Assembly (NCBI GenBank): GCA_044229975.1
Contig: JBGARZ010000001.1
Span: 480,001-544,000, forward strand
DNA from: Polyangiales bacterium
Lineage (GTDB): Bacteria > Myxococcota_A > Polyangia > Polyangiales > Ga0077539
Direction of reading: 5' to 3'
Length of the DNA: 64,000 bases
Shown in pieces: positions 1 to 64,000 of the stretch. The position numbers were made by a program, and so were the translations under genes. Below the pieces are notes generated by a model that saw only the letters and a list, made by a program, of their open reading frames with translations, was not told where the DNA came from and ran no database searches. Positions within the stretch are counted from its first letter, which is position 1. Every line of letters starts with the position of its first letter.

Positions 1-3
1 ACC

Positions 4-717
4 ATGCGCCGCCATGTCCCCACGGGCGTCACGTGGACGGCCCGCGTCGCGGTCGACCCGGCGGTGTTTCCGTGGCTGTCGGCGGGCGCTCCGCGACCGA
101 CGGCCCGCCCGGTGCGCCGCGCTCCGTGGTCGCCGCTCTCGCTGGTCTATGGCCTCGGCCTCGCCGCGGTGCTGCTCATCGCCGCCCAGGCCCTGCGCCG
201 CCTCGAAGGCCCCGCACGCCTCACCCTCCCCCGCGCGCTGCGCCCGCTCCCGGCGCTGCTCGCGATCGGCGCCGCGACGGCCCACTCCTTCGCCCTCACC
301 GGCACCCAGGGATGCGTCTCCGTGGGCACGGCCTGCCTCCTCGGGGCGGTCGTGCTCTCGCTCCCGCGCCGCGCCACGGGAGCGCGTCGCCGGGCGTCGC
401 CATGGATCACCTGGGGTCGTCGCGTCGTGCTCGCCGCGCTCGCGGTCGGCTTCGTGCTGGCCGTGCGCGCCCGGTCGACGCCCGGTCTCATCGGCGCGCT
501 CGACCTCGCCACGCTCGTCGTCGCCTCGATGGCCGTCTCGCTGCTGCGGACGCCCGTCGCGGTGCCGCGGCCTGCGATGCGCGCCCCGATGGTGTCGGCG
601 ACGCGCTCGCTGGGCCTCGACGACCTTCTCGTCAGCGCTTCGGCTGGAGCCGCTGGTGGAACATCTTCAGCGCATCGTCGACCTTCTTCACCGCGGAGCG
701 CACCGCCGCCGGCTTGA
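4..717 (+). CDS. Probable C-terminal part of a membrane protein (likely begins upstream of the window)
   Basis: Several hydrophobic stretches (LVYGLGLAAVLLIAA; VVLAALAVGFVLAV). The tail overlaps the convergent DUF1232 gene, so the 3' end is uncertain. Confidence 0.4.
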   Translation: MRRHVPTGVTWTARVAVDPAVFPWLSAGAPRPTARPVRRAPWSPLSLVYGLGLAAVLLIAAQALRRLEGPARLTLPRALRPLPALLAIGAATAHSFALTGTQGCVSVGTACLLGAVVLSLPRRATGARRRASPWITWGRRVVLAALAVGFVLAVRARSTPGLIGALDLATLVVASMAVSLLRTPVAVPRPAMRAPMVSATRSLGLDDLLVSASAGAAGGTSSAHRRPSSPRSAPPPA

Positions 718-1204
718 AGTCGAGCTTCAACGCGAAGACCGAGACCTCGGCGTCGAGCCAGCCGGGGTCGACCTTGCCCTGGGCGATCTCGCTCGCGCGG
801 CGGCCCTTGTACTCCACCTTCTCGATGGCGAAGACGCGCTGCCGGAAGGCCTCGTAGGTCACGTCGTCGAGCGACTCGCGAAACACCGCGAGGTCGTCGC
901 CCGCGCTCTCCACCAGCTCGGGGATGCGGTCGCGCCACGCGTCGAAGCGGTCGGGCGCCTCGCGGCGGACCTCGTCGAGGCCGATGCGCAGAGCCAGCGC
1001 GTCGTCGAGGTAGCCCATCACACCAATGGAGTCGGGGATCACGTCCCCGGGCATCAGCGCGTAGAACACCGCGCCGTGCACCTTCTCGCGCAGCGCGTCG
1101 CTGAGCTCGGGGTCATCGCACGCCACGCGGAAGTACTCCTTGAAGTCCATCTGAAGGCCGGTGAGCCACTTCTCTGCGATCGCATCCAGAACGTCGGTCG
1201 ACAT
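632..1204 (-). CDS. YkvA/DUF1232 family protein
   Basis: Motif FYALMPGDVIPDSIGVMGYLDDALAL matches the DUF1232 pattern Y..sP.D.IPD.....G..DD. ATG at 1204 (MSTDV). Confidence 0.8.
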   Translation of the reverse strand: MSTDVLDAIAEKWLTGLQMDFKEYFRVACDDPELSDALREKVHGAVFYALMPGDVIPDSIGVMGYLDDALALRIGLDEVRREAPDRFDAWRDRIPELVESAGDDLAVFRESLDDVTYEAFRQRVFAIEKVEYKGRRASEIAQGKVDPGWLDAEVSVFALKLDFKPAAVRSAVKKVDDALKMFHQRLQPKR

Positions 1205-1266
1205 GATGGCGCGACCATACCGCAAGGTGCCGCCGCGACACCACGCCATCGGGAGACGGTGGAGGA

Positions 1267-4200
1267 TCACTTCTCCGTGAGGGTCTCGACGCCGTCCCAG
1301 CCGGGCGGCGCGCGGTCGAGGCCCGACACGCCGAGGCGCCTCAGGAAGTGCTTCGGGAGCGGATCGTCGGGCACCTCCTCCTGGCACCGGACGAAGCCCC
1401 GCCTCGCCGCCGCGAGGTCTCCCGCGAAGAAGGCGTCCAGCGCCGCTTCGTGCGTCTCCAGGGTGCGACGCCGGGCGTCACGGATGGCCTCGGGTTCGCC
1501 GTCGAGCACCTCGTACAAGGTCAACGACTGCTGCCTGCCCACCACCCGCACGCGCCCCACCCGCCGCGTGGCGTAGCGCTCCGGGGCGCGCATGCGCTGC
1601 ATCGTCGACTCGGAGATGAGCACGCCGGCCTCGTAGCGACGGGTGAGGCCCTCGACGCGCGCGGCAAGGTTCACCGGGTCGCCGACCACCCCGCACTTCA
1701 ACGAACGACCGCCGCCGAGCGTCGCGAGCATGACCGTCCCCGTGTTGATGCCGACGCCCGTACGCACCGGCGCGAGGCCCTGCTCGCGGCGGGTGGCGTT
1801 GAAGCGCTCCAGGGCGCGGTGCATCGCCACGGCGCCCGCGACGGCGTCGTCGGCGTTGGAGCCCGCGGCGTCGAAGAGGGCCATGACCCCGTCGCCCAGG
1901 TAGGTGTCGACGAAGCCGCCGTTGCCCTGGATCGCCGGCTCGGCCACCGCAAAGTACGAGTTGACGAAGGTGAGCGCCTCGACCGCGGGCAGCCGCTCGG
2001 TGAGCGACGTGAACCCGCGGATGTCCGAGAAGAACACCGAGACCTCCTTCATGGCGTGGTCGCCCAGCTCGACCCCGACGATGTCGTCGCGGTCGAGGCT
2101 GCGGAGGAATTGGTACGGCACGAAACGATCCTGCGCGGCGTGCAGGCGGGCGTTGTGCACCGAGATGGCCACCTGCGGGGCGAGCACCTCCAGCACCCTC
2201 ACCCGCGCCGCCGTGAAGGCCCCCGCGGACAGGTCATTCTCGAAGTAGAGCACGCCCATGTCGCGCCCCTGGTGCTGCACCGGCGCGCACAGCACCGAGC
2301 GCGGACGCACCCGCTGGAGGTACGCGTCGCCCGCAAACTCCGGGGCCGCCGTGATGTCGTCGTGCACCTCCGCCACGCCGCGCCGGGACACGCGACGCAC
2401 CACCGTGGGCGGCACCCGCGCGCCGTCCTCGAAGGCAACACCACCGGGCAGGGTGACGGCGCCGCCGTCATCGGAGGTTCCTTCGGCTTCGATGACCAGC
2501 GCGCCGCGGGAGCGCAGGAGGAGGACACCGCGGCGGGCGCCCACGCTCTCCAGCAGGATGCTCATGGCGCGGGTGAGCAGGCGGTCGAGGTTGACCTCGC
2601 CCGAGATGGCCTGTGATGCCTTGAGCAGCGTGTCGAGGTCGAGCGTCGGGTCGGTGCGCGGCGCGCTCGCCGGAATCGCGGGCGCGAGGAGGTCACCGTG
2701 CAGGACGTCGATCTGCGCGACCTTCGCCGTCGCGCCCCAGCGCTGCCACGCGAAGCGCGCTTCGAGGAGGTACGCGCGGGCCACGCTGCGGGCGCCGCGG
2801 CCGAGGTGGAAGAGCCCCGCGCGCTCGTTGGCCAGCGCCTCGTCGTGGACGAAGCCGTTGGCCGCGGCGCGCGCGATGGCGTCGTCGAAGCGGGTGATGG
2901 CCGCGCCGACGTCGCCCTCCACCCGCGCGAGCTCGGCGTCGAAGAGGCTCAGCAGATGGCCGGCGTTGTCGGGTGCGCGATCGGCCGCGGCGGCGACCTC
3001 GACGCGCCAGACGCGCACCGCGGCGATGCGCTGGGCGCGGTCATCGAGGGAGAGCTCGTCCAGGCACGACAGCTCGGCGACGGCGGCGAGCACCCGCATC
3101 GCGCACTGGTAGACGATGGCCACCGCGCCGTCCTGAAACTCGAAGACCAGCCGAGCGGCCTCGGTGGCGCCGCGGTAGTCGCGGAAGATCACCCGCGCCG
3201 ACAGCATGCACACCGCCAGCACCAGGGCCGCCGCGCGGAAGCCGGTCTCGCGGTAGCGCGCGAGGCAGGTGGCCTCGTCGTAGTCGTCGTCGACGAGGCG
3301 CGAAGGGTTGGACGAGGCGCCGCGCAGGCAGCGCACGAGCAGGGCGATCTGCGCGGTGCAGTGGTAGGCGGCGTCGAGGCGGTGCTGGCGCATGAGCGCC
3401 GTCGCGCGACCGAGGCTCGCGGACTGCGCGTCGAGGCCGAGGCCCGAGAAGTAGCCGTACACGGACTGAGCGTGGAGGACCCAGCCGGCGTACTCGAGGT
3501 CGCCCGCGTCCATGAGCGAGCGCGCGAGCTCGGCGGCGGTGGCGTGGACGGGGCGCAGGGGTTCGGTCCACGGGCGGACGAAGTGGTTGACGACGTGGCG
3601 GGTGCGGGCGCCCGCGGCGGGGTCGGGGAGGCGTTCGAGGAGGCGCAGCGCGAGGCGGCCGTACTCGTAGCCGAGGCCGAGGTGCCAGCCCGCGCAGAGG
3701 CTCAGCGCCAGCACCGCGAAGCCGTAGCTGGACTCCCGCGACGCGCCCCGCTGCACCGTGCGCATCACGAGCTGCGCGCTGAGCAGCGGCAGGAGGTTGG
3801 GCGTCGCGACGTAGCTCGCCGACGAGATGCCCACGAGCATCTGGCGCGCGGCCTCCTCCAACGGGTCGTCGACCAGCGGGAGGGCCGCGAGCTCATCGGG
3901 CGTGCGGTGCCCGATGGCCGCGAGGGCGGCGCCGATGCCCGCGACGACGTCGGCGTGCGTGGGGTTGCGCGGCAGCGAGATGCCTACGCCTTCGAGGGCC
4001 GCGAGGGCGGCGGTGATGCCTTCCTGGAGTTCCCAGCGGGCGATCTGCGCCTGGATGAGCACCCAGCCCGCGTGCAGGTGATCGATGGGCCCGCCCGCTC
4101 GCGCCCGCAGCGCTTCGACGCGCGAGCGCATGAGCGCGTGCTCGCCCACCAGCCAGGCCGCCCGCGCCGCCAGCAGCCAGGTCGACCGCGCCCGCACGGG

Positions 4201-6540
4201 GTCGCGCTCCCACTGCGACGGGCCCGCGAGGTCGATGGCCGCTTCGAGGAGCTGGTGCGCCGTGGCGTACGCGGCGTTTTGCAGGGCACGACGACCGGCT
4301 TCGAGGTCGAGGTCGGCGATGGCGGCGCGCTCGGCGGGGTCATCGACGAGATCGAGCGCGGCGTTGAAGTGACCGGCGAGGCGGAAGAGGTCGGCCTCGG
4401 GTGAGGCCGCGGCGAGGCGGGCGCGCATGGCGCGGGCGATGGCGAGGCGGGTGCGCGCGGTCTCGTCGGCCGAGAGAAGCTCGCCCGCGGCTTGTTGGAT
4501 GCGATCGTGGACGAAGGCGAACTCCAGGTCGGGCGCGAGCGCGACGCCGGTGTCCCAGTAGTCGTCCTGCACCGGGACGACGAAGCGCCGGTCGACGGCG
4601 ACGCGGAGAGCATCACGCAGGTCGGCGGGCGAGAGCTGCGTGGCGGCGCGCACGAGCGCGAGGTCGAAGCGGGAGCCCACCCACGCGGCCGCGGAGAGGC
4701 AGCGGCGGGCGTCGCCCGAGAGGGCGTCGAGGTCGCGGCGGAGGAGCACCACGACGTTGTCGGTGATGGCGTGGGCGCGGACGGCGGGGAGGTCCCAGCG
4801 CCACGCGAGGGCGTCGCGGTCGAAGCGCAGCGCGCCGGTGGTGCCGAGCTCCTCGACGAGGCGGCGCAGGAAGAAGGGGTTACCGGCGGTCTTGGCGTGC
4901 AGCAGCGCGGCGAGGTCGGCGGTGGTCTCGGCGGGCACGCGCAACGCGTCGGCGAGGATGCGTCGGACGTCGGCCACGAGCAGGGGGCCGAGGTGCAGGC
5001 GCTCGACGCGGGTTCCGGAGGCGCGGAGCGCGTCGATGGTGGGGACGAGGGCGTGGTCGTGGGAGACGTCGGTGTCGCGCCACGCACCGACGAGGAGGAG
5101 GTGGCTGAGGTCGGGGTCGCGGAAGAGCGTCTCGATGAGGCGCAGCGAGGCGAGGTCGGCCCACTGGAGGTCGTCGAGGAAGAGCACCACCGCGCGACCG
5201 GGCTGGGCGACGACGCGGAAGGTGCGGCGGAAGGTCTCCTGCACGCGCTGCTCGGACTCGGTGGGGTCGAGCTCGGCGAGGGGTGGCTGTGGACCGAGCA
5301 GGGCGCCCGCGCCGGCGACCATGTCCGTGAGCAGACGACCGTTGGGGCCGAGCGCTTCGAGGAGGCGGTCGCGCCACGCCGTCACGCCCGCGAGCGGTTC
5401 GGAGAGGGCGTCGCGGAAGAAGCCCGCGAGCGCCTGCGACAGCGCCGCGAAGGGGACGCCGCGCGAGTACTGATCGAACTTGCCGAGGAGCAGACGCGCG
5501 CCCGCGACGGTGGCCGGGCGGTGCAGCTCGAACACCAGCGACGTCTTGCCGATGCCGGGTTCGCCGGAGAGGAGCACCGCGCCGCGGGCGCCGCCGACGG
5601 TGTCGTCGAGGGCGGCGGTGAGTCGCGCGAGCTCGGCCTCGCGGCCGTGGAGGTCTTGCGGAAACTCCAGGCGCGCGCTGAGCGATCGGCCGACGAGCTG
5701 AACGCTCGGCGCCGCGACGCCGAGCGCGACGGCGTCGAGGCAGCGGCGCAGGTCGAGGGCGACCCCGGCGGCGCTCTGGTAGCGCTCCTCGGGGCGCTTG
5801 CGCAGCAGGGTCATCACGATCTCGGCGACGGCGGGCGGGAGCGCACGAACCCGTGGGCCGAGCGGCGCAGGCTCGCGGGCGAGGTGCGCGTGGACGAACT
5901 CCAAGAGGTCGGCGCACTCGAAGGGGGTGCAGCCGGCGAAGAGCTCGTAGAGCGTCGCGCCGAGGGCGTAGAGGTCGGCGCGGGCGTCGACGGCGCGGTT
6001 CATCCGGCCGGTCTGCTCGGGCGCGAGGTAGGCGGGCGTCCCTTCGATGGCGGACAGCGGGCGCGGGCTCGCGACGCCGTGGCTGAGCCGCGACGAGAGG
6101 CCGAAGTCGATGAGCCGCACCTCGCCCGTCGCCATCGACACCAGGAGGTTGGAGGGGTTGATGTCGCGGTGCAGGACGTCCTGCGCGTGGATGCGCTCGA
6201 TGCCTTCGGCGACGCGCAACGCGAGCGAGACGGACTCCGCCACGCCGAGGGCGCGACCCGCGAGCAGCGAGCTCAAGGGGACGTCGCCGCGGTCGTCCAT
6301 CACGATCTGCGCGACGCCGTCGTGCACCTCGAAGCCCACCACGCCGGGCGCGCCGACGCCGCCGACGGAGGCGAGCATGTCGTGCTCCCGACGGAAGCGC
6401 GCGAGCTCGGCGTCGGCAGGGAAGGCGCCGCGGAGCTGCTTGACCACCACCATGCGCTGATCGGAGCGACGGCGCGCGCGGGTCACCCGGCTGTGGGCTC
6501 CCTCGTGCAGCACCTCGACGTGTTCGTAGACGGCTTCCAC
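1267..6540 (-). CDS. Multidomain Ser/Thr kinase / P-loop (AAA_16, STAND-like) NTPase / helical repeats / GAF / class III nucleotidyl cyclase
   Basis: Kinase: VVVK, HRDINPSN, DFG, GTPAYLAPEQTGRMNR. Walker A GEPGIGKT, Walker B LFLDDLQWAD. GAF: RSVLCAPVQHQGRDMGVLYFEN. Cyclase: FSDIRGFT, YLGDGVMA, GINTG, GDPVNLAARVEG. GTG start with GAGGGG upstream. Confidence 0.93.
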   Translation of the reverse strand: MEAVYEHVEVLHEGAHSRVTRARRRSDQRMVVVKQLRGAFPADAELARFRREHDMLASVGGVGAPGVVGFEVHDGVAQIVMDDRGDVPLSSLLAGRALGVAESVSLALRVAEGIERIHAQDVLHRDINPSNLLVSMATGEVRLIDFGLSSRLSHGVASPRPLSAIEGTPAYLAPEQTGRMNRAVDARADLYALGATLYELFAGCTPFECADLLEFVHAHLAREPAPLGPRVRALPPAVAEIVMTLLRKRPEERYQSAAGVALDLRRCLDAVALGVAAPSVQLVGRSLSARLEFPQDLHGREAELARLTAALDDTVGGARGAVLLSGEPGIGKTSLVFELHRPATVAGARLLLGKFDQYSRGVPFAALSQALAGFFRDALSEPLAGVTAWRDRLLEALGPNGRLLTDMVAGAGALLGPQPPLAELDPTESEQRVQETFRRTFRVVAQPGRAVVLFLDDLQWADLASLRLIETLFRDPDLSHLLLVGAWRDTDVSHDHALVPTIDALRASGTRVERLHLGPLLVADVRRILADALRVPAETTADLAALLHAKTAGNPFFLRRLVEELGTTGALRFDRDALAWRWDLPAVRAHAITDNVVVLLRRDLDALSGDARRCLSAAAWVGSRFDLALVRAATQLSPADLRDALRVAVDRRFVVPVQDDYWDTGVALAPDLEFAFVHDRIQQAAGELLSADETARTRLAIARAMRARLAAASPEADLFRLAGHFNAALDLVDDPAERAAIADLDLEAGRRALQNAAYATAHQLLEAAIDLAGPSQWERDPVRARSTWLLAARAAWLVGEHALMRSRVEALRARAGGPIDHLHAGWVLIQAQIARWELQEGITAALAALEGVGISLPRNPTHADVVAGIGAALAAIGHRTPDELAALPLVDDPLEEAARQMLVGISSASYVATPNLLPLLSAQLVMRTVQRGASRESSYGFAVLALSLCAGWHLGLGYEYGRLALRLLERLPDPAAGARTRHVVNHFVRPWTEPLRPVHATAAELARSLMDAGDLEYAGWVLHAQSVYGYFSGLGLDAQSASLGRATALMRQHRLDAAYHCTAQIALLVRCLRGASSNPSRLVDDDYDEATCLARYRETGFRAAALVLAVCMLSARVIFRDYRGATEAARLVFEFQDGAVAIVYQCAMRVLAAVAELSCLDELSLDDRAQRIAAVRVWRVEVAAAADRAPDNAGHLLSLFDAELARVEGDVGAAITRFDDAIARAAANGFVHDEALANERAGLFHLGRGARSVARAYLLEARFAWQRWGATAKVAQIDVLHGDLLAPAIPASAPRTDPTLDLDTLLKASQAISGEVNLDRLLTRAMSILLESVGARRGVLLLRSRGALVIEAEGTSDDGGAVTLPGGVAFEDGARVPPTVVRRVSRRGVAEVHDDITAAPEFAGDAYLQRVRPRSVLCAPVQHQGRDMGVLYFENDLSAGAFTAARVRVLEVLAPQVAISVHNARLHAAQDRFVPYQFLRSLDRDDIVGVELGDHAMKEVSVFFSDIRGFTSLTERLPAVEALTFVNSYFAVAEPAIQGNGGFVDTYLGDGVMALFDAAGSNADDAVAGAVAMHRALERFNATRREQGLAPVRTGVGINTGTVMLATLGGGRSLKCGVVGDPVNLAARVEGLTRRYEAGVLISESTMQRMRAPERYATRRVGRVRVVGRQQSLTLYEVLDGEPEAIRDARRRTLETHEAALDAFFAGDLAAARRGFVRCQEEVPDDPLPKHFLRRLGVSGLDRAPPGWDGVETLTEK

Positions 6541-6549
6541 GTTCGCCCC

Positions 6550-8223
6550 TCAGACGTGGATGCTCTGGGCGACCCGCGACGGGAGCAGGTACGGAAAGCG
6601 CCACTGCCGACCGGCGTCGCGCATCACGCTCTCGGCCTCGATGGTCGCCAGCTCGTCGCGCAACGCCGTCGCCAGCGCCTCGACCCGCGGGTCATCGAAC
6701 CAACCCGGGGGGAACTCCCCCAGGGTGTTGAGTCGCAGCTCGCGCTGCGGGAGCGTGAGGTCGAGCATGCGGTTGGCGATGCCGAGCGGCGCAAGGGCGC
6801 GGAGGTAGTCGTCGGAGGTTGGTTCTTGCGCGGGGTCGAGCGGAGGCGCCCAGAGAGCCGACGGGTAGGTCGCCGCCCACGCGTACTGGTCGTAGCCGTT
6901 GTAGTTGACCGCCGCGTGCCCGGCCGTGATCTGGAAGATCACCGTCGTCACGAGGTCGACGAGCTCATCGATCGTCGCGAGCGAAGGGAGGTCGTGCAGC
7001 GTCGCGCCGTCCGCGGCACCGAGCGCCGCATGCCAGGCGACGAGCTCGGGGTCGCGCGAGAGATCGGCGTCGCTCGTGTACCAGAGCCGGAGGTAGCCAT
7101 CGACCCAGCGGCGCAGCGCGTGCGCGATGGGCATGCCGTCGTCGCGGAAGGGGTACTCGGGCAGGGCGTCGACGTCGTCGCAGCCGCGCAGGGCGAGGTC
7201 GCGCCACGGGGCCGCGTCGCGCATCGAGCGCGAGCGGATGACCTGCACCGCGAGGTCGATGGACGCCTCGCGCGTCGGGGCGAGGAGCTCGTCGAAGTAG
7301 CCGCCGACCCCGATGACGTCGGTCTTCATGGTCTCGTTGGCGGCGGCGGTCATCTCGAAGTGCGGCCACAGGAGCCGACGCAGCGGGTGCTGCGGAGCGA
7401 GCTCACGCGCGGTGCAGACCTGCACACCGCCCGCGATGGAGTGGCAGATGCCGAGGTGCATCACCGCGCCGGCCCACACCGAGTCCGCGGCGTTGACGCC
7501 GAGGCGCGCGAGCCGCCAGCGCTCACCGTCGGCGGGCGTGTAGATGGGACCGCCCGCCGCGGTGCGCTGGATGGCCACCGGGCGCAAGGCGCCGTCGAGG
7601 GTGCGGACGAACAGCGCCAAGGGGCTATCGCAGTAGCGGGGATAGCCCTGCGTCGCGCCCATCGGGACACCCGCCAGGGCCGAGAGGTCGAGCACGTAGA
7701 CGCGTCCCTCGGCGCGCGCCCGGTCGAGCGAGTCGCCGTCTCCGATGGCCGCGCGGAGGTGATCGTCGGTCACCGGGAAGCGCGGGTCGGCCTCGCGCTG
7801 TCGCCGCAGGTGGGTGGAGTTGCAGCCCGCGACCCGCTGCCACGCGAAGAAGCCGTCGTCATTGGAGAAGTCCTGGTAGGCCGTCGCGGGCAGCGTGTGG
7901 AAGAGGCCGTCGTAGTGCTGCTCGGCCTCCAGGGCGACCATGCTGCGCTCGGCGACCCCGTTGCTCACGTTGGGCATCCCGATCTGGGCGTGCACGCGGA
8001 GCAGGCGCGGGTCGAGCGCCGCCGCGACGCGGGTGCTGGCCAGCATGCTCTGGAGCTTGACGACCTTGAGCACGTACGCCGGGGTGTAGCGGTCGGACGC
8101 GGACTTCGCGGCGAGGGGGAGGCCCCGCTGGTCGGGGTCGAAGCGCCACTGCACGCGCTCGGCTTCGAGGGCGGCGCGGCGGGCTTCGGGGGCGGGGTCT
8201 TCGTGCGGGAGGGAGGCGTTCAT
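6550..8223 (-). CDS. Lipoxygenase family protein (divergent active site)
   Basis: QRVAGCN, PVAIQ, iron ligands HLGICH and HAAVN, YPFRDDG, C-terminal YLLPSRVAQSIHV. No signal peptide or PLAT domain. Confidence 0.92.
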   Translation of the reverse strand: MNASLPHEDPAPEARRAALEAERVQWRFDPDQRGLPLAAKSASDRYTPAYVLKVVKLQSMLASTRVAAALDPRLLRVHAQIGMPNVSNGVAERSMVALEAEQHYDGLFHTLPATAYQDFSNDDGFFAWQRVAGCNSTHLRRQREADPRFPVTDDHLRAAIGDGDSLDRARAEGRVYVLDLSALAGVPMGATQGYPRYCDSPLALFVRTLDGALRPVAIQRTAAGGPIYTPADGERWRLARLGVNAADSVWAGAVMHLGICHSIAGGVQVCTARELAPQHPLRRLLWPHFEMTAAANETMKTDVIGVGGYFDELLAPTREASIDLAVQVIRSRSMRDAAPWRDLALRGCDDVDALPEYPFRDDGMPIAHALRRWVDGYLRLWYTSDADLSRDPELVAWHAALGAADGATLHDLPSLATIDELVDLVTTVIFQITAGHAAVNYNGYDQYAWAATYPSALWAPPLDPAQEPTSDDYLRALAPLGIANRMLDLTLPQRELRLNTLGEFPPGWFDDPRVEALATALRDELATIEAESVMRDAGRQWRFPYLLPSRVAQSIHV

Positions 8224-8279
8224 CGCGGCGGTCCTTTGCAGTGGATTCCCCCCACCGAGGCGGACGGACGGACGGCGGG

Positions 8280-10058
8280 TCAGATGATGATCGAGGCCGG
8301 GACGAGCGACGGGCGCAGGTAGCCGTACGGGAGCGTACGGTGAGCCTCCCGCGCGACGATGTCGGACTCCAACGATGCGAGGCGGGCGCGCATCGCCGAC
8401 AGCGGTGCCGCGACGCGTGGGTCATCGAACTTCGGGTAGTCGGCCAGCGCCGTGACGCGAATCGCCGAGAGCTGAAACACCGTGTACATCTGGAGCACGG
8501 TCACATCGAGGGGCGGCAGCGCGGCGATGTACGCCGCCTCGGTGTCGGGCGTCGCGAGGGTGGGCGGCGGCGCATAGAGCCCGGCGGCGATGCCGGGCAT
8601 GAAGCCCATGGTGGGGTACTGCGGGAAGTTGACGGCCGCGTGCTGCACCGAGCCGGTGAAGATCACGAAGGTGAGCAGCCCCGTGAGCGCGTCGACGGTC
8701 TGCACCGCGGGGACGCCCAGCAGGCGGCCGCCGTCGCGCGCCGAGAGCTCGGCGACGAAGTTCTGGAGCTCGGTGTCGCCCGCCACGACGGAGTCGTCGC
8801 GATAGTACAGCCGGAGGTAATCGCCCACCCACGTGCGCAGCGAGTCCCAGTGCGGGAGCGCGTCGTCGCGGTAGGGGAAGTCGGGCACGCAGTCGGCGTC
8901 GAGGAGGCCCTGCGACGCGAGGCGCGAGCGCGGGTCGGCGCGGCCGATGTCGAGCGTGCGGACGGCCTCGGCGGTGAGATCGCGCGTGATCGCGATGGGC
9001 TGCGGCATGAGCTGGTCGAGCGTTCCGCCGTCGGCGATGAGGCTGTTGCGCGCGGTGTAGTTGATGAAGTGCGTGACCTTGAAGTGCGGAGCGAGCAGCA
9101 CCGCGACCGGGTGGGCCGAGGCGAGGTTGCGGTTGGCCGCGATGGCGAAGGGCTCGACGACGAGGTGCGTGCGACCGAGGTGCTCGCGGGCCTCGTGCAG
9201 GCTCCCCTCGCCCAGCGAGAGGAAGGCCTGCGCGATGCGCCAGCGCCAGCCGTCGGCGGGCGTGAAGATCGGGGCCGCGGCGCCGGGCGTCTGGGCGCAC
9301 TGGATGGCGACCGGGAGCATCGCGGCCGAGCGGTCGAGCGGGCGCACGAAGAGCCCCATCGCGGCGGCGGTGTACTTCTTCCGACCGGCGTTTTCGGTGG
9401 TGGCGACGCCGGCGAGGGCGGCGCAGTCGGAGAGAAACAGCCGCCCCTCGGCGAGCGCACGTGCGAGGGAGTCGGCGGGCCCGCGCGGGAGCAGCGTAGC
9501 GAGGGCACGGGAGAAGTGCCCCTCGTCGACCGGGAAGTGGTCGGGCAGACGATCGCGCAGCTGCTGGAGGGTGAAGGGGTTGGGGCCCGCGAGCTCGTGC
9601 CAGCCGAAGACGAGGTCGCGGTCGGCGGGCGCCTTGCGGAGCCGCGCGACCATGGGGATGGCTTCGAGGCCGTCGGTGAGCGAGCCGAAGGTGTCGAGCG
9701 AGGTGACGGGCTGCTTCGCCGTGTCAGCCGCGGCTTTTTCAGTGGCGTCCCAGAAGTTGCGCGCGGCCTCGACGGAGCTGCGCGCCGCGATGACCGCGAC
9801 CTCCAGCGGCTTCGCGCGATCGGCCTTCCGGGCGGCGTCGACCTGCAGCGAGACGTGGTGGTCGGAGACGCGGTCGTTGGAGCGCGCGATGGCGACCAGG
9901 TAGTCGACGCCGGGCTTGTCGGTGAAGTGCAGCTCCTTCAGGCAGGCGATGCCGGGTGGGCTGCTGTAGTCGTACTGGCGTTCGGCGCGGCGCACCGCGA
10001 GCAGCTCGCGTCGCACCATGGGAAACGGGTCATCCGGGCTTAGGGTCGGCACGGGCAT
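8280..10058 (-). CDS. Lipoxygenase (canonical motifs)
   Basis: LAGPNP, LPVAIQ, HEAREHLGRTH, INYTAR, FPYRDDA, QHAAVNFPQY, C-terminal YLRPSLVPASIII. ATG 10058 (MPVPTLSPDDP) with GGGAG upstream; the longer track ORF runs into ompA. Confidence 0.95.
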   Translation of the reverse strand: MPVPTLSPDDPFPMVRRELLAVRRAERQYDYSSPPGIACLKELHFTDKPGVDYLVAIARSNDRVSDHHVSLQVDAARKADRAKPLEVAVIAARSSVEAARNFWDATEKAAADTAKQPVTSLDTFGSLTDGLEAIPMVARLRKAPADRDLVFGWHELAGPNPFTLQQLRDRLPDHFPVDEGHFSRALATLLPRGPADSLARALAEGRLFLSDCAALAGVATTENAGRKKYTAAAMGLFVRPLDRSAAMLPVAIQCAQTPGAAAPIFTPADGWRWRIAQAFLSLGEGSLHEAREHLGRTHLVVEPFAIAANRNLASAHPVAVLLAPHFKVTHFINYTARNSLIADGGTLDQLMPQPIAITRDLTAEAVRTLDIGRADPRSRLASQGLLDADCVPDFPYRDDALPHWDSLRTWVGDYLRLYYRDDSVVAGDTELQNFVAELSARDGGRLLGVPAVQTVDALTGLLTFVIFTGSVQHAAVNFPQYPTMGFMPGIAAGLYAPPPTLATPDTEAAYIAALPPLDVTVLQMYTVFQLSAIRVTALADYPKFDDPRVAAPLSAMRARLASLESDIVAREAHRTLPYGYLRPSLVPASIII

Positions 10059-10158
10059 CGGAGGCTCCCCGGGCAGCGACCGACCGCTCGGTCGGACAGC
10101 GCCCTGCCGCGACGGTACGACATCAGAGCGCGCCGCGGGGAAGCATTGCTCACCCGGA

Positions 10159-10178
10159 GGTGTCCAGATCTGGACACC
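10159..10178. promoter_or_regulatory. Perfect 20-bp palindrome (operator or 3' hairpin) between ompA and the lipoxygenase operon
   Basis: GGTGTCCAGATCTGGACACC is its own reverse complement. Confidence 0.45.
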
Positions 10179-10195
10179 CCCAGCGAGGTGAACGG

Positions 10196-12118
10196 TCAGC
10201 GCAGGTCGCGGTCTTCGTCGGGGATGAGATCCTCGCCCGCCGGGCAGGCGATCTGCACGTGCGTGAGCCCGGCCGACGTCCGCAGGATGAGGAACACCAC
10301 GCGACGATTGGCCGTCCACGCCACGCGGTTGTGCGCGGGGTTGATGGGGCAGCGCTCGCCGTAGCCCGCGGCGTGGAGGCGGTCGTTGGAGATGCCGCGC
10401 TGCACGAGGGCCGCGACCACGCTGGCGGCGCGGTCGCGGGTGAGCTGGAGGTTGTGGTCGTCGTTGCCGCGCTCGTCGGCGTGACCCTGCACCTGGAGCA
10501 GCTGGATCTGGTCGTTGGCCCGCAGCGTCGCCGCGACGGCCTCGATGATGGGCAGGCTCTCCGGGCGAATCTGCGCCGAGTCGGTCTCGAAGTTGATCGC
10601 CTGGAGGATGCGGATGGTGTTTTCCTCCAGCACGGCGACGCCGGTGTCGGGGCAGCCGTCTTCGTCCTCGTGGGCGTTGTAGGTCTCCGGGTCGTTGGGG
10701 CAGCGGTCGCGCACGTCGGGGATGCGATCGTGGTCGTTGTCCGGGTCGGGGCAGCCGTTGTCGTCCTCGAAGTTGTCGCGGTCTTCGGGGTCGTTGGGGC
10801 AGAGGTCGTCGCGGTCGACGATGCCGTCGCGGTCGTTGTCCGGGTCGGGGCAGCCGTCGATGTCCTCGAAGTTGTCTCGGTCTTCGGGGTTGTCCGGGCA
10901 CTGGTCGACGTTGTCGAGGATGCCGTCGCCGTCGCGGTCGTTGTTGTCACGATCGGGGCAGCCGTCCTCGTCGGCCTCGCCGTCGCGGTCTTCCGGCGTG
11001 AGGGGGCACTGGTCGTCGCCGTCGCGGATGCCGTCCTGGTCGTTGTCGGGCTCAGGACACCCGTCGCTGTCTTCGAAGTGGTCGAAGTCCTCGGGCTCGT
11101 TGGGGCACTGGTCGATGTCGTCGCGGTACCCGTCGCCATCACGGTCGCCGATGGACGGCTCGAACACGAAGCCGATGAAGGCCCGCAGATCGGCCGCCGC
11201 GTCGCTGCCGGTGATGCGACGACCCGCGCCGAGCATCAGGTAGCTGTTGTCGACAACGAAGATCTTGAGCCCGCCGACGGCCTCGAAGGGCGTGGTGTTG
11301 GCCCCGAACATCGCGTTGGAATACGTCCCACCGTAAACCTCGGCGACGAGATCGACGGCGGTGCCGAGGCGCACGCTCATGCCGAGGCCCGCGGTGAGGG
11401 GCGAGCCGTAGGTCGTGTTGAGGAGCGTCGCGGCGTTGCCGAGGCCGAGGCGGTAGCCAAGGTTGAGGTCCATGCGGAAGCGCGAGACCGGGTGCCACTC
11501 GGCGGCGATGGAGGGCCAGAGCATCACGCCGGGGTCGCCCGCGAAGTTGCTCGGGCCCGACTGGAGGGGGATGCCCGCCTGGAAGACGAGCGCGAGGCCC
11601 CAGTGCGTCACGGTCGCGGGGAGCAGTCGTAGCTTGGCGTGGAGGGTGAGCGAGCCGAAGCCCTGGTAGTCGAGGCCGCCGACCCCCGGGGTGTATCCCG
11701 CGATGGGCTGGAGCGCGCCGTCGGAGCCCATGGGCCCAGGGCCGCCGACGAGGTGCACGGGGAGCTGGAGGCCGACCACGAGGCGGTTGAAGAGACCGAG
11801 GTTGGCCGAGAACACGCCGGTGAACATGTTCTCGACGAGCGGCACGTTGGTGTCGGTCTGCGTGCCGTTGACGAGCGTTCCCTGACGGGCGAGGCCGCGA
11901 CCCCAGTCGACGACGAGGCCGAAGGAGGTGTTGAGGTGCCCGAGGGTGTCGGTGCCGTTGACGGTGAACTGTCCCTTGGAGTCCACCGCGTGGCGGAACA
12001 ACCTCAGATCGAAGCCCGTGTCCGCGGGGAGCGCGTCCTGCGCGCGCGCCTCCGTGGCGAAGGCCGTGAGGGCAAGGGAAGCGACGAGGCCCGAGAGGTA
12101 TCCCACCGTTCTACGCAT
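10196..12118 (-). CDS. OmpA family outer-membrane protein with thrombospondin type-3 repeats (TraB-like architecture)
   Basis: Signal peptide (ARA-Q), beta-rich N-terminal barrel, DxDxDGxxDxxDxCP repeats, C-terminal OmpA-like domain (INFETDSA, VQGHADERG, NLQLTRDRA, GYGE, NRRV). Confidence 0.92.
   Translation of the reverse strand: MRRTVGYLSGLVASLALTAFATEARAQDALPADTGFDLRLFRHAVDSKGQFTVNGTDTLGHLNTSFGLVVDWGRGLARQGTLVNGTQTDTNVPLVENMFTGVFSANLGLFNRLVVGLQLPVHLVGGPGPMGSDGALQPIAGYTPGVGGLDYQGFGSLTLHAKLRLLPATVTHWGLALVFQAGIPLQSGPSNFAGDPGVMLWPSIAAEWHPVSRFRMDLNLGYRLGLGNAATLLNTTYGSPLTAGLGMSVRLGTAVDLVAEVYGGTYSNAMFGANTTPFEAVGGLKIFVVDNSYLMLGAGRRITGSDAAADLRAFIGFVFEPSIGDRDGDGYRDDIDQCPNEPEDFDHFEDSDGCPEPDNDQDGIRDGDDQCPLTPEDRDGEADEDGCPDRDNNDRDGDGILDNVDQCPDNPEDRDNFEDIDGCPDPDNDRDGIVDRDDLCPNDPEDRDNFEDDNGCPDPDNDHDRIPDVRDRCPNDPETYNAHEDEDGCPDTGVAVLEENTIRILQAINFETDSAQIRPESLPIIEAVAATLRANDQIQLLQVQGHADERGNDDHNLQLTRDRAASVVAALVQRGISNDRLHAAGYGERCPINPAHNRVAWTANRRVVFLILRTSAGLTHVQIACPAGEDLIPDEDRDLR
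10649..11148 (-). repeat. Thrombospondin type-3 (Ca-binding) coding repeats
   Basis: Five tandem units of D.D.DG..D..D.CP..PED.D.FED.DGCP within ompA. Boundaries approximate. Confidence 0.85.
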
Positions 12119-12211
12119 GGCGACGGCGACGCTAACAGATCCCCAATGGCGGGGTCATCAATCGCGCGAACGGGTGTACAAGCGCCCGCGGAAGGCTCAA
12201 CGGAGAGACCA

Positions 12212-13030
12212 ATGGCGACCAGCAACGCAGGGGTGGTGCTCATCACGGGGGCCTCGTCGGGCATCGGCGAGGCGTTGGCGCGGGAGTACGCGCGGCGCGG
12301 CTGGAAGACCGTGCTCCTGGCCCGGCGGGTCGAGCGCATCGCGACGCTCGCACAGGCGTTGGGCGGCGACGGGCACAGCCTCGCGGTGGCCTGCGACGTG
12401 ACCCACGACGGCGACTGCGAAGCCGCGGTGGCGAGGGCGGTGGAGGTCTTCGGCGGCGTCGACGTGGTCATCGCCAACGCGGGCTTCGGCGTCGACGGGA
12501 GCTTCGATCAGCTCACCCTCGATGACGTGCGGCGGCAGTTCGAGACCAACGTGTACGGGGTGCTGCGCACCGCGAAGGCGGCGCTGCCGGCGCTCACGCG
12601 ATCGAAGGGGACCTTCGTCGCCATCGGCAGCGTGGCGGGCTTCGTCCCGGCGCCGGGGAGCATGGCCTACAACATGTCGAAGGCGTGCATCACGTCGTTC
12701 TGCGACACGCTGCGGACGGAGTGGGGTCCGAAGGGAATCGCCGTGACGCACGTGGCGCCGGGCTTCGTGGAGAGCGACATCCGCCGCACCGACCGCACCG
12801 GGGTCTTCAAGGAGACGCGCAAGGAGTCGGTTCCGGGGTGGCTCATCATGCCGGCGAAGACTGCGGCGCGGCAGATCATGGACGCCGTCGGGCGGCGCGA
12901 GGACGAGGTGATTCTCACGCGCGTGGGGAAGTTCGGCGTCGGGATGGCGCGGCACGCACCGGCCATCACGCGGGCGATCTTCGGCTTCGCGGCGCCGCGC
13001 GTGGGCAGCCGCAAGGCGAAGGATGGTTGA
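12212..13030 (+). CDS. Short-chain dehydrogenase/reductase (SDR)
   Basis: TGASSGIG, ANAG, catalytic YNMSK. ATG 12212 after GGAGAG. Confidence 0.92.
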   Translation: MATSNAGVVLITGASSGIGEALAREYARRGWKTVLLARRVERIATLAQALGGDGHSLAVACDVTHDGDCEAAVARAVEVFGGVDVVIANAGFGVDGSFDQLTLDDVRRQFETNVYGVLRTAKAALPALTRSKGTFVAIGSVAGFVPAPGSMAYNMSKACITSFCDTLRTEWGPKGIAVTHVAPGFVESDIRRTDRTGVFKETRKESVPGWLIMPAKTAARQIMDAVGRREDEVILTRVGKFGVGMARHAPAITRAIFGFAAPRVGSRKAKDG

Positions 13031-13087
13031 GGGATCGCTGGTCTTGTGAAGATCGTCGCGCCCGGCAGCCCTCGAACTGGTTGCTCC

Positions 13088-13600
13088 CTACCGCAGATCG
13101 AGCACGCGCCAATGCCCACCGACGCGCACCAGCGTGTCGATGCGGAAGCGCCGCGTCGTCCCATCGACGATGAACTCCACCACCGGGCCGTCAGCGCACT
13201 GCGACGTCGCCGCGCCGAAGCGACCGCACCGTCGCGGGTCGATGGAGTCGCGCGCGAACCCACCGCCACCGATGGACACGAAGCGCCCGCCCGCGAGCCG
13301 CGGTCGCAGGTCGCGCGCGTCGCGGCTCAGCGCCTCCAACTGACGCTGCACGAGGATCCCGCCGCCATCGGGACCAGCGTCGCCCGACTCGCGTAGGCCG
13401 AACACCGCGCGCAGCTCCGCGGGCGTCGCGAAGACACCCACCGGGTCGCGCACGCCATCCCGAACGACCTCCAACACCCGCCGCGCGAGCTCGGTGATCT
13501 CCGTGCGCTCGGCCGGCGTCAGCCGGCGCGGGGTCGCGTGCGCCGCCCCGGTCGTCAGTGAGGCGAGCATCATCCACGTCGCGAGGGTCGTCGGTCGCAT
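13088..13600 (-). CDS. Hypothetical secreted protein
   Basis: N-terminal signal peptide (AAHA-T). Fills the gap between the SDR and trmL. Confidence 0.6.
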   Translation of the reverse strand: MRPTTLATWMMLASLTTGAAHATPRRLTPAERTEITELARRVLEVVRDGVRDPVGVFATPAELRAVFGLRESGDAGPDGGGILVQRQLEALSRDARDLRPRLAGGRFVSIGGGGFARDSIDPRRCGRFGAATSQCADGPVVEFIVDGTTRRFRIDTLVRVGGHWRVLDLR

Positions 13601-13612
13601 CGGCGCCCGATG

Positions 13613-14179
13613 CTATCGCACGAAGTCGTCGGGCTCGGGGTGCGACTCGTCCGCAGCCGCCTCGATGCGCGCACCCGCGAGCGCGCCCACCGAGCGCATC
13701 GCCTCGTACACGATGATGGCCGCCGCGCTCGCGAGGTTGAGCGAGCGCACCGCGCCCGCCGTGGGGATGCCGAACACGTCGCCGGGGTAGCGGTCGAGCA
13801 CCTCCGCGGAGAGACCCGATGACTCCTTGCCGAAGACCAGCGCGTCGCCCGGCGCGAAGTCCGCGTCGAGGTAGCTGCGCGCCCCGGTGGCGCTGAAGAG
13901 TCGCACGCGACCGGGAGGGCGGAGGCGCGCGTGGGTGAGCGCGAAGGTCGACCAGTCGGGGTGCGTGTGGAGCTCGACGAGGTGCCAGTAGTCGATACCC
14001 GCGCGGCGAACGCTCTTGTCGTCGATGCGAAACCCGAGGCGGCCAACGAGGTGCAACGGACTCTGCGTCGCGGCGCAGAGGCGCGCGATGTTGCCGGTGT
14101 TCTGGGGGATCTCGGGCTCGACCAGAACGACCTGGAAGGGAGAGCGCATGGGCGCAACGCGGAGCTTGGGCGACGGCAT
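13613..14179 (-). CDS. trmL: tRNA (cytidine/uridine(34)-2'-O)-methyltransferase
   Basis: VLVEPEIPQNTGNIARLCA, RRAGIDYW, LVFGKESSGL, RSLNLA (SPOUT TrmL signatures). Confidence 0.95.
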   Translation of the reverse strand: MPSPKLRVAPMRSPFQVVLVEPEIPQNTGNIARLCAATQSPLHLVGRLGFRIDDKSVRRAGIDYWHLVELHTHPDWSTFALTHARLRPPGRVRLFSATGARSYLDADFAPGDALVFGKESSGLSAEVLDRYPGDVFGIPTAGAVRSLNLASAAAIIVYEAMRSVGALAGARIEAAADESHPEPDDFVR

Positions 14180-14273
14180 CGGTGAGGTCTCTCGCGACGG
14201 GTGATCGCACGCGCTCGCTGCGGCGTCACGCCCCGCGCGGCGGCACGCACGTCACAGAGCCACCGTGCGCTGG

Positions 14274-14288
14274 TGGCACATGGATTGC
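14274..14288 (+). promoter_or_regulatory. Sigma-54 (-24/-12) promoter
   Basis: TGGCAC-ATGGA-TTGC matches the TGGCAC-N5-TTGC consensus exactly. Intergenic, oriented toward the 14335 ORF and cgs. Confidence 0.7.
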
Positions 14289-14334
14289 CGAGCGGGGGAT
14301 GACCAGCACCCCGTTCTGCCCCTCGGAAACCTCC

Positions 14335-14787
14335 ATGAAGAACACCAATCTCTCCGCTCCCATCGTCCGCTTGATCGAGCGATTTCAAGCCTGGCATCAG
14401 ACCGCCTCCGACGACCGCACGGGCCTCTCGTCGGGCGAGCGTGGAGCCCTCCTCAACGAGCTCCTCGGGCTCCTCGAAGAGCACCCGCGCGGCGCTCGCT
14501 CGGCCGACCCGTGGCGCCTCTTCGCGGGCCTCTTCTCGCAGCGCGCCGCGACCGCCACGGAAGAGCGCGCACGCCGCGAACGACAGGTGCTTCGCGCCTA
14601 CGAGCAGCTCTGCGAGTGCGAGCTGCCGTTTCACGTCTCGAGTGTTCTCTTGCGCCACTACAGCGTCATCAAGCGCGCGTCCCACGTCGCCGACGACGAC
14701 CGGCTCAACCCCCCGACGCCCGCGCGCGGAACCGCCATCCCGCGCATGTCCCTCGCCGCGATGCCCGTGCGCGTTGCGGCCCGCTGA
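14335..14787 (+). CDS. Hypothetical protein
   Basis: Helical-looking ORF (MKNTNLSAPIV...) downstream of the sigma-54 site. No recognised motif; start uncertain. Confidence 0.5.
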   Translation: MKNTNLSAPIVRLIERFQAWHQTASDDRTGLSSGERGALLNELLGLLEEHPRGARSADPWRLFAGLFSQRAATATEERARRERQVLRAYEQLCECELPFHVSSVLLRHYSVIKRASHVADDDRLNPPTPARGTAIPRMSLAAMPVRVAAR

Positions 14788-14856
14788 CGACAACAGGATG
14801 GTCACAGTGAGGCAGATTGACAGAGGCGCTTCGCTCGATGCGGCGGAGCTGTCGCC

Positions 14857-17800
14857 GTGACCGCGGCGACGCCACTGCCTCCCGAAGATCCTCCCCACGC
14901 CGAGCACCTCGGCCCCGAGCGCCTCGACGCGGTCGCGCTACGTCTCGCGCGCGAACACACGGGCAGCACGCGCCCGGCGACGCGACACAGCGACGTGCTC
15001 ACACGCCTGGAGGACAACCGTCGGCAGCTCGTCGACAACTACCGCGCGACGCTCAAGGCCGCCGAGTCGGGCGGCTGGATCTCCCCCGCGGGCGAGTGGC
15101 TGCTCGACAACTTCCACGTCATCGCCGAGCAGCTCCGCGAGGGCCGCGAGAACCTCCCGCGCCGCTTCTACCGCGAGCTCCCCGAGCTCTCCGAGGGACC
15201 GCACGCCGGGTATCCCCGCGCCTTCGCCATCGCCATCGAGCTCATCACCAACACCGACGGGCTCCTCGACGTCGCGCTGCTGGAACGCTTCCTCACCGCC
15301 TACCAGTCCGTCACTCCGCTCACCGTCGGCGAGCTCTGGGCGATCCCCATCGCGCTGCGCCATGCGTTTCTCGACCGCCTCGCGAAGATCGCCGCCCGCG
15401 TCGACACCGCGCGCCGCGAGCGCGAGGCCGCCGAGGCCCTCGCCGACGAGCTCGCCCTCATCGCCACCAGCGGCCCCGACACCGTCGCCGTCGCCCTGGA
15501 GCGCCGCGTCTCCAGGCGCGTTCGACCGTCGACGACCATGTTCGCGACCGAGCTCGCGCTGCGCCTGCGCGACCGCCACCCCGCGCTCGCACTCGCCACC
15601 GCGTGGCTGGAGCGGCGCATCCTCGAACAGGGGACCACGCTCGACGAGGCCATCCGCGCCGAGCACCGCAGCCAGGCCGCCAACCAGATCTCCGTCGGCA
15701 ACTGCATCACCTCGATGCGCACCATCACGGCCACCGACTGGACCAAGGTCTTCGAGTCGCTGAGCGTCGTCGAGCAGGTGCTCCGCCGCGACCCGTCGGG
15801 CACGCACCCGCTTCAGGACTTCGCCACCCGCGACCGCTACCGCCACGTCATCGAGCGCATCGGCAAGCGCACCGGCCGCCCCGAACACGAGGTCGCCGAG
15901 GCCGCCATCACGATTGCCCGCGCGGCCTTCGAGCGCGCCGGGGAGATCGTCGAGACCCCGCGCGAAGCCCACGTCGGCTACTACCTCGTCGGCCCCGGTC
16001 TCGCCGCGCTGGAGTCCGCCGTCGGCTACCAGGCACCGCCCATCGAGCGCTTCGGTCGCGCGCTTCTCGCCCACGCGACGATCGCCTACCTCGGGCCCAT
16101 CATCCTCGGCAGCCCGCTGCTCGCCGCAGGCTTCGCCGCGTGGGCGCACGAGCTCGGCGCCTCCCCGGGGGCCGCCGTCGCATTGGGTGTCCTCGCGCTG
16201 CTCCCCGCGAGTGAGCTCGTGAGCGGGCTCGCCAACCTCGTCGCCACCGCGGCCCGTGCGCCCGTCGCGTTGCCCAAGCTCGACTTCGCCGACGGCATCC
16301 ACACCGACTTCCGCACCCTCGTCGTGGTGCCGATGATGCTCGGCAGCCGCGAGGGCATCGACGAACAGGTCGAGGCCCTGGAGCTGCGGTACCTCGCCAA
16401 TCAAGACCCCGCGCTCCGCTTCGCGCTGCTCAGTGACTTTCCGGACGCCTCGACCGAGCGAGCGGCGGGCGACGACGAGCTCCTCGCCGCGGCCGAGGCG
16501 GGCATCCTCCGACTCGGTCGGCAGTACGGCGTTGGGCGCTTCTACCTGCTGCACCGGCGACGCGTCTGGAGCGACGGCGAGCAGCGCTTCATGGGCTGGG
16601 AACGCAAGCGCGGAAAGGTCACCGAGCTCAACAAGCTCATCCTCGACGAAGGCGAGACGACCTTCAGCTCCGTCGTCGGTGACCGCGCGTGGCTCGCGGG
16701 CATTCGCTTCGTGCTCACGCTCGACGCCGACACCCAGCTCCCGCTCGGCACCGCCGCCCGCCTCGTCGGAACCCTCGCCCACCCGCTCAACCGCCCGCGC
16801 ATCGACCCGACGACCGGGGTCGTCGTCGAGGGCCATGGCGTGCTGCAGCCGCGGGTCTCGGTGTCGCCCACGTCGGCGCGGCGCAGCCTCTTCGCGCGCA
16901 TCTTCGCGTCGCAGGAGGGCATCGACCCGTACACCAGCGCCGTCTCCGACGTGTATCAAGACCTCTTCGCGGAAGGGTCCTTCGTCGGCAAGGGGCTCTA
17001 CGACGTGCGGGCCTTCGAGGCGACGCTGCGCGACCGCGTTCCAGAGGCGGCGGTGCTCTCGCACGATCTCCTCGAAGGGCTCTACGCCCGCGCGGCGCTG
17101 GTCTCCGACGTCGAGCTCTACGACGACACACCGTCGCACTACCTCGCAGCCAGTCTTCGTCGGCATCGCTGGATTCGCGGCGACTGGCAGATCGCCCCGT
17201 GGCTCGGCTCGTCACCGCCGCGCGCCGACGGCAAGCGCGAGGGCAACCCCCTCTCCGCCATCGGGCGCTGGAAGGTGCTCGACAACCTCCGCCGCTCGCT
17301 CGTCGCACCGTCCACCCTCGGCCTCCTCCTCGTCGGCTGGATCATCGTCCCCGCCCCCGTCGCCTGGACCGCCATGGTCGCCGTGCTCCTCGCGCTGCCG
17401 ACCTTCGCCCACTGGTCGTCGACGGCCGTGCGACGGCCGCGGCGCGCCACATGGTCCGTGCACCTCCGCCGCGTCACCGTCGACGCCGCCCACAACGCGC
17501 TCCGCTCGGCGGTGAACCTGCTCTTCCTGCCGCACGAGGCGTGGGTGAGCGTCGACGCCGTCGCGCGGGTGTTCTATCGCCGCTACGTCTCCCACCGCGG
17601 GATGCTGGAGTGGGTCACCGCCGCGCAGGCCGAGCGCGCGGGTCGCACCATCTCGCAGGCGTGGCGCGCCATGGGGCCGTCGCTCGCTCCCGTGGTGATC
17701 GCCTTCGCCATCGCGGCGCGACTCGACGGCTGGCCCGTCACCGCGCTCGCCCCGCTTGCGCTCGCGTGGTTGCTCTCACCCGCGATCGCGGCGTGGTTCG

Positions 17801-20800
17801 GTCGGCCCACGAGCGACGAGCCCGTGGTGGTGAGCGCCGTCGGCCGCTACTTCCTGCGCCGCATCGCGCGCAAGACCTGGAGCTACTTCGAGACCTTCGT
17901 CGGAGCCGACGACCACTTCCTGCCGCCCGACAACTTCCAGCACGTGCCGCAGCCCTTGGTGGCGCATCGCACCTCGCCGACCAACCTCGGGCTGTCGCTG
18001 CTGGCCAACTTCTCGGCGCTCGACCTCGGCTACCTCGGGCTCCATGACTGCGCCGACCGCGTCGAGCGAGCGCTCACCACCATGGAGAAGATGGAGCGCC
18101 ACCGCGGGCACTTCCTCAACTGGTACGACACGCAGTCGCTCGCGCCGCTGCACCCGCGCTACGTCTCCACCGTCGACAGCGGCAACCTCGCGGGCATGCT
18201 GATCGCGCTACGCCAGGCGTGCCTGCTCGCGACGCGCCCTCCCTCCGCGCGGCAGATCGTCGATGGCCTCGCCGACACGCTGCGCCTGCTCGACGAGGAG
18301 ATCGATCGCGCCGGTGACCGCGCCCTCCGCAAGCTGCGGAGCGGTGACGCGTCCTTCGAGCCGCTGCTCGCGCGACCCGCCGAGGCGACGGCCGACCGTG
18401 GCGAGTGGCTCCAGTCGCTCCGCCGCTGCGCCGAGGCCCTCAACGACGCACTGCCCGCTGATGCGCCTGCGACCCATCGCGAGATCGCCCGTTGGACGCG
18501 CTGCCTCATCGCGCAGATCGAGTCGCACCTCGCCGACGCGACCGACGCCTCGTCGCTCGTCGAGCTGCGGACGCGCCTCGCCGCCCTCGCGGCGCGCGCC
18601 GACACGATGGCCGAGGGGATGGAGTTCGAGTTCTTGTTTCACAAGGAGCGGCAGCTCTTCGCCATCGGGCTCGACGTCGGGGCCGACCGCCTCAACACGT
18701 CGTTTTACGACCTGCTCGCGAGCGAGTCGCGGCTCGGGAGCTTCGTCGCCATCGCCAAGGGCGATGTGCCCGTGAAGCACTGGTACAAGCTCGGTCGGGC
18801 GCTCACCCAGGTCGGGCGCCGACGCGCGCTCCTGTCGTGGACAGGAACGATGTTCGAGTACCTGATGCCCTCGCTGCTGATGCGGACGTACCCCAACACG
18901 CTCCTCGACGAGACGTGCCGCGCGGTGGTCGACGCCCAGGCCGTCTACGGCAAGGAGAGCCACGTCCCGTGGGGCATCTCCGAGAGCGCCTACAACGCCC
19001 GCGATCTCCAGCTCAACTACCAGTATGGGCCCTTCGGCGTGCCCGGCCTCGGCATCAAGCGCGGCCTCGCCGAAGACCTCGTCGTCGCGCCCTACGCCAC
19101 CGCCCTCGCGCTGCTCGTCGACCCCAACGCGGCGGTCGAGAACCTCTGGCGCCTCGTCGCCGAAGGGCTCGAAGGCGACTACGGCTTCCACGAGTCCATC
19201 GACTACACCTCGTCGCGCGTCCCCGAGGGGCAGCGCGGCGTGATCGTTCGCGCGTACATGGCGCACCACCAGGGCATGAGCCTGCTCGCCATCTCCGAGC
19301 ACCTCACCGGCGGCAACATGAGCGCGCGCTTCCACGCCGACCCACGGGTGAAGGCCACCGAGCTGCTGCTCCAGGAGCGCGTCCCCCACGAGGCGCCCAT
19401 CGAGGAGCAGACCGACGAGCAGGCTCGACCGCCGCGACCCGCGAAGGAGGTCGTGCGCGAGGAGTGGCTGCCGCTCCGCCTCGACGCGCCGCCCGAAGTG
19501 CACCTGCTCTCCAACGGGAGCTACTCGGTGATGCTCACCGCCGCGGGCGGCGGATACAGCCATCGGCGCGGCCTCGCCGTGACCCGCTGGCGCGAAGACC
19601 CGACGCGCGACGCGTGGGGGCAGTTCGTCTATGTGCGCGATGTGAAGAGCGGGAGGTTCTGGTCGCCCACGCACCAGCCCGTGCCCGCGGCGTCGTCCAA
19701 CGCGGAGCTGTGCTTTCCCGTCGACCGCGCGGAGTTTCGTCGCGCCGACGACGGGGTCGAGACGCACCTCGTGGTCTCCGTCGCGACCGAGGACGACGCC
19801 GAGGTGCGCGCCGTCAAGGTGACCAACCTCTCCGACGAGGCGCGGGAGCTGGAGCTCACCAGCTACGCCGAGGTGGTGCTCGCGCCGCCCAACGCCGACG
19901 CCGCGCACCCCGCCTTCGCCAAGCTCTTCGTCGAGACGGAATTCGTCCCCGCGCACGGCGCGTTGCTCGCGTCGCGTCGACCGCGGTCCGCCGAAGAGGC
20001 GCGCGTGTGGGCCGTCCACGTCTGCACCGTCGAGGGTGAGGCCGTCGGCACCGTGAGCTACGAGACCGACCGCGCCCGCTTCATCGGCCGCGGACGCAAC
20101 CGGCGCGACCCGGTCGCCATGGAGTCCGAGCTGCCCGGGACGACAGGCGCCGTGCTCGACCCGGTGTTCAGCTTGCGGCGTCGCGTGCGAGTCGCCGCAG
20201 GGAAGTCCGCGCGCATCCTGTTTACGACGGCGGTCGCCGACACCCGCGAGGCGGCGCTGCTGCTCGCCGAGAAGTACGCCGACCCGGCCTCGGCCAACCG
20301 CGCCCCGGCGCTCGCGTGGACCCACGCGCAGTCGCAGCTCCACTACCTCGGCATCGGCGTCGACGAGGCCCGCACCTTCCTGCGCCTTGCGTCGCGGCTG
20401 CTCTACATCGACCGCTCCGCGCGGGCCCGCGCCGACGTGCTCGCGCGCAACCGCCGCGGCCAGTCGGGCCTGTGGGCCTACGGCATCTCCGGCGACCTCC
20501 CCATCGTGCTGCTCAAGGTCGGCGGCGAGGAGCACATCGACCTCGAACGCGAGGTGCTCCACGCCCACGAGTACTGGCGCATGCGCGGCCTCGCGGTCGA
20601 CCTCGTGATCCTCAACGAGCACCCGCCGAGCTACCTGCAATCGTTTCAGGATCAGCTCCTCGGCGTGGTGCGTTCGGGCCCTGGCGGCAGCCTCGTCGAC
20701 AAGCCCGGCGGCATCTTCGTGCGGCGCGCCGATGTCATGCCCATCGAAGACCAGACGCTGCTCGCCGCCGCTGCCCGCGTCGTCCTCGTCGGCGGTCGCG

Positions 20801-23322
20801 GAACCCTCGCCGAACAGGTCGGTCGCGACCTCCACGAAGCGCCGTTGCCCGGCCCGCTGGTGCCGAGCCGCAAGCCTGGGACGACCGTCGTCGCGCCCTC
20901 CACCTCGCCGGAGCTGCGTTTCGACAACGCGCTCGGCGGCTTCTCTGAAGACGGACGCGAGTACGTCATCCGCCTCGCGCCGGGTCAGGCGACGCCCGCG
21001 CCCTGGGTCAACGTGCTCGCCAACGCGGGCTTCGGCGCGGTCGTGAGCGAGTCGGGCTCTGGCTACGAGTGGGCCGAGAACAGCCACGAAAACCGCCTCA
21101 CCGAGTGGACCAACGACCCGGTCTCCGACCCCTCGACGGGCGCCATCTACGTGCGCGACGAGGACAGCGGCGCCCTCTGGACGCCGACCCCGTTGCCCAT
21201 CCGCAGCGACGCCACCTTCGTCGTGCGCCACGGTCAGGGCTACTCGGTCTTCGAGAGCACCATCCACGGCATCGCGCAGGAGCTCACCGTCTTCGTCGCC
21301 CCCGACGACCCGGTGAAGATCTCCCGTCTCACGCTTCGCAACACCGGCGGATGGCCGCGCAAGCTCACCGTCACCGGCTACGTCGAGTGGACCCTCGGCG
21401 TGCTGCGCGAGACCTCTTCGGCGCACGTTCTCACCAGCATCGACGACGGCTGCGGCGCCCTGCTCGCGCGCAACACCTACCCCAACGACCACGGCTCCCG
21501 CGTCGCCTTCGCCGACACGTCACCGCGCTTCCGCGCTTTCACCGGCGACCGCCTGGAGATGCTCGGCTACTACGGCGACACCGCGCATCCGGCGGCGCTC
21601 GGGCGTGTCGGATTGAGCGGGCGCGTCGGGGCGGGCTTCGATCCGTGTGCGGCGCTTCAAGCAGAGATCACGCTCGCGCCCGGCGAGACGAAGGAGTTCG
21701 TCTTCGTGATGGGGCAGGTGCTGGAGGTTGCTCACGCACGCGAGCTCGTCGCCCGCTACCGCGCACCGGGCGCCGTCGCCGATGCCTTGAAGGCGGTGAC
21801 GGCTCGCTGGGACGAGCTGCTCGGCGCCATCGAGGTGAAGACGCCCGACGAGGGCCTCGACCTGCTGGTCAACCGTTGGCTGCTCTACCAGGTCGTGGTG
21901 TGCCGCCTGTGGGCGCGCACCGGGCTCTACCAGTCGGGCGGGGCGTACGGCTTTCGCGATCAGCTCCAGGACGTGGCGGCGCTCGTCTATTCGCGGCCCG
22001 AGCTCGCGCGCGAGCACATCCTGCGGGCGGCGGCGCGGCAGTTTCCTGAGGGAGACGCGCAGCACTGGTGGCACCCGCCGACGGGCCGCGGCGTGCGAAC
22101 GCGCTTCGCCGACGACTACCTCTGGCTGCCGCTCATCGTCGCCCACTACGTCACCACCACCGGGGACGTCGGCATCCTCGACGAGTCGGTGTCGTTCATC
22201 GAGGCGCGCGCGCTGGAGCCCGACGAACAGGAGGCGTACCTGCTGCCCACCGTGTCCGAGGAGCGGGCCACATTGGAGGAGCACTGCGCCCGCGCGCTCG
22301 ACCGCAGCATGGTCACGGGCGCCCACGGCCTCCCCCTCATCGGCTGCGGCGACTGGAACGACGGCATGAACCGCATCGGCACCGCCGGCCGCGGCGAGAG
22401 CGTGTGGATGGCGTGGTTTCTCATCACGACCATCGAGCGCTTCACGGCGGTGATGGGCGAGCGCCTGCACCCCGCGCGATCGGCCCGCTACCTGGCCCAC
22501 GCCGCGGCGCTGAAGACGGCGACCCACGACAACGCCTGGGACGGCGGTTGGTACCTGCGGGCGTTCTTCGACGACGGCACTGCACTCGGGTCGGCGAGCG
22601 CCGAGGAGTGCCGCATCGACTCCCTCTCGCAGAGCTGGAGCATCATCTCCGGGGCGGGCGATCGTGACCGCTCGACGCGCGCGCTGGCCGCGGTGGAAGA
22701 GCACCTCGTCGACCGCGAGGCGGGCATCGTGAAGCTGCTCGCGCCGCCCTTCGACAAGACCCCGCACGACCCCGGGTACATCAAGGGATACGTTCCCGGC
22801 GTGCGCGAAAATGGCGGGCAGTACACGCACGCCGCGGCCTGGGTGGCGCTCGCCGAGACGATGCTTGGTCACGGCGACGAGGCGGGTGCGCTGCTGCGGC
22901 TCATCAACCCGGTGCACATCACCGCGAGCGCCGAAGGGGTCGCGCGCTACCGGGTCGAGCCGTACATCGTCGCGGCCGACATCGCCGCAGTCTCTCCCCA
23001 CGCCGGGCGCGGCGGCTGGACCTGGTACACCGGCTCGGCGAGCTGGGTGTACCGCGTCGTCGTCGAGTCGGTGCTGGGCCTCCGGGTGCGCGGCGACTCC
23101 TTCACTGTCGACCCGTGTGTGCCGGCGGAGTGGCCCGGCTTCTCGCTCACGTGGAAGCGCGGCGCCACCACCTGGGTGGTCACCGTCGAGAACCCCTCCC
23201 ACGTCCAGCGCGGCGTGACCGCGGTGTCCATGGACGACCGCGCGCTCGACGACGGCCGCGTCCCGATGGTGGACGACGGTCGGGCCCACCGCGTACGCGT
23301 GGTGCTGGGCGCGCCGGGCTGA
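14857..23322 (+). CDS. ndvB: Cyclic beta-1,2-glucan synthase (Cgs/NdvB; GT84 + central glycoside-hydrolase-like domain + GH94)
   Basis: 2821 aa. EWLLDNF, GWERKRGK, TLDADT, SHDLLEG, RRHRWIRGDWQ, HRTSPTNLG, WGISES, YQSGGAYGFRDQLQD, GDWNDGMN, RENGGQYTH, GGWTWYTGSA. Confidence 0.96.
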   Translation: MTAATPLPPEDPPHAEHLGPERLDAVALRLAREHTGSTRPATRHSDVLTRLEDNRRQLVDNYRATLKAAESGGWISPAGEWLLDNFHVIAEQLREGRENLPRRFYRELPELSEGPHAGYPRAFAIAIELITNTDGLLDVALLERFLTAYQSVTPLTVGELWAIPIALRHAFLDRLAKIAARVDTARREREAAEALADELALIATSGPDTVAVALERRVSRRVRPSTTMFATELALRLRDRHPALALATAWLERRILEQGTTLDEAIRAEHRSQAANQISVGNCITSMRTITATDWTKVFESLSVVEQVLRRDPSGTHPLQDFATRDRYRHVIERIGKRTGRPEHEVAEAAITIARAAFERAGEIVETPREAHVGYYLVGPGLAALESAVGYQAPPIERFGRALLAHATIAYLGPIILGSPLLAAGFAAWAHELGASPGAAVALGVLALLPASELVSGLANLVATAARAPVALPKLDFADGIHTDFRTLVVVPMMLGSREGIDEQVEALELRYLANQDPALRFALLSDFPDASTERAAGDDELLAAAEAGILRLGRQYGVGRFYLLHRRRVWSDGEQRFMGWERKRGKVTELNKLILDEGETTFSSVVGDRAWLAGIRFVLTLDADTQLPLGTAARLVGTLAHPLNRPRIDPTTGVVVEGHGVLQPRVSVSPTSARRSLFARIFASQEGIDPYTSAVSDVYQDLFAEGSFVGKGLYDVRAFEATLRDRVPEAAVLSHDLLEGLYARAALVSDVELYDDTPSHYLAASLRRHRWIRGDWQIAPWLGSSPPRADGKREGNPLSAIGRWKVLDNLRRSLVAPSTLGLLLVGWIIVPAPVAWTAMVAVLLALPTFAHWSSTAVRRPRRATWSVHLRRVTVDAAHNALRSAVNLLFLPHEAWVSVDAVARVFYRRYVSHRGMLEWVTAAQAERAGRTISQAWRAMGPSLAPVVIAFAIAARLDGWPVTALAPLALAWLLSPAIAAWFGRPTSDEPVVVSAVGRYFLRRIARKTWSYFETFVGADDHFLPPDNFQHVPQPLVAHRTSPTNLGLSLLANFSALDLGYLGLHDCADRVERALTTMEKMERHRGHFLNWYDTQSLAPLHPRYVSTVDSGNLAGMLIALRQACLLATRPPSARQIVDGLADTLRLLDEEIDRAGDRALRKLRSGDASFEPLLARPAEATADRGEWLQSLRRCAEALNDALPADAPATHREIARWTRCLIAQIESHLADATDASSLVELRTRLAALAARADTMAEGMEFEFLFHKERQLFAIGLDVGADRLNTSFYDLLASESRLGSFVAIAKGDVPVKHWYKLGRALTQVGRRRALLSWTGTMFEYLMPSLLMRTYPNTLLDETCRAVVDAQAVYGKESHVPWGISESAYNARDLQLNYQYGPFGVPGLGIKRGLAEDLVVAPYATALALLVDPNAAVENLWRLVAEGLEGDYGFHESIDYTSSRVPEGQRGVIVRAYMAHHQGMSLLAISEHLTGGNMSARFHADPRVKATELLLQERVPHEAPIEEQTDEQARPPRPAKEVVREEWLPLRLDAPPEVHLLSNGSYSVMLTAAGGGYSHRRGLAVTRWREDPTRDAWGQFVYVRDVKSGRFWSPTHQPVPAASSNAELCFPVDRAEFRRADDGVETHLVVSVATEDDAEVRAVKVTNLSDEARELELTSYAEVVLAPPNADAAHPAFAKLFVETEFVPAHGALLASRRPRSAEEARVWAVHVCTVEGEAVGTVSYETDRARFIGRGRNRRDPVAMESELPGTTGAVLDPVFSLRRRVRVAAGKSARILFTTAVADTREAALLLAEKYADPASANRAPALAWTHAQSQLHYLGIGVDEARTFLRLASRLLYIDRSARARADVLARNRRGQSGLWAYGISGDLPIVLLKVGGEEHIDLEREVLHAHEYWRMRGLAVDLVILNEHPPSYLQSFQDQLLGVVRSGPGGSLVDKPGGIFVRRADVMPIEDQTLLAAAARVVLVGGRGTLAEQVGRDLHEAPLPGPLVPSRKPGTTVVAPSTSPELRFDNALGGFSEDGREYVIRLAPGQATPAPWVNVLANAGFGAVVSESGSGYEWAENSHENRLTEWTNDPVSDPSTGAIYVRDEDSGALWTPTPLPIRSDATFVVRHGQGYSVFESTIHGIAQELTVFVAPDDPVKISRLTLRNTGGWPRKLTVTGYVEWTLGVLRETSSAHVLTSIDDGCGALLARNTYPNDHGSRVAFADTSPRFRAFTGDRLEMLGYYGDTAHPAALGRVGLSGRVGAGFDPCAALQAEITLAPGETKEFVFVMGQVLEVAHARELVARYRAPGAVADALKAVTARWDELLGAIEVKTPDEGLDLLVNRWLLYQVVVCRLWARTGLYQSGGAYGFRDQLQDVAALVYSRPELAREHILRAAARQFPEGDAQHWWHPPTGRGVRTRFADDYLWLPLIVAHYVTTTGDVGILDESVSFIEARALEPDEQEAYLLPTVSEERATLEEHCARALDRSMVTGAHGLPLIGCGDWNDGMNRIGTAGRGESVWMAWFLITTIERFTAVMGERLHPARSARYLAHAAALKTATHDNAWDGGWYLRAFFDDGTALGSASAEECRIDSLSQSWSIISGAGDRDRSTRALAAVEEHLVDREAGIVKLLAPPFDKTPHDPGYIKGYVPGVRENGGQYTHAAAWVALAETMLGHGDEAGALLRLINPVHITASAEGVARYRVEPYIVAADIAAVSPHAGRGGWTWYTGSASWVYRVVVESVLGLRVRGDSFTVDPCVPAEWPGFSLTWKRGATTWVVTVENPSHVQRGVTAVSMDDRALDDGRVPMVDDGRAHRVRVVLGAPG

Positions 23323-23380
23323 CCTTCGCGCGGCGCTGGATTCGCCAGAGGCCGCGGTGATACGGTCCCGGCCCACGGTG

Positions 23381-24619
23381 ATGGCCCTGACCCCTCGACG
23401 ACGCTCCGGTTGGTGGTTCGCGGCTGCGGTGGTCCTGGCGAGCGCGACGGCGTCGGCCGACCCGATGGACCTCTCGCTCAACCGCCTCAGCTACTACAAC
23501 AACACCCCGTGGACCTCCGGGGGCGTCTCGTACAACCCCACGCGCTGGGCCTTCCGCGGCGGCTGCGGAACGCCCGGCACCGCGGGCTCCGACGGTCAGG
23601 CGTACGCCCAGTGTTTCCCCGACAACCAGCTCTGGGCCAACCTGGTCAACGAGCTCGGCGCGGCGCTCGCTCCTTCCCTCGCGGCTCCCGCGATGACCCT
23701 CGGCGTCGCGGGTCTCTACGTCGGCTACGAGGTGTCCGTGACCAACCTCCAGCGCACCGGCGAGCACTGGCGACGCGGCACCGAGGGGTCCATCACCTCC
23801 AACGTCAACAGCGACACCAGCAGCCGTCGCGACAACGGCGACGCGGCGGCGTTCGTGTCCCGCATCCATGTGCGCAAGGGCCTGCCCTTCGGCTTCGAGC
23901 TCGGCACCCAGGTGAGCCACCTCCACTCCAGCGGCATGTGGGCCATCGGGCTCGACCTGCGCTGGTCGCTCTTCGAGGGCTTCCACCGCGGCCTCGGCTG
24001 GCTGCCCGACCTCGCGGTGCGCGGATCGGTCAACACCCTCGCGGGCCAGTCGCAGATGGCGCTCACCGTCGTCGGCATCGACGCCGTGCTCTCCAAGCGA
24101 TTTGCCATCGGTGGCCAGGTGCGGCTCAGCCCGTACATCGGCGGTCAGGGGCTGCTCATCTTCGGCGACTCCGGCGTCATCGACCTCACGCCGTCGCGCA
24201 GCGCCCAGGCCGAGTGCCCGCGGCCGCAGACCCGCTTCATCCCCGACACCCGCACCGGCGCCGACCGTTCGCCGTCGGGGCTCGTCGGGCAGGTGTTCTG
24301 CAACGGCGGCGGAACGCTCCCGAGCCCGACGCTGCCGGGCGACCTCAACGACACCCGCAACAGCGCGGTGTTTGCCCCGATGAGAATCCTGCGGACGCGC
24401 GGGTTTCTCGGGCTCCAGATGCAGTGGGAGATCTTGATGGTGACGGCGGAGTTCTCCGTCGACCTCGGTGACCCGTCGTTTACGACCACCCCTTCGGCGG
24501 ACGCCGGGCGACCCGTAGCGACCAACGTGGCCGCGGGCGCCTCGACCCGAACCCCCATCAGCCTCGACAACTACACCCAGTGGACCACCACCGTCGGTGT
24601 CGGGTTCGCCTTCCGCTGA
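23381..24619 (+). CDS. Hypothetical secreted / outer-membrane protein
   Basis: Signal peptide (ASA-DP), amphipathic beta strands (RIHVRKGLPFGFELG), C-terminal VGVGFAFR. Confidence 0.7.
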   Translation: MALTPRRRSGWWFAAAVVLASATASADPMDLSLNRLSYYNNTPWTSGGVSYNPTRWAFRGGCGTPGTAGSDGQAYAQCFPDNQLWANLVNELGAALAPSLAAPAMTLGVAGLYVGYEVSVTNLQRTGEHWRRGTEGSITSNVNSDTSSRRDNGDAAAFVSRIHVRKGLPFGFELGTQVSHLHSSGMWAIGLDLRWSLFEGFHRGLGWLPDLAVRGSVNTLAGQSQMALTVVGIDAVLSKRFAIGGQVRLSPYIGGQGLLIFGDSGVIDLTPSRSAQAECPRPQTRFIPDTRTGADRSPSGLVGQVFCNGGGTLPSPTLPGDLNDTRNSAVFAPMRILRTRGFLGLQMQWEILMVTAEFSVDLGDPSFTTTPSADAGRPVATNVAAGASTRTPISLDNYTQWTTTVGVGFAFR

Positions 24620-24690
24620 CACGCGGTCGCCGCTCGACAACGGCCCCGGTGCGGCGCACACCTCCCCGCCAATAGGAGCATCGACAATCC

Positions 24691-25020
24691 ATGGACGAAT
24701 CAACTCGGCAGCGCATCGAAGGCATCGTCACCGGCCACAAGGTCGTGCTGTTCATGAAGGGCACCAAGCACTTCCCCCAGTGCGGCTTCTCGGGCGCCGT
24801 GGTGCAGGTGCTCAACGCCAACAAGGCCGCCTACGAGACGGTCAACGTGCTGGCCGATCCGGCCATCCGCGAGGGCATCAAGGAGTTCGCCAACTGGCCG
24901 ACCATCCCGCAGCTCTACATCGGCGGGGAGTTTGTCGGCGGGGCCGACATCGTGCGCGATCTGCACACCAAGGGTGAGCTCGCGAGCATGCTGCAGAAGG
25001 TCTCGGCGGTCGCCTCGTAG
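24691..25020 (+). CDS. grxD: Monothiol glutaredoxin (Grx4 family)
   Basis: [41 protein letters not shown]. Confidence 0.96.
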
Positions 25021-25066
25021 TCCCCACCCCACTCCGGGTCGGTTGTGCTCTAGACTCCGCCGCCCC

Positions 25067-27271
25067 ATGAGCACCGCATCGCCCTCGTCCCTCCGCGCGC
25101 GCCTCGCCGACCACGCCCTGCTCGCGTACCTCTCCCCCCTCTTCGCCGGGCGACGCATCGCCGTCGTGGGCGCGTCGTCCGGTGACGTCGCCCACCGCGC
25201 CCGCGCGCTCGGGGCCCACACGGTGATCTCCTTCGGCGGCGTCGCCGAGGACATCGCGGTGCGCGCGCTCACGCCGGGAGCCATCGCGGCCTTCCACGGC
25301 AAGCTCGACGTGATCGTGGTGCCCGACGCAGCAGCCGTCCCCTCGCTGGTGGCGGTGCTCGATGAGGCCCGACGTGCGCTCGGCTCCGACGGCGTGCTCG
25401 TGGTGGGCGCCGAGCCCGACGACGCGCCCGTCCCCATGGAGGCATCGGGCAAGTCGTCGCCCGTGGGCTTCTCGCAGCTCCACGAGCTCTGCGCCGCGCG
25501 CTTCGGATCGGTGCGCATGGTCGGCCGCGGTCCCTTCGTCGGGTACACCCTCGCGACGCTCGACGAGGGCGCCGAGGGCGTCGGGCTCGACACGCGACTG
25601 GTCGACGGTGATCCGCCGAAGCCCGAGGCGTTCATCGCGGTGGCGTCGGACAGCGCCGTCGCGCTGGAGCCGCTCGCGGTGGTGCAGGTGGCGTCGGAGG
25701 TTCTTCATTCGCTGCGCTCTGCGGCGCGGGGTGACCTCGAAGCGAAGGTGGCTGAGCGCGACCAGAAGCTGAAGGACGCCGAGCAGGCGAGCGCCGAGCG
25801 CTGGGTGAAGCTCCAGCGCCTGGAGCACGGTCTCAAGGAGCTCGAAGACGAGCACCGCAAGGCCCGCGACAAGGCCGTCCGTCTCCAGAAAGAACTCGAC
25901 GACGAGCGCAAGCTCCGCACCCGCATCGAGCTCGACCAGCAGATGACCCGGCGCGCGCCGGAGCTGCCCAGGACGCCCGACCTGCAACCCGAGCTCGATC
26001 GCGTGAAGGCGTCGCTCGCGGGCACCGAGGCGCGAGCGACGGCGATCGCCAACGACCTCACGGCCGCCAACGCGCGCATCACCACCGCCGAGGCAGCGCT
26101 GGAGGAGTCCAAGGCGCGGGTTCGCTCGCTGGGCGCCGACGTGATGACGGTGCAGGCGGCGCTCGACGCGGCGCTCAAGCGCGAGGCCGACCTCCAGCGC
26201 GAGCTCGACGAGACGCAGGCGACCGAGGCCGAGCTCCGCGAGCAGCTCGACGAGGCGTCGTCACGGCCGGCCCCCGCGCCGGTGGTGATCGAAGCGCCGC
26301 CCGCGAAGCCCGAGGGGCCGACGCGCGAGGAGCTTCAGGCGTTGCAGACGGCGCTCGACGCCGAGCGCACGGCGAGAGCGTTGGCGCAGGCGGAGTTCTT
26401 GCGGGCGGAGACACTGCTCGCCGAGCGCGGGGCCGAGCTGGTGCGGGCCGAGGCGCTGCGCACGATGGCGGTCGAGGCGACCAGGGAGCTGTCGCTGACG
26501 GCGCAGCGGGGCGGCCTCCCGGCCGAGGCGCTGGCGTCGCTGCGAGCGGGCCTCGACGAGGCCCAGCGGGCGCGGGCGGCGGTGGCCGATGAGCGCGACG
26601 CCCTGGCGGCGCAGCTCGTGGCGGCGGCGGGTGAGTCGCAGCAACTGCGGTGGCGGCTGGCCGAAGCGGCCGCGGTGAACGAGGCGCCCGTGGTCGACAC
26701 GAGCGCGCTGACCGAGCGCGACGCCCGCATCGGGGAGCTGGAGCGGGAGGTCGAGCGGTTGGTTCAGGCGCTGTCGGTGTCGGGCGCGCAGGCGACGCAG
26801 GAGCTCGACGCGTCGCTCGCCGAACGGGTCCACGCATACGACCTGCTCAAGGCCGAAGCGCAGGGCACGCGGATGCGGCTCGACGAGGCCGAGCGCTCGC
26901 TCGCGGCGCCGCGCGTGGCTGCGGTCGCGGTCGCCGATACGTCAGCGCTGGACGCGGAGATCGCTCGCCTGAAGAGCTCACTCGCCGACTCGCAGGAGAG
27001 CGTGGAGGAGCTTCAGGGTTCGCAGTCGCGGCTCGACCGCGCGCTGCGCGACCTGGAGGCGACGGCGCGCAGGCTGGCGGAGACCGAGGAGAACCTCGGG
27101 CAGTCGCGCGCGGAGACGGTGGTGCTGCACGCCCGCGCGGGTCGCGAGGACGCGCTGCGGGGCGCGGCGGAGACGGCACGGCGTGGCATCTCGTCGCTGC
27201 TGGCCGACGGGCGCGGTGCCCTGCTGGCGCCGGAGCTCATGGGCATCCTGCGCGCGCTCGAAGTGGACTGA
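25067..27271 (+). CDS. Long coiled-coil protein with N-terminal methyltransferase-like alpha/beta domain
   Basis: N-terminal GRRIAVVG...LDEARRALGSDGVLVV resembles a degenerate class I MTase, followed by roughly 500 aa of E/A/R/L heptads. Confidence 0.7.
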   Translation: MSTASPSSLRARLADHALLAYLSPLFAGRRIAVVGASSGDVAHRARALGAHTVISFGGVAEDIAVRALTPGAIAAFHGKLDVIVVPDAAAVPSLVAVLDEARRALGSDGVLVVGAEPDDAPVPMEASGKSSPVGFSQLHELCAARFGSVRMVGRGPFVGYTLATLDEGAEGVGLDTRLVDGDPPKPEAFIAVASDSAVALEPLAVVQVASEVLHSLRSAARGDLEAKVAERDQKLKDAEQASAERWVKLQRLEHGLKELEDEHRKARDKAVRLQKELDDERKLRTRIELDQQMTRRAPELPRTPDLQPELDRVKASLAGTEARATAIANDLTAANARITTAEAALEESKARVRSLGADVMTVQAALDAALKREADLQRELDETQATEAELREQLDEASSRPAPAPVVIEAPPAKPEGPTREELQALQTALDAERTARALAQAEFLRAETLLAERGAELVRAEALRTMAVEATRELSLTAQRGGLPAEALASLRAGLDEAQRARAAVADERDALAAQLVAAAGESQQLRWRLAEAAAVNEAPVVDTSALTERDARIGELEREVERLVQALSVSGAQATQELDASLAERVHAYDLLKAEAQGTRMRLDEAERSLAAPRVAAVAVADTSALDAEIARLKSSLADSQESVEELQGSQSRLDRALRDLEATARRLAETEENLGQSRAETVVLHARAGREDALRGAAETARRGISSLLADGRGALLAPELMGILRALEVD

Positions 27272-27900
27272 TGAGCACCTGCGGCGCGAGCTGCGGCATC
27301 ACGAAGCAGCGCGCGAAGGAGCGCGACAAGGCGACGTCGGCGGCGCTGCGGGCGTTCGCGGAGGGGAGGCGCGACACGCCGCGGTGGTGGCCTGACAAGG
27401 CGACCTTCACCGCGGCGGAGGTCGAGGCGCTGGCCGAGGCGCTGCGACGGGCGCTGCCGTGCCGCGCGGCGGTGGTTCCGGCGGCGGACGAGCTCGCGGC
27501 GACGTGGGTGTACGTCGTGGCGACGGTGGGCGCGGGCTCGTGGGTGGAGCTGCGCGAGGGGCTGTCGACGCGCGTGCCCACGGTGACGGAAGAGCGCGGG
27601 CTGCGGGTGGGGCTGTCGGCGCTGTTTCGCGCGGCGGTGGTGCAGGAGTTCGAGGTGCGAGCGACGGTCGACGGCGCCAACGTTTGGCTGGAGGAGTCGC
27701 GCGTGGCGGGCGTGGAAGACAAGCGGTTGCAGATGTTCGTGAAGGCGTCGCAGGGGCTCCTGCGGACGATGAAGATCAGCACGCTGGACGCGGCGTTTCT
27801 CGGGGAGCCGGCGGTGGCGGGAGGCGACGCGCTGTGGTCGCTGCTCTTCGACGCCGACCCGATGGCGAGCCGCGCAGGCATCGAGGTCGCGTTGGGCTGA
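27271..27900 (+). CDS. Hypothetical protein
   Basis: TGATG stop/start overlap with the upstream gene. N-terminal MSTCGASCG. Confidence 0.65.
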   Translation: MSTCGASCGITKQRAKERDKATSAALRAFAEGRRDTPRWWPDKATFTAAEVEALAEALRRALPCRAAVVPAADELAATWVYVVATVGAGSWVELREGLSTRVPTVTEERGLRVGLSALFRAAVVQEFEVRATVDGANVWLEESRVAGVEDKRLQMFVKASQGLLRTMKISTLDAAFLGEPAVAGGDALWSLLFDADPMASRAGIEVALG

Positions 27901-27969
27901 CGACTGGCTGCGCGCGGACAGCGTCGCGGTCACGTCCACAGTCGCAGTCCCGTTTCATACAATCGCGGG

Positions 27970-29730
27970 ATGTCCGTCCGTGTTTGGCTGATGCTGTCGA
28001 TCGCGCTCGCCCTGGGGGTCGCTCGCTCCGCGTCGGCGCAGACAACGATCAGCGCCCTGCCGGGCTACGAGCTGCGCTACGAGCGCGCCATGGCGCTCGC
28101 CAACGAAGGGCGGCACCTCGAGGCGGCCGCGGCCTTCGCCGACGTGCGCGACTCCACCGACGGCGACCGCTACCTGGCCGTGGCAGGTCGCGCCGTCGTC
28201 GATCAGTGGCAGGCGCAGATCGAGGCCCTGGTGGTGCGAGGTGAGCTCGACGCCTGCGACGCCGTCCGGGCCTCGGTCAACCCCGCGCACCTCATCGACG
28301 CACGCGGTCAGGCCCTCCTGACGCCCGCGCGGGTGGCGGTGTGTCAGGGCGCTCCCTTCGGCGTCACGACGTCGCCGACCGACGTGCGCGTGATGCCCAT
28401 CCCCGAGGCGGTTCGGCACCTGATGGATGCGCGCGTGGAGTACAGCAGCCGCGTCCCCGCCGCGCTCGACCGACAGGCCGCGACCGATGGCCGGTGGGGC
28501 GGTCCCCTCCGAGCCCGCTTCGCGCTCCTCAACGCCCGAACCCTGCTCCGCTTCGGGCACATCGCGCAGGCTGAGCTTTTCTATGGCGAGATCCTGTCCG
28601 TCTACTGCGACGAGGCGAACGTCACCGAGCAGTGCTTCGCAGACCTCACCCCGCTGCTCACGCGACTTGGACGCCACGCCGAACTCGACGTGTACGCCGC
28701 CCGACGCGCGACCTCCTGCCGCGGTCATGTCGGACCCGAAGGACCATCGAACCCATTTCTCCACGCGGTCTCCCTCTTCGCGGAAGCCGAACGCGCACCC
28801 CGTGCGCAGGCCGATGAGCTCTACGCCCGCGCGGCTGCCGAGATGGATGAGCGCCTCCGCGCGCACCCTCACCATGCGCAGGCGGCGCTCGCGAACCACT
28901 ACGTCGCGCTCGCGCTGGAGCGGAGCGGTCGCCTGATCGCCGCGGCCGAGCGGTACCTCCGCGTCGTGAACGACTACGACGGGCTGCGCGATCACCTCGG
29001 TCACGACCTCACGGGCCTCGACCTGAGCCAGCGCATCAACCTCCTGGAGGCGTCGTCGTGGCGCGCCGCGCTGACCCTCGAACGTGTCGGTGACCTCGAC
29101 CGCGCGAGGGAGCGTTGGCGATCGCTGCTCGCTGATCCTCGCTTCGTCGACGCGTTCGATCGCGCCGCCCATGTCGACGATGCGCGCGCCCACCTCGCCA
29201 TGATCGATAGCCAACGCTCGGCCAACGCGCCGGTCCCACACGAGCGTTGGTTCGGGCAGGTCGAGGCCCGTTTGAACGCCCTGCTCCGCCGACCGATGCG
29301 GCCCACGGACGTCCACTTCATGGAGGCGATCGATCTGCTGGATGGGCTCACCGGCGCCGCCCCCGCGCGCGGTGGCCCCGAGCGGGCCGTGCACGCACTC
29401 CTGTTCGTCGCCGCGGGATACGAGCGCCTTGCGGTGGCGATCACGGGCACGCCCGGCACGGCCGAGATGCTGCTGCCGATGAGGCGGCGCGCGCTCGACG
29501 TCTACGCCCAGGCCATCCGTCTGACGCGCGACAACGGGCTTCCGTTGTCTGCGGTCGCCACGGCGATCGATCGACTGCGCGCGGCGGAGAACGCGCCCGC
29601 TCGCGAACTGTTTCGACCGGGCGCCCTCGACGACGTGCTCTCGGTCGAGGCGGTCGGAGCATCGTTGCTCGCGACCTCCTTCCGCTCGCAGTCGCCAGCC
29701 CCGCTCGACTCCGCCGAAGCGTCGCGATAG
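27970..29730 (+). CDS. Secreted TPR-like helical protein
   Basis: Signal peptide (ASA-Q) and TPR-like helices (ANHYVALALERSGRLIAAAERY). Confidence 0.65.
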   Translation: MSVRVWLMLSIALALGVARSASAQTTISALPGYELRYERAMALANEGRHLEAAAAFADVRDSTDGDRYLAVAGRAVVDQWQAQIEALVVRGELDACDAVRASVNPAHLIDARGQALLTPARVAVCQGAPFGVTTSPTDVRVMPIPEAVRHLMDARVEYSSRVPAALDRQAATDGRWGGPLRARFALLNARTLLRFGHIAQAELFYGEILSVYCDEANVTEQCFADLTPLLTRLGRHAELDVYAARRATSCRGHVGPEGPSNPFLHAVSLFAEAERAPRAQADELYARAAAEMDERLRAHPHHAQAALANHYVALALERSGRLIAAAERYLRVVNDYDGLRDHLGHDLTGLDLSQRINLLEASSWRAALTLERVGDLDRARERWRSLLADPRFVDAFDRAAHVDDARAHLAMIDSQRSANAPVPHERWFGQVEARLNALLRRPMRPTDVHFMEAIDLLDGLTGAAPARGGPERAVHALLFVAAGYERLAVAITGTPGTAEMLLPMRRRALDVYAQAIRLTRDNGLPLSAVATAIDRLRAAENAPARELFRPGALDDVLSVEAVGASLLATSFRSQSPAPLDSAEASR

Positions 29731-29931
29731 CGGCGGACGCGCTTCACTCCCAAAGGGTCGGCGAGGTCGGCGATCGAAGGGGTATGGAGCGCGAACACCG
29801 CGCTCGAACCGATCGGGGCCCGCGGATCTCGTGAGCGCGCGACGACGTCGTGACGTGTGCGCCGAGACTTCGCTGGACCCGTGTCGACCCATCACCGGAC
29901 CCGGTCAGGGCCCCGTACGAGACAGGACCCC

Positions 29932-30942
29932 ATGAAGACCTACGCAGCCCCGGAACCGTCGAAAACCAGTGCCCGTCCAACCAGTCAGCACAACGAGAAC
30001 TCCGTACTGTTCTCGCTCGCAACGCTCCAGCAGCTCACCTCCCGGCAGGCTGCGGCCGCGGATTCGGTCAACGCCGCGCCGGACGCGGGGTCGAAGAGTT
30101 CGGTCGACGACATCCTGAGCGTGGGCGCGTCGGGTGGCCCGAACTCGCCGCTCGCAGCACCGGTGCTCGCGCCCGTCGCATTGCCTGCGATGGCCATCGT
30201 CGCGCCGCTCACACCGCCGCGATCCGCGAGCGGATCGACAAGCATGACGGGGGCGGTCATCGCAGCAGCGGTCATCGTCAGCCTGGGGGGCATCGGTGCG
30301 ATGGCCCTCTACCTCCGAAAGAGCGAGCCGGTCGCGCTGATGGTTGCATCGAATACCGACACCAGCACGCCCGCCTCCGCGGCCGTGATCGCCGAGCGCG
30401 CCCCGACGCCGACCGGGCAGCCCGAGAGAGCGCCGGTGCCCGCGGTGGTGCCCACACCCGAGGTCGTCAGCCATCGCGACCGCTCGCACGACCGCGATCG
30501 TCGGCCGAGCTCCGCGGCGCACGCACCGACGCCGATCGCCCCCACTCCGCCGCCCGTCCCCACTCGTCAGCCCGCCGCGCACGAGAACAGCCTCGACGAC
30601 GTGATGCTTCGCGCCGTCGTCGTCCCCAGCTCCGCTGACCCCGCCCCGCCTGCTCCCGTCGCGGTTGGCCCGGACCTCCCCGCGCTGCCGACGCGGCCCA
30701 GCGTGGTCGCGGCGATGCGCGACGTCGGTCCAGCGGTGCGCCGCTGCGGCACCGGCCAGGGCGGATTCGCCGCCGTCACCGTGGTCTTCAACAACCAGGG
30801 CAGCGTCAACACCGCCAACGTCGCGCCACCCGCCGCGGGCAATGCCGTCGGGAGCTGCGTCGCCCGCGCGGTTCGCGGCGCGCGTCTCTCGCCCTTCGCC
30901 CGCCCGACCTTCTCGGTCACCTACCCCTTCGCCCTCGACTGA
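29932..30942 (+). CDS. Single-TM Pro-rich protein with C-terminal AgmX/PglI (TonB-C-like) domain
   Basis: NENSVLFSL motif, TM helix, Pro-rich linker, C-terminal ...RRCG...GSCVARAVRGARLSPF...SVTYPF. Confidence 0.7.
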   Translation: MKTYAAPEPSKTSARPTSQHNENSVLFSLATLQQLTSRQAAAADSVNAAPDAGSKSSVDDILSVGASGGPNSPLAAPVLAPVALPAMAIVAPLTPPRSASGSTSMTGAVIAAAVIVSLGGIGAMALYLRKSEPVALMVASNTDTSTPASAAVIAERAPTPTGQPERAPVPAVVPTPEVVSHRDRSHDRDRRPSSAAHAPTPIAPTPPPVPTRQPAAHENSLDDVMLRAVVVPSSADPAPPAPVAVGPDLPALPTRPSVVAAMRDVGPAVRRCGTGQGGFAAVTVVFNNQGSVNTANVAPPAAGNAVGSCVARAVRGARLSPFARPTFSVTYPFALD

Positions 30943-31013
30943 CCGCCCACCGCCGAGCTCCGCGCACAAGCGGGTATGACCGACGCGCCCGTGGCGGTAC
31001 GGTCACCGTCACC

Positions 31014-34000
31014 ATGACTCCCGGTCGAGGCGCGCGGCGGGCGGAGGCCGTCCTCCTCTTCGCCTGGAACTACTCCGCGGTCTCCGCCTACTTCGCCGGG
31101 CGCGCGGTGCGCGATGCGCTCTTCCTCGCCCACGAGTCGCCCTCACGCCTGCCCCTCATGTACGTCGTGTCGCCCCTCGCCGTGAGCGTCGTGGGCTTCG
31201 CCTACTCGCGCGTCGCCGACCGCGTGCGCCGCGATCACATCGTGCAGGCGACGGCCCTGCTCTTCGCCGCGCTCCTCACCGCCGCGTGGCTCTCCCTCGG
31301 ACCGCGCTGGATCTACTACGCCCTCTACGCCGGCGTGGAGGTGATGGGCGCCATGCTCATGATGCAGTTCTGGACCAGCGCGGGCGACCGCTTCTCCCCG
31401 CGCGAGGCCCGCCGCGTCTTCGGCCTCATCGCCGCAGGCGGAACCGTCGCCAACATCACCGTCGGCCTCGCCCTCGCCCGCCTCGTCGGCCGCACCGGCG
31501 CCGAGCCGATGCTCCTCGTCTGCGCCGGCTTCCTCGTCGCCGTCGCCCTGCTCGCCCGCGCCCTCGCACGACACCCCGGCGCGCGCACCGCCCCGTCACC
31601 TCGCACCCCCGCTCGCACCGCCGCGACACCCTCCTCGACGACACCACCCGGCGCGGGTCACCTCCGTCTGCTCGGTCCTATGATCGCGTGCGCCGTCCTC
31701 GCCTCGACGCTGCTCGACTTCCAGTACAAGACCCTCGCGACCCAGTCGTTTCACGGCGACCGCGTCGCGATGCTGCGCTTCTTCGCGACGCTCTCCAGCG
31801 GCGTCGGCGCCGTGTCGCTGCTCGTGCAGTTCTTCGTCACCTCGCGCCTGCTCGAACGCTTCGGCGTCGCGGGCGCCCTCATGCTCTATCCCGGCACTCT
31901 CGGCCTCAGCGCCGCGGGCATGCTCGCCGCCCCCTCCCTCGCCTCGGCCGCCGTCAGCAAGTTCGGCGACGTCTTCCGCTACACCGTCCACGACGCGGCG
32001 ATGCAGCTCCTCTACCTCCCGGTTCCTGCCGCGGAGCGGGGACGTCGCAAGGCCACCCTCGACGGCATCATCAAGCCCTGCACCGAAGCCCTCGCGGGCG
32101 CCTCCCTCTTCGCCTACCGCGCGCTCTCCGGTGCCCTCGCACCGCTCGCTGCCCTCACCGCCATCGTCACCGTGCTGTGGGTGCTCGCGATCCTTCGGAT
32201 GCGCCCCGCGTATGCGCGCTCGCTCGCCGAGACGCTGCGTCGTCGTCGGCTGTCCGCGGGTGTTCCTGATGAGGCGCTGGCCCTCGACCTCGCGCAGGCC
32301 GTCCGCGGCGCGCTCGACTCCGCCGACCCCGCCGAGCTGCGCCACGGGCTCGACCTCGCTCCCCTCGCCCCACGCCCCCTCGCCGCCAGTCTCCGCGCGC
32401 TCGTCGATCACCCAGACGCCGACGTGCGCGCGCGCGCCCTCGCCTGCCTCGCCGCGGGCACCGTCCCCATCGACGACGACGCGCTCGACCGATCGCTCGC
32501 TCACGCCGACCCGGCCGTGCGCGCCGAAGCCGCCCGCGCCGCCACGGGAACGCAGATCACCCGCGTCGCGCCGCTGCTCGACGACCCCGAAGCCGCGGTC
32601 GTCGCTGCCGCCGCTGGGGTCCTCCACGCGCACGGCGATCGCGAGCGGGTCGTCGCGCGCGTCGAGACGCTCCTCGTCGACGGCGACGCCGCGGTGCGCA
32701 CGCTCGGCCTCCTGGTCGCGCGAACCGTAGCCAACCCCGCACTCCTGCCCGCGCTCATCGCCCGCTTCGATGACCCCCGCGAGGCCCGCCGCGCGCTCGA
32801 AGCGGCCGCCGCCGTCGGCCCCGCCGCCGAGCCCGCCCTCGTCGCCGCGCTGGCGCAACCCGATCGCGCGCCCGCCGCCGTCCGCGCCCTCGGCCTCCTC
32901 GGTCGTCCGTCGTCCATCAACCACGTCGCCGCGGCGCTCTCCCACGACGACGAGCGCGTGCGCGACGCCGCCTGCGAAGCCCTCTCGCGCGCCGCCACCC
33001 GCGACGATCCGCCCGATCTCCCAGGCGATGCGATGCTCGTCGCGTGTGAGACCGATCTGGCCCGCGCGTTCACGGCCATGGCCGCCGCGGCGGGCCTCGG
33101 TCGCGCCGAGTCGGCCCTCATGTCCGACGGAACCCGCGCGCTCGTCCCCTACCGCCCCGACGAGGTCGACGGCCCCGCGGCGCTCATCTCGCGCGCCCTG
33201 CGCGAGCGCGGAGAGCGGGCGCGCAACCGGGTGTTTCTCCTGCTGGGTGCGCTCGAACCCGAGCTCGACGTCCCGACGGTGCGCGAGAACCTCGACGAGC
33301 CCGACCCGGTGCGCCGCGCAAACGCGGTCGAGCTCCTCGATGCAGGCGCCTGGCGAGGCAGGGCCGGGACCATCAAGTCCCTCGTCATCACCCTCGTCGA
33401 CGAGTCGCCGCGCGAGCTGAAGCTGTCCGCCGTGTCGCGACGGCTGAAGCTCCCGGCGCGCGCCCGCGACGGGTGGGTGACGGCGCTCCTCGACGACCCC
33501 AACGCGTGGATGGCCGCGTGCGCGGCGTACTACGCGGGCGCGGCGGGGGTCGTGTCGGCGAGGCCGAAGCTCGACGCGTTGACGCGCGACCCGAGGGCCG
33601 TTGTGAGGGAGACCGCGACGCGGGCGTGCGCGACCCTCGACCGAGGACCAGGGGACACGAAGGAAGAGGGCGCGATGATCACGACGGCGGAGAAGGTGTT
33701 GTTCCTCAAGGGCATCGAGCTCTTCGCCGCGGTGCCGAGCGAGGACCTGGTCGAGATCGCCGCGATCACCACAGAGGTCGCGGCCGACGAGTCCGAGGAG
33801 GTCTTCCGCGAGGGCGACCGCGGCGACGCGCTCTACCTCGTGGTCGACGGGTCGGTGCGGGTCGAACGCGGCGGGCGCACCCTGGCCGTGCTCGGCGTGC
33901 GGGACGTCTTCGGAGAGATGTCCCTCCTCGACGCCGAGGCCCGCAGCGCGACCGCCGTGGCCGTCTCCGGCCTCACGCTCCTTCGTATCGGGCGTGATGA

Positions 34001-34118
34001 CTTCACGGCGGTGTTGCGCGAGCGACCCGAGGTGGCGGCGGGCGTGCTGCGGGTGCTCTCCCGGCGACTGCGCGCGGCCAACCTCAGCGCCGACCACACC
34101 GCGGACCCGCCGCGGTGA
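31014..34118 (+). CDS. Npt1/Npt2-like nucleotide transporter fused to HEAT repeats and a cyclic-nucleotide-binding domain
   Basis: RDALFL, QFWTSAGDRFSPREARRVFGLIAAGG, LLDFQYK, LLYLPVP (NTT/TLC-like MFS). HEAT repeats (D.D..VR..A). cNMP domain VFREGDRGDALY...FGEMSLLDAEARSATA. Confidence 0.9.
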   Translation: MTPGRGARRAEAVLLFAWNYSAVSAYFAGRAVRDALFLAHESPSRLPLMYVVSPLAVSVVGFAYSRVADRVRRDHIVQATALLFAALLTAAWLSLGPRWIYYALYAGVEVMGAMLMMQFWTSAGDRFSPREARRVFGLIAAGGTVANITVGLALARLVGRTGAEPMLLVCAGFLVAVALLARALARHPGARTAPSPRTPARTAATPSSTTPPGAGHLRLLGPMIACAVLASTLLDFQYKTLATQSFHGDRVAMLRFFATLSSGVGAVSLLVQFFVTSRLLERFGVAGALMLYPGTLGLSAAGMLAAPSLASAAVSKFGDVFRYTVHDAAMQLLYLPVPAAERGRRKATLDGIIKPCTEALAGASLFAYRALSGALAPLAALTAIVTVLWVLAILRMRPAYARSLAETLRRRRLSAGVPDEALALDLAQAVRGALDSADPAELRHGLDLAPLAPRPLAASLRALVDHPDADVRARALACLAAGTVPIDDDALDRSLAHADPAVRAEAARAATGTQITRVAPLLDDPEAAVVAAAAGVLHAHGDRERVVARVETLLVDGDAAVRTLGLLVARTVANPALLPALIARFDDPREARRALEAAAAVGPAAEPALVAALAQPDRAPAAVRALGLLGRPSSINHVAAALSHDDERVRDAACEALSRAATRDDPPDLPGDAMLVACETDLARAFTAMAAAAGLGRAESALMSDGTRALVPYRPDEVDGPAALISRALRERGERARNRVFLLLGALEPELDVPTVRENLDEPDPVRRANAVELLDAGAWRGRAGTIKSLVITLVDESPRELKLSAVSRRLKLPARARDGWVTALLDDPNAWMAACAAYYAGAAGVVSARPKLDALTRDPRAVVRETATRACATLDRGPGDTKEEGAMITTAEKVLFLKGIELFAAVPSEDLVEIAAITTEVAADESEEVFREGDRGDALYLVVDGSVRVERGGRTLAVLGVRDVFGEMSLLDAEARSATAVAVSGLTLLRIGRDDFTAVLRERPEVAAGVLRVLSRRLRAANLSADHTADPPR

Positions 34119-37100
34119 CCCGCTCGCCCGACGACACCGCGCCCACGCAGCCGCTCGCGAGCGCGCCGGAGTCGCCGTGGAGCGAGGTGAGCCCCGTCGA
34201 GGCCCTGATCCCGGTCGAGCGGGCGCGCTACGAGGTGCTCGGTGAGTTCGCGCGCGGAGGACTCGGCCGCATCTTCCGCGCCCGCGACCGCCGCACCGGG
34301 CGCGTCGTCGCCATCAAGGAGGTGCTGCTCGCGGAGCCCGACGTGCTGCGCCGCTTCGAGCGCGAGGCGCTCGTCACCGCCAACCTCCAGCACCCGTCCA
34401 TCGTCCCCGTCTACGAGGTCGGCCGCTGGTCCGATGGGGGGCCCTTCTTCGCGATGATGCTGGTGAAGGGTCGCCCCCTCGACGACCTCATCGACGAGAC
34501 CCCCGACCCCGCGAAGCGCCTCGCGCTGCTCCCGCACGCCATCGCCGTCGCCGAGGCCCTCGCGTACGCGCACGGCGAGCGGGTGATCCACCGCGACCTG
34601 AAGCCCGCCAACGTGCTGGTCGGCAGCTTCGGCGAGACCGTGGTCATCGACTGGGGCCTCGCGCGCAACCTCGCAGCGGACGAACCCGACGCCTCGTCGC
34701 GCCCCATCCCGGTGCCTGCCGCGGGCGACCAGACCGTCGCCGGGAGCGTCATGGGAACACCCGCCTACATGCCCCCGGAGCAGGCGCGCGGCGAGGTCGT
34801 CGACGAGCGCGCGGACGTCTACGCCATCGGCGCGATCCTCTATCACCTGCTCGGTGGCGTTCGTCCCTACGCCGAGGCCCTGCGCGCCGAGTTCGTCCTC
34901 CAGCGTGTCATCGCGGGTCCACCACGGCCGCTCACCGAGCTCGCGCCCGAGCTGCCAGCCGAGCTCATCGCCGTCGTCGCGCGCGCCACGGCCCACCGCC
35001 CCGAAGACCGCTACCCGACCGCCCGCGGGCTCGCCGACGACCTCCGTCGTTACACCGCGGGTCAGCTCGTGGGCGCCCACCGCTACACCGTGCGCGAGCT
35101 CGCCGCGCGGTGGGTGCGGCGCAACCGGGCGCTCGTCGCGACGGCCGCCGCCGCGCTCGTGGGCCTCGGTGCCTTCGGTGCGTACAGCGTGCGGCGCATC
35201 TCTGCCGAGCGCGACGAGGCCACGCGACAGCGAGCCGTCGCAGTGCGCGCCCAGGCGCTCGCGGAGCAGGAGCTTGGTGTCGGCCTGGAGGAGTTCGGCC
35301 GGCAGGCGCTCGTCGCGGGCAACGCGGCGCAGGCGATGACGTACTTCGCCGCCTCGTGGGGGCACCGCCCCGAGGGGACCGCCACGCTGCGCTTCCTCGC
35401 AGGCCGGGCGCGCGACGCGACCGCGGGCGTGATCGACGTCGCGCCGGGTCACGACGGGACGACGCTCTGGGCCGCGCGCACCCCCGACGGCGCGTTGCTG
35501 TTGAGCGCGGGCTTCGACCGCGTGCTTCGCGCGTGGGACCTCCGCACCCGCCGCGTTCGTTGGTCGCAGCACGGCCCCGTGTACGCGGCCCTGTCGCCCG
35601 ACGGAACCCGCGTGGCCGCGGTCGACGAGCAGGGGACGCTCAGCGTCTACGCCACGTCGGACGGCTCGGTGGCCCATCGCGCGACCTTCGCCGCGGGAGA
35701 GGAGACGCTCGCCATCGACTGGTCCGCCGACGGGTCGCATCTCGCCGTGGGCGGCCGCGCCGGGACCCTCGGCCTGTGGGGCGCCGGACTCCGCGCGACG
35801 AGCGTGTTGCGAGCGCACACGGGACGCATCCGCGACGTTCGCTTCTCGCCCGACGGTGCGCTGCTCGCGAGCGCGGGCGACGACGGCGTGGTGCTGCTCT
35901 GGGACGCCGCGACGGGCGAGGCGCGCGGCCGTCTCGCGGCCCACCGCGGACAGGTGAACAGCGTCGCGTGGCTGGACCCGGCGCACCTCGCATCGGGCGG
36001 CGACGACGCGACGGTGATCGTGTGGGACGCGCGCACCGCAACAGCACAGCGCACCCTCGCGGCGGGCGCGGGCGTGTACCGCGTGGCGATCGACCGCGAG
36101 CGGCAGCGCATCGCGGCGGCGGTCGTCGACCCGGCGGTCGTGGTGTGGGATGCGCGCACGGGCGAGCGTGTCGCGAGCCTCGGCGGGCACCGCGGCAGCG
36201 CCAACGACGCGATGTTTTCGGCGGGTCACCTGCTGACGACCGACGAGGACGGAACGCTCCGACGCTGGGACATCGACCGCGCCGCGGTGGTGGGAACAGC
36301 GCCGACCGAGGGGCTCGCGTTCAGCGTGACCACGGGGCACGGCTTCGGCGTGGTGGCGGGCGAGGCCGCGCGGATACGTGTGCTGCGCGACGCCCCCGAC
36401 GCGTGGCTCGCGCGACTCGCGGGGCATCGCGCGCGGGTGCGACAGATCGCCTTCGACGCCACCGGGACGACGCTCTACACGGCCTCCAACGACGGAACGA
36501 CCCAGGCATGGGACGCCTCAACCGGTACGCACCGCTTCACCGTCGGCGTGAGCGACCCGTCGCCCGACCTCCCGGCACCATCGCCCGACACGCCGCCGCC
36601 GCCCAACCCGCACGGGGTTCGCGCGCTCGCGGTCACGCCCTACGACCGCACGCTGGTGACCGCCGCGGAGGACGGCACCGTGGGCGTGTGGGACGCCCGC
36701 AGCGGCGCGGCGCTCGGTCGCCTCGACGGACACCGTGGGCGCGTGCGGGACGTGACGCTCACGGCCGATGGCGCGACGGCGGTCACCGCGGGCGAGGACG
36801 GCACCGCGCGCGTGTGGGACGTCTCCACCCGCAGCCAGCGACGGCGCGTCGACATCGGAGCACCGTTGCAGAGCGCGCGGCTCACGCCCGACGGTCGACA
36901 GATCGTCGTGCTCGCGGAGGACCAGTCGCTCTCGTTCTGGGACGCGACCAGCGGCGCGCGGTTGGACGGTGGCGGCCTCGCGCCGACGCGCATCGTCGAG
37001 CTCCACTTCACGGCCAACGGTCGGCTCATCTCGCCGCAGGCCGACGCGGTGCGCCTCATTGATCCGGCGACGGGGGCCGAGGCACGCTCCATCGCGGTGG

Positions 37101-37564
37101 GGATGGTGTCGAGCGTCGACGTCTCGCCTGACGGGCACACGCTCTTCTTCGGAGGAGCGGGCGGCGAGGTGTACCTGGTGAACGAAGCCAACGGCGCGCG
37201 CATCCGGTCGTGGCACGCGCACGAGGGCGTCGTGACGGCGTCGCGCTTCCGCCCCGACGGCGCGGTGCTCGCGACCATCGGAACAGACTCCATCGTGCGC
37301 GTCTGGGAGACGTCCTCGGCGCGCCTGCTCGCCGCGTCACCACGCTTCCCGGGGATGACGTTGCAGTTGCGGTGGAGCGCCGACGGTCGTCGCCTCGGCG
37401 TCGCGGGCGTGTCGAGCGAGGCGTGGGTGTGGCAGGTCGCTCCGGCCGACGGCGACGCGGCGGCGTACGCCCGACGCGCGCGTTGCGTGAGCCCGTGGCG
37501 GCTCGACGGAACGTCACTGGTCGCCGCGACCGCCGACCCGGCGGCGTGCGCGCTGGTCCGGTGA
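34115..37564 (+). CDS. Ser/Thr protein kinase with TM helix and WD40 repeats
   Basis: ARGGLG, VAIK, HRDLKPAN, DWG, GTPAYMPPEQ, TM segment, many GH...WD repeats. GTGA overlap with the upstream gene. Confidence 0.94.
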   Translation: MTRSPDDTAPTQPLASAPESPWSEVSPVEALIPVERARYEVLGEFARGGLGRIFRARDRRTGRVVAIKEVLLAEPDVLRRFEREALVTANLQHPSIVPVYEVGRWSDGGPFFAMMLVKGRPLDDLIDETPDPAKRLALLPHAIAVAEALAYAHGERVIHRDLKPANVLVGSFGETVVIDWGLARNLAADEPDASSRPIPVPAAGDQTVAGSVMGTPAYMPPEQARGEVVDERADVYAIGAILYHLLGGVRPYAEALRAEFVLQRVIAGPPRPLTELAPELPAELIAVVARATAHRPEDRYPTARGLADDLRRYTAGQLVGAHRYTVRELAARWVRRNRALVATAAAALVGLGAFGAYSVRRISAERDEATRQRAVAVRAQALAEQELGVGLEEFGRQALVAGNAAQAMTYFAASWGHRPEGTATLRFLAGRARDATAGVIDVAPGHDGTTLWAARTPDGALLLSAGFDRVLRAWDLRTRRVRWSQHGPVYAALSPDGTRVAAVDEQGTLSVYATSDGSVAHRATFAAGEETLAIDWSADGSHLAVGGRAGTLGLWGAGLRATSVLRAHTGRIRDVRFSPDGALLASAGDDGVVLLWDAATGEARGRLAAHRGQVNSVAWLDPAHLASGGDDATVIVWDARTATAQRTLAAGAGVYRVAIDRERQRIAAAVVDPAVVVWDARTGERVASLGGHRGSANDAMFSAGHLLTTDEDGTLRRWDIDRAAVVGTAPTEGLAFSVTTGHGFGVVAGEAARIRVLRDAPDAWLARLAGHRARVRQIAFDATGTTLYTASNDGTTQAWDASTGTHRFTVGVSDPSPDLPAPSPDTPPPPNPHGVRALAVTPYDRTLVTAAEDGTVGVWDARSGAALGRLDGHRGRVRDVTLTADGATAVTAGEDGTARVWDVSTRSQRRRVDIGAPLQSARLTPDGRQIVVLAEDQSLSFWDATSGARLDGGGLAPTRIVELHFTANGRLISPQADAVRLIDPATGAEARSIAVGMVSSVDVSPDGHTLFFGGAGGEVYLVNEANGARIRSWHAHEGVVTASRFRPDGAVLATIGTDSIVRVWETSSARLLAASPRFPGMTLQLRWSADGRRLGVAGVSSEAWVWQVAPADGDAAAYARRARCVSPWRLDGTSLVAATADPAACALVR

Positions 37565-37593
37565 GGGTTCAGGTCTCGCGAGAGGCACTGCTA

Positions 37594-37753
37594 CCCCATG
37601 GCAGGAGTTCTGATGGGTTGGAGAAGCCGCAAGGACGCGAGGGTCGCCAGGATGAGATGAGATGAGGTGTTGGTGGGTCGCTCTGTTCGTTCCTCCCTTG
37701 CGACCCTCGCGTCCTTGCGACTTCCCCAACCCATCAGAACTCCTGCCATGGGG
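37594..37753. repeat. Long inverted repeat (MITE/REPIN-like element or RNA stem)
   Basis: Arms 37594-37647 and 37700-37753 are 54-bp reverse complements with 2 mismatches. The 52-nt spacer contains GATGAx3. Confidence 0.85.
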
Positions 37754-37755
37754 CA

Positions 37756-39078
37756 CTAGATCAAGTTGTGTCTCCGCATGTAGTCGGCGGCGTCGTCGTA
37801 CTGCCCCGACTCGTTGGCGAACTGCACATGGTTGCGGATGGTTCCGAACCACTCGCGCGTCGACGGTCGCAGCCGCGCGCGCGCCGCTTCGAGCATGGGC
37901 ATGGTGATGGGCTCGACCTTGCCCGACGCGAGGCTCTTCCCGATGGCGGCCTCTGCTCCCGCATCGATGAGGTGCTCTAGATCGGCGCCCGACCATCCCT
38001 CGGTGAGCGCGGCGAGGCGCCCGAAGTCCATCGGTCCCTGCGGCTTGTCGCCGAGCTTCAGCTTGAGAATCTGCGCGCGCCCCGCCGCATCCGGCGGCGG
38101 AACGAAGATCACCTGGCTGAACCTCCCCGGCCGGCGAAACGCCGGGTCGACGTCCCACGGCGTGTTGGTCGCGCCGAGCACCAGCACCCGCTCGTTGCGG
38201 CTCGCGAAGCCATCGAGCTCTGCGAGAAACTGCGTGATGACCCCGCGCATCGCGCCCGTCACCAGCTTCGCGCGCTCGATGCCCAGCGCGTCGACCTCGT
38301 CGAAGAACAACACCGTCGGCGCCCGCCGCCGCGCGTCCTCGAAGATCGCGTGGAGCTGCCGCTCGGAGTTGCCGATCCACATGTCGAGCACCTCGTGCAG
38401 CCCGACCGACACGAAGTGCGCGCCGCACTCCCCGGCCGTCGCGCGCGCCATGAAGGTCTTGCCGCACCCCGGCGGACCGTAGAAGAGAATCCCGCCGCCG
38501 CCCTTCTTCCCGTACGCCGCAAACAGGTCGGGCTTCTGGAAGGGCAGGACGATCCGCATCCGGATGCGCTCCTTCAGCTCGTCGAGACCCCCGACGTCGG
38601 CGAAGGTGACGCCGTCGCGACCCGCTGGCGCCGAGAGGTCCTTCGCCGCGCTCGCGGGCTCCTCTCGCGCGGGCACCAACGCGTCCCAGAGCTGCGTGTC
38701 GGCGAGCCCCGGGTCGATGCTCACCGCGCGCTCGTAGTCCTTGCGGGCCTCGCGCTGGTCGTTGCGCTTCTCGTGGATGCGCGCTCGCAGCAGCAGCGCC
38801 ATCGCGTGGTCGGGCGCGCCCGCGAGCACCCCGTTGGCGAAGCCGAGCGCGCGGTCGACGTCGCCCACCGCCAGCGCGCAGCGCGACGCCCCGACGCCCG
38901 CCTCGTCACCGACGACCCGATCGCTCGTGAGCTTCTCGAAGTGGGCGAGCGCGTCGCGGGGCTGCCCCGCCTTCTCCATCGAGGCCGCGACGTGAAGCCG
39001 GAGCGGGGCGTTGTCGGGGGTCAGCGCGAGGGCATCGAGGAGCAGCTTGAGCGTCGGGTCGGTGGGCCGGTCTTGCAT
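37756..39078 (-). CDS. AAA+ ATPase with N-terminal TPR domain
   Basis: FADVGGL, GPPGCGKT, FFDEVD, GATNTPWDVDPAFRRPGRF. TPR-like N-terminus. Confidence 0.93.
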   Translation of the reverse strand: MQDRPTDPTLKLLLDALALTPDNAPLRLHVAASMEKAGQPRDALAHFEKLTSDRVVGDEAGVGASRCALAVGDVDRALGFANGVLAGAPDHAMALLLRARIHEKRNDQREARKDYERAVSIDPGLADTQLWDALVPAREEPASAAKDLSAPAGRDGVTFADVGGLDELKERIRMRIVLPFQKPDLFAAYGKKGGGGILFYGPPGCGKTFMARATAGECGAHFVSVGLHEVLDMWIGNSERQLHAIFEDARRRAPTVLFFDEVDALGIERAKLVTGAMRGVITQFLAELDGFASRNERVLVLGATNTPWDVDPAFRRPGRFSQVIFVPPPDAAGRAQILKLKLGDKPQGPMDFGRLAALTEGWSGADLEHLIDAGAEAAIGKSLASGKVEPITMPMLEAARARLRPSTREWFGTIRNHVQFANESGQYDDAADYMRRHNLI

Positions 39079-39129
39079 GGGCGCAGTGTAGCCCGACCGC
39101 CTTGCGCGCGGCGTCGCCGCGGCGCGGGC

Positions 39130-40878
39130 TCACACCGTCAGCGCCGCGTCGATGAGGAACACCTCCGGCACCACCCGCCGCAGCCGACCTCGCGACACCG
39201 GCCGCTTCGCATCGGCCGCCGCCTCGTCGCGCATCACCCGCGTCCCCTCACCCGTCATCGCCCGCAGCTCGGCCCGCAGCGCGTCGGCCTCTCGCGCCTC
39301 GCCGAGCGCCGCCAGCACCCGCGACTGCCACAGCAGCAGCCGCGCCCGCCGCACCGCTCCGCCCTCCAGCGAGAGCGCCACCCGCAGGTGATCGCGCGCC
39401 GCCGCGAGGTCGTCGCCCATCATCGCGAAGAACGCCGCCACCGTCCGAAAGCCCGGCTCCCGCGGCGCCCGCCGCACGATCTCCTCGAAGCGCCGCCGCA
39501 CCTCGCGCGGAGGGGCCCCTTCGAGGTGCGCCTGCCCCGCCTCGGCGTACATCCGCGCCGTCGCCCGGTCTTCGTCTGTCAGCGCGCCGCCGCGGTGCGA
39601 GCGCCCCGTCCCCTGCCCCGTCGCGGACGCCACCGCCACCTCGCCGACGTCCCCGTCCCACGACCACGGCACCGTCACGTACGGCCCCAGCCCCGCGGGC
39701 GCGCTTCCCACCGACACGCGGATGCACCGCGCCTCGGGCTCCGCCACGATGGCCTGCGCCGCCATCGCCGACACCACGCAGTCCCCCGACAGCCGCTGAA
39801 CGCCCTCCCCCGCGTCGCACGCGTCGGGCGCGCAGTAGTCGCCGAGCAGCGACTCCAGGTCGTCGCCCGAGAGTCCGCCGACGGCGCCGCGCACGCGATC
39901 GTTGAGGCGGTGGTACCGCGCGTCAGAGTCGTTGGCGAAGGCCGCGCTCGTCGTGGTCTGTCCCTCGCGCAGAGGCTCCGCGAGGTAGCGGTTGGTCGTC
40001 GCGAGGTGCTGCGCTTCACGGCGCGCCCGCGTCGCTTCGACGGCCGCTCCGCTGGTCTCGATGACGACGGCGCTGCGCTCGGCAGCCGACGACACCAGCA
40101 GCCCCCACGACGAGGACGCCCCCACATCGCGCGCGATGGACACCGCCTCGTCGAGCGTGCGGGCGCGGCGGACGATCTCGTGGCCGAGGTCGGCGATGGC
40201 GGCGCCGGTCCCCCGCACGTCGCGGTGGAAGCGGGTGTGCGCGGTGATGGTGATGCCCGCCTCGTTGAAGCCGGTGACGCCCGGGAGGTCGGCGCCGCGG
40301 GTCGTGACGAAGCCATACCGAACACCCTCATCGGGATCGCAGAAGACCACTGCGGGTTGAGCGCTCCAGAGGGTGGCGCCGGGGAAGTCGAAGGTGCGCG
40401 CGTGACGAAGCGCGCCGTCGTCGGAGGCGTCGCCCCACACCGCGACGCTCGAACAAGCGGGGATGGCCGCGAAGCTCGCGACGTGAGCGGGGAATGCGCC
40501 CGCGCGACCGAGGACGCCGACGGCGTTCTGGAGGACGTCCATGGTGAGCATCGCGACTGCGGTGCGAGCAGGCATGCCCGCGGCGGCGAGCATGGCCTCG
40601 TTGCGCGCGAGGTAGTTGGCGAAGTGGCGCCCGCGGTAGCGGTGGAGAACCTGCGCGGCGGCGAGCAGCATCGGCCCCACCACCGCCTCCATGGGGCGAC
40701 GCGCCGCGTGCGGAACGGCGAGCGCCAGCATGCGCGCGGCCATCGTCGGATAGAAGGCGTTGGCCGCCTGGTAGCCGCCGAAGCGTCGGAGGAGGGCGCC
40801 GTGCTGGGCGCCCATGTCTCGCTGCGATCCGCGGAGGCGAAGGACGAGGAAGGGGTTCGAGGCGGGCGTCGACGACAT
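39130..40878 (-). CDS. C45 family autoproteolytic acyltransferase/hydrolase (Ntn) with helical C-terminal extension
   Basis: LRGSQRDMGAQHG, A-CSSVAVWG (nucleophilic Cys), HARTFDF, TGFNEAGI, ATTNRY, SDARY. Confidence 0.85.
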   Translation of the reverse strand: MSSTPASNPFLVLRLRGSQRDMGAQHGALLRRFGGYQAANAFYPTMAARMLALAVPHAARRPMEAVVGPMLLAAAQVLHRYRGRHFANYLARNEAMLAAAGMPARTAVAMLTMDVLQNAVGVLGRAGAFPAHVASFAAIPACSSVAVWGDASDDGALRHARTFDFPGATLWSAQPAVVFCDPDEGVRYGFVTTRGADLPGVTGFNEAGITITAHTRFHRDVRGTGAAIADLGHEIVRRARTLDEAVSIARDVGASSSWGLLVSSAAERSAVVIETSGAAVEATRARREAQHLATTNRYLAEPLREGQTTTSAAFANDSDARYHRLNDRVRGAVGGLSGDDLESLLGDYCAPDACDAGEGVQRLSGDCVVSAMAAQAIVAEPEARCIRVSVGSAPAGLGPYVTVPWSWDGDVGEVAVASATGQGTGRSHRGGALTDEDRATARMYAEAGQAHLEGAPPREVRRRFEEIVRRAPREPGFRTVAAFFAMMGDDLAAARDHLRVALSLEGGAVRRARLLLWQSRVLAALGEAREADALRAELRAMTGEGTRVMRDEAAADAKRPVSRGRLRRVVPEVFLIDAALTV

Positions 40879-40928
40879 GGGCGGGACGTTACCGCGACGA
40901 CGGCGCTGCGGTCAGCGTCGCGGGGCGA

Positions 40929-42281
40929 TCACCACTCGACTGGAGCGGGCGTCGGGCTCCTCGTGGGAGAGACCGACCCCCAGCACCAGACGCTGTGATC
41001 GGTCCGTATCGCGCAGCCGCCCCACACGCCGAGGTAGAGCCGATCGACGTGGTCGAGGCCCGGAACGATCGTCGGGCGGGTCACGCACTCCTCCGTGGCA
41101 CTGCTGCCGACACAGCGCTCGGTCGGGGCGAAGCCGAGCGCGCCGTTGTCGCCGTCGCCCCAGCAACGCACGGTGCGATCGACCATGACCGCGCAGGTGT
41201 TGTACGTCCCGGTCGCGATCGAGCGAACACCGCAGAGGCCAGGGTCCGACGGCTCCGTGACTCCGGGCAGCGCGTCGAGGGAGGCACCGTTGCCGACCTT
41301 GCCGTGGGAGTTGTCGCCGAGGCAGCGGGCCGAGCCGTCGGGGAGGCGGTAGCAGAGGTGTTCGCTGGGAGGGCCATCGGCCATCTCCGCTTCGTCCGGG
41401 AGCGCGATCCCCATCAGCGCCGAGTCGCCGGTCTCGTACCGCCCCGATCGACGGCGCCAGACCCACCCGAAGCTACGCCACCACATGGCCGCGACGTCGG
41501 TAATGCGCACCGTGATCGGGGTTGGCCGGGAGGTGCCGATCAGTCGATCGGACCCCCAACAGGAGACGCTCCCGTCACGTCGGATCGCGCAGATGGAGTA
41601 CCTCCCGGCCGCGAGCTGCACCACGTCCGTGAGCCCAGCGACGAGGGTCGGGCTCGGCCGGCAGGGAGTGCCTTCGCAGTCCTGTTCGCCCTCGCGCCCG
41701 ATGCCCAGGAGGCGGGCGCGGTTCGAGCCCCAGCACCGCACTGTCCCGTCTCGATGGCGGGAGCACGTCACGTCCGGGTTGACGGTCACCACCTGCTCCA
41801 CGTCGTTCAGACCGGAGACCGTGGCCGGTGGGACGCCGTATTCGCCAACGGTGCCGAAGCCGAGGCTACCGTTGCGGTTCCAGCCCCGGCAGCGGACGGT
41901 GTGGTCGCTCATCAGGGCGCACTGATGGAGCTGCGAGGCGACCGCGAGCTCCACGACGTAGGGCGCGTCCGTCGCCGCGACGTCCACTGCGGGAACGTCC
42001 TCGTCGATCACGGGGCAGGCGCGCGCCTCGGGCGGCACGTCGCGCGAAGGTGTGACCGCATCGAAGACATCAACCGGAGGTCGGTCGGGCATCGGCGCGT
42101 CAGCGATCGTCGCATCGACGGGCCCCGCGTCGAGATCGATGGCCGGGACATCAACGGGGCTCGGCCCGCTGTCGCTAGCGCTCACCGTCGACGCGCACCC
42201 CGTCGCGATGACCGACAGCATGAAGAGACGCGCGAGCGAATTGGCGTGGCGCACCGGTCGACCCACCAACCACCGTAACAC
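40929..42281 (-). CDS. RCC1/BLIP-II repeat lipoprotein
   Basis: Repeated C.....DGTVRCWG.N..G.LG units and lipobox IATGC. The true start may be 42221. Confidence 0.85.
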   Translation of the reverse strand: MLRWLVGRPVRHANSLARLFMLSVIATGCASTVSASDSGPSPVDVPAIDLDAGPVDATIADAPMPDRPPVDVFDAVTPSRDVPPEARACPVIDEDVPAVDVAATDAPYVVELAVASQLHQCALMSDHTVRCRGWNRNGSLGFGTVGEYGVPPATVSGLNDVEQVVTVNPDVTCSRHRDGTVRCWGSNRARLLGIGREGEQDCEGTPCRPSPTLVAGLTDVVQLAAGRYSICAIRRDGSVSCWGSDRLIGTSRPTPITVRITDVAAMWWRSFGWVWRRRSGRYETGDSALMGIALPDEAEMADGPPSEHLCYRLPDGSARCLGDNSHGKVGNGASLDALPGVTEPSDPGLCGVRSIATGTYNTCAVMVDRTVRCWGDGDNGALGFAPTERCVGSSATEECVTRPTIVPGLDHVDRLYLGVWGGCAIRTDHSVWCWGSVSPTRSPTPAPVEW

Positions 42282-42308
42282 GACGACCTCCGACGCCGAG
42301 AGGCGCGC

Positions 42309-42863
42309 TCACCGCCGCGCGGGCAGCGTCACCAGTCGATCGAGGTACTGCACCAGCACAGGATCAGCCCGCAGCGATGCGACGGCCTCCGCGATGGTCG
42401 CGTCGTCGAGCGATGAGCGTCGCGAGATGAGGTCCATCCCCGCGGGGGTCGCGATGGTCGACTCGAAGGTGATCGCCGCCCATCGCCCGCCCGGATCGAC
42501 CGCCACCACGTCCCACCCGCTGGTGAAGAACACCAGCCACCCCTTACCGCGCCACGTAAAGTGCGTCGGCACCTCCGGGTGCTGCGTGTCGACGCCCTCG
42601 ATGGTCCCGCGCTCGCCATCGCGCACGAAGCCCACCGTGTCGTCGAAGCGCACGCGATCACCGTCGCGCCGCAGGTTGGCGTAGTCGAAGGTCGGCTCGC
42701 GCGGGTCGCCCCCGGTCCACATCGGCAGCGTCGTCGCGATGACGTGCCAATGCCCCTGGATGGTCGCCGCGTCGAGCGACCCCTGACCCATCAACGGCGG
42801 CCTGCGAGGAGCGCCCGCACAACCCAGGAGCCCCATCAGCAGCACCACCGCGGCGCGGCGCAC
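42309..42863 (-). CDS. Lipocalin-like lipoprotein
   Basis: Lipobox LLGC, GHWHVIAT (GxW lipocalin motif), ISR near the C-terminus. GTG start just after the upstream stop. Confidence 0.7.
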   Translation of the reverse strand: MRRAAVVLLMGLLGCAGAPRRPPLMGQGSLDAATIQGHWHVIATTLPMWTGGDPREPTFDYANLRRDGDRVRFDDTVGFVRDGERGTIEGVDTQHPEVPTHFTWRGKGWLVFFTSGWDVVAVDPGGRWAAITFESTIATPAGMDLISRRSSLDDATIAEAVASLRADPVLVQYLDRLVTLPARR

Positions 42864-42864
42864 C

Positions 42865-44079
42865 TCACGCGCCCGCGCGTCGCACCCGTCGGGCGCTCGC
42901 TTCGATGAGCATCCCGTGGAGTTCTTCCGAGCGCGGCTCCCAGCCGTAGCGGTTTTGCACCCGCAGCCGCGCCGCGTCGGCGATGCCCTGCGCCCGCTCG
43001 CGGTCGTGCAGCAGCGCCAGCACCGCCTCGGCCATCGGCGCGCCCTGCTCACCGTACGGCGCCACCACGAGCTGCGTGCCCGCCTCGGCCTCGATGCCCT
43101 CCGCGGCGGCCGGCGTGCACACCACCGGGACGCCCATGGCCATCGCTTCGAGCACCTTGTTCTGCACGCCGCGCGCGACGCGCAGCGGGATGACGCACAC
43201 CGCGCAGCCCGTCACGTGCGCGCGGATGTCGGCGACGTACCCGGTGACCGTCACGCCCTCGATGGAGGCCAGCGCCTGCACCTCCGGCGGCGGCCGCGAG
43301 CCCGCGATGACCACGCGGAAGTCCGGGTGGCGCGCCCTCACGCGGGGCATCACCTCGCGCACGAGGAAGAGCGCCGCCTCCACGTTGGCGTGATAGTCCA
43401 TCGCGCCGAAGAACACCGCCGACGCATCCGTCGGCTTCTTCGCCGCGGGCGCGAAGTACTCGGTGTCGACGCCGTTGGGCAGCGTTCGCGCGTCGCACCC
43501 CGGCGCGATGGCCGCGAGCAGCACCTTCTCGCGATCGGCCGTCACGGTGGAGATCACCGCGCGCCGCGCTACTTCGCGCTCATAGCGCTCCAGCGTCGAC
43601 GCCTCGCGCCGGTACACCGCCCCCATCGGGAAGCGCGCCTCTTCGGCGTAGGCCCGCCACTTGGCCGAGTCGACGTCGACGAAGTCCATCACCAGCGGAA
43701 CGTCCGGGTGCCGCAGCGCGTACGGCGCCATCGAGCTGCTCTCGGCGAGGATCGCGTCGGGGTTGATCTCCCGCACCGCGCGGTCGACGTCGGCCTCGAA
43801 GCGCGCGCTGCCGAACACCGGCAGCGTCATCGGCCGCTCGCCCAGCAGCGACGGAATGGCCTTCACCTTCTGCCAGCGCATGTCGAGCGGAACGAGGTTG
43901 ACCGACGCGAAGTGCCGCCGCAGCAGCGCCGTGTGCGCGACGTCCGTCGGCGGCTCGGCGAAGGCCATGAGGTGCACCTCGCAGCGCTTCGCGAGGCGCG
44001 TGAGCAGGTGGTGCGTGCGGATCTTGTCGCCCTTGTCGGGAGGGAAGGGCGTGCGGTGCGTGAGCGCGAGCACCTTCAT
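42865..44079 (-). CDS. Glycosyltransferase family 4 (TIGR03087-like)
   Basis: HRTPFPPDKGDKIR, DFVDVDSAKW, NGVD, FFGAMDYHAN, ARGVQNKVLEAMAMG. ATGA overlap. Confidence 0.92.
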   Translation of the reverse strand: MKVLALTHRTPFPPDKGDKIRTHHLLTRLAKRCEVHLMAFAEPPTDVAHTALLRRHFASVNLVPLDMRWQKVKAIPSLLGERPMTLPVFGSARFEADVDRAVREINPDAILAESSSMAPYALRHPDVPLVMDFVDVDSAKWRAYAEEARFPMGAVYRREASTLERYEREVARRAVISTVTADREKVLLAAIAPGCDARTLPNGVDTEYFAPAAKKPTDASAVFFGAMDYHANVEAALFLVREVMPRVRARHPDFRVVIAGSRPPPEVQALASIEGVTVTGYVADIRAHVTGCAVCVIPLRVARGVQNKVLEAMAMGVPVVCTPAAAEGIEAEAGTQLVVAPYGEQGAPMAEAVLALLHDRERAQGIADAARLRVQNRYGWEPRSEELHGMLIEASARRVRRAGA

Positions 44080-44702
44080 GACGGCCTCACCCACGCCTTG
44101 GTCACCGGGTCGCGGCGACGGATGATGCGCGCGGGGTTGCCGCCCACGATGCTGTCGTCGGGCACCGCGTCGACGACCACCGAGCCCGCCGCCACGACGC
44201 AGCGCTCGCCCACGTCGGCCATCACCAGCGCGCCGTTGCCGAGCCAGGTGTTGCGGCCGACGCGGATCTGGTCGAAGCGCCCCGGCTGGTCTTGCACCGG
44301 CGCGTCGGGGTCGTCGATGCCGTGCTGGTTCTTGCCCGAGAGCACGTGAACCCCCGAGCCCAGGGTGACGTGATCGTGGAGCAGCGCGCGCCCGATGCTG
44401 CAATTGGCCCCGATGTAGACGCCCTTCGAGATCACCGCGTCGGGCGTCGAGAAGGTCGTCCCCCATTGGATGCACGTGTCGGGGTGGCACTCCGCCAGCA
44501 CCGCCCCGTAGAACGCCCGGCGCACGAGCTGACCCGTCAGCCCCGGCACCATCGCGAGCGCCTGCGAGTACCCCGAGAAGAGCGTTCGCAGCCTGTGCTC
44601 ATCTGCCCCGCGCGTCTCCGCGCGGAAGGCCACCACCACCGGCAGCACCGCGCCCCGCGCCGCCGCGAGCGCCACCATCTTCACCAGTCGTCGCGCGTCC
44701 AT
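44076..44702 (-). CDS. Hexapeptide-repeat (LbH) sugar O-acyltransferase
   Basis: ISKGVYIGANCSI, VGRNTWLGNGALV, VVAAGSVV, IVGGNPARII. Confidence 0.9.
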   Translation of the reverse strand: MDARRLVKMVALAAARGAVLPVVVAFRAETRGADEHRLRTLFSGYSQALAMVPGLTGQLVRRAFYGAVLAECHPDTCIQWGTTFSTPDAVISKGVYIGANCSIGRALLHDHVTLGSGVHVLSGKNQHGIDDPDAPVQDQPGRFDQIRVGRNTWLGNGALVMADVGERCVVAAGSVVVDAVPDDSIVGGNPARIIRRRDPVTKAWVRPS

Positions 44703-44722
44703 CGCTGCTCCTTCGCTGCCCT

Positions 44723-45847
44723 TCAGCGCCGCACGCCCAGGGCGTCGTACACGCGCAGGTACCGCTCCGCCCGCTTCGCCGGGTCGTGCCGTTCCACCGC
44801 CCGCTGCCTCGCCGCGGCCACCCGCCGCGCGCGCTCGTCGGGCCTCGCCACGCAGTCCACCACCGCCTTCGCGATGGTCTCCGCCGACTCCGGGTCGACG
44901 ATCCACGCCATCTCGCCGTCGTCGGCCACCTCGGGGACACCGCCCACCCGCGTCGCCACCACCGGCAACCCGAGCGTCATCGCTTCGAGCAGCGCGTTGG
45001 GCATCGCCTCGGAGCGCGACGGCATCACCAGCATGTCGCACGCCTTGTAGACCACACCGACGTGCTTCTGGTGCCCCAGGAAACGCACCGCAACCCCGAG
45101 GCCGAGCTCCTTCGCGAGCGACTCCAGCATCGCGCGATCGGGGCCGTCACCCGCCAGCGCGAAGGTCACGTCGGCGCCCTGGGAGCGCGCCTGCGCGAGC
45201 GCTCTCAGCGCGAGGTCTTGCCCCTTCTCGTGCGAGAGCCGACCCACCACCGCCGCCACGAACTCCCCCTGCGGGATCCCGAGCTGCGCCCGCGCCTCAT
45301 CGCGGCTGAGCGGCGTCGAGATGTCCCGCGCGTCGACCGCGTTGGGGATCACGACCACCTTGTCGGCGCTCACGCCCTCGTGCTCGACGATGCGCCGCGC
45401 GCTCTCGGCCACGGCCACGACGCGGTTGGCCTTCGGCAACGACCACGCGTCGATACGGTGGTAGCGCTTCACCTTGTCGTTCTCGGCGGTCCACCCGTGG
45501 TGGTGGCCGATCCAGGGGACGCGCCGCGCCGCGCGCACCGCCATCGCGATGAGGTGCGGCTTGTACGAGTGGCTCTGCACCACCTTCGCGCCGATGCGCC
45601 ACGCGGTGTGCACCGCCTTCGCGATGATGGTCGGGTCGAAGGCCCCGCGCTCTTGAATCTCGTGCACCGTCAGCGCGCCATCGGACAGCTTGTCGAGCGG
45701 CGGAACGGGCCCGGCCCCCTTCCCCCGGAGGATGGCCACATGGAGGCGCACGTCGGGCGGCAGCGCGCGAGAGAGATGGATGAGACCACGCGCCGGCCCG
45801 GTGACCACCGGCGCATCCAGAAACGACAAGACAACCGTCGGTGCCAT
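44723..45847 (-). CDS. Glycosyltransferase family 4
   Basis: VIPNAVD, VGRLSHEKG, GDGP, SRSEAMPNALLEAM, TRVGGVPE. Confidence 0.92.
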   Translation of the reverse strand: MAPTVVLSFLDAPVVTGPARGLIHLSRALPPDVRLHVAILRGKGAGPVPPLDKLSDGALTVHEIQERGAFDPTIIAKAVHTAWRIGAKVVQSHSYKPHLIAMAVRAARRVPWIGHHHGWTAENDKVKRYHRIDAWSLPKANRVVAVAESARRIVEHEGVSADKVVVIPNAVDARDISTPLSRDEARAQLGIPQGEFVAAVVGRLSHEKGQDLALRALAQARSQGADVTFALAGDGPDRAMLESLAKELGLGVAVRFLGHQKHVGVVYKACDMLVMPSRSEAMPNALLEAMTLGLPVVATRVGGVPEVADDGEMAWIVDPESAETIAKAVVDCVARPDERARRVAAARQRAVERHDPAKRAERYLRVYDALGVRR

Positions 45848-45860
45848 CGGGATTGGTTCT

Positions 45861-46670
45861 CTACCGTCGCGTCGGGCCGGCGTCGGGAGTGCCAGCGTCC
45901 GTAGCCGCAAGCGTCGGGGCGGGCGTCGGGGCGGTGCGGCCGCGCCCTTCGAGGATCACCGCGCGGATGAGTCCGGTCATGCGCTGTCGCCCGGCGGCGT
46001 TGGGGTGCAGGCCATCATCGGAGAGCGAGTCGGGCAGGTAGCCGTCCTCGTCGCCGAGGGCCTGGGCGTAGTCGAGCAGCGTCTCCTGGCGCATGCGGGC
46101 CTGGTCGCGCACCCACTCGTTGAAGCGACGGATGAGCGGGGTCGCGGTGCCGCGAGCTTCGGTGCGATCCCACGCGCGGGTGACCGGAACGGTGGTGGCG
46201 AGCACGACCTTGCTGCCGTGGGTGCGCACCGCGTCGGCCATGGCCGCGTAGTAGAACTGGGTCTCCTCGAAGGGCGGCGCGTCGGGCAGGAGATTGATCG
46301 CGCACATCTTGATGACGACCATCTCGGGGGTGAGCTGGAGGGCGTCGGGCTCGATGCGGAGGTACTGCTGCCAGACGAGCTGACCCGAGTCGCCGCGGTT
46401 GACGAAGGGGAGCCCGGGAAACTCCCCCGCGAGGTCGAGCTGCTCGGTGATGCTCGCTCCGAGAAACACCACGCGACCCGGGACGACCCCCTGGTTGCGG
46501 AGCCGCTCGTTGTCGGCCCGGTAGCGCCCGCGGTGGGCCGGGTCGCTGTGCAGCGTGTGCCAGCGGTCGTGCCAGGTCTTCGCGTCGGAGCGATAGCGCC
46601 AGGCTTTGTAGGAGACGACGCCGAGGCCGGTCAGGAGCAGGGCCATCGCGCCCTGGAGGAGTCGGTTCAT
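45861..46670 (-). CDS. SGNH/GDSL hydrolase family protein (N-terminal anchor)
   Basis: VVFLGASIT (block I Ser), NRGDSG, DGLHPN. Confidence 0.85.
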   Translation of the reverse strand: MNRLLQGAMALLLTGLGVVSYKAWRYRSDAKTWHDRWHTLHSDPAHRGRYRADNERLRNQGVVPGRVVFLGASITEQLDLAGEFPGLPFVNRGDSGQLVWQQYLRIEPDALQLTPEMVVIKMCAINLLPDAPPFEETQFYYAAMADAVRTHGSKVVLATTVPVTRAWDRTEARGTATPLIRRFNEWVRDQARMRQETLLDYAQALGDEDGYLPDSLSDDGLHPNAAGRQRMTGLIRAVILEGRGRTAPTPAPTLAATDAGTPDAGPTRR

Positions 46671-46789
46671 CGCGGGCGATCACTCCTGCGCGTCGGGTCA
46701 GATGCTCGACACGCGCGGCGCATCATGCCATATCGCCCGGCCACGGCGGGTGCCTGAAACACCGCACGGAAGGAACGTTCCGGTCCACG

Positions 46790-48430
46790 ATGGTCGCCTC
46801 ATCCCTCGCGCTGCTGGTCGCGATCCCCATGCAGCTCGCAGGCGCGGCCGGGGTCGAGCTCGCTGGTGGCTACGACTCGACGGTGCTCAACCAGAGCACG
46901 CTCAACTACGGCGACGGCGCCCTCGCCCGCGGCGCGGTCGACCTCCAGTTGGGGCATCGCACCGAGACGGTCCGGCAGCTCCTTCGCACCCGCGGCGAGT
47001 ACTACTTCACCGACGGCGAGGGGCGCCGCATCGACGAGGGCGACTTCCTCTCCATCACCCGCTACGCGCTCCACGCCGAGCCGAGCGACACCTGGCAGAT
47101 CACGGGCGAGGCGACGTACACCCTCGGCCAGTCGTCGCTGCTGCTCGGGCGCACGGGCCGCGCGTTTACGTCGTTTCAGCGCGGCGTGTACGGCGACTAC
47201 ACCGGGCAGGTGCAGGCGCAGCACGACTTCAGCGAGCGCTTCCGCGCGGGGCTGCTCGCGGGCGTGCTCGGCCGCCACGCGGTGGACATCCCCGTCGAGG
47301 TCACGCGCAACAACATGCTGACCTTCGTGTCGGCCCTCGAGACCTCCTACGAGGTCAACGACGAGAACTCCATCCTCGTGGCCGCGCGCGGCGAGTACTT
47401 CCTCGTCGACGGCTACCTCGACTGGGTGCCGCGCATCCTCGGCTACGGCGGGTTGCGCCACCGCTTCGGCGAAAACATCACCCTCACCGTCCTCGGCGGC
47501 GTCGACTCCCTCGCCGACCAGAACGACACCTCCGACTTCTTCGTCGGCCCGTACGGCAACGCCGCGCTCTCCGTGGCCATCCCCGACGAGCACCTCGCGT
47601 TCGGCCTCGGCACCCGCTACGAGTACGCCATCGTCGCCACCACGCGATGCAACCGCCCGGTGCTGGGCCAGCCATGCCCCGCGAGCGAGATCATCCCCGG
47701 CGGCACCGGCCGCGTGCTCGGCAGCAACCTGAGCTTCCTGTGGCGCCCCGGTGAAGGGCGCGTGGCCTTCACGGGCGACGTCAACGCCGACTACGGCACC
47801 ACCGAGACCGCCGTCCCCGGCATGGTCGGCGCCACCCGCGAGATCGAGTCGCTCAACCTGTCGGCGCTGGCGGGCGTGCGCTTCATCGTGTCGCGCAACC
47901 TCTCGTTCTTCGCCCGCTACAACTTCCTGTACTCGGACATCGACATGGGCGGTCCGGCCCCGCTGCCTGGTGTCATCAACGTGCTGGTGCGCCACGTCGC
48001 CTTCGCCGGCCTCACCTTCGCGCTCGGCACCGACGACGACGGGGTCACCGAGCCGATGATTCCGCTCGAAGAGATCGAAGCGTTGCAGGACGCGCAGGGC
48101 GGCTCCGGCGGAGCCCCGACCGGCGGCGAGAGCGACCCGCTCACGAGCGACCCCTTCGACCTCGTGGCCGCCGACGACGCCGCCAACCGGGTGGGCGAAG
48201 CGGGCTCCGGGCTCATCCCCCCGCCCGTCGACCCCAACGCTCCGGTCGACCCCAACGCCCCGCCGCCGCCGCGGCCGCGCACGGCGACCCAGCCGAGCAC
48301 CCACGGCTCCACGCAACGATCGACCGCGCCGGTGAACCACGGCGGCGCACCGGTCGCCCCCAACACGCCACCGTCCGGCTCGACGCCGGGTGACACCGGC
48401 CTCGCACCGCAGGGAGAATCCAACCCATGA
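46790..48430 (+). CDS. Putative outer-membrane beta-barrel for polysaccharide export (Wzp/EpsX-like)
   Basis: Signal peptide and many alternating aromatic beta strands. First gene of the PCP-OPX operon; function inferred from context. Confidence 0.6.
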   Translation: MVASSLALLVAIPMQLAGAAGVELAGGYDSTVLNQSTLNYGDGALARGAVDLQLGHRTETVRQLLRTRGEYYFTDGEGRRIDEGDFLSITRYALHAEPSDTWQITGEATYTLGQSSLLLGRTGRAFTSFQRGVYGDYTGQVQAQHDFSERFRAGLLAGVLGRHAVDIPVEVTRNNMLTFVSALETSYEVNDENSILVAARGEYFLVDGYLDWVPRILGYGGLRHRFGENITLTVLGGVDSLADQNDTSDFFVGPYGNAALSVAIPDEHLAFGLGTRYEYAIVATTRCNRPVLGQPCPASEIIPGGTGRVLGSNLSFLWRPGEGRVAFTGDVNADYGTTETAVPGMVGATREIESLNLSALAGVRFIVSRNLSFFARYNFLYSDIDMGGPAPLPGVINVLVRHVAFAGLTFALGTDDDGVTEPMIPLEEIEALQDAQGGSGGAPTGGESDPLTSDPFDLVAADDAANRVGEAGSGLIPPPVDPNAPVDPNAPPPPRPRTATQPSTHGSTQRSTAPVNHGGAPVAPNTPPSGSTPGDTGLAPQGESNP

Positions 48431-50004
48431 CCATGGGAGAAAAGGAAGACCAGCCGCTCTCGCTCAAAGACCTGCTGGCCAACTACGCCGCGCTCGCGCG
48501 ACGGGGCTTGCGGTACTGGAAGCGCGGCGCCGCCATCTTCACGGTGATCTTCATCGCCGGGATGGCGTGGGTCGTGACGCGACCGCGCACCTACCGCTCC
48601 GAGGCGCGCTTCCAGGTGCAGGAGCAGGAGCGCTCCGACGGCAACGGGCCGGGCGCCGAGGAGGTGCAGCGCTCCATCGACAACCGGCTGTCGCAGGTCT
48701 ACGGGTCGCGCACCAACATCCTCGCGCTCATCACGCGGCTGCACCTGTTTCCGCTGCTCCAGGGGAAGACGTCGGAGACCAAGCTCGCCGAGCTGTTCTG
48801 GGGCGCGCTCGACCGCAAGGTGGAGACCGACACCGTGCAGATCGGGTTCAAGTACGGCGACCCCCAGGACGCGCAGCGGGTGGTGCGCGGGCTCATCGAC
48901 CTCTTCGTCAACGCGCGGCGCAACACCGCCGTCGAGCGAGCGCGCGAGGCCTTCCAGACCATCGACGCGCAGTTTCACCAGCTGGAGCAGTCGCTCGCCG
49001 ACCGGCAGCAGTCGTTCGACCAGTTCGTGCTGGCCAACCCGGAGATGGTCGAGATCGTGCGGCGCCGACTCCAGGGCGGGCCGGTCATCAACGTGGGCGG
49101 CCCCGGCCAGCAGGTCGCGCGCCCGGAGCCGGAGAACCCCCGCGACTCGATGCGTACGCGCCGCCTGCGCACCCGCATCGCGCAGCTCACGGCGAGCGTG
49201 GAGTCGCTGCGCAACCCGGGGCAGGCGGCCGCGCCGCAGGCCGACGAGCCGGCCGCCCTCACCGAGCTGCGTACGCGGGTGCAGACCAAGCGCACCGAGG
49301 TCGAGGGCCTGCGTCAGCGCTTCTCCGCCGACTACCCCACGCGGGCCGCCGCCGAGCGTGAGCTCACCGCCATGAACAACGAGCTCGCCGCCGCCGTCGC
49401 GCGCTTCCGCGGCGCTCAGCAGAGCCAGGCCAACCTCTCGCAGTCCGAGCGCGAGCAGCGCATCGAGCAGGTCAACCGCGACCTCCAGGCGGCGCGCATC
49501 GAGCTCGCCGACAGCCAGCGCTCCGACAGCGCCGGTAGCGGCGCGCACCCCACCGCGCCCGCGCCCGTCCCCACCGCGCGCAACCCGCTCACCCGCACCA
49601 CGTTGGTCGAGGTCGAGGCCGAGTACACGCGGCTCAACACCGACGTCACCACCACCCGCGCCAGCTACCAGGAGCTCCTGCGGCGCCGCCTCGACTCGCA
49701 GGCCCTCCTGCGCCGGGCCGAGCTCAGCGGCGGCGAGCAGATTCGCGTGCTCGACGCCCCGTCGCTGCCCATCGAGCCCGAGCCGCCGGGGCGCACCAAG
49801 CTCGGGATGATCGTCTGCATCTTGGCCGGGCTCTTCGCCCTCGGCACCGCCCTCGTCTCGGGCTTCATCGACACCCGCATCTACGACCAGGACGACCTGC
49901 GTCGCTGGGGTGAGCTCGTCGAGCTGCCGTTCATCCCCGACCTGCACCTCGATGGCAGCGGCACCCGCCGTCCGCTCTCCACCCCGCCCGACCCTTCGGG
50001 ATAG
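48427..50004 (+). CDS. Polysaccharide co-polymerase / chain-length determinant (Wzc-like, no kinase domain)
   Basis: N-terminal TM + PRTYRSEA, coiled coil, YPT, IRVLDAPSLP...P + TM + DTRI. ATGA overlap. Confidence 0.85.
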   Translation: MTMGEKEDQPLSLKDLLANYAALARRGLRYWKRGAAIFTVIFIAGMAWVVTRPRTYRSEARFQVQEQERSDGNGPGAEEVQRSIDNRLSQVYGSRTNILALITRLHLFPLLQGKTSETKLAELFWGALDRKVETDTVQIGFKYGDPQDAQRVVRGLIDLFVNARRNTAVERAREAFQTIDAQFHQLEQSLADRQQSFDQFVLANPEMVEIVRRRLQGGPVINVGGPGQQVARPEPENPRDSMRTRRLRTRIAQLTASVESLRNPGQAAAPQADEPAALTELRTRVQTKRTEVEGLRQRFSADYPTRAAAERELTAMNNELAAAVARFRGAQQSQANLSQSEREQRIEQVNRDLQAARIELADSQRSDSAGSGAHPTAPAPVPTARNPLTRTTLVEVEAEYTRLNTDVTTTRASYQELLRRRLDSQALLRRAELSGGEQIRVLDAPSLPIEPEPPGRTKLGMIVCILAGLFALGTALVSGFIDTRIYDQDDLRRWGELVELPFIPDLHLDGSGTRRPLSTPPDPSG

Positions 50005-50057
50005 TCCCGCTGCCAGCGATTGCCACCGAAGCCCGCGGGTATGATACATCGCGGGCC

Positions 50058-50639
50058 ATGCGTGGACTGCGCCCCCTCTGCCTCGCCGCCCTCCTCTCCC
50101 TCCCCGCCTGCCGCGGAACGCTCTCGGGCCCTTGGCCGCCCGTCGAGTCGGGCGTGCAGGAGTACCGCGTGGGTGCGGGCGACATCGTCCGCATCTCGGT
50201 GTTCGGCAACGCCGAGCTCAACACCCGGGTGACGGTTCGTCCCGACGGCCGCATCACGCTGCCGCTCCTCAACGAGGTCACCGTCTCGGGCAAGACCATC
50301 AACGACATCACCCGCGAGGTCACCGAAGGGTACCGCCGCTTCCAGCAGGACGCGCGGGTCGCCGTGGTCGTCGAGGAGGTGCACAGCTACCGGGTGTTCG
50401 TGACCGGCAAGGTCATCCGCCCGGGTGACTTCGAGTCGCGCACCCCCGTCAACGTGGTGCAGGCCCTCGCCCTCGCCGGCGGCGGCGCGCGCGGCGCCAA
50501 CCTCGATCACATCATCGTGCTGCGCCGGGCCACCAACGGCCGCGAGGAGCGCTACGAGGTGTCCATCAACGACATCCTCGAAGGCCAGATGCAGCAGAAC
50601 TTCACGCTGCGCTCCGGCGACACCGTCGTCGTCCCCTGA
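50058..50639 (+). CDS. Short OPX (Wza-like) polysaccharide export protein
   Basis: YRVGAGD, VRPDGRITLPLL (PES motif), VTGKVIRPG, LALAGG, ends LRSGDTVVVP with no C-terminal helix. Lipobox LPAC. Confidence 0.92.
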   Translation: MRGLRPLCLAALLSLPACRGTLSGPWPPVESGVQEYRVGAGDIVRISVFGNAELNTRVTVRPDGRITLPLLNEVTVSGKTINDITREVTEGYRRFQQDARVAVVVEEVHSYRVFVTGKVIRPGDFESRTPVNVVQALALAGGGARGANLDHIIVLRRATNGREERYEVSINDILEGQMQQNFTLRSGDTVVVP

Positions 50640-50783
50640 TTGGTTGATTGAGAGACGGGTGGGAAGGTCATCCCAACCCGTCGCGAGCGCCCGGAGGCGA
50701 GCAAGGCCGCGCGAGACATACGCGGGGTATTTCGAGCGCGGCCGACCGCTGCATCCGGGTGCGCAGCAGGGGTGGGGTGACCT

Positions 50784-51272
50784 TCAGTGGTGGTGGCCGC
50801 CGTGGCCGTGCACGTGGCCGTGCGCCAGCTCTTCCTCGCTCGCCTCACGCACCGACTGAACGCTCACCTCGAAGTGCAGCTCCTGCCCCGCCAGCGGATG
50901 GTTGGCGTCGAGGCTCACCTGGTCGCCCTCGATCGCGATCACCCGCAGATGCATCGGCTCGCCGCCCGGACCCACGCCCTGTAGCTCCATGCCCACGCTC
51001 GGCGTCGGGCTCTTCGGCAGGCGGGCGCGCGCGACCTTCATCACGAGCTCTTCCTGCCACTCGCCGTAGCCGTCCTCGGGCTTCACGACGACCTTCATGT
51101 TGGTGCCCGCGGTCTTGCCCTGGAGCGCGACTTCCAGGCCCGCCACGATGTTGCCGTGGCCGTGCAGGTACACCATCGGCGCGCCGCCCTGCGAGCTGTC
51201 GATCACCTTCCCCGCGCCGTCGCGGAGCGTGTAGTCGAAGGCCACCACCGATCCATTCGCAATCGTCGTCAT
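50784..51272 (-). CDS. slyD: FKBP-type peptidyl-prolyl cis-trans isomerase SlyD
   Basis: YLHGHGNIVAGLE, PEDGYGE, DANHPLAG, His-rich tail HGHVHGHGGHHH. GAGGAG RBS. Confidence 0.95.
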   Translation of the reverse strand: MTTIANGSVVAFDYTLRDGAGKVIDSSQGGAPMVYLHGHGNIVAGLEVALQGKTAGTNMKVVVKPEDGYGEWQEELVMKVARARLPKSPTPSVGMELQGVGPGGEPMHLRVIAIEGDQVSLDANHPLAGQELHFEVSVQSVREASEEELAHGHVHGHGGHHH

Positions 51273-51536
51273 CGTCAGCTCCGTCTCCTCTCGCACCGTC
51301 ACCCGCCGCTCGGCGAGGCCGCGCAAGTTTCGGCGCAACCTGCCACCAAGCTCGCGGCGAGTCGATGCCATCGACGAGCAATCTGCCCAGAGAATTGCTG
51401 ATGGCGACAATGTAGGTGTAGTCGATCGAACAACGAGGCAGGACGACGAAGGCGCCCCGCGGGTGACCCAATGGAGGGGGCGCGCGTGGAGGGGCACCGG
51501 GCCCGCGTCATGCACTCGTCCACGACGGTGCTTCCC

Positions 51537-52400
51537 ATGAACCCTCAGGCTCCCAAAGGTCTCCGCAGCATGATGGCCCTCGTGGTCGTGGCCTCGGTCT
51601 CCGTCACGGCACATGGCGTCGCGCGAGGGCAGGATCGTCCACGCCAGCAGACGCTGACGGTTCCGCTGGTGGTGCAGCTCAACGGCACGCCGCCGGTGGT
51701 TCCCGCGGCGCCGCCGACGTCGCGCTGCCCCGATGGGATGACCCTCGCGGAGGGCGAGTACTGCACCAGCACCGATCAGCGCTGCCTGCGCTGGCTCGAC
51801 CCCGACACGCAGATGCGCTGCGCGGAGTTTGCGCCGTCGCGCTGCACCGGCCGTCGTCGGCCGCTGTCGGTGTGCATCGACCGCTACGAGTACCCCAACC
51901 AGCCGGGCGTTCGTCCGCAGGTGATGGTGAGCTGGTACGAGGCGCGCCGCGCGTGCGAGTCGCAGCACAAGCGGCTCTGCACCCAGTCGGAGTGGACCTT
52001 CGCGTGCGAGGGCCCCGACATGAACCCGTACCCCACCGGGCTGCGCCGCGACGCCGAGGCGTGCCGCATCGACCACCAGACCATCCGCCCCGACCGGCAG
52101 CGCTTGAGCAACCCCTCGACCAGCGCCGACGAGAGCGCCCGCCTCTACGAAGCCGTCCCCTCCGGCACGATGAACCGCTGCGTGTCGTGGGCGGGCGTCC
52201 ACGACATGACCGGCAACGCCGACGAGTGGACCATCAACGAGTCGGGCCGCCCGTTCCAGTCGGCGCTCAAGGGCGGCTGGTGGGGCCACATCCGCGCGCG
52301 CTGCCGCCCGTCGACCATCTCCCACAACGAGGGCTTCGTGTACTACCAGATCGGGTTTCGCTGCTGCGCCGACCCGGCCGCGTCGGCGCCGGCGCCGTGA
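51537..52400 (+). CDS. SUMF1/FGE-sulfatase domain secreted protein (Cys-rich myxobacterial type)
   Basis: CIDRYEYPN, KRLCTQSEWTFACEG, GVHDMTGNADEW, KGGWW, GFRCC. Start uncertain. Confidence 0.88.
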   Translation: MNPQAPKGLRSMMALVVVASVSVTAHGVARGQDRPRQQTLTVPLVVQLNGTPPVVPAAPPTSRCPDGMTLAEGEYCTSTDQRCLRWLDPDTQMRCAEFAPSRCTGRRRPLSVCIDRYEYPNQPGVRPQVMVSWYEARRACESQHKRLCTQSEWTFACEGPDMNPYPTGLRRDAEACRIDHQTIRPDRQRLSNPSTSADESARLYEAVPSGTMNRCVSWAGVHDMTGNADEWTINESGRPFQSALKGGWWGHIRARCRPSTISHNEGFVYYQIGFRCCADPAASAPAP

Positions 52401-52430
52401 CGCAAGCGGCTGCGCGCCGCGACACGATTG

Positions 52431-53324
52431 TCAGTACTCGCCCCGACCCGCGATGCGGATGCGCGACGCCGACTGCGTCTCGTCCCACAGCTCCCCCTCG
52501 CGCCACGCGACCTCGCCCGTGGTGCCCCAGCCCACCTCCTTCACGGTGGTGCCTTCGATGTTCATCCAGAGCAGGCCGCCGTCCGAGCGCGTCGCCTGGT
52601 CGAGGCACGCCACCCGCGTCGTCGCCCCGTTGTCCCAGTACAGCGTCGCCGCGTGCGGAACATGGATGTGCCCGCACAGCACCCAGGTCGGCCGCAGCCG
52701 CGTGACCAGCAGCGCCGCGTAGGGGTTGCCCACCTGCGGCCAGTGCGCGCGACGGATGCCCCGCGCACCCACCACCGCGACGGCGCTCTCGGTCCCGGCG
52801 ATGCCCCGCGGCCACTCGTGCATCAAAAGCAGGTCGGCGCGATCGACCGCACACGCCGCGTCGACATCGTCCTTGCGGAAGTACCCCGCCTGCTTGTTGG
52901 TCTCTGCGTTGGACGCCGGAACCCTCGGCCGAAGGTACCGCGTCGGCGCGTAGATGCCCGACAGGAAGCCCACCCGCAGCCCGTCGATGACCCGCGACCC
53001 CGCGCGGCCCAGGTAGTGGACCCCGGGCGCGAGCGTTCCGCCGTCGGGCATCACGTCGAGCTCTTCGAAGCTCTCGTTGTTGCCGCCCACGAAATAGAAC
53101 GGCCGCGCCATCTGCCGCTCGCCCGTCGCGTACGCCGAAAACTCCGCGGGCATGTTGCGCTTGGTCGCCTTGCGCCGGTGATCGTCGGGCGTCGAGAAGG
53201 TCTCCACATCGCCGACACACAACACCGAGGACACACGCTCGCCCCGCGCCTGCTCCAGCGCGTCCACCCACTCCTCGACCCGGAAGAACCTTCCGTGCAC
53301 ATCTCCGACCACGGCCACGAGCAT
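52431..53324 (-). CDS. Metallophosphoesterase, Dbr1 (RNA lariat debranching enzyme)-like
   Basis: GDVHG, CVGD, GGNNE, APGVHYLG, LSGIY, MHEWP, CGHIH, VACLD. Motif order and inter-motif sequence resemble eukaryotic Dbr1. Confidence 0.8.
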   Translation of the reverse strand: MLVAVVGDVHGRFFRVEEWVDALEQARGERVSSVLCVGDVETFSTPDDHRRKATKRNMPAEFSAYATGERQMARPFYFVGGNNESFEELDVMPDGGTLAPGVHYLGRAGSRVIDGLRVGFLSGIYAPTRYLRPRVPASNAETNKQAGYFRKDDVDAACAVDRADLLLMHEWPRGIAGTESAVAVVGARGIRRAHWPQVGNPYAALLVTRLRPTWVLCGHIHVPHAATLYWDNGATTRVACLDQATRSDGGLLWMNIEGTTVKEVGWGTTGEVAWREGELWDETQSASRIRIAGRGEY

Positions 53325-53449
53325 CGCGTCTGGCGGAGCCTACCCCAGTCCCGCCCCTGAAGGGTGCCTGACAGGCAATGTCCCGTTCTTCGGGCTTCTG
53401 AAGGGGTTTTGTGGGGTTGCGGACTTCCTGCCGCGCACCGATCAGGGTC

Positions 53450-54064
53450 TCAGCGGTAGCGGGCGAGGGTCTCGACGAAGCGTGCCTCGGCCACGTCGAG
53501 CCACGCCGCCGGGGCCTCGGCCAGGGTCGCCGCGAGGGCCTCGCTCCAACGCTCCAGGATGGACGCGCCGGGTGACTCACCCGCGGAGCGCACGGGCAGC
53601 CCGATGGCCTCGACGATGTCCTGGGCGCGCTCGGTCTCGAGCAGACGGAGGGCGTTGCGCAGGGCGGCGCGCACCCGCTCGGCCTCGATCTCGGAGAAGA
53701 CCGGGTCGGCCGGCTGACGGTGCGCCGCGAAGTACCGGCGCAGCAGCAGACCCGCGCCGTAGGTGCGGTAGACGTTGGCGACGGCGTCGGCGGCGCGACC
53801 CCCGGGGACGAAGCGCTCGATCACCCAACGAACGCCCTGCGTGACGTTGCCGCGGATGGTCGCGGTCTCCTCGATGTCCACCAGGATGCGGCGCGCCCCG
53901 GTGGTGAGCACCACGCCGTAGCTGCGCGCGAGGCGGTCGACCATGGCCGCGCGGAGGGTTCGCACCACGGGGGTGTCGACCATGGGCGGCAGCCCCAGTC
54001 GCGCGGCCCCCGCGAGGAGGCCGTACATCGCCAGCACCGAGTCGCTCTGGGCTCGTTCGCTCAT
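53450..54064 (-). CDS. Hypothetical protein (possibly DUF697-like)
   Basis: Helical ORF with LPPMVD...MVDRLARSYGV, divergent from the P450. Confidence 0.6.
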   Translation of the reverse strand: MSERAQSDSVLAMYGLLAGAARLGLPPMVDTPVVRTLRAAMVDRLARSYGVVLTTGARRILVDIEETATIRGNVTQGVRWVIERFVPGGRAADAVANVYRTYGAGLLLRRYFAAHRQPADPVFSEIEAERVRAALRNALRLLETERAQDIVEAIGLPVRSAGESPGASILERWSEALAATLAEAPAAWLDVAEARFVETLARYR

Positions 54065-54133
54065 GGGGCGACACCGTACCGGAGCGAAGGGCGCCCTGGA
54101 AGCCGTGACCCGCAACCGTTACCGTCGCGCGCC

Positions 54134-55495
54134 ATGAGCCTGCCGCCCGGCCCGACGAGCCCTACCCCCTGGATGCTGGTGCGCTGGATGCGAACGCCCT
54201 TCGAGGTCATGGAGGAGTGCCGCACACGCTACGGCGAGACCTTCCTGCTGCGCCTCGGAGCGCTGCCGCCGTTGGTGATCCTGTCCAACCCCGACCATGT
54301 GAGGGAGGTGTTCGCGAGCGCGGGCGACGACATGCACGGCGGCGAGATCGGCAGCGGCCTCAAGCCCTTCCTCGGCGAGCGCTCGGTCATCGTCCTCGAC
54401 GGTCAGCCCCACCGCGCGATGCGCAAGCTGGTGATGCCGCCCTTCCACGGCGAGCGCATGCACGCCTACGGGCAGCAGATGGTGGAGCTCACCCACGCCT
54501 CCATCGACGCGTGGCCCGTCGGCAAGACCTTCGCCGCGCACGAGCCGCTCCAGCAGATCACCCTCGACGTCATCCTGCGCACGGTGTTTGGCGTCGACGA
54601 CGCGGCCGCCCGCAAGCAGCTCGGCGACCGCCTCACGCGGCTCATGGACATCGCCTCGTGGCCGCCGCTGCTCATCCCGCAGGTGCAGCGCGACCTCGGG
54701 CCGTGGAGCCCGTGGGGCCGCTACCTGCGCGAGTCCAAGGTGGCCGACGACTCGCTCCTCGCCGAGATCGCGCGACGACGACGCGAAGGCACCGAGGGGC
54801 GAACGGACATCCTGTCGATGTTTCTCGGGGCACGCGACGAGGAGGGCAACGGGCTCGACGACCATGCCCTGCGCGACCAGCTCGTGACGCTGCTCGTCGC
54901 CGGTCACGAGACCACCGCCACCGCCCTCGCGTGGACCCTCCGCTGGGTGCTCGCCCTCCCCGCCGTGCGCGCGAAGCTGCTCGCCGAACTCCACGCCGCC
55001 GAGCGCAAGGGGCCGCTCACCCCCGAGCGCATCGCGAAGCTCGAATACCTCGACGCCACCGTGCGCGAGGCCCTGCGGATGCAGCCCGTCATCCCGCTGG
55101 TGGGGCGCATCCTCCAGCAGCCCATGCGCTTCGCGGGCTACGACCTCCCCGCGGGCGTCGGCCTCGCGCCGTCGGTCTACCTCCTCCACCAGAACCCCAG
55201 CCTCTACGACCACCCCACGCGCTTCGAACCCGAGCGCTTCATCGGCCGGCAATACAAGGCCCACGAGTGGATCCCCTTCGGTGGGGGCATCCGTAAGTGC
55301 ATCGGGATGGCCTTCGCCATCTACGAGATGAAGATGGTGCTCGCGACCATGCTGTCGCGCGTCTGGCTGCGCGTCGCGCCCGGGTACTCACCGCGCGCCG
55401 TGCGACGCAGCATCACGCTCACGCCCTCCGAGGGCATGCCCGTCATCGCCGACGCCGTGCTCCCGCGCGGCGCCCCCATCGTCGCCGCCGCTTGA
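54134..55495 (+). CDS. Cytochrome P450
   Basis: LPPGP, AGHETT (I-helix), EALR (K-helix), PERF, FGGGIRKCIG (heme Cys). Confidence 0.96.
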   Translation: MSLPPGPTSPTPWMLVRWMRTPFEVMEECRTRYGETFLLRLGALPPLVILSNPDHVREVFASAGDDMHGGEIGSGLKPFLGERSVIVLDGQPHRAMRKLVMPPFHGERMHAYGQQMVELTHASIDAWPVGKTFAAHEPLQQITLDVILRTVFGVDDAAARKQLGDRLTRLMDIASWPPLLIPQVQRDLGPWSPWGRYLRESKVADDSLLAEIARRRREGTEGRTDILSMFLGARDEEGNGLDDHALRDQLVTLLVAGHETTATALAWTLRWVLALPAVRAKLLAELHAAERKGPLTPERIAKLEYLDATVREALRMQPVIPLVGRILQQPMRFAGYDLPAGVGLAPSVYLLHQNPSLYDHPTRFEPERFIGRQYKAHEWIPFGGGIRKCIGMAFAIYEMKMVLATMLSRVWLRVAPGYSPRAVRRSITLTPSEGMPVIADAVLPRGAPIVAAA

Positions 55496-55506
55496 CCCGT
55501 CGACCC

Positions 55507-56751
55507 GTGCGACGCGTCCTCCTCTTCGTCGGCCTCGCGCTCGCCTGCCGCCGACCGCGCCCTGCGCCTGTCACGCCGCCGCCCGTGGTGACGGAGGTCG
55601 ACGCCGGGCCGCCGCCCATCGTGCTGGAGACGCCGCCGCCCGCCGCGCCGCCGCGGATGTTTCGCTTCGACGCGAGGCACACCGGGCGCAGCGGGTACCG
55701 CCTCCCGCGACGGCCGCAGATCGTCGCCCACTTCGCGACGCGCGCGCGCATCACGTCGCAGCCGGTGGTGAGCTCGCGCGGGGCGGTGGTGGTGACCTCC
55801 CACGACGGCGTGGTGTACGGGCTCGCGCGCGACGGCTCGCTGACCTGGCAGGTGAACACCGGCGACCGCGTCTACACGACGCCGCTCGTTCGCGATGACG
55901 GCACCATGGTGCTCGGCACCGACGCCGACCGGGTGGTGGTGCTCGGCCCCAACGGGACGCTCCAGCTCGCGCTCGGAACCACCGACGACGCCGACACCTC
56001 ACCGGCCGCTGCGGCGGATGGGTCGCTGCGCTTCGGGGCGGGACACTCGCTCTACGCGACAGAGGCCGACCTCACGGTGCGATGGCGGCTCGACCTCGGT
56101 GGAAAGGTGTTTTCGTCGCCCGCGGTGACCGCGGATGGCGTCGCGGTGATGGGCTCGCAGGACGACCGCGTGCGCGCGATCGACCCGGACGGGGGCGTTC
56201 GGTGGACGCTCGCGACGGGTGACGACGTGGACGCGCCGCCCGCGATCGGCGACGACGGGACGGTGTACGTGGGCGGCGACGACGGGGCGCTGCGGGCCAT
56301 CGCGGCTGACGGCACCGAGCGGTGGCAGCGACGGCTCGGCGGCTATGTGCGCGCGGGCGTGGCGCTGGGCCTGGACGGATCGCTGGTGGTGGGCACCTAC
56401 GGTCCGCGGGCGCAGGTGGTGGCCGTCGACCGGGCGACGGGTGAGGAGCGCTGGCATCGGGCGGTGCCGGGTCCGCCGACGCGGGACTACGGCGTGGCGT
56501 CGAGCGCGCTGGTGGACGTCCATGGGTCGTACGCGGTGGGCGTACCCGACGACGCGCTGTGGTTTCTCGGGCGGGACGGTGGGTTGCTCGCGCGGGTGAC
56601 GCTGCCCGCGGATGTCGACAGCAGCCCCGCCCTCATCGACGACGGAATTCTGGTGGTGGGCTGCGATGATGGGGTGGTGTATTTCATCGGGGACGGTCCC
56701 GCGGCCGATGGCGGATCAGGCGCGCAAACACCACGAGGGGACGACCGATGA
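55507..56751 (+). CDS. PQQ-like beta-propeller repeat lipoprotein
   Basis: Lipobox LALAC and repeated SSPA...DG....GS.D....A....G...W units. Confidence 0.85.
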   Translation: MRRVLLFVGLALACRRPRPAPVTPPPVVTEVDAGPPPIVLETPPPAAPPRMFRFDARHTGRSGYRLPRRPQIVAHFATRARITSQPVVSSRGAVVVTSHDGVVYGLARDGSLTWQVNTGDRVYTTPLVRDDGTMVLGTDADRVVVLGPNGTLQLALGTTDDADTSPAAAADGSLRFGAGHSLYATEADLTVRWRLDLGGKVFSSPAVTADGVAVMGSQDDRVRAIDPDGGVRWTLATGDDVDAPPAIGDDGTVYVGGDDGALRAIAADGTERWQRRLGGYVRAGVALGLDGSLVVGTYGPRAQVVAVDRATGEERWHRAVPGPPTRDYGVASSALVDVHGSYAVGVPDDALWFLGRDGGLLARVTLPADVDSSPALIDDGILVVGCDDGVVYFIGDGPAADGGSGAQTPRGDDR

Positions 56752-58025
56752 GTGACACGACCACCGAGCGCGAATGGAACCGCACCCGAGGCAGCGCGCC
56801 CAACGTCCTGGCGATGGTGCTGGCGGGCGGCGAGGGGCGACGGCTGTCGCCGTTGACGTTGGAGCGCGCGAAGCCCGCGGTGCCCTTCGGCGGGCGCTAC
56901 CGGATCATCGACGTGGTGCTCTCCAACCTGGTCAACTCCAACATCTCCCGCATCAAGGTGCTGACCCAGTACAAGTCGGCGTCGCTGGAGGAGCACATCG
57001 CGCGGGCGTGGCGGCTGTCGCCCATCCTCGACGGCTTCATCGAGACCATCCCGGCGCAGCAGCGCACGGGGCTGTCGTGGTTCAAGGGCAGCGCCGACGC
57101 GGTGTGGCAGTGCTTCAACGCCATCGAAGACGCCAACCCCGACTTCGTGGCGATCTTCGGCGGCGACCACATCTACAAGATGGACGTTCGGCCGATGCTC
57201 GATCGGCACTTCGACACGCACGCCGACCTCACCGTCGCGGGCATCCCGGTGCCCACCGCCGACGCGCTCGGCTTCGGGGTGCTCCAGGTCGACGAGGAGG
57301 GCCGCGTCATCGACTTCGTGGAGAAGTCGCGCAACCCGCCAGAGATTCCTGGGCGCCCTGGTTGGGTGCTCGCCTCGATGGGCAACTACATCTTCACGAC
57401 GGGGGTGCTCGCCGAGGAGCTCCAGCGCGACTCGCAGGAGGAGGACAGCGCCCACGACTTCGGCAAGAGCATCCTGCCAGCGATGGTCCAGTCGGGGCGG
57501 CGGGTGATGCTCTTCGACTACGGCACCAACGAGATTCCCGGCGAGGGCCCCACCACCTACTGGCGCGATATCGGGACCATCCAGGCGTACTTCGACGCGC
57601 ACATGGACCTCGTGGAGATCAAGCCGGAGTTCAACCTCTACAACCGGCGCTGGCCCATTCGCACGGGGATGAGCTTCGACCCGCCGGCGAAGTTCGTGTT
57701 CAGCGACCAGACGACGGCGCGCGTGGGGAGCGCGACGGACTCGCTGGTGAGCGACGGGTGCATCATCTCCGGCGGGCTCATCCACCGCGCGGTGCTCTCG
57801 GCGGGCGTGCGGGTCAACTCCTTCTCCCACGTCGAGCAGTGCGTGCTGCTGGAGCGCGTGCAGGTGGGCCGCCACGCGCGGCTGCGGCGGGTCATCGTCG
57901 ACAAGGACGTGGAGATCCCCGCCGGGATGCAGATCGGCTTCGACCTCGAAGAAGACCGCAAGCGCTTCACCGTCACCGACGAGGGCCTCGTGGTCATCCC
58001 GAAGCGCGCCCGCCTCACGGGCTGA
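56748..58025 (+). CDS. glgC: Glucose-1-phosphate adenylyltransferase
   Basis: LAGGEGRRLSPLT, RAKPAVPFGGRYR, GGDHIYKMD, FVEK, ASMGNY, DFGK, YWRDIGT. Confidence 0.97.
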   Translation: MSDTTTEREWNRTRGSAPNVLAMVLAGGEGRRLSPLTLERAKPAVPFGGRYRIIDVVLSNLVNSNISRIKVLTQYKSASLEEHIARAWRLSPILDGFIETIPAQQRTGLSWFKGSADAVWQCFNAIEDANPDFVAIFGGDHIYKMDVRPMLDRHFDTHADLTVAGIPVPTADALGFGVLQVDEEGRVIDFVEKSRNPPEIPGRPGWVLASMGNYIFTTGVLAEELQRDSQEEDSAHDFGKSILPAMVQSGRRVMLFDYGTNEIPGEGPTTYWRDIGTIQAYFDAHMDLVEIKPEFNLYNRRWPIRTGMSFDPPAKFVFSDQTTARVGSATDSLVSDGCIISGGLIHRAVLSAGVRVNSFSHVEQCVLLERVQVGRHARLRRVIVDKDVEIPAGMQIGFDLEEDRKRFTVTDEGLVVIPKRARLTG

Positions 58026-58057
58026 CCTCCCTCCTCCGACTGGTCTACGATCGCCCG

Positions 58058-58779
58058 ATGGTGGCGGGCGCGACCGATTTCCAATTGCTCTTCGAGGCGT
58101 CCCCGGACGTGCTGCTGGTGCTCCTGCCAGACGCGCCCCGCTACACGATGGTGGCCGCGACCCGGGCCCGTCTCGCAGCCACCGGGACGACCCTCGAAGA
58201 GACCATCGGCCGCGGGCTCTTCGAGGCCTTCCCGGACAACCCCGACGACCCCGAGGCCACCGGCACGGCCAACCTCCGCGCCTCGCTCGACCGCGCCGTC
58301 GCGACGCGCGCCCCCGACACGATGGCGGTGCAGAAGTACGACATCCGCGGCGCCGACGGCGCCTTCGCGGTGAAGTACTGGAGCCCCAAGAACATCCCGG
58401 TGCTCTCACCCAACGGCGACGTGATGTACCTCCTGCACCGGGTCGAGGACGTCACCGAGCTGGTGCGCGCGAGCGACGAGGGCGAGGTGCTGCGCGACCG
58501 CACGCGCGCCATGGAGGGCGAGGTCATCGCCCGCAGCCGCGAGCTGTCGAACGCCGTGCGCGAACTCCGCGACGCCAACGCGAAGCTGGGCGAGCTCGAC
58601 GCGGCGAAGACGGCGTTCTTCAGCAACGTGAGCCACGAGTTTCGTACGGCGCCCACGTCTCGGTCGAGAGCGCCATTGGCCACGGGACCACCTTTCGCGT
58701 CGCCCTCCTCCGCGGATACGCGCACCTCCCGCCCGAGTTCACGCTCCCCGCCGTCACGCCTTCCGCGCCACCAGTCTGA
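58058..58779 (+). pseudogene. PAS-domain sensor histidine kinase remnant with internal deletion/frameshift
   Basis: PAS and coiled coil up to the H-box AKTAFFSNVSHEFRT (58648), then, in another frame, the HATPase_c tail GAHVSVESAIGHGTTFRVAL...AHLP. N, G1, F and G2 boxes are missing. Confidence 0.8.
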
Positions 58780-59578
58780 ACAGCGGCGCCACGCTCACCC
58801 GCACCGCGCCCCACCGCCTCGCGGCGCCACGCAACCACGGCGCCCTTGGCACCCGCGCATCCCACCAACGCTCGGCGTCGTCGCGGGCGCTGTCGATGAC
58901 CGTGAGCCCGTCGCGCGCGAGCCAGCGCTCGACCACTCCCCCGACCGGCAGCACGCCCACCTCGTAGCGGGGAAAGCCTCGCACGCGCGTCACATAGAGC
59001 TCGCCCAGCCAGTGGGGCAGCACGCTCACCCCGGCGAGCTGGTAGTGCGGGTCGCTCCGCAGCAGCGACGGCGACAACCGATTGGGGCCGAAGAGATAGA
59101 GGGTCCCGCCGGGGCGCAGCACGCGGGCGATCTCGCGCACGGCGGCGCGGGCGTCGGCGACGTGCTCGATGACGTCGACGAAGGTGACCACGTCGAAGCT
59201 CGCGTCCGCGAAGGGCAGGCGCTCGGCGACCGCCACCGCGAAGGTCGGCGCCACGCCGTGACCGCGCGCCCTGATGCGCGCCCCCTCGATGAGCTTCTCG
59301 TCGACGTCGACGCCCGTCACGGCCGCGCCGCGCTTGCACAGCGCGATGGGCAGCGACCCGGCCTGGCAGCCGACGTCGAGCACCCGTCGTCCGCGCAGGG
59401 ACACGAAGCCGTCCACCTCGGCGGCGATGCCCTCGTTGCGGGCGATCTGCGAGCGCTCCATCGCGGCCCAGCGCTCGCGCTGCGGGTCGGCCGGGTCGAG
59501 CAGCGCACGCTCCCAGTACCGGATGAACGCGTCGTCGGGACCGTCCCCCGCGCGGGCTTCGGCGTCATTGTCGGGCAT
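58754..59578 (-). CDS. Class I SAM-dependent methyltransferase
   Basis: VLDVGCQAG, TGVDVD, AERLPFADASFDVV, VIEHV, RVLRPGG. Confidence 0.92.
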   Translation of the reverse strand: MPDNDAEARAGDGPDDAFIRYWERALLDPADPQRERWAAMERSQIARNEGIAAEVDGFVSLRGRRVLDVGCQAGSLPIALCKRGAAVTGVDVDEKLIEGARIRARGHGVAPTFAVAVAERLPFADASFDVVTFVDVIEHVADARAAVREIARVLRPGGTLYLFGPNRLSPSLLRSDPHYQLAGVSVLPHWLGELYVTRVRGFPRYEVGVLPVGGVVERWLARDGLTVIDSARDDAERWWDARVPRAPWLRGAARRWGAVRVSVAPLFRLVARKA

Positions 59579-61559
59579 GGGGCGCTTACGGTACACGGTC
59601 GGCATCGTGGCGACGACCGCAGCCTGGGCCTCCCTCGCGCTCACCCTCTACCTGCTGCCGCACGCGGTGTTCGTGCTGTGGCTCCAGCGCTGGCGTCCCG
59701 CCGGTGCGTGGGCCCGCAGCCTCGACGTGGCCTCCGCCGTCGCGCTCGACCTGATGCTGGTGCTCGCCCTCTCGTGGCTCGTGCCCTTCGACCGCGCCGT
59801 GCTCGCCGTCCGGGCGCTCGCGCTCGTCGCGCTGCCGCTGGTGTTCGTGCGCGCGCCCAGGGCCCAGCCCCGCCCTCACCTCGCGGCCGTCGTCGCGCTG
59901 CTCGCGCTCGCCGCAGGTGTGGTCGCGCTCCACGTCACCCTCTCGTGGCGACTGGTGATGTGGGACCGCGACTGGCACATCACCATCGCGTCGGCCATCC
60001 GCACCTCGCGCCTGCCCTTCGAGAACGTCTTCCTCCCTACGACGCAGCTCCGCTACCACTACCTCGGCGACGCCCACGCCGCGATGCTCCAGGTGCTCTC
60101 GCTCGACCACCTGCACCCCGCGACGACCTTCTCCCTCGCCCACGACCTCTTCCTCTTCGGCGCCTCCGCGCTGCTCGTCGTGGCCGCCGCGTCGGCGGGC
60201 CTCAAGCCCTACGGTCTCGGCGACCCGAAGCTCTCCCTGAAGAGCCTCCTCGCGTGGCCCACGGCGCTCGCGCTCCCGCTGGCGCTGCTCTTCGCGAGCC
60301 CCTTCACGCTGGGCAACGTCCCCGCCGCCGAGCGCTTTACCACCCTCGACTCGGCGGCCCTGTGCGGGCACTCGTTCCTCGGCTTCACCACCCTCGCCTA
60401 TCGACCGCATGTGGTGATGGCGACCTTCTTCCTCGTGGCCATCGCGTCGTCGGTGCTGCGGCGCGCGCAACCCGACGCGGACGACACCGAGTCCCCCCGC
60501 AGCGCCCTCGTGCTGCTCGCCTCCGCCGCCGCGCTCGCGCTCCTCGACGAGGCCTCCCTCGCCCTCGTCGCAGGCGCCCTCGGCGTCACCTGGGTCTTCG
60601 TCCCACGCGCCATCCAGCCCACCCGCCTCCGCGGTCTGCTCGTCATCGTCGGCGTCGCCGCGGCGCTCCCGCTCATCAGCCGCGCCTTCGCCGGATCGCT
60701 CTCCCCGGGCGGCCCCGCCAACGTCGTCGAGGTCGTCGCCGCGCGGCACATCGCGCTCTTCTCGGGCGTCGTCCCCTTCGCCGAACGGACGCGCTTCCTC
60801 AAGGTCGCCGCCAACGACTGGCTGCCCTTCTACGCGACAGTCCTCGGCCTCGCCCTCACGGCGGCCTGGACGCGTCGTCGCGAGGCCGTCGCGGCCTTCG
60901 TGTTCGTCGGCTCGCTCACCGTCGCGGCGGTGCTCGCGTCACTCAAGATCGAGGTCAACCACGACCCAGGCGAGGGGCACCGCTTCCTCACGGCGGCCAT
61001 GGTGCTCACCGCGGCCGTCGGCGCATTCGTGGTGGGTGCACAGCGCGGCGCGTTCGTCGTGCGCGCGGCCCTCGCGGCGGCCCTCACGGCGAGCGCGCTC
61101 TCGGGCTGGGCGTGGAGCGGGAGCTTCCTGCGACAGCGGTTTCAGCCCAACAACATCCCGCGCGAGCGGGCGTGGGCGGGCGCGGCCGACCCCTTCGTGA
61201 TGGACTGCCACACGGACGTCGGAGCGCCCCGCCGCGAGCGGCCGCCGGTGGAGTACGTCGAGGCGCCCATCGCGGTGCGCTACACGGGCTGCGAGCGCGT
61301 TCGCCTGCCGGGGCGACCGTCGGTGTGGAGCCTCACGGTGGTGGGCCCGACCTTCGGCGGCGAGGCGCGGGCACAGCTCCGGCCCGCGCCCGAGGCCGAT
61401 CAGCCGCGCGCCGTGGTGTGCGGTCGCGACCCGGTGGGCCGTGAGCGCGTCTGCGCGTGGGCGCTGCGAACGCTTCGCTGCGCGGCGATCGGTGGTGGGG
61501 TGATGACTCGGTGTGAGCTCCCGCCGGAGCGGCGGGCGACGTTCTACGAGGAGCTGTAG
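59577..61559 (+). CDS. Polytopic membrane protein (possibly GT-C fold)
   Basis: More than 10 hydrophobic segments and a loop WDRDWH...LRYHYLGD. Start may be GTG 59607. Confidence 0.65.
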   Translation: MGRLRYTVGIVATTAAWASLALTLYLLPHAVFVLWLQRWRPAGAWARSLDVASAVALDLMLVLALSWLVPFDRAVLAVRALALVALPLVFVRAPRAQPRPHLAAVVALLALAAGVVALHVTLSWRLVMWDRDWHITIASAIRTSRLPFENVFLPTTQLRYHYLGDAHAAMLQVLSLDHLHPATTFSLAHDLFLFGASALLVVAAASAGLKPYGLGDPKLSLKSLLAWPTALALPLALLFASPFTLGNVPAAERFTTLDSAALCGHSFLGFTTLAYRPHVVMATFFLVAIASSVLRRAQPDADDTESPRSALVLLASAAALALLDEASLALVAGALGVTWVFVPRAIQPTRLRGLLVIVGVAAALPLISRAFAGSLSPGGPANVVEVVAARHIALFSGVVPFAERTRFLKVAANDWLPFYATVLGLALTAAWTRRREAVAAFVFVGSLTVAAVLASLKIEVNHDPGEGHRFLTAAMVLTAAVGAFVVGAQRGAFVVRAALAAALTASALSGWAWSGSFLRQRFQPNNIPRERAWAGAADPFVMDCHTDVGAPRRERPPVEYVEAPIAVRYTGCERVRLPGRPSVWSLTVVGPTFGGEARAQLRPAPEADQPRAVVCGRDPVGRERVCAWALRTLRCAAIGGGVMTRCELPPERRATFYEEL

Positions 61560-61572
61560 AGCGGAGGGTCGG

Positions 61573-62424
61573 TCAGCGCGGGCAGGTGCCGCCCGCGAGC
61601 GGGTCGGTGTTGAATCCGGGCGGCGAGCAGAAGGGGTTGGATCCCGAGCAGAGGCGGCAGTCGACGTTGAAGTCCTGTCCGAGGCGGCAGGCGCCGGCGC
61701 CGCCGAGCGCGTTGCCGCCGCGGCAGTCAGGGCCGCGGTAGAGCGAATCGGGCGCGTCGGAGTCCGGCGGGAAGTTGATGAGCCCGCCGCAGGTGACCCT
61801 CACCGGAAACAAGAACGGCGTGGACTCGACGCCGTTTTGCCCGAGGGACTCACCGAAGGCCGTGAGCTTCACGATGATGCGCCGATCGGCCGACTCGTAC
61901 CGCGGCACCGGACACTCCGCGGTGGTCGGCACCGAGGTGTTGACGCGGCAGACCACGGGCTTGAGCGCGGCGACGATCTGGGGCGGAATCACCTCGATGG
62001 TGCCGACGCCGTAGCCCGGGGTGCCGGCGGCGAGGGACGGGGGCACCGCGATGTTCTGGTAGACCGAGAACGCCGGCTGGATGAGCGTGCCGTCGGGAGA
62101 GCCTTCGCGGAGCTCGACGACGAAACCCTGGACGTTGAGGAAGTTCGTCTCCGGGCGCCGCTGATCCATGTTGGCGGTGGTGATCAGTTGGTTGGCGAGG
62201 AGGGGCGAGACGACGTAGTTCGGTGCCAACGCCACGTCGAGCACGCCGCCGGGAATGAAGGGGGCGGACGGGTCATTGGTGACTCCGCATCCGGTCCCGG
62301 ACACCACCGGCGCCTGGATCTGCCGAATGAACAACGACACGGTGTTGTCGACGCAACCCATCAAGGTCGAGCCGAGGACGAGCGCACCGAGCAGGGGTCG
62401 CGACGCGTTGGACCAGTTCCACAT
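61573..62424 (-). CDS. Cys-rich hypothetical lipoprotein
   Basis: Lipobox LMGC and multiple Cys. Confidence 0.75.
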   Translation of the reverse strand: MWNWSNASRPLLGALVLGSTLMGCVDNTVSLFIRQIQAPVVSGTGCGVTNDPSAPFIPGGVLDVALAPNYVVSPLLANQLITTANMDQRRPETNFLNVQGFVVELREGSPDGTLIQPAFSVYQNIAVPPSLAAGTPGYGVGTIEVIPPQIVAALKPVVCRVNTSVPTTAECPVPRYESADRRIIVKLTAFGESLGQNGVESTPFLFPVRVTCGGLINFPPDSDAPDSLYRGPDCRGGNALGGAGACRLGQDFNVDCRLCSGSNPFCSPPGFNTDPLAGGTCPR

Positions 62425-62453
62425 GCGCCGATGATAGGGCAGCCCAAGGAGCG

Positions 62454-64000
62454 CTACCGAATTTCGTTCACCTTCCGGAGGACGCGCGTCACTTCCGCGG
62501 TCGGGACGGCGCACATCACCCCCTGCCCGGGCCCCGTCGGCAGGGCCACGCGCAGCGCCGATCCCTCGCGCTTTTTGTCGTAGATCAAAGCGTTTTTCGC
62601 GCTCGCGCGGTCGGCCTTGACGTACCGCGCGAGCCCCAGCGTGTCCATCAGCCCCTCGACCCTCCGTCGGAGCTCTCGCGGCGTCACCCCGAGCGCCTCG
62701 CCGAGACCGAGCTCGGCCCGCATCCCGGCCGCCACACAGTCCCCGTGCAGCGCGCGGTACGCGGCTCCGACCTCCAGCGCATGGCCGACGGTGTGCCCGA
62801 AGTTGAGCAGCCCCCGCACGCCCGCCTCGCGCTCGTCCTGCGCCACGACATCGATCTTCGCCTGCACCGCGCGGCGCACCATGTCCTCGATCACGTTGCC
62901 GGTCAGCAGCGCCTCGGTGTCCGGTCGTCCGCGCAACGCATCGGTGTGCGCTTCGAGCCACTCCAGCAGCGAGGCATCGCAGACCGCGGCGATCTTCACG
63001 ACCTCGGCGAGCGCCGCCCGGTAGTGGCGCGCCGGGAGCGTCGAGAGCGTGAGCGGATCGATCCACACCAGCGACGGCTGGTGAAAGGCGCCGACGAGGT
63101 TCTTGCCGATGGGGAGGTCAACGCCCGTCTTCCCTCCGACCGCCGCGTCGACCATGGCCAGCAGGCTCGTCGGCAGCGAGATGTACCGCACGCCGCGCAA
63201 CCACGTCGCCGCGGCGAACCCGCCGATGTCGGTCACCACACCGCCGCCCACGCACGCGATGACGTCGCCGCGATCGGCACCGCGCAACCCGACTGCTTCC
63301 CACACCCGCGCGACCGAGCGCAGCGTCTTGCTCCGCTCACCGGGTCGCAACTTCACGTTCGCGGTGTTCCAGGCTGCCCCTTGCGACACCACAACGCCCC
63401 AACGAGGGAAGACGTTGGCGTCCGTCACCATCACCGAGGGACGCACCGGCTCGTCGCGGAGTCCCTTGAAAGACTCCACGTGCACCCGATAGCTCTGCTC
63501 GCCCAACGGCATCACCAGCGGCAACGCCCTCGTCGCGAGCGCCACCACCCGCGCCGCGACCGCCGCCACATCACCGCTCGCGTCGAGGCTCGCGTGCGCC
63601 TCGGCGTACGCCGCGCGTCGCCCGGCGAGCAGCGCCTCCAGCGAGGTCTCCTTCAACAACGGACGCACGACCCCCAACGCGAGCCGTCCGCGCAACGTCT
63701 CGACCGACGCCCGCAACGTGATCACCCGCGCGCGTCGCAGCGCCTCGTGCCGCAGCGTCCGGTCGACCAGCGCGCCACCGCCGACGGCGATCACCACGCG
63801 CTCTCCATCGAGCGCCGAGCGCAGCACCCGCGCCTCTCGCGCGCGGAAGCCCACCTCCCCTTCACGCGCGAAGACCTCCGCGACGCTCGTCCCCGCGTCG
63901 CGCTCGACCTCCGCGTCGAGGTCGACGAAGCGCCATCCCAGCAGTCGCGCGACCTCCGCGCCGACCGTGCTCTTGCCCACTCCCGGTGGTCCGGAGAGCA
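62454..64000 (-). CDS. aroKB: Bifunctional shikimate kinase / 3-dehydroquinate synthase (5' end outside the window)
   Basis: GPPGVGKST, FVDLD, GEVGFRARE, GGG (AroK). GERSKT, GGGVVTDIGGF, PTSLLAMVDAAVGGKTG, KNLVGAFHQP, LNFGHTVGHA, HGDCV, DKK (AroB). Confidence 0.95.
   Translation of the reverse strand, partial: LSGPPGVGKSTVGAEVARLLGWRFVDLDAEVERDAGTSVAEVFAREGEVGFRAREARVLRSALDGERVVIAVGGGALVDRTLRHEALRRARVITLRASVETLRGRLALGVVRPLLKETSLEALLAGRRAAYAEAHASLDASGDVAAVAARVVALATRALPLVMPLGEQSYRVHVESFKGLRDEPVRPSVMVTDANVFPRWGVVVSQGAAWNTANVKLRPGERSKTLRSVARVWEAVGLRGADRGDVIACVGGGVVTDIGGFAAATWLRGVRYISLPTSLLAMVDAAVGGKTGVDLPIGKNLVGAFHQPSLVWIDPLTLSTLPARHYRAALAEVVKIAAVCDASLLEWLEAHTDALRGRPDTEALLTGNVIEDMVRRAVQAKIDVVAQDEREAGVRGLLNFGHTVGHALEVGAAYRALHGDCVAAGMRAELGLGEALGVTPRELRRRVEGLMDTLGLARYVKADRASAKNALIYDKKREGSALRVALPTGPGQGVMCAVPTAEVTRVLRKVNEIR

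Follow-up and report, generated by a model that had tools for sequence, protein, structure and literature searches.

Bacterial lipoxygenases (LOXs) are suspected of being signalling enzymes of multicellular taxa (10.1101/2022.06.21.497025, in its accessible part), and the words "receptor" and "operon" are absent from the main text of a 2026 review of these enzymes (PMC13319228). In Pseudomonas aeruginosa, ODS (OdsAB-OdsR) is a two-enzyme oxylipin pathway with a receptor gene adjoining (available part of PMC6377657). In the mammalian 12R-LOX/eLOX3 pair and the coral allene oxide synthase-LOX fusion, a LOX hands its hydroperoxide on to a second enzyme, and the passages at hand (PMC13059375) describe no STAND receptor for them. 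On the receptor side, MalT reads a small inducer with its sensor plus arm (excerpts of PMC4381067). The accessible passages on HstK-type kinases name neither a ligand nor a LOX partner; a kinase-GAF-cyclase form, Tery_2857, is on record there (PMC2176072, in part). Our literature searches, with subscription papers mostly outside reach, found no published description of a LOX-STAND cassette. The main texts of 10.64898/2026.01.04.697583 and PMC8195603 contain the word "lipoxygenase" 0 times, though their supplementary clade and neighbourhood tables could list the clade.

Such a cassette is present in the window, i.e., the whole stretch of 64,000 nucleotides analysed here from a Polyangiales bacterium. 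Its features are:

8280-10058, minus strand: LOX-A gene, canonical cytoplasmic lipoxygenase, 592 aa (Pfam PF00305, E 3.7e-48)
6550-8223, minus strand: LOX-B gene, 557 aa (PF00305, E 1.5e-32), distinct conserved LOX subfamily by sequence
1267-6540, minus strand: kinase-STAND-GAF-cyclase gene, 1757 aa (Pfam Pkinase, AAA_16, GAF, Guanylate_cyc)
5731..6540, minus strand: Ser/Thr kinase domain of the STAND, residues 1-270 (Pkinase, E 8.8e-32)
4441..5670, minus strand: nucleotide-binding/oligomerisation module of the STAND, residues 291-700 (AAA_16, E 4.6e-35)
2671..4440, minus strand: helical arm (about 701-900) and superhelical sensor (about 929-1290) (AF2 model, MalT match)
2158..2592, minus strand: GAF domain, residues 1317-1461 (Pfam GAF, E 5.4e-12), missing in 15/40 LOX-linked relatives
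1519..2052, minus strand: class III nucleotide cyclase, residues 1497-1674 (Guanylate_cyc, E 1.3e-14)
1205..1266, no strand: what is left of the ancestral spacer between OmpA and DUF1232, at the right border of the insertion (alignment with 4 relatives)
632-1204, minus strand: DUF1232 gene, 190 aa (Pfam DUF1232), resident flanking gene outside the module
10196..12118, minus strand: OmpA-family gene (Pfam), resident gene on the opposite flank, outside the module

The four co-oriented ORFs that the first-pass annotation had read here, with gaps of 56, 9 and 62 nt, are real by ORF coordinates and Pfam domains, as is the kinase/NTPase/helical/GAF/cyclase build of the 1757-aa protein, in which a helical part accompanies the four Pfam domains. 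In line with the ribosome-binding site ascribed to the 9-nt gap between LOX-B and the STAND, a purine-rich GAGGGG just 5' of the STAND GTG start overlaps the LOX-B stop. The reading of both LOXs as free of signal peptides and of the STAND as having no obvious transmembrane segment agrees with a hydropathy scan (not a signal-peptide predictor), in which neither LOX has an N-terminal hydrophobic stretch and the STAND maximum (19-residue window) is 1.98 at 1101, within a predicted repeat helix. A promoter scan of the region gave 0 sigma-70-like sites, nor was an informative terminator seen.

The proposal of a self-contained four-gene module stands for LOX-A, LOX-B and the STAND, but not for DUF1232, which is found at 0 of 42 cassette loci. 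OmpA and DUF1232 directly abut in all five relatives, and the DUF1232 orthologues of these relatives are 74-82% identical and lie on contigs other than that of the cassette. Positions 1205..1266 align with the 3' part of the OmpA-DUF1232 spacer (4 relatives aligned). A cassette of three genes is thus inserted between OmpA and DUF1232, both of which belong to the resident flanks; the genes neighbouring it in the window are housekeeping genes.

Absence of the LOX and kinase-cyclase linkage from other genomes had been named as the first result that would speak against the proposal. Instead, the linkage recurs widely and survives rearrangement. In a GTDB-wide scan of LOX loci, with records from three phyla, a STAND of this kind lies alongside 37/41 multi-LOX loci and 0/38 single-LOX loci. 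A second sample, which overlaps the first, has it at 10/13 multi-LOX loci, at 0/19 single-LOX loci and at 7/8 loci with a LOX plus a catalase-like protein or P450. A single origin with a few losses may underlie these large counts, since there are only four independent contrasts (4/4 agree, p 0.125). The cassette occurs in four gene orders (26/10/5/1 across 42 loci); LOX-B is the STAND-proximal gene at most co-oriented loci, with stop/start overlap in several, and LOX-B and STAND are jointly lost in L135, L157, L175 and L179. Exceptions are several LOXs but no STAND in the DNA fetched (L172, L056, L060, L061), and the clade's STAND but no LOX (L092, L098 on a short contig, L099). STANDs linked to LOXs group in a single clade (support 0.981, 43 rows) with identity of about 30-35%, and further STAND clades are linked to other LOX clades. 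The helical domain occurs in only two proteins of the 10 Mb genome, both adjoining a LOX, which goes beyond chance.

Nearly every locus has a second hydroperoxide-handling enzyme, be it LOX-B, an AOS-like protein or a P450. A protein like coral allene oxide synthase (1u5u, E 5e-30) is present in 9 loci. A P450 partner whose top Atlas match is a plant allene oxide synthase (0.98) is present in 2 loci. The L089 P450 gave only weak P450 matches in the PDB, with no CYP74 among the best 60 listed; its AOS likeness rests on the Atlas match and a motif. STANDs of other clades adjoin other small-molecule enzymes at 26/40 loci, compared with 4-6/20 control loci. Partner folds across the family are catalase-like, P450, RPE65, IDO, PKS and desaturase, and some sister cassettes have cNMP-binding fusions (IDO-cNMP in L114, L116 and L120; cNMP-ADC in L094, L096, L103 and L107).

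The pairing of a canonical with a divergent LOX is likewise borne out, both being PF00305 proteins with metal ligands. LOX-A has H293, H298, H473, N477 and a C-terminal Ile as ligands, E289 and Q480 as second shell, and Ala336 at the Coffa site; all these positions are invariant in the 12 LOX-A clade sequences, and its stereochemistry is predicted to be S-type. The second-shell pair corresponds to soybean Q495/Q697. LOX-B has H256, H261, H436, N440 and a C-terminal Val, but lacks the Glu/Gln pair of LOX-A, having G252 and G443 instead; it also has C260, and Met299 at the Coffa site. In its clade (support 0.964), the four side-chain ligands are kept in 39/39 sequences and the terminal Val in 30/39, while the first second-shell position is Gly in 36/39 and the second is Gln in 0/39. 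Val is an accepted LOX terminus (PMC13059375, in part). By sequence, LOX-B is a distinct conserved LOX subfamily with complete metal ligands and an altered second shell. The complete ligands and a model that shows the whole LOX fold (match to 5med with Z 47.0, 533 aligned, rmsd 1.6) disfavour a dead enzyme, and LOX-B is predicted to be a second-step enzyme. A narrowed oxygen channel favours isomerase activity (section 7 of PMC13319228). The isomerase step is nevertheless weak, because the LOX-B Coffa site is Ala in 19/39 sequences and Met in only 9/39.

In the STAND, kinase residues K34, HRD124 and DFG145 are present and the glycine loop is degenerate. STAND NTPases are marked by Walker A, Walker B, an N-terminal GRE and GxP; here we find GRE299, Walker A at 326-333, Walker B at 455-460 and GNP553, and the layout of NBD-HD-WHD followed by arm and repeat sensor. 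The nucleotide module model aligns with the MalT NOD (8bob; Z 18.6, rmsd 4.5, 385 aligned), and the PH0952-type STAND 6mfv matches it at Z 18.1. The best structural match of the sensor (arm-sensor model, AF2 pLDDT 92) is MalT domain III (1hz4; Z 21.9, rmsd 4.3, 335 aligned). A sequence search of the PDB with the NTPase-helical part returned nothing below E 0.06, so the fold link to MalT rests on the model. The suggestion of a STAND-like switch thereby gains both a motif set and a MalT-like NOD and sensor.

The sensor diverges with the LOXs. Its pairwise identity tracks that of LOX-B (rho 0.60) and LOX-A (rho 0.56), while the kinase tracks neither (rho 0.02 and 0.03). Of the clade-specific columns, 23/25 fall within the helical part, although some are expected anyway because repeat domains evolve fast. 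Cargo-tracking columns number 20/259 in residues 901-1160 against 4/691 in kinase, NBD and HD/WHD; the C-terminal helices have 2/119, and these and the outer helices are a partial control only. The residues F941, H982, W1020, H1023, R1116, D1137 and G1138 of the LOX clade lie on alternate sensor helices, and H982, W1020, H1023 and R1116 are candidate pocket residues. We interpret the change of the sensor in step with the LOXs as an indication that the STAND is likely the receptor for a LOX-made lipid signal, with the arm-sensor as the predicted ligand-binding part. The GAF domain is disfavoured as the specific sensor, having 0/172 clade-specific columns and being absent from 15/40 linked relatives.

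The cyclase retains its full catalytic set (metal Asp D1506 and D1550, transition-state N1624 and R1628). Canonical adenylyl cyclases select the base by a pair made up of Lys and Thr/Asp. This pair is absent here: the base-selecting positions are T1546 and K1615/G1617, with T1546 and G1617 in its place, and V1667 stands where close relatives carry Lys. The closest solved relative is Cya2 of Synechocystis (2w01, E 3e-26), which shares K-x-G at the second specificity site. Cya2 Glu488 sets GTP use, and E488K turns the enzyme into an adenylyl cyclase (accessible part of PMC5995499); the window cyclase has Thr at this position, which separates it from Cya2-type guanylyl cyclases. From these residues, cAMP is probably not the cyclic nucleotide made, or at least not the sole one. 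Of the 40 LOX-linked STANDs of the clade, 15 have a cyclase of the window's type, 15 lack GAF and cyclase, 3 have a histidine kinase, 3 pair GAF with a different output, and 4 are truncated at a contig end. The cyclic-nucleotide output proposed at first would thus apply to the first 15, but is optional, GAF and cyclase being swapped or missing in over half.

We consider the cassette to be a two-step oxylipin synthase with its cognate cytoplasmic receptor, at a probability of roughly 0.55. LOX-A would form an S-hydroperoxide by oxygenating a polyunsaturated fatty acid that the cell probably makes itself. LOX-B would convert this product to, most likely, an epoxy-alcohol or ketone, in the manner of the hydroperoxide isomerase eLOX3; this second step is suggested by its intact metal site, altered second shell and bulky Met at the oxygen-channel position. 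The final product would dock in the groove of the arm-sensor and, as in MalT, open the nucleotide module for ADP/ATP exchange and oligomerisation. Oligomerisation may then turn on the N-terminal kinase and pair the C-terminal cyclase domains, yielding the cyclic nucleotide. With regard to the fatty acid, one PfaD of the genome scores above cut-off and has two large PKS-like ORFs adjacent, and desaturase matches that pass the cut-off number 12; a PfaD match is missing in 2/10 tandem-cassette genomes examined. PfaD co-occurs with LOX (27/40 versus 91/361 genomes), which adds plausibility only, as kinship is uncontrolled.

We also have to consider that the STAND may sense the LOX protein rather than its product, LOX-B itself binding at the NOD or the sensor to induce or inhibit the STAND (compare MalY holding MalT, and Avs sensors gripping phage proteins) and its substrate-bound state setting the switch. 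The STAND-proximal position of LOX-B with its stop/start overlaps, its loss along with the STAND and its co-divergence with the sensor would suit this, the last fitting direct protein binding equally well, and enzymes inhibit MalT (PMC10427625, available part). It appears unlikely, however: for the unrelated partner folds across the family, small hydrophobic products are a more plausible common feature than a surface, LOX-A is tracked by the sensor nearly as well as LOX-B, and LOX-B keeps its side-chain metal ligands throughout.

Alternatively, the arrow could be reversed, the STAND sensing a cue from upstream (peroxide, membrane damage or free polyunsaturated fatty acid) and activating the LOXs through phosphorylation, through a cyclic nucleotide or at the level of gene expression, with the oxylipin acting elsewhere. 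The cNMP-binding fusions of sister-cassette enzymes point this way, as do the fungal group X kinases, which we take to share their architecture with the STAND. The latter function in oxidative stress (PMC4965123, in part). We regard this as improbable to a similar degree, since the kinase does not diverge along with the LOXs, its supposed substrates, outputs swap freely while the LOXs stay, and the LOXs have no cNMP-binding domain in Pfam; moreover, feedback added to the synthase-receptor reading would yield the same fusions.

Less probable still is a role in anti-phage defence or programmed death, with the STAND detecting infection and the LOXs peroxidising the membrane as killers or making an alarm lipid. 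The STAND-TPR architecture resembles Avs3 (Foldseek E 7e-8), the distribution is patchy with insertion at a new site, and the cyclase, with its non-canonical base-selecting residues, has a domain-level PycC match of 66.9 bits. Yet PADLOC has no match for LOX-A, LOX-B or DUF1232 and matches the STAND over kinase or cyclase domains only, the neighbours in the window are housekeeping genes, MalT outscores immune STANDs in structure comparison, the cassette has no cNMP-gated effector gene, and sister cassettes hold biosynthetic enzymes and no toxins. Hitch-hiking of a single ancestral block without functional coupling, as the single STAND clade and the non-significant contrast test would allow, is very improbable given the four gene orders, the low identity across the clade, the output swaps and the linkage of more STAND clades with other LOX clades.

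The synthase-receptor reading may extend further. Tentatively, and at somewhat less than even odds, we suggest a large, undescribed bacterial family of private hormone systems. Its receptors would be kinase-STANDs that carry a MalT-like sensor, and the neighbouring gene would make the ligand: oxylipins via a LOX pair, LOX plus AOS-like or LOX plus CYP74-like proteins, apocarotenoids via RPE65, tryptophan oxidation products via IDO, terpenoids, and NRPS/PKS lipids. The cassette would be its oxylipin branch, LOX-B a new LOX subfamily making the ligand, and the STAND the first bacterial receptor for a LOX-made signal. If true, a first ligand class would be at hand for kinase-STAND proteins of the orphan HstK/Chk1-like kind, and biocatalysis might profit from a new LOX subfamily. 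As the cassette offers a candidate receptor, pocket and second enzyme together with an enzymatic read-out, the question reduces to a three-protein experiment.

The TIGR03903 TOMM kinase/cyclase fusion also unites kinase, cyclase and NTPase and is named after a biosynthetic cluster, but it is tied to peptide (TOMM) clusters, and the STAND matches it weakly over the NTPase (143.8 bits against a curated cut-off of 705.75); its domain order presumably differs as well. Pycsar and Avs defence differ in that the cassette has neither an adjacent cNMP-gated effector nor a full-length defence-model match. The ODS enzymes are periplasmic haem diol synthases with a LysR regulator, unlike the cytoplasmic non-haem LOXs here, and the parts are not homologous. 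The cyanobacterial HstK/cbSTKIII dual kinases and the group X kinases of fungi, of the SWACOS clade (Leipe 2004), share the N-terminal Ser/Thr kinase, GAF and C-terminal output; HstK/cbSTKIII typically end in a histidine kinase, as do 3/40 linked relatives, whereas the window STAND ends in a cyclase. E. coli MalT shares the NOD, arm and superhelical sensor folds at 12-16% identity, but it is induced by a sugar and has DNA binding as its output, where the cassette STAND has kinase and cyclase outputs. Isomerases of the eLOX3 type turn hydroperoxides into epoxy-alcohols and have little dioxygenase activity; the one hint of this in LOX-B is Met299 at the Coffa site. Sister cassettes use a coral AOS-like protein, comparable to the coral AOS-LOX fusion.

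The lipoxygenase (LOX) and STAND genes of the window form a real and conserved cassette that is apparently undescribed. Four minus-strand open reading frames had been proposed as one module, and their lengths, their gaps of 56, 9 and 62 nt and their Pfam domains are borne out on the window:

10196-12118, minus strand: OmpA-like gene, flanking, outside the four proposed frames
8280-10058, minus strand: LOX-A, 592 aa
6550-8223, minus strand: LOX-B, 557 aa
1267-6540, minus strand: STAND protein, 1757 aa (kinase, NTPase, helical, GAF and cyclase domains; arm about 701-900, sensor about 929-1290)
632-1204, minus strand: DUF1232 gene, flanking

The membership of the DUF1232 gene does not stand, as it adjoins none of 42 loci with several LOX genes (multi-LOX loci) and a STAND gene, the set left once 23 duplicate or frameshifted loci were removed (36/42 had at least 1 kb beyond the STAND gene). 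The OmpA-like gene lies immediately beside DUF1232 in 5/5 same-genus genomes, and the STAND-DUF1232 spacer of the window retains the 3' part of the ancestral OmpA-DUF1232 spacer (four relatives aligned), which together indicate that a three-gene cassette of 8.9 kb occupies a site where relatives have no insert. The cassette was found at other sites in six same-genus genomes. Identity to relatives is 80-90% for the flanking OmpA-like gene and 53-84% for the cassette LOXs and STAND domains; LOX-A is 63-70% identical to close relatives among the best 80 of 171. Among the 42 loci, 26 have LOX then STAND, 10 STAND then LOX, five are convergent and one is divergent. Gaps of 9-56 nt, with stop-start overlaps in 6/42 relatives, suggest that both LOX genes and the STAND gene are co-transcribed.

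Some same-genus cassettes (L035:3005-6388 and 15428-18763, L033, L034, L036, L037) are bordered by ClpB-like AAA+ genes of about 1120 aa and a Ser/Thr kinase, and those of L036 and L044 carry several frameshifts each, reflecting decay or sequencing error. In the window, 14857-23322 encodes a 2821-aa protein with a glucoamylase-like and two GH94 domains, a combination that characterises proteins resembling cyclic beta-1,2-glucan synthase.

A GTDB-wide scan with the LOX-A alignment confirmed 171 relatives, of which the best 80 were analysed. Among these 80, a kinase-NTPase-helical gene lies in the retrieved DNA of 37/41 multi-LOX loci (three of the four exceptions are cut by contig ends), as opposed to 0/38 single-LOX loci, 28 of them with at least 3 kb on each side, and 0/1 loci with a truncated LOX and a catalase-like gene. 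The gene-neighbourhood search proposed in the first-pass annotation thus finds the linkage recurring across genomes. Within the same 80, multi-LOX and other loci differ in Myxococcota (26/30 vs 0/9), Cyanobacteriota (2/2 vs 0/19) and Pseudomonadota (6/6 vs 0/7), phyla being taken from record labels, which can mislead for MAGs. LOX genes occur in 40 genomes of an even 401-genome sample of the phylum. A second set, which overlaps the first, comprised 40 LOX loci (39 from this sample, one same-genus; four weak-hit genomes left out), and a STAND gene adjoins 10/13 multi-LOX loci, 7/8 loci with a LOX and a catalase-like or P450 gene, and 0/19 single-LOX loci. On the LOX-A FastTree of 81 rows, of which 67 were scored and 14 excluded as truncated, the second LOX changes five times and STAND six times, and both agree in 4/4 independent pairs (p 0.125). 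The helical domain is found in only two proteins of the bacterium's own genome, and a LOX adjoins each.

Locus L172 has three LOXs and two adjoining histidine kinase genes with no STAND in the retrieved DNA, a possible receptor replacement. A small-LOX clade (L084, L086, L087) has an adjoining FAD-linked oxidase in 3/3 loci and no STAND match in the retrieved DNA, two of the three lying near contig ends.

The kinase, Walker A/B, GRE and GNP motifs of the STAND protein are intact. In its AF2 model (residues 291-1290, pLDDT 92), residues 929-1290 match MalT domain III (Z 21.9, rmsd 4.3, 335 aligned), and the model matches the nucleotide-binding/oligomerisation module (NOD) of MalT at Z 18.6 and the TPR-STAND 6mfv at Z 18.1, where helical repeats reach about Z 13 by chance. 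In MalT, sensor and arm jointly bind maltotriose and the NOD then opens (PMC4381067, excerpt). A FastTree of 87 NTPase-helical cores places the window among the 43 members of one clade (support 0.981), 40 of which adjoin two or three LOXs. When 36 clade members were compared with 39 others (12 near-duplicates thinned out), 23/25 clade-specific columns fell in the helical part, mostly on alternate helices (937-950, 974-987, 1015-1031, 1056-1072, 1102-1118) and the 1137-1142 loop, a pattern which in the model would be that of inner helices lining the groove. Among GAF-bearing members (20 vs 39), such columns number 0/172 in the GAF domain vs 15/260 in the sensor. Identity in the sensor also follows that of the LOXs most closely.

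Table. Rho between identity of STAND regions and of LOX-B or LOX-A (28 loci); all values are inflated by shared descent, and the contrast between regions is what counts.
Region; LOX-B; LOX-A
Sensor; 0.60; 0.56
Arm; 0.45; 0.39
HD/WHD; 0.35; 0.40
NBD; 0.30; 0.41
Last helices; 0.19; 0.27
Kinase; 0.02; 0.03

We interpret the cassette as a synthase with its cognate receptor (probability roughly 0.55), in which the LOX pair would make the signal that the neighbouring STAND receives. LOX-A is canonical in 12/12 clade members. LOX-B is modelled as a full LOX fold (pLDDT 93.9; Z 47.0 to 5med) and forms a separate clade (support 0.964). In 39 LOX-B sequences, picked by motif and LOX tree, three His and the Asn among the metal ligands are invariant, Gly replaces Glu ahead of the first His in 36, the position that carries Gln downstream of the Asn in LOX-A is Gln in none, the C-terminal residue is Val in 30, and Cys replaces Thr ahead of the second His in 33, a count inflated by Cys-motif picking. 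At the Coffa site, the oxygen-channel position, the window has Met299, and the 39 sequences have Ala (19), Met (9), Thr (6), Cys (3) or Leu (2). Narrowing of this channel promotes activity as a hydroperoxide isomerase (PMC13319228, excerpt), and eLOX3 is such an isomerase downstream of 12R-LOX (PMC13059375, excerpt). The slot of the second gene is taken in other STAND clades by a coral allene-oxide-synthase (AOS)-like gene (L031, L046, L062, L063, L066, L072, L074, L079, L080) or a P450 nearest plant AOS in Atlas (L089, L122), an analogy by which LOX-B would stand in the place of a hydroperoxide-converting enzyme. In four LOX-Bs (L033, L034, L035, L038) the first two metal His are one residue closer, and their metal may differ; the shorter spacing is known from fungal manganese LOXs. 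A supply of LOX substrate within the genome is plausible, as it has a PfaD above cut-off with two adjoining large PKS-like ORFs (contig C10:41580-58439) as well as 12 matches to desaturases that exceed the cut-off.

Elsewhere, a P450 with plant AOS as nearest Atlas cluster and a divergent LOX clade form a plant-like LOX-CYP74 pair in bacteria (L089:11946-15063, L088:9053-11978, L122). On contig C39 of the own genome (206362-212491), a LOX-like gene that has diverged strongly and a P450 face each other near a desaturase; this P450 is by eye similar to that of L089, and the contig carries neither of the genome's two cassette-type STANDs.

The cyclase, previously proposed as the output, is present as in the window in 15/40 LOX-linked STANDs of the clade. 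Of the others, 15 are without GAF or cyclase, three end in a histidine kinase, three combine GAF with another output (a cyclase of a different kind in L058, PAS plus AAA_35 in L168) and four are truncated. At two histidine-kinase loci a receiver-cyclase gene adjoins the STAND (L140:9323-11727, L144:3232-4515). In the cyanobacterial copies L168:959-12510 and L173 an AAA_35 gene lies upstream, and L100:4116-14857 holds tandem duplicate STAND-cyclases, the first having lost catalytic Asp and Asn residues.

The window cyclase has all catalytic residues (Asp, Asp, Asn, Arg). Its base-selecting sites, T1546 and K1615-x-G1617, match the signature of neither an AC nor a GC; the latter site agrees with Cya2, the closest solved cyclase, whose GTP use is set by Glu488 (PMC5995499, excerpt). 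The product might, with low confidence, be cGMP or mixed. Activity may be reduced because V1667 stands in place of a Lys conserved in four close relatives. None of the genome's 27 cNMP-binding matches lies inside the cassette; an MFS-HEAT-cNMP-binding protein 21 kb away (window 31014-34118) is a possible target. The second cassette of the genome (L031:9450-18706, contig C19) has a coral AOS-like gene and a LOX divergent from a kinase-STAND-GAF-cyclase, with another base-selecting pair, Gln and Arg-Gly.

The wider family bears on the alternatives. Among 40 further kinase-STAND-GAF-cyclase loci, high-scoring matches without a previously known LOX neighbour, 26 have a small-molecule enzyme gene at most two genes away (by our definition an oxygenase, flavin oxidoreductase, P450, desaturase, terpene cyclase, patatin or NRPS/PKS, cluster members being assigned by one scanned representative); two are divergent LOXs (L122, L124). 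Applied to 20 of 21 further STAND-like loci from the bacterium's own genome, the same criterion gave 4 (strict) or 6 (loose), a difference of Fisher p 0.002 or 0.014 with kinship uncontrolled. The enzyme tracks the STAND clade (IDO-cNMP; NRPS/PKS; HpnE-like flavin enzyme with cNMP-ADC), RPE65 being more scattered. The other 14/40 loci have no callable enzyme partner, and the receptor can therefore stand alone. Enzymes fused to cNMP-binding domains adjoin some STAND-cyclases, as IDO-cNMP (L114:3764-6418, L116, L120) or cNMP-acetoacetate-decarboxylase-like proteins (L103:3871-5211, L094, L096, L107), which suggests feedback from cyclase onto enzyme.

Direct binding of LOX-B to the STAND as a protein would explain the co-divergence of sensor and LOX equally well as product sensing, but the unrelated folds of the neighbour enzymes favour small molecules, and we consider it improbable. 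A STAND acting upstream of the LOXs is improbable to the same degree. A defence system is somewhat less probable again; PADLOC matches of the STAND are to kinase or cyclase domains only. Hitch-hiking is very improbable.

STAND, LOX and class III cyclase are already known as separate parts, and in the main texts of the literature searched no description of the LOX-STAND cassette or of LOX-B was found. What the analysis adds is the form with two LOXs in tandem, LOX-B as a subfamily, the borders of the insertion, the finding that the output is dispensable, and the assignment of specificity to a MalT-like sensor. The STAND itself is of the known HstK/SWACOS type (PMC2176072, excerpt; SWACOS is named in PMC8195603, excerpt). 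A fusion of this kind within a biosynthetic cluster has a precedent in TIGR03903, but the window protein scores far below the cut-off of that model. The logic of a synthase beside its receptor has a known precedent in LuxI/LuxR, and is likewise that of ODS, in which a LysR receptor adjoins oxylipin synthases (PMC6377657, excerpt).

Follow-up and report, generated by a model that had tools for sequence, protein, structure and literature searches.

A Dbr1-family metallophosphoesterase variant of Myxococcota with asparagine in place of the general-acid histidine

Analysis of a 64,000-nucleotide stretch of DNA from a Polyangiales bacterium (hereafter, the window) revealed a minus-strand gene for a variant of the Dbr1 family that is conserved and, it appears, undescribed. 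The encoded protein of 297 aa has the fold and the five-motif metal-ligand set of the binuclear metallophosphoesterase (MPE) superfamily, with a PF00149 match above cut-off, and combines the closest sequence and structure match to Dbr1 among MPEs with a lariat-recognition loop that bears the invariant Arg158. It is not Dbr1 proper, however, because it lacks four defining features: the Cys-x-His motif (Asp for Cys in 119 of the 121 listed clade members, the other two being truncated), the general-acid His (Asn in all 121), Tyr64 (Arg in 120 of 121) and the helical C-terminal domain (absent).

Coding status and kinship to Dbr1

The reading frame runs from ATG to TGA, and its GC content by codon position (0.69/0.51/0.92) follows the coding pattern of the source genome, which is absent from both the overlapping plus-strand ORF (0.91/0.52/0.69) and the ORF in the other minus-strand frame (0.83/0.73/0.57). 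Comparison with seven close homologues (79-87% DNA identity) yielded dN/dS values of 0.135-0.22; the gene is real and under purifying selection. A sigma-70 scan revealed no promoter-like site, and sequencing runs contained only fragments or relatives, the contigs found in RNA libraries not being a sign of expression.

Residues were counted in the window protein plus 120 listed homologues (together 121, clade N), in 117 listed members of a His-bearing sister family (family B), in 57 representatives carrying the Dbr1 Cys motif (group E, whose membership is set by that motif and not by taxonomy) and in 120 members of a more distant family (family O). Dbr1 was represented by the Entamoeba histolytica enzyme and the 57 database sequences with the Cys motif, and its numbering follows PMC4176325 plus alignment with E. 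histolytica Dbr1.

A phmmer search of the PDB with the window protein retrieved E. histolytica Dbr1 (E 1.7e-19) and CWF19L1 (3.5e-4), and beyond these two nothing below E 0.27. The family profile, built from the window protein and 71 of the 120 listed homologues, returned Dbr1 at 6e-29, CWF19L1 at 5e-10 and LpxH at 0.18. When the AlphaFold model (pLDDT 92.9) was submitted to Foldseek, TMq reached 0.74-0.78 for Dbr1, 0.65 for CWF19L1 and at most 0.49 for other MPEs, whereas VIA-align over 48,161 chains aligned 252 residues to 4PEF (Z 29.2, rmsd 2.2), followed by CWF19L1 (Z 20.7) and aq_1956 (Z 17.3, non-Dbr1-family). Dbr1 is the closest solved relative by a wide margin, and the kinship is Dbr1-specific rather than that of a generic MPE. 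The original prediction had argued as much from eight Dbr1-like segments, all of which occur in the translation in the quoted order, and the comparison with Entamoeba Dbr1 that it proposed bears it out, Dbr1 ranking first by phmmer, profile, Foldseek and VIA-align alike. NCBIfam and PADLOC yielded no family for the protein, PHROGs returned phrog_1649 only (2e-5), and the ESM Atlas returned unnamed metallophosphoesterase clusters.

Table 1. Features of the window gene and its product (window coordinates).
Feature	Position	Strand	Basis
Dbr1-like binuclear metallophosphoesterase gene, 297 aa, Asp-x-His/GNNE clade of Myxococcota	52431..53324	-	homology, model, dN/dS
Motif I, Asp8-x-His10; Asp8 at Dbr1 Cys14 position	53295..53303	-	alignment; Asp in 119/121 listed clade members, 2 truncated
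Clade-specific basic loop Arg50-Arg51-Lys52-x-x-Lys55-Arg56; Arg56 at Dbr1 base-stacking Tyr64	53157..53177	-	alignment
Motif III, GNNE; Asn83 in place of Dbr1 general-acid His91	53073..53084	-	Asn in 121/121 listed clade members
Loop Ser122-Arg150, lariat-recognition loop equivalent (E. histolytica 130-158), ending in invariant Arg	52875..52961	-	alignment
Span with metal ligands His169, His219, His221	52662..52820	-	each in 121/121 listed clade members
Clade-specific C-terminal extension, ~residues 262-297, with conserved Gly/Trp, replacing the Dbr1 helical C-terminal domain	52434..52541	-	homologue alignment, model

With E. histolytica Dbr1 (PDB 4PEF, 4PEH, 5K73, 5K77, 5K78 and 5UKI) the window protein shares the MPE fold and the equivalents of His16, Asp45, Asp54, Tyr73, Asn90, Glu92, His180, His230 and His232, and all seven metal-ligand positions (D8, H10, D39, N82, H169, H219 and H221) are kept among the listed clade members. 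The predicted insertion at the position of the lariat-recognition loop indeed has the same place and length as in Dbr1, with 29 residues in each of the 121 listed clade members, and its equally constant Arg150 (121/121) aligns with Arg158, invariant in 57/57 Dbr1 sequences. Of the five RNA-contact residues in this loop, only Ile132 is identical, the other four being changed. Among 13 residues required in yeast Dbr1, which we mapped onto the window protein ourselves, nine are identical, one is conservatively replaced and three are changed.

The differences are equally consistent. The Asp at Cys14 and the Asn at His91, both of which had been noticed in the original prediction, proved to be clade-wide and not sequencing errors; Arg50 and Tyr74 of Dbr1 are not kept either, and Glu41 occupies the Gln47 position. 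Features of its own, relative to Dbr1, are the basic loop and the C-terminal extension. In the loop, R51 and K55 are present in all 121 listed clade members and K52 and R56 in 120, so that together with Arg12 the residues Arg51, Lys52 and Lys55 form a further set of basic positions fixed or nearly so in clade N. The AlphaFold model is less confident here (block pLDDT 79 and 65), and the position assigned to the loop, above the active site, is putative and taken from the alignment with Dbr1. Toward the C terminus, the structural match to 4PEF stops at model residue 261 (chain residue 266), and a Pfam scan of the protein found no DBR1 C-terminal match.

The second-best match, the N-terminal pseudo-MPE domain of CWF19L1/Drn1 (PDB 8RO2 and 8RO1), belongs to a Dbr1 relative without a debranching role. 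Drn1 orthologues have lost most catalytic residues (PMC4105757) and carry CwfJ domains, whereas the window protein has all metal ligands and stands alone. The intact ligands and the absence of a CwfJ match in the Pfam scan rule out a pseudo-enzyme of the Drn1/CWF19L1 type.

Active site and candidate activities

The general-acid His is present in 117/117 listed members of family B and in 56 of the 57 eukaryotic-type Dbr1 sequences, but in none of the 121 listed members of clade N, where no replacement His is available since the four invariant His of the clade are all metal ligands. One eukaryotic-type Dbr1 with the Cys motif (P0249) independently has Asn both at the general-acid site and in place of the loop His.

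This substitution throughout the listed clade speaks against the activity that had been envisaged for the window protein, 2'-5' phosphodiester cleavage in msDNA or in group II lariats. We regard it as distinctly unlikely that the protein is a true bacterial debrancher, in which Lys55, Tyr148 or a metal-bound water would substitute for the general acid in 2'-5' cleavage. The wide margin by which Dbr1 is the closest structure, the conservation of most residues needed in yeast Dbr1, and the retrons and group II introns of the source genome all speak for such an enzyme. However, yeast Dbr1 H86N phenocopies the dbr1 deletion while keeping 42% of bis-p-nitrophenylphosphate hydrolysis, C11D is left with only 7% of that activity (PMC5113202), and complementation is lost once the C-terminal domain is removed (PMC4176325); moreover, the clade N gene is retained in genomes free of reverse transcriptase (RT).

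Because the general-acid His is missing and the gene is kept in RT-free genomes, an easier bond is likely cut, for example a pyrophosphate cap. We therefore tentatively favor, by analogy with other MPEs, a possible role as a two-metal hydrolase that would use the Dbr1 scaffold to cleave a phosphoanhydride-type linkage at, or close to, the ends of nucleic acids; the exact substrate, such as the 5'-5' pyrophosphate of an adenylylated or nucleotide-capped DNA or RNA end, is a guess. Like other MPEs, the protein would bind two divalent metals and activate water. Asn83 would be unable to donate a proton to a leaving group such as the 2'-O or 3'-O of ribose, which would make ordinary or 2'-5' phosphodiesters poor substrates, and a phosphate leaving group would need no general acid. 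Arg12, Arg51, Lys52, Lys55 and Arg56 would neutralize the second phosphate, and the kept loop would hold a single-stranded arm, as might befit a housekeeping role in end healing or decapping.

The invariant metal ligands and the purifying selection, unlike the situation in Drn1, count for an active phosphoanhydride hydrolase. So do, by analogy, His-to-Asn enzymes that lose nucleic-acid cleavage yet keep hydrolysis of activated esters: besides yeast H86N, the H113N variant of a Pseudomonas putida MPE is inert on DNA and has 34% activity on bis-p-nitrophenylphosphate (PMC7826289). In CthPnkp, H264N selectively inhibits the cyclic phosphodiesterase activity (PMC2190708). Natural enzymes without the general-acid His, namely the MJ0936/YfcE phosphodiesterases and the LpxH pyrophosphatase (Asn, Cys or Arg), are likewise active on good leaving groups, and in LpxH the Arg at the His site holds the second phosphate (PMC5016852). 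These proteins are structurally distant from the window protein (Z 8.4-10.2) and have no lariat-recognition loop, so that the comparison is one of analogy only; on this footing, clade N probably comprises active hydrolases restricted to good leaving groups. A conserved His-less active site on a Dbr1 scaffold would amount to a new specificity.

The same analogy also feeds a second reading, which we consider rather doubtful: a YfcE/MJ0936-like phosphodiesterase or pyrophosphatase of small-molecule metabolism that does not act on polymers and whose loop is merely inherited structure. MJ0936, a natural Asn enzyme, is active on small diesters and does not cleave cyclic nucleotides (PMC2190708), and this activity on non-nucleic-acid substrates counts, by analogy, against the nucleic-acid-end reading. 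The predicted pI of the window protein (6.3) and the unrelated metabolic or envelope genes that surround it in its lineage also suit a metabolic enzyme. On the other hand, the invariant loop length and Arg, together with five further fixed basic residues, are more than would be expected for a small neutral substrate.

It is highly improbable that the protein hydrolyzes 2'-5'-linked or cyclic signaling nucleotides (2'3'-cGAMP, 2-5A or 2',3'-cNMP) in phage defense or counter-defense. In favor of such substrates, the Dbr1 fold is organized for 2'-5' geometry. Against them, cyclic phosphodiesterase activity is determined by the His (PMC2190708), no PADLOC match and no defense genes among the conserved neighbors were found, and inheritance is vertical and single-copy. 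In addition, no relative of the sister family occurs among annotated phages, and the best viral fold match reached a TM of 0.55.

Distribution, reverse transcriptases and gene neighborhood

Of the best 80 of 116 loci, one is titled Comamonas and the rest are titled Myxococcota, Polyangiales or unclassified (delta)proteobacteria. The exception (L049, Comamonas sp.) holds a Myxococcus-type gene with neighbors ordered as in Myxococcus loci and is probably mislabeled. All 24 genomes of the window's family carry the gene, which is absent from 16 other families sampled from the same order, and of 301 genomes sampled from the window's phylum, the only carriers were the three that belong to that family. 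In the phylum of Myxococcus sp. Y35, a single copy is present in each of 71 genomes out of 251, one of these carriers (G484) being unpublished. The clade N gene is therefore a single-copy core gene in two Myxococcota groups, and this distribution, together with persistence without any RT, fits a housekeeping role. A paralogue of family B accompanies it in only 25 of the 71 genomes, and the distant third type is all that the source genome has, which rules out an obligate pairing with the His-bearing paralogue. The orthologue in Myxococcus xanthus DK1622 is ABF88707.1, and the Stigmatella record EAU62490.1 is annotated as 'putative Lariat debranching enzyme', a name often used in JGI annotations. 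Since orthologues exist in the genetic model M. xanthus DK1622 and in Stigmatella, a deletion combined with a substrate screen would be simple.

The source genome contains a type XIII retron, with the RT at L102:964-2349 on contig C38 (PADLOC RT_XIII, E 5e-158) and a SWIM protein upstream (L102:8-655; SWIM_XIII, E 1e-45), which is unlinked to the window gene. It also has five group II intron RT copies (L097-L101; TIGR04416 above cut-off) on contigs C4, C14, C32 and C34 (twice), with Rfam RF02001 in the two that were scanned; their identical scores suggest recent mobility. Some RT occurs in 22 of the 24 genomes of the window's family. In the 251-genome set, the gene and a retron-type RT occur together in 54 genomes and are both missing from 146; a further 17 carry just the gene and 34 just the RT. 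These counts do not constitute a test because kin are not independent.

Linkage and presence in RT-free genomes tell otherwise. No RT lies within 6 kb of the gene in the best 80 of 116 loci (874 kb) or in 31 further loci. Of the 17 gene-only genomes, which lack a retron-type RT, 16 were tested, and 11 of these gave no RVT_1 match. One of the 11 is Cystobacter fuscus Cbf 10, which has a complete chromosome of 11.9 Mb and an intact gene; many of the remaining RT-free genomes have a small size and are perhaps incomplete. The absence of RT linkage in the best 80 loci and the RT-free genomes argue against a retron or group II intron accessory gene. In the proposed check by RT co-occurrence, 54 of 71 clade-bearing genomes had a retron-type RT, an association that follows kinship, and the lack of any RT in 11 of 16 tested genomes went against a role in msDNA or group II lariat processing.

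The same data bear on a protein that would bind 2'-5' branches, in G-branched msDNA or group II lariats, without cutting them or cutting only slowly, as a sensor or chaperone. Myxobacterial retron msDNA branches at G. The residue at the position of Glu41, Gln47 in Dbr1, has been proposed to contact the branch G (PMC4176325), and the His-less yeast Dbr1-H86A binds branched RNA with a Kd of ~53 nM in Mn (PMC5113202). The retention of the lariat-recognition loop and its Arg in the listed members of clade N, the presence in the source genome of a type XIII retron and of five mutually identical group II introns, and retron-type RTs in 54/71 clade-bearing genomes as against 34/180 others also point to such a binder. 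Conversely, Tyr64, four of the five loop contacts and the loop-supporting C-terminal domain are changed or absent, Glu is found at the Gln47 position in 9/57 eukaryotic-type Dbr1 sequences too, 11 of 16 tested genomes with the gene (one of them a complete chromosome) have no RT at all, and the co-occurrence of gene and RT follows kinship. On balance we deem this binder unlikely.

As for the neighborhood, no conserved operon was found across lineages in the best 80 of 116 loci. Repair genes lie within 6 kb in 50 of these 80 loci (uvrA 39, addB 25, ada 7, ruvA 2), of which 48 represent one inherited syntenic block (48 of the 58 loci L023-L080). Of the 22 loci most closely related to the window, just two have such a neighbor, and none is found in the window itself. 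The repair genes near clade loci lend weak support to an end-healing role under the phosphoanhydride reading, and the link of the window gene itself to DNA repair is weak. No neighbor gene names a substrate, which counts against that reading. In a mitomycin C proteome of M. xanthus (PMC12288472, supplement), UvrA is among the changed proteins, and the differential-abundance table lists no MXAN_261x protein, the tag of the DK1622 orthologue being only a guess from synteny with uvrA (MXAN_2609); a literature search for MXAN_2611-2614 found no paper.

Within the window, a slyD-type FKBP gene and a gene with an FGE-sulfatase domain flank the window gene. Upstream lie a DUF697-like gene, a gene for a cytochrome P450 and one for a PQQ-repeat beta-propeller protein (53450-56751), and then glgC (56748-58025); only the closest relatives keep this gene order. 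At 46790-50639 lies an exopolysaccharide export cluster (outer-membrane protein, Wzz-like chain-length and Wza-type export genes) beside glycosyltransferase-like genes.

Related bacterial families and the origin of Dbr1

Dbr1 is treated as eukaryote-specific; with bacterial relatives that bear a lariat-recognition loop, the question of where it came from becomes testable. Among 1.84 billion representatives, a profile search retrieved 2,409 matches and brought family B to light (~275 aa, Asp-x-His and GNHE; 537 matches in a separate search), with named members from Myxococcota, Acidobacteriota, Cyanobacteria and Verrucomicrobiota. By profile it is the nearest relative of the window protein (hhalign E 1e-71), with which it shares Asp as first ligand, Glu at the Gln47 position and the lack of a C-terminal domain. 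In contrast to clade N, it has His91 (117/117), Arg50 (117/117) and Tyr64 (110/117) among its listed members; Asp54 is kept, Arg158 is missing, and its distribution is patchy and accessory. The source genome itself encodes a member of the third, more distant Dbr1-like family O (L082:1060-2148, contig C19; 444 matches), with Asp-x-His, GNHE and a shorter loop.

On held-out sequences the eukaryotic profile gave median scores of 191 bits for family B, 142 for clade N and 75 for family O, and a model of family B matched Dbr1 with a TM of 0.81-0.84. Family B is closer to Dbr1 than clade N and is the better lead for the origin of Dbr1. Its His also makes it a more direct test of bacterial lariat debranching. 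The suggested relevance of the window protein to this origin is thus real, but indirect. Clade N shares with Dbr1 both Arg158 and a downstream Asp that family B lacks, and therefore the common ancestor probably had both sets of features.

Trees were rooted on family O, an assumed root, and bootstrap and AU tests covered 53 of 99 rows under LG+G4, with CWF19L1 included neither in trees nor in residue counts. Clade N (100) and group E (97-100) emerged as separate clades within an unresolved bacterial grade, and no tree recovered clade N and eukaryotic Dbr1 as one clade. AU tests rejected none of the arrangements (N+E, p 0.247; N+B, 0.329; N+O, 0.359; B alone, 0.196), so the phylogeny put forward as a check neither requires nor rejects clade N as sister to Dbr1 (p ~0.25). 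A bacterial source of Dbr1 is plausible, and clade N is not singled out. We can also picture, although we doubt it, an undescribed bacterial Dbr1 superfamily of at least three branches that gave rise to eukaryotic Dbr1 through an Asp-to-Cys change and the gain of the C-terminal domain, in which the His branch would debranch group II lariats or msDNA and the Asn branch would have been re-purposed as a reader of G-branched msDNA or capped ends, comparable to the Dbr1/Drn1 pair.

As far as we found in the full-text literature, a scope that leaves aside most subscription papers and bioRxiv supplements, the bacterial Dbr1-like families are undescribed. A 2025 review (PMC12238851) contains neither 'bacteri' nor 'prokaryot'; the principal phylogenomic analysis of how the spliceosome arose (PMC9887622) does not mention Dbr1 in its main text, and its supplement names DBR1, DRN1 and CWF19L1 among the proteins excluded; and the searchable supplements of PMC12872458 contain no Dbr1 term, its one scanned supplement, outside this search, possibly listing prokaryotic Dbr1 homologues. 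Term searches of PMC2887360, PMC10470207, PMC6022877 and PMC9705874 returned no relevant passage.

Scans for family B detected one locus in viral and five in metagenome sequences, none in annotated phages, and two weak archaeal matches in plasmids. Among individual sequences, P0161, with Asp in place of the Cys, is the first to branch off among the eukaryotic-type Dbr1 sequences, whereas P0165, P0211 and P0183 look eukaryotic yet fall among the bacterial His-bearing family, possibly through later transfer. Finally, at seven loci (L144, L146-L149, L153 and L154) the gene immediately downstream of the His-bearing paralogue, in the same orientation, is a similar one of 576-633 aa, which in L144 encodes a DeaD DEAD-box RNA helicase; this arrangement may reflect shared synteny or a link to RNA turnover.
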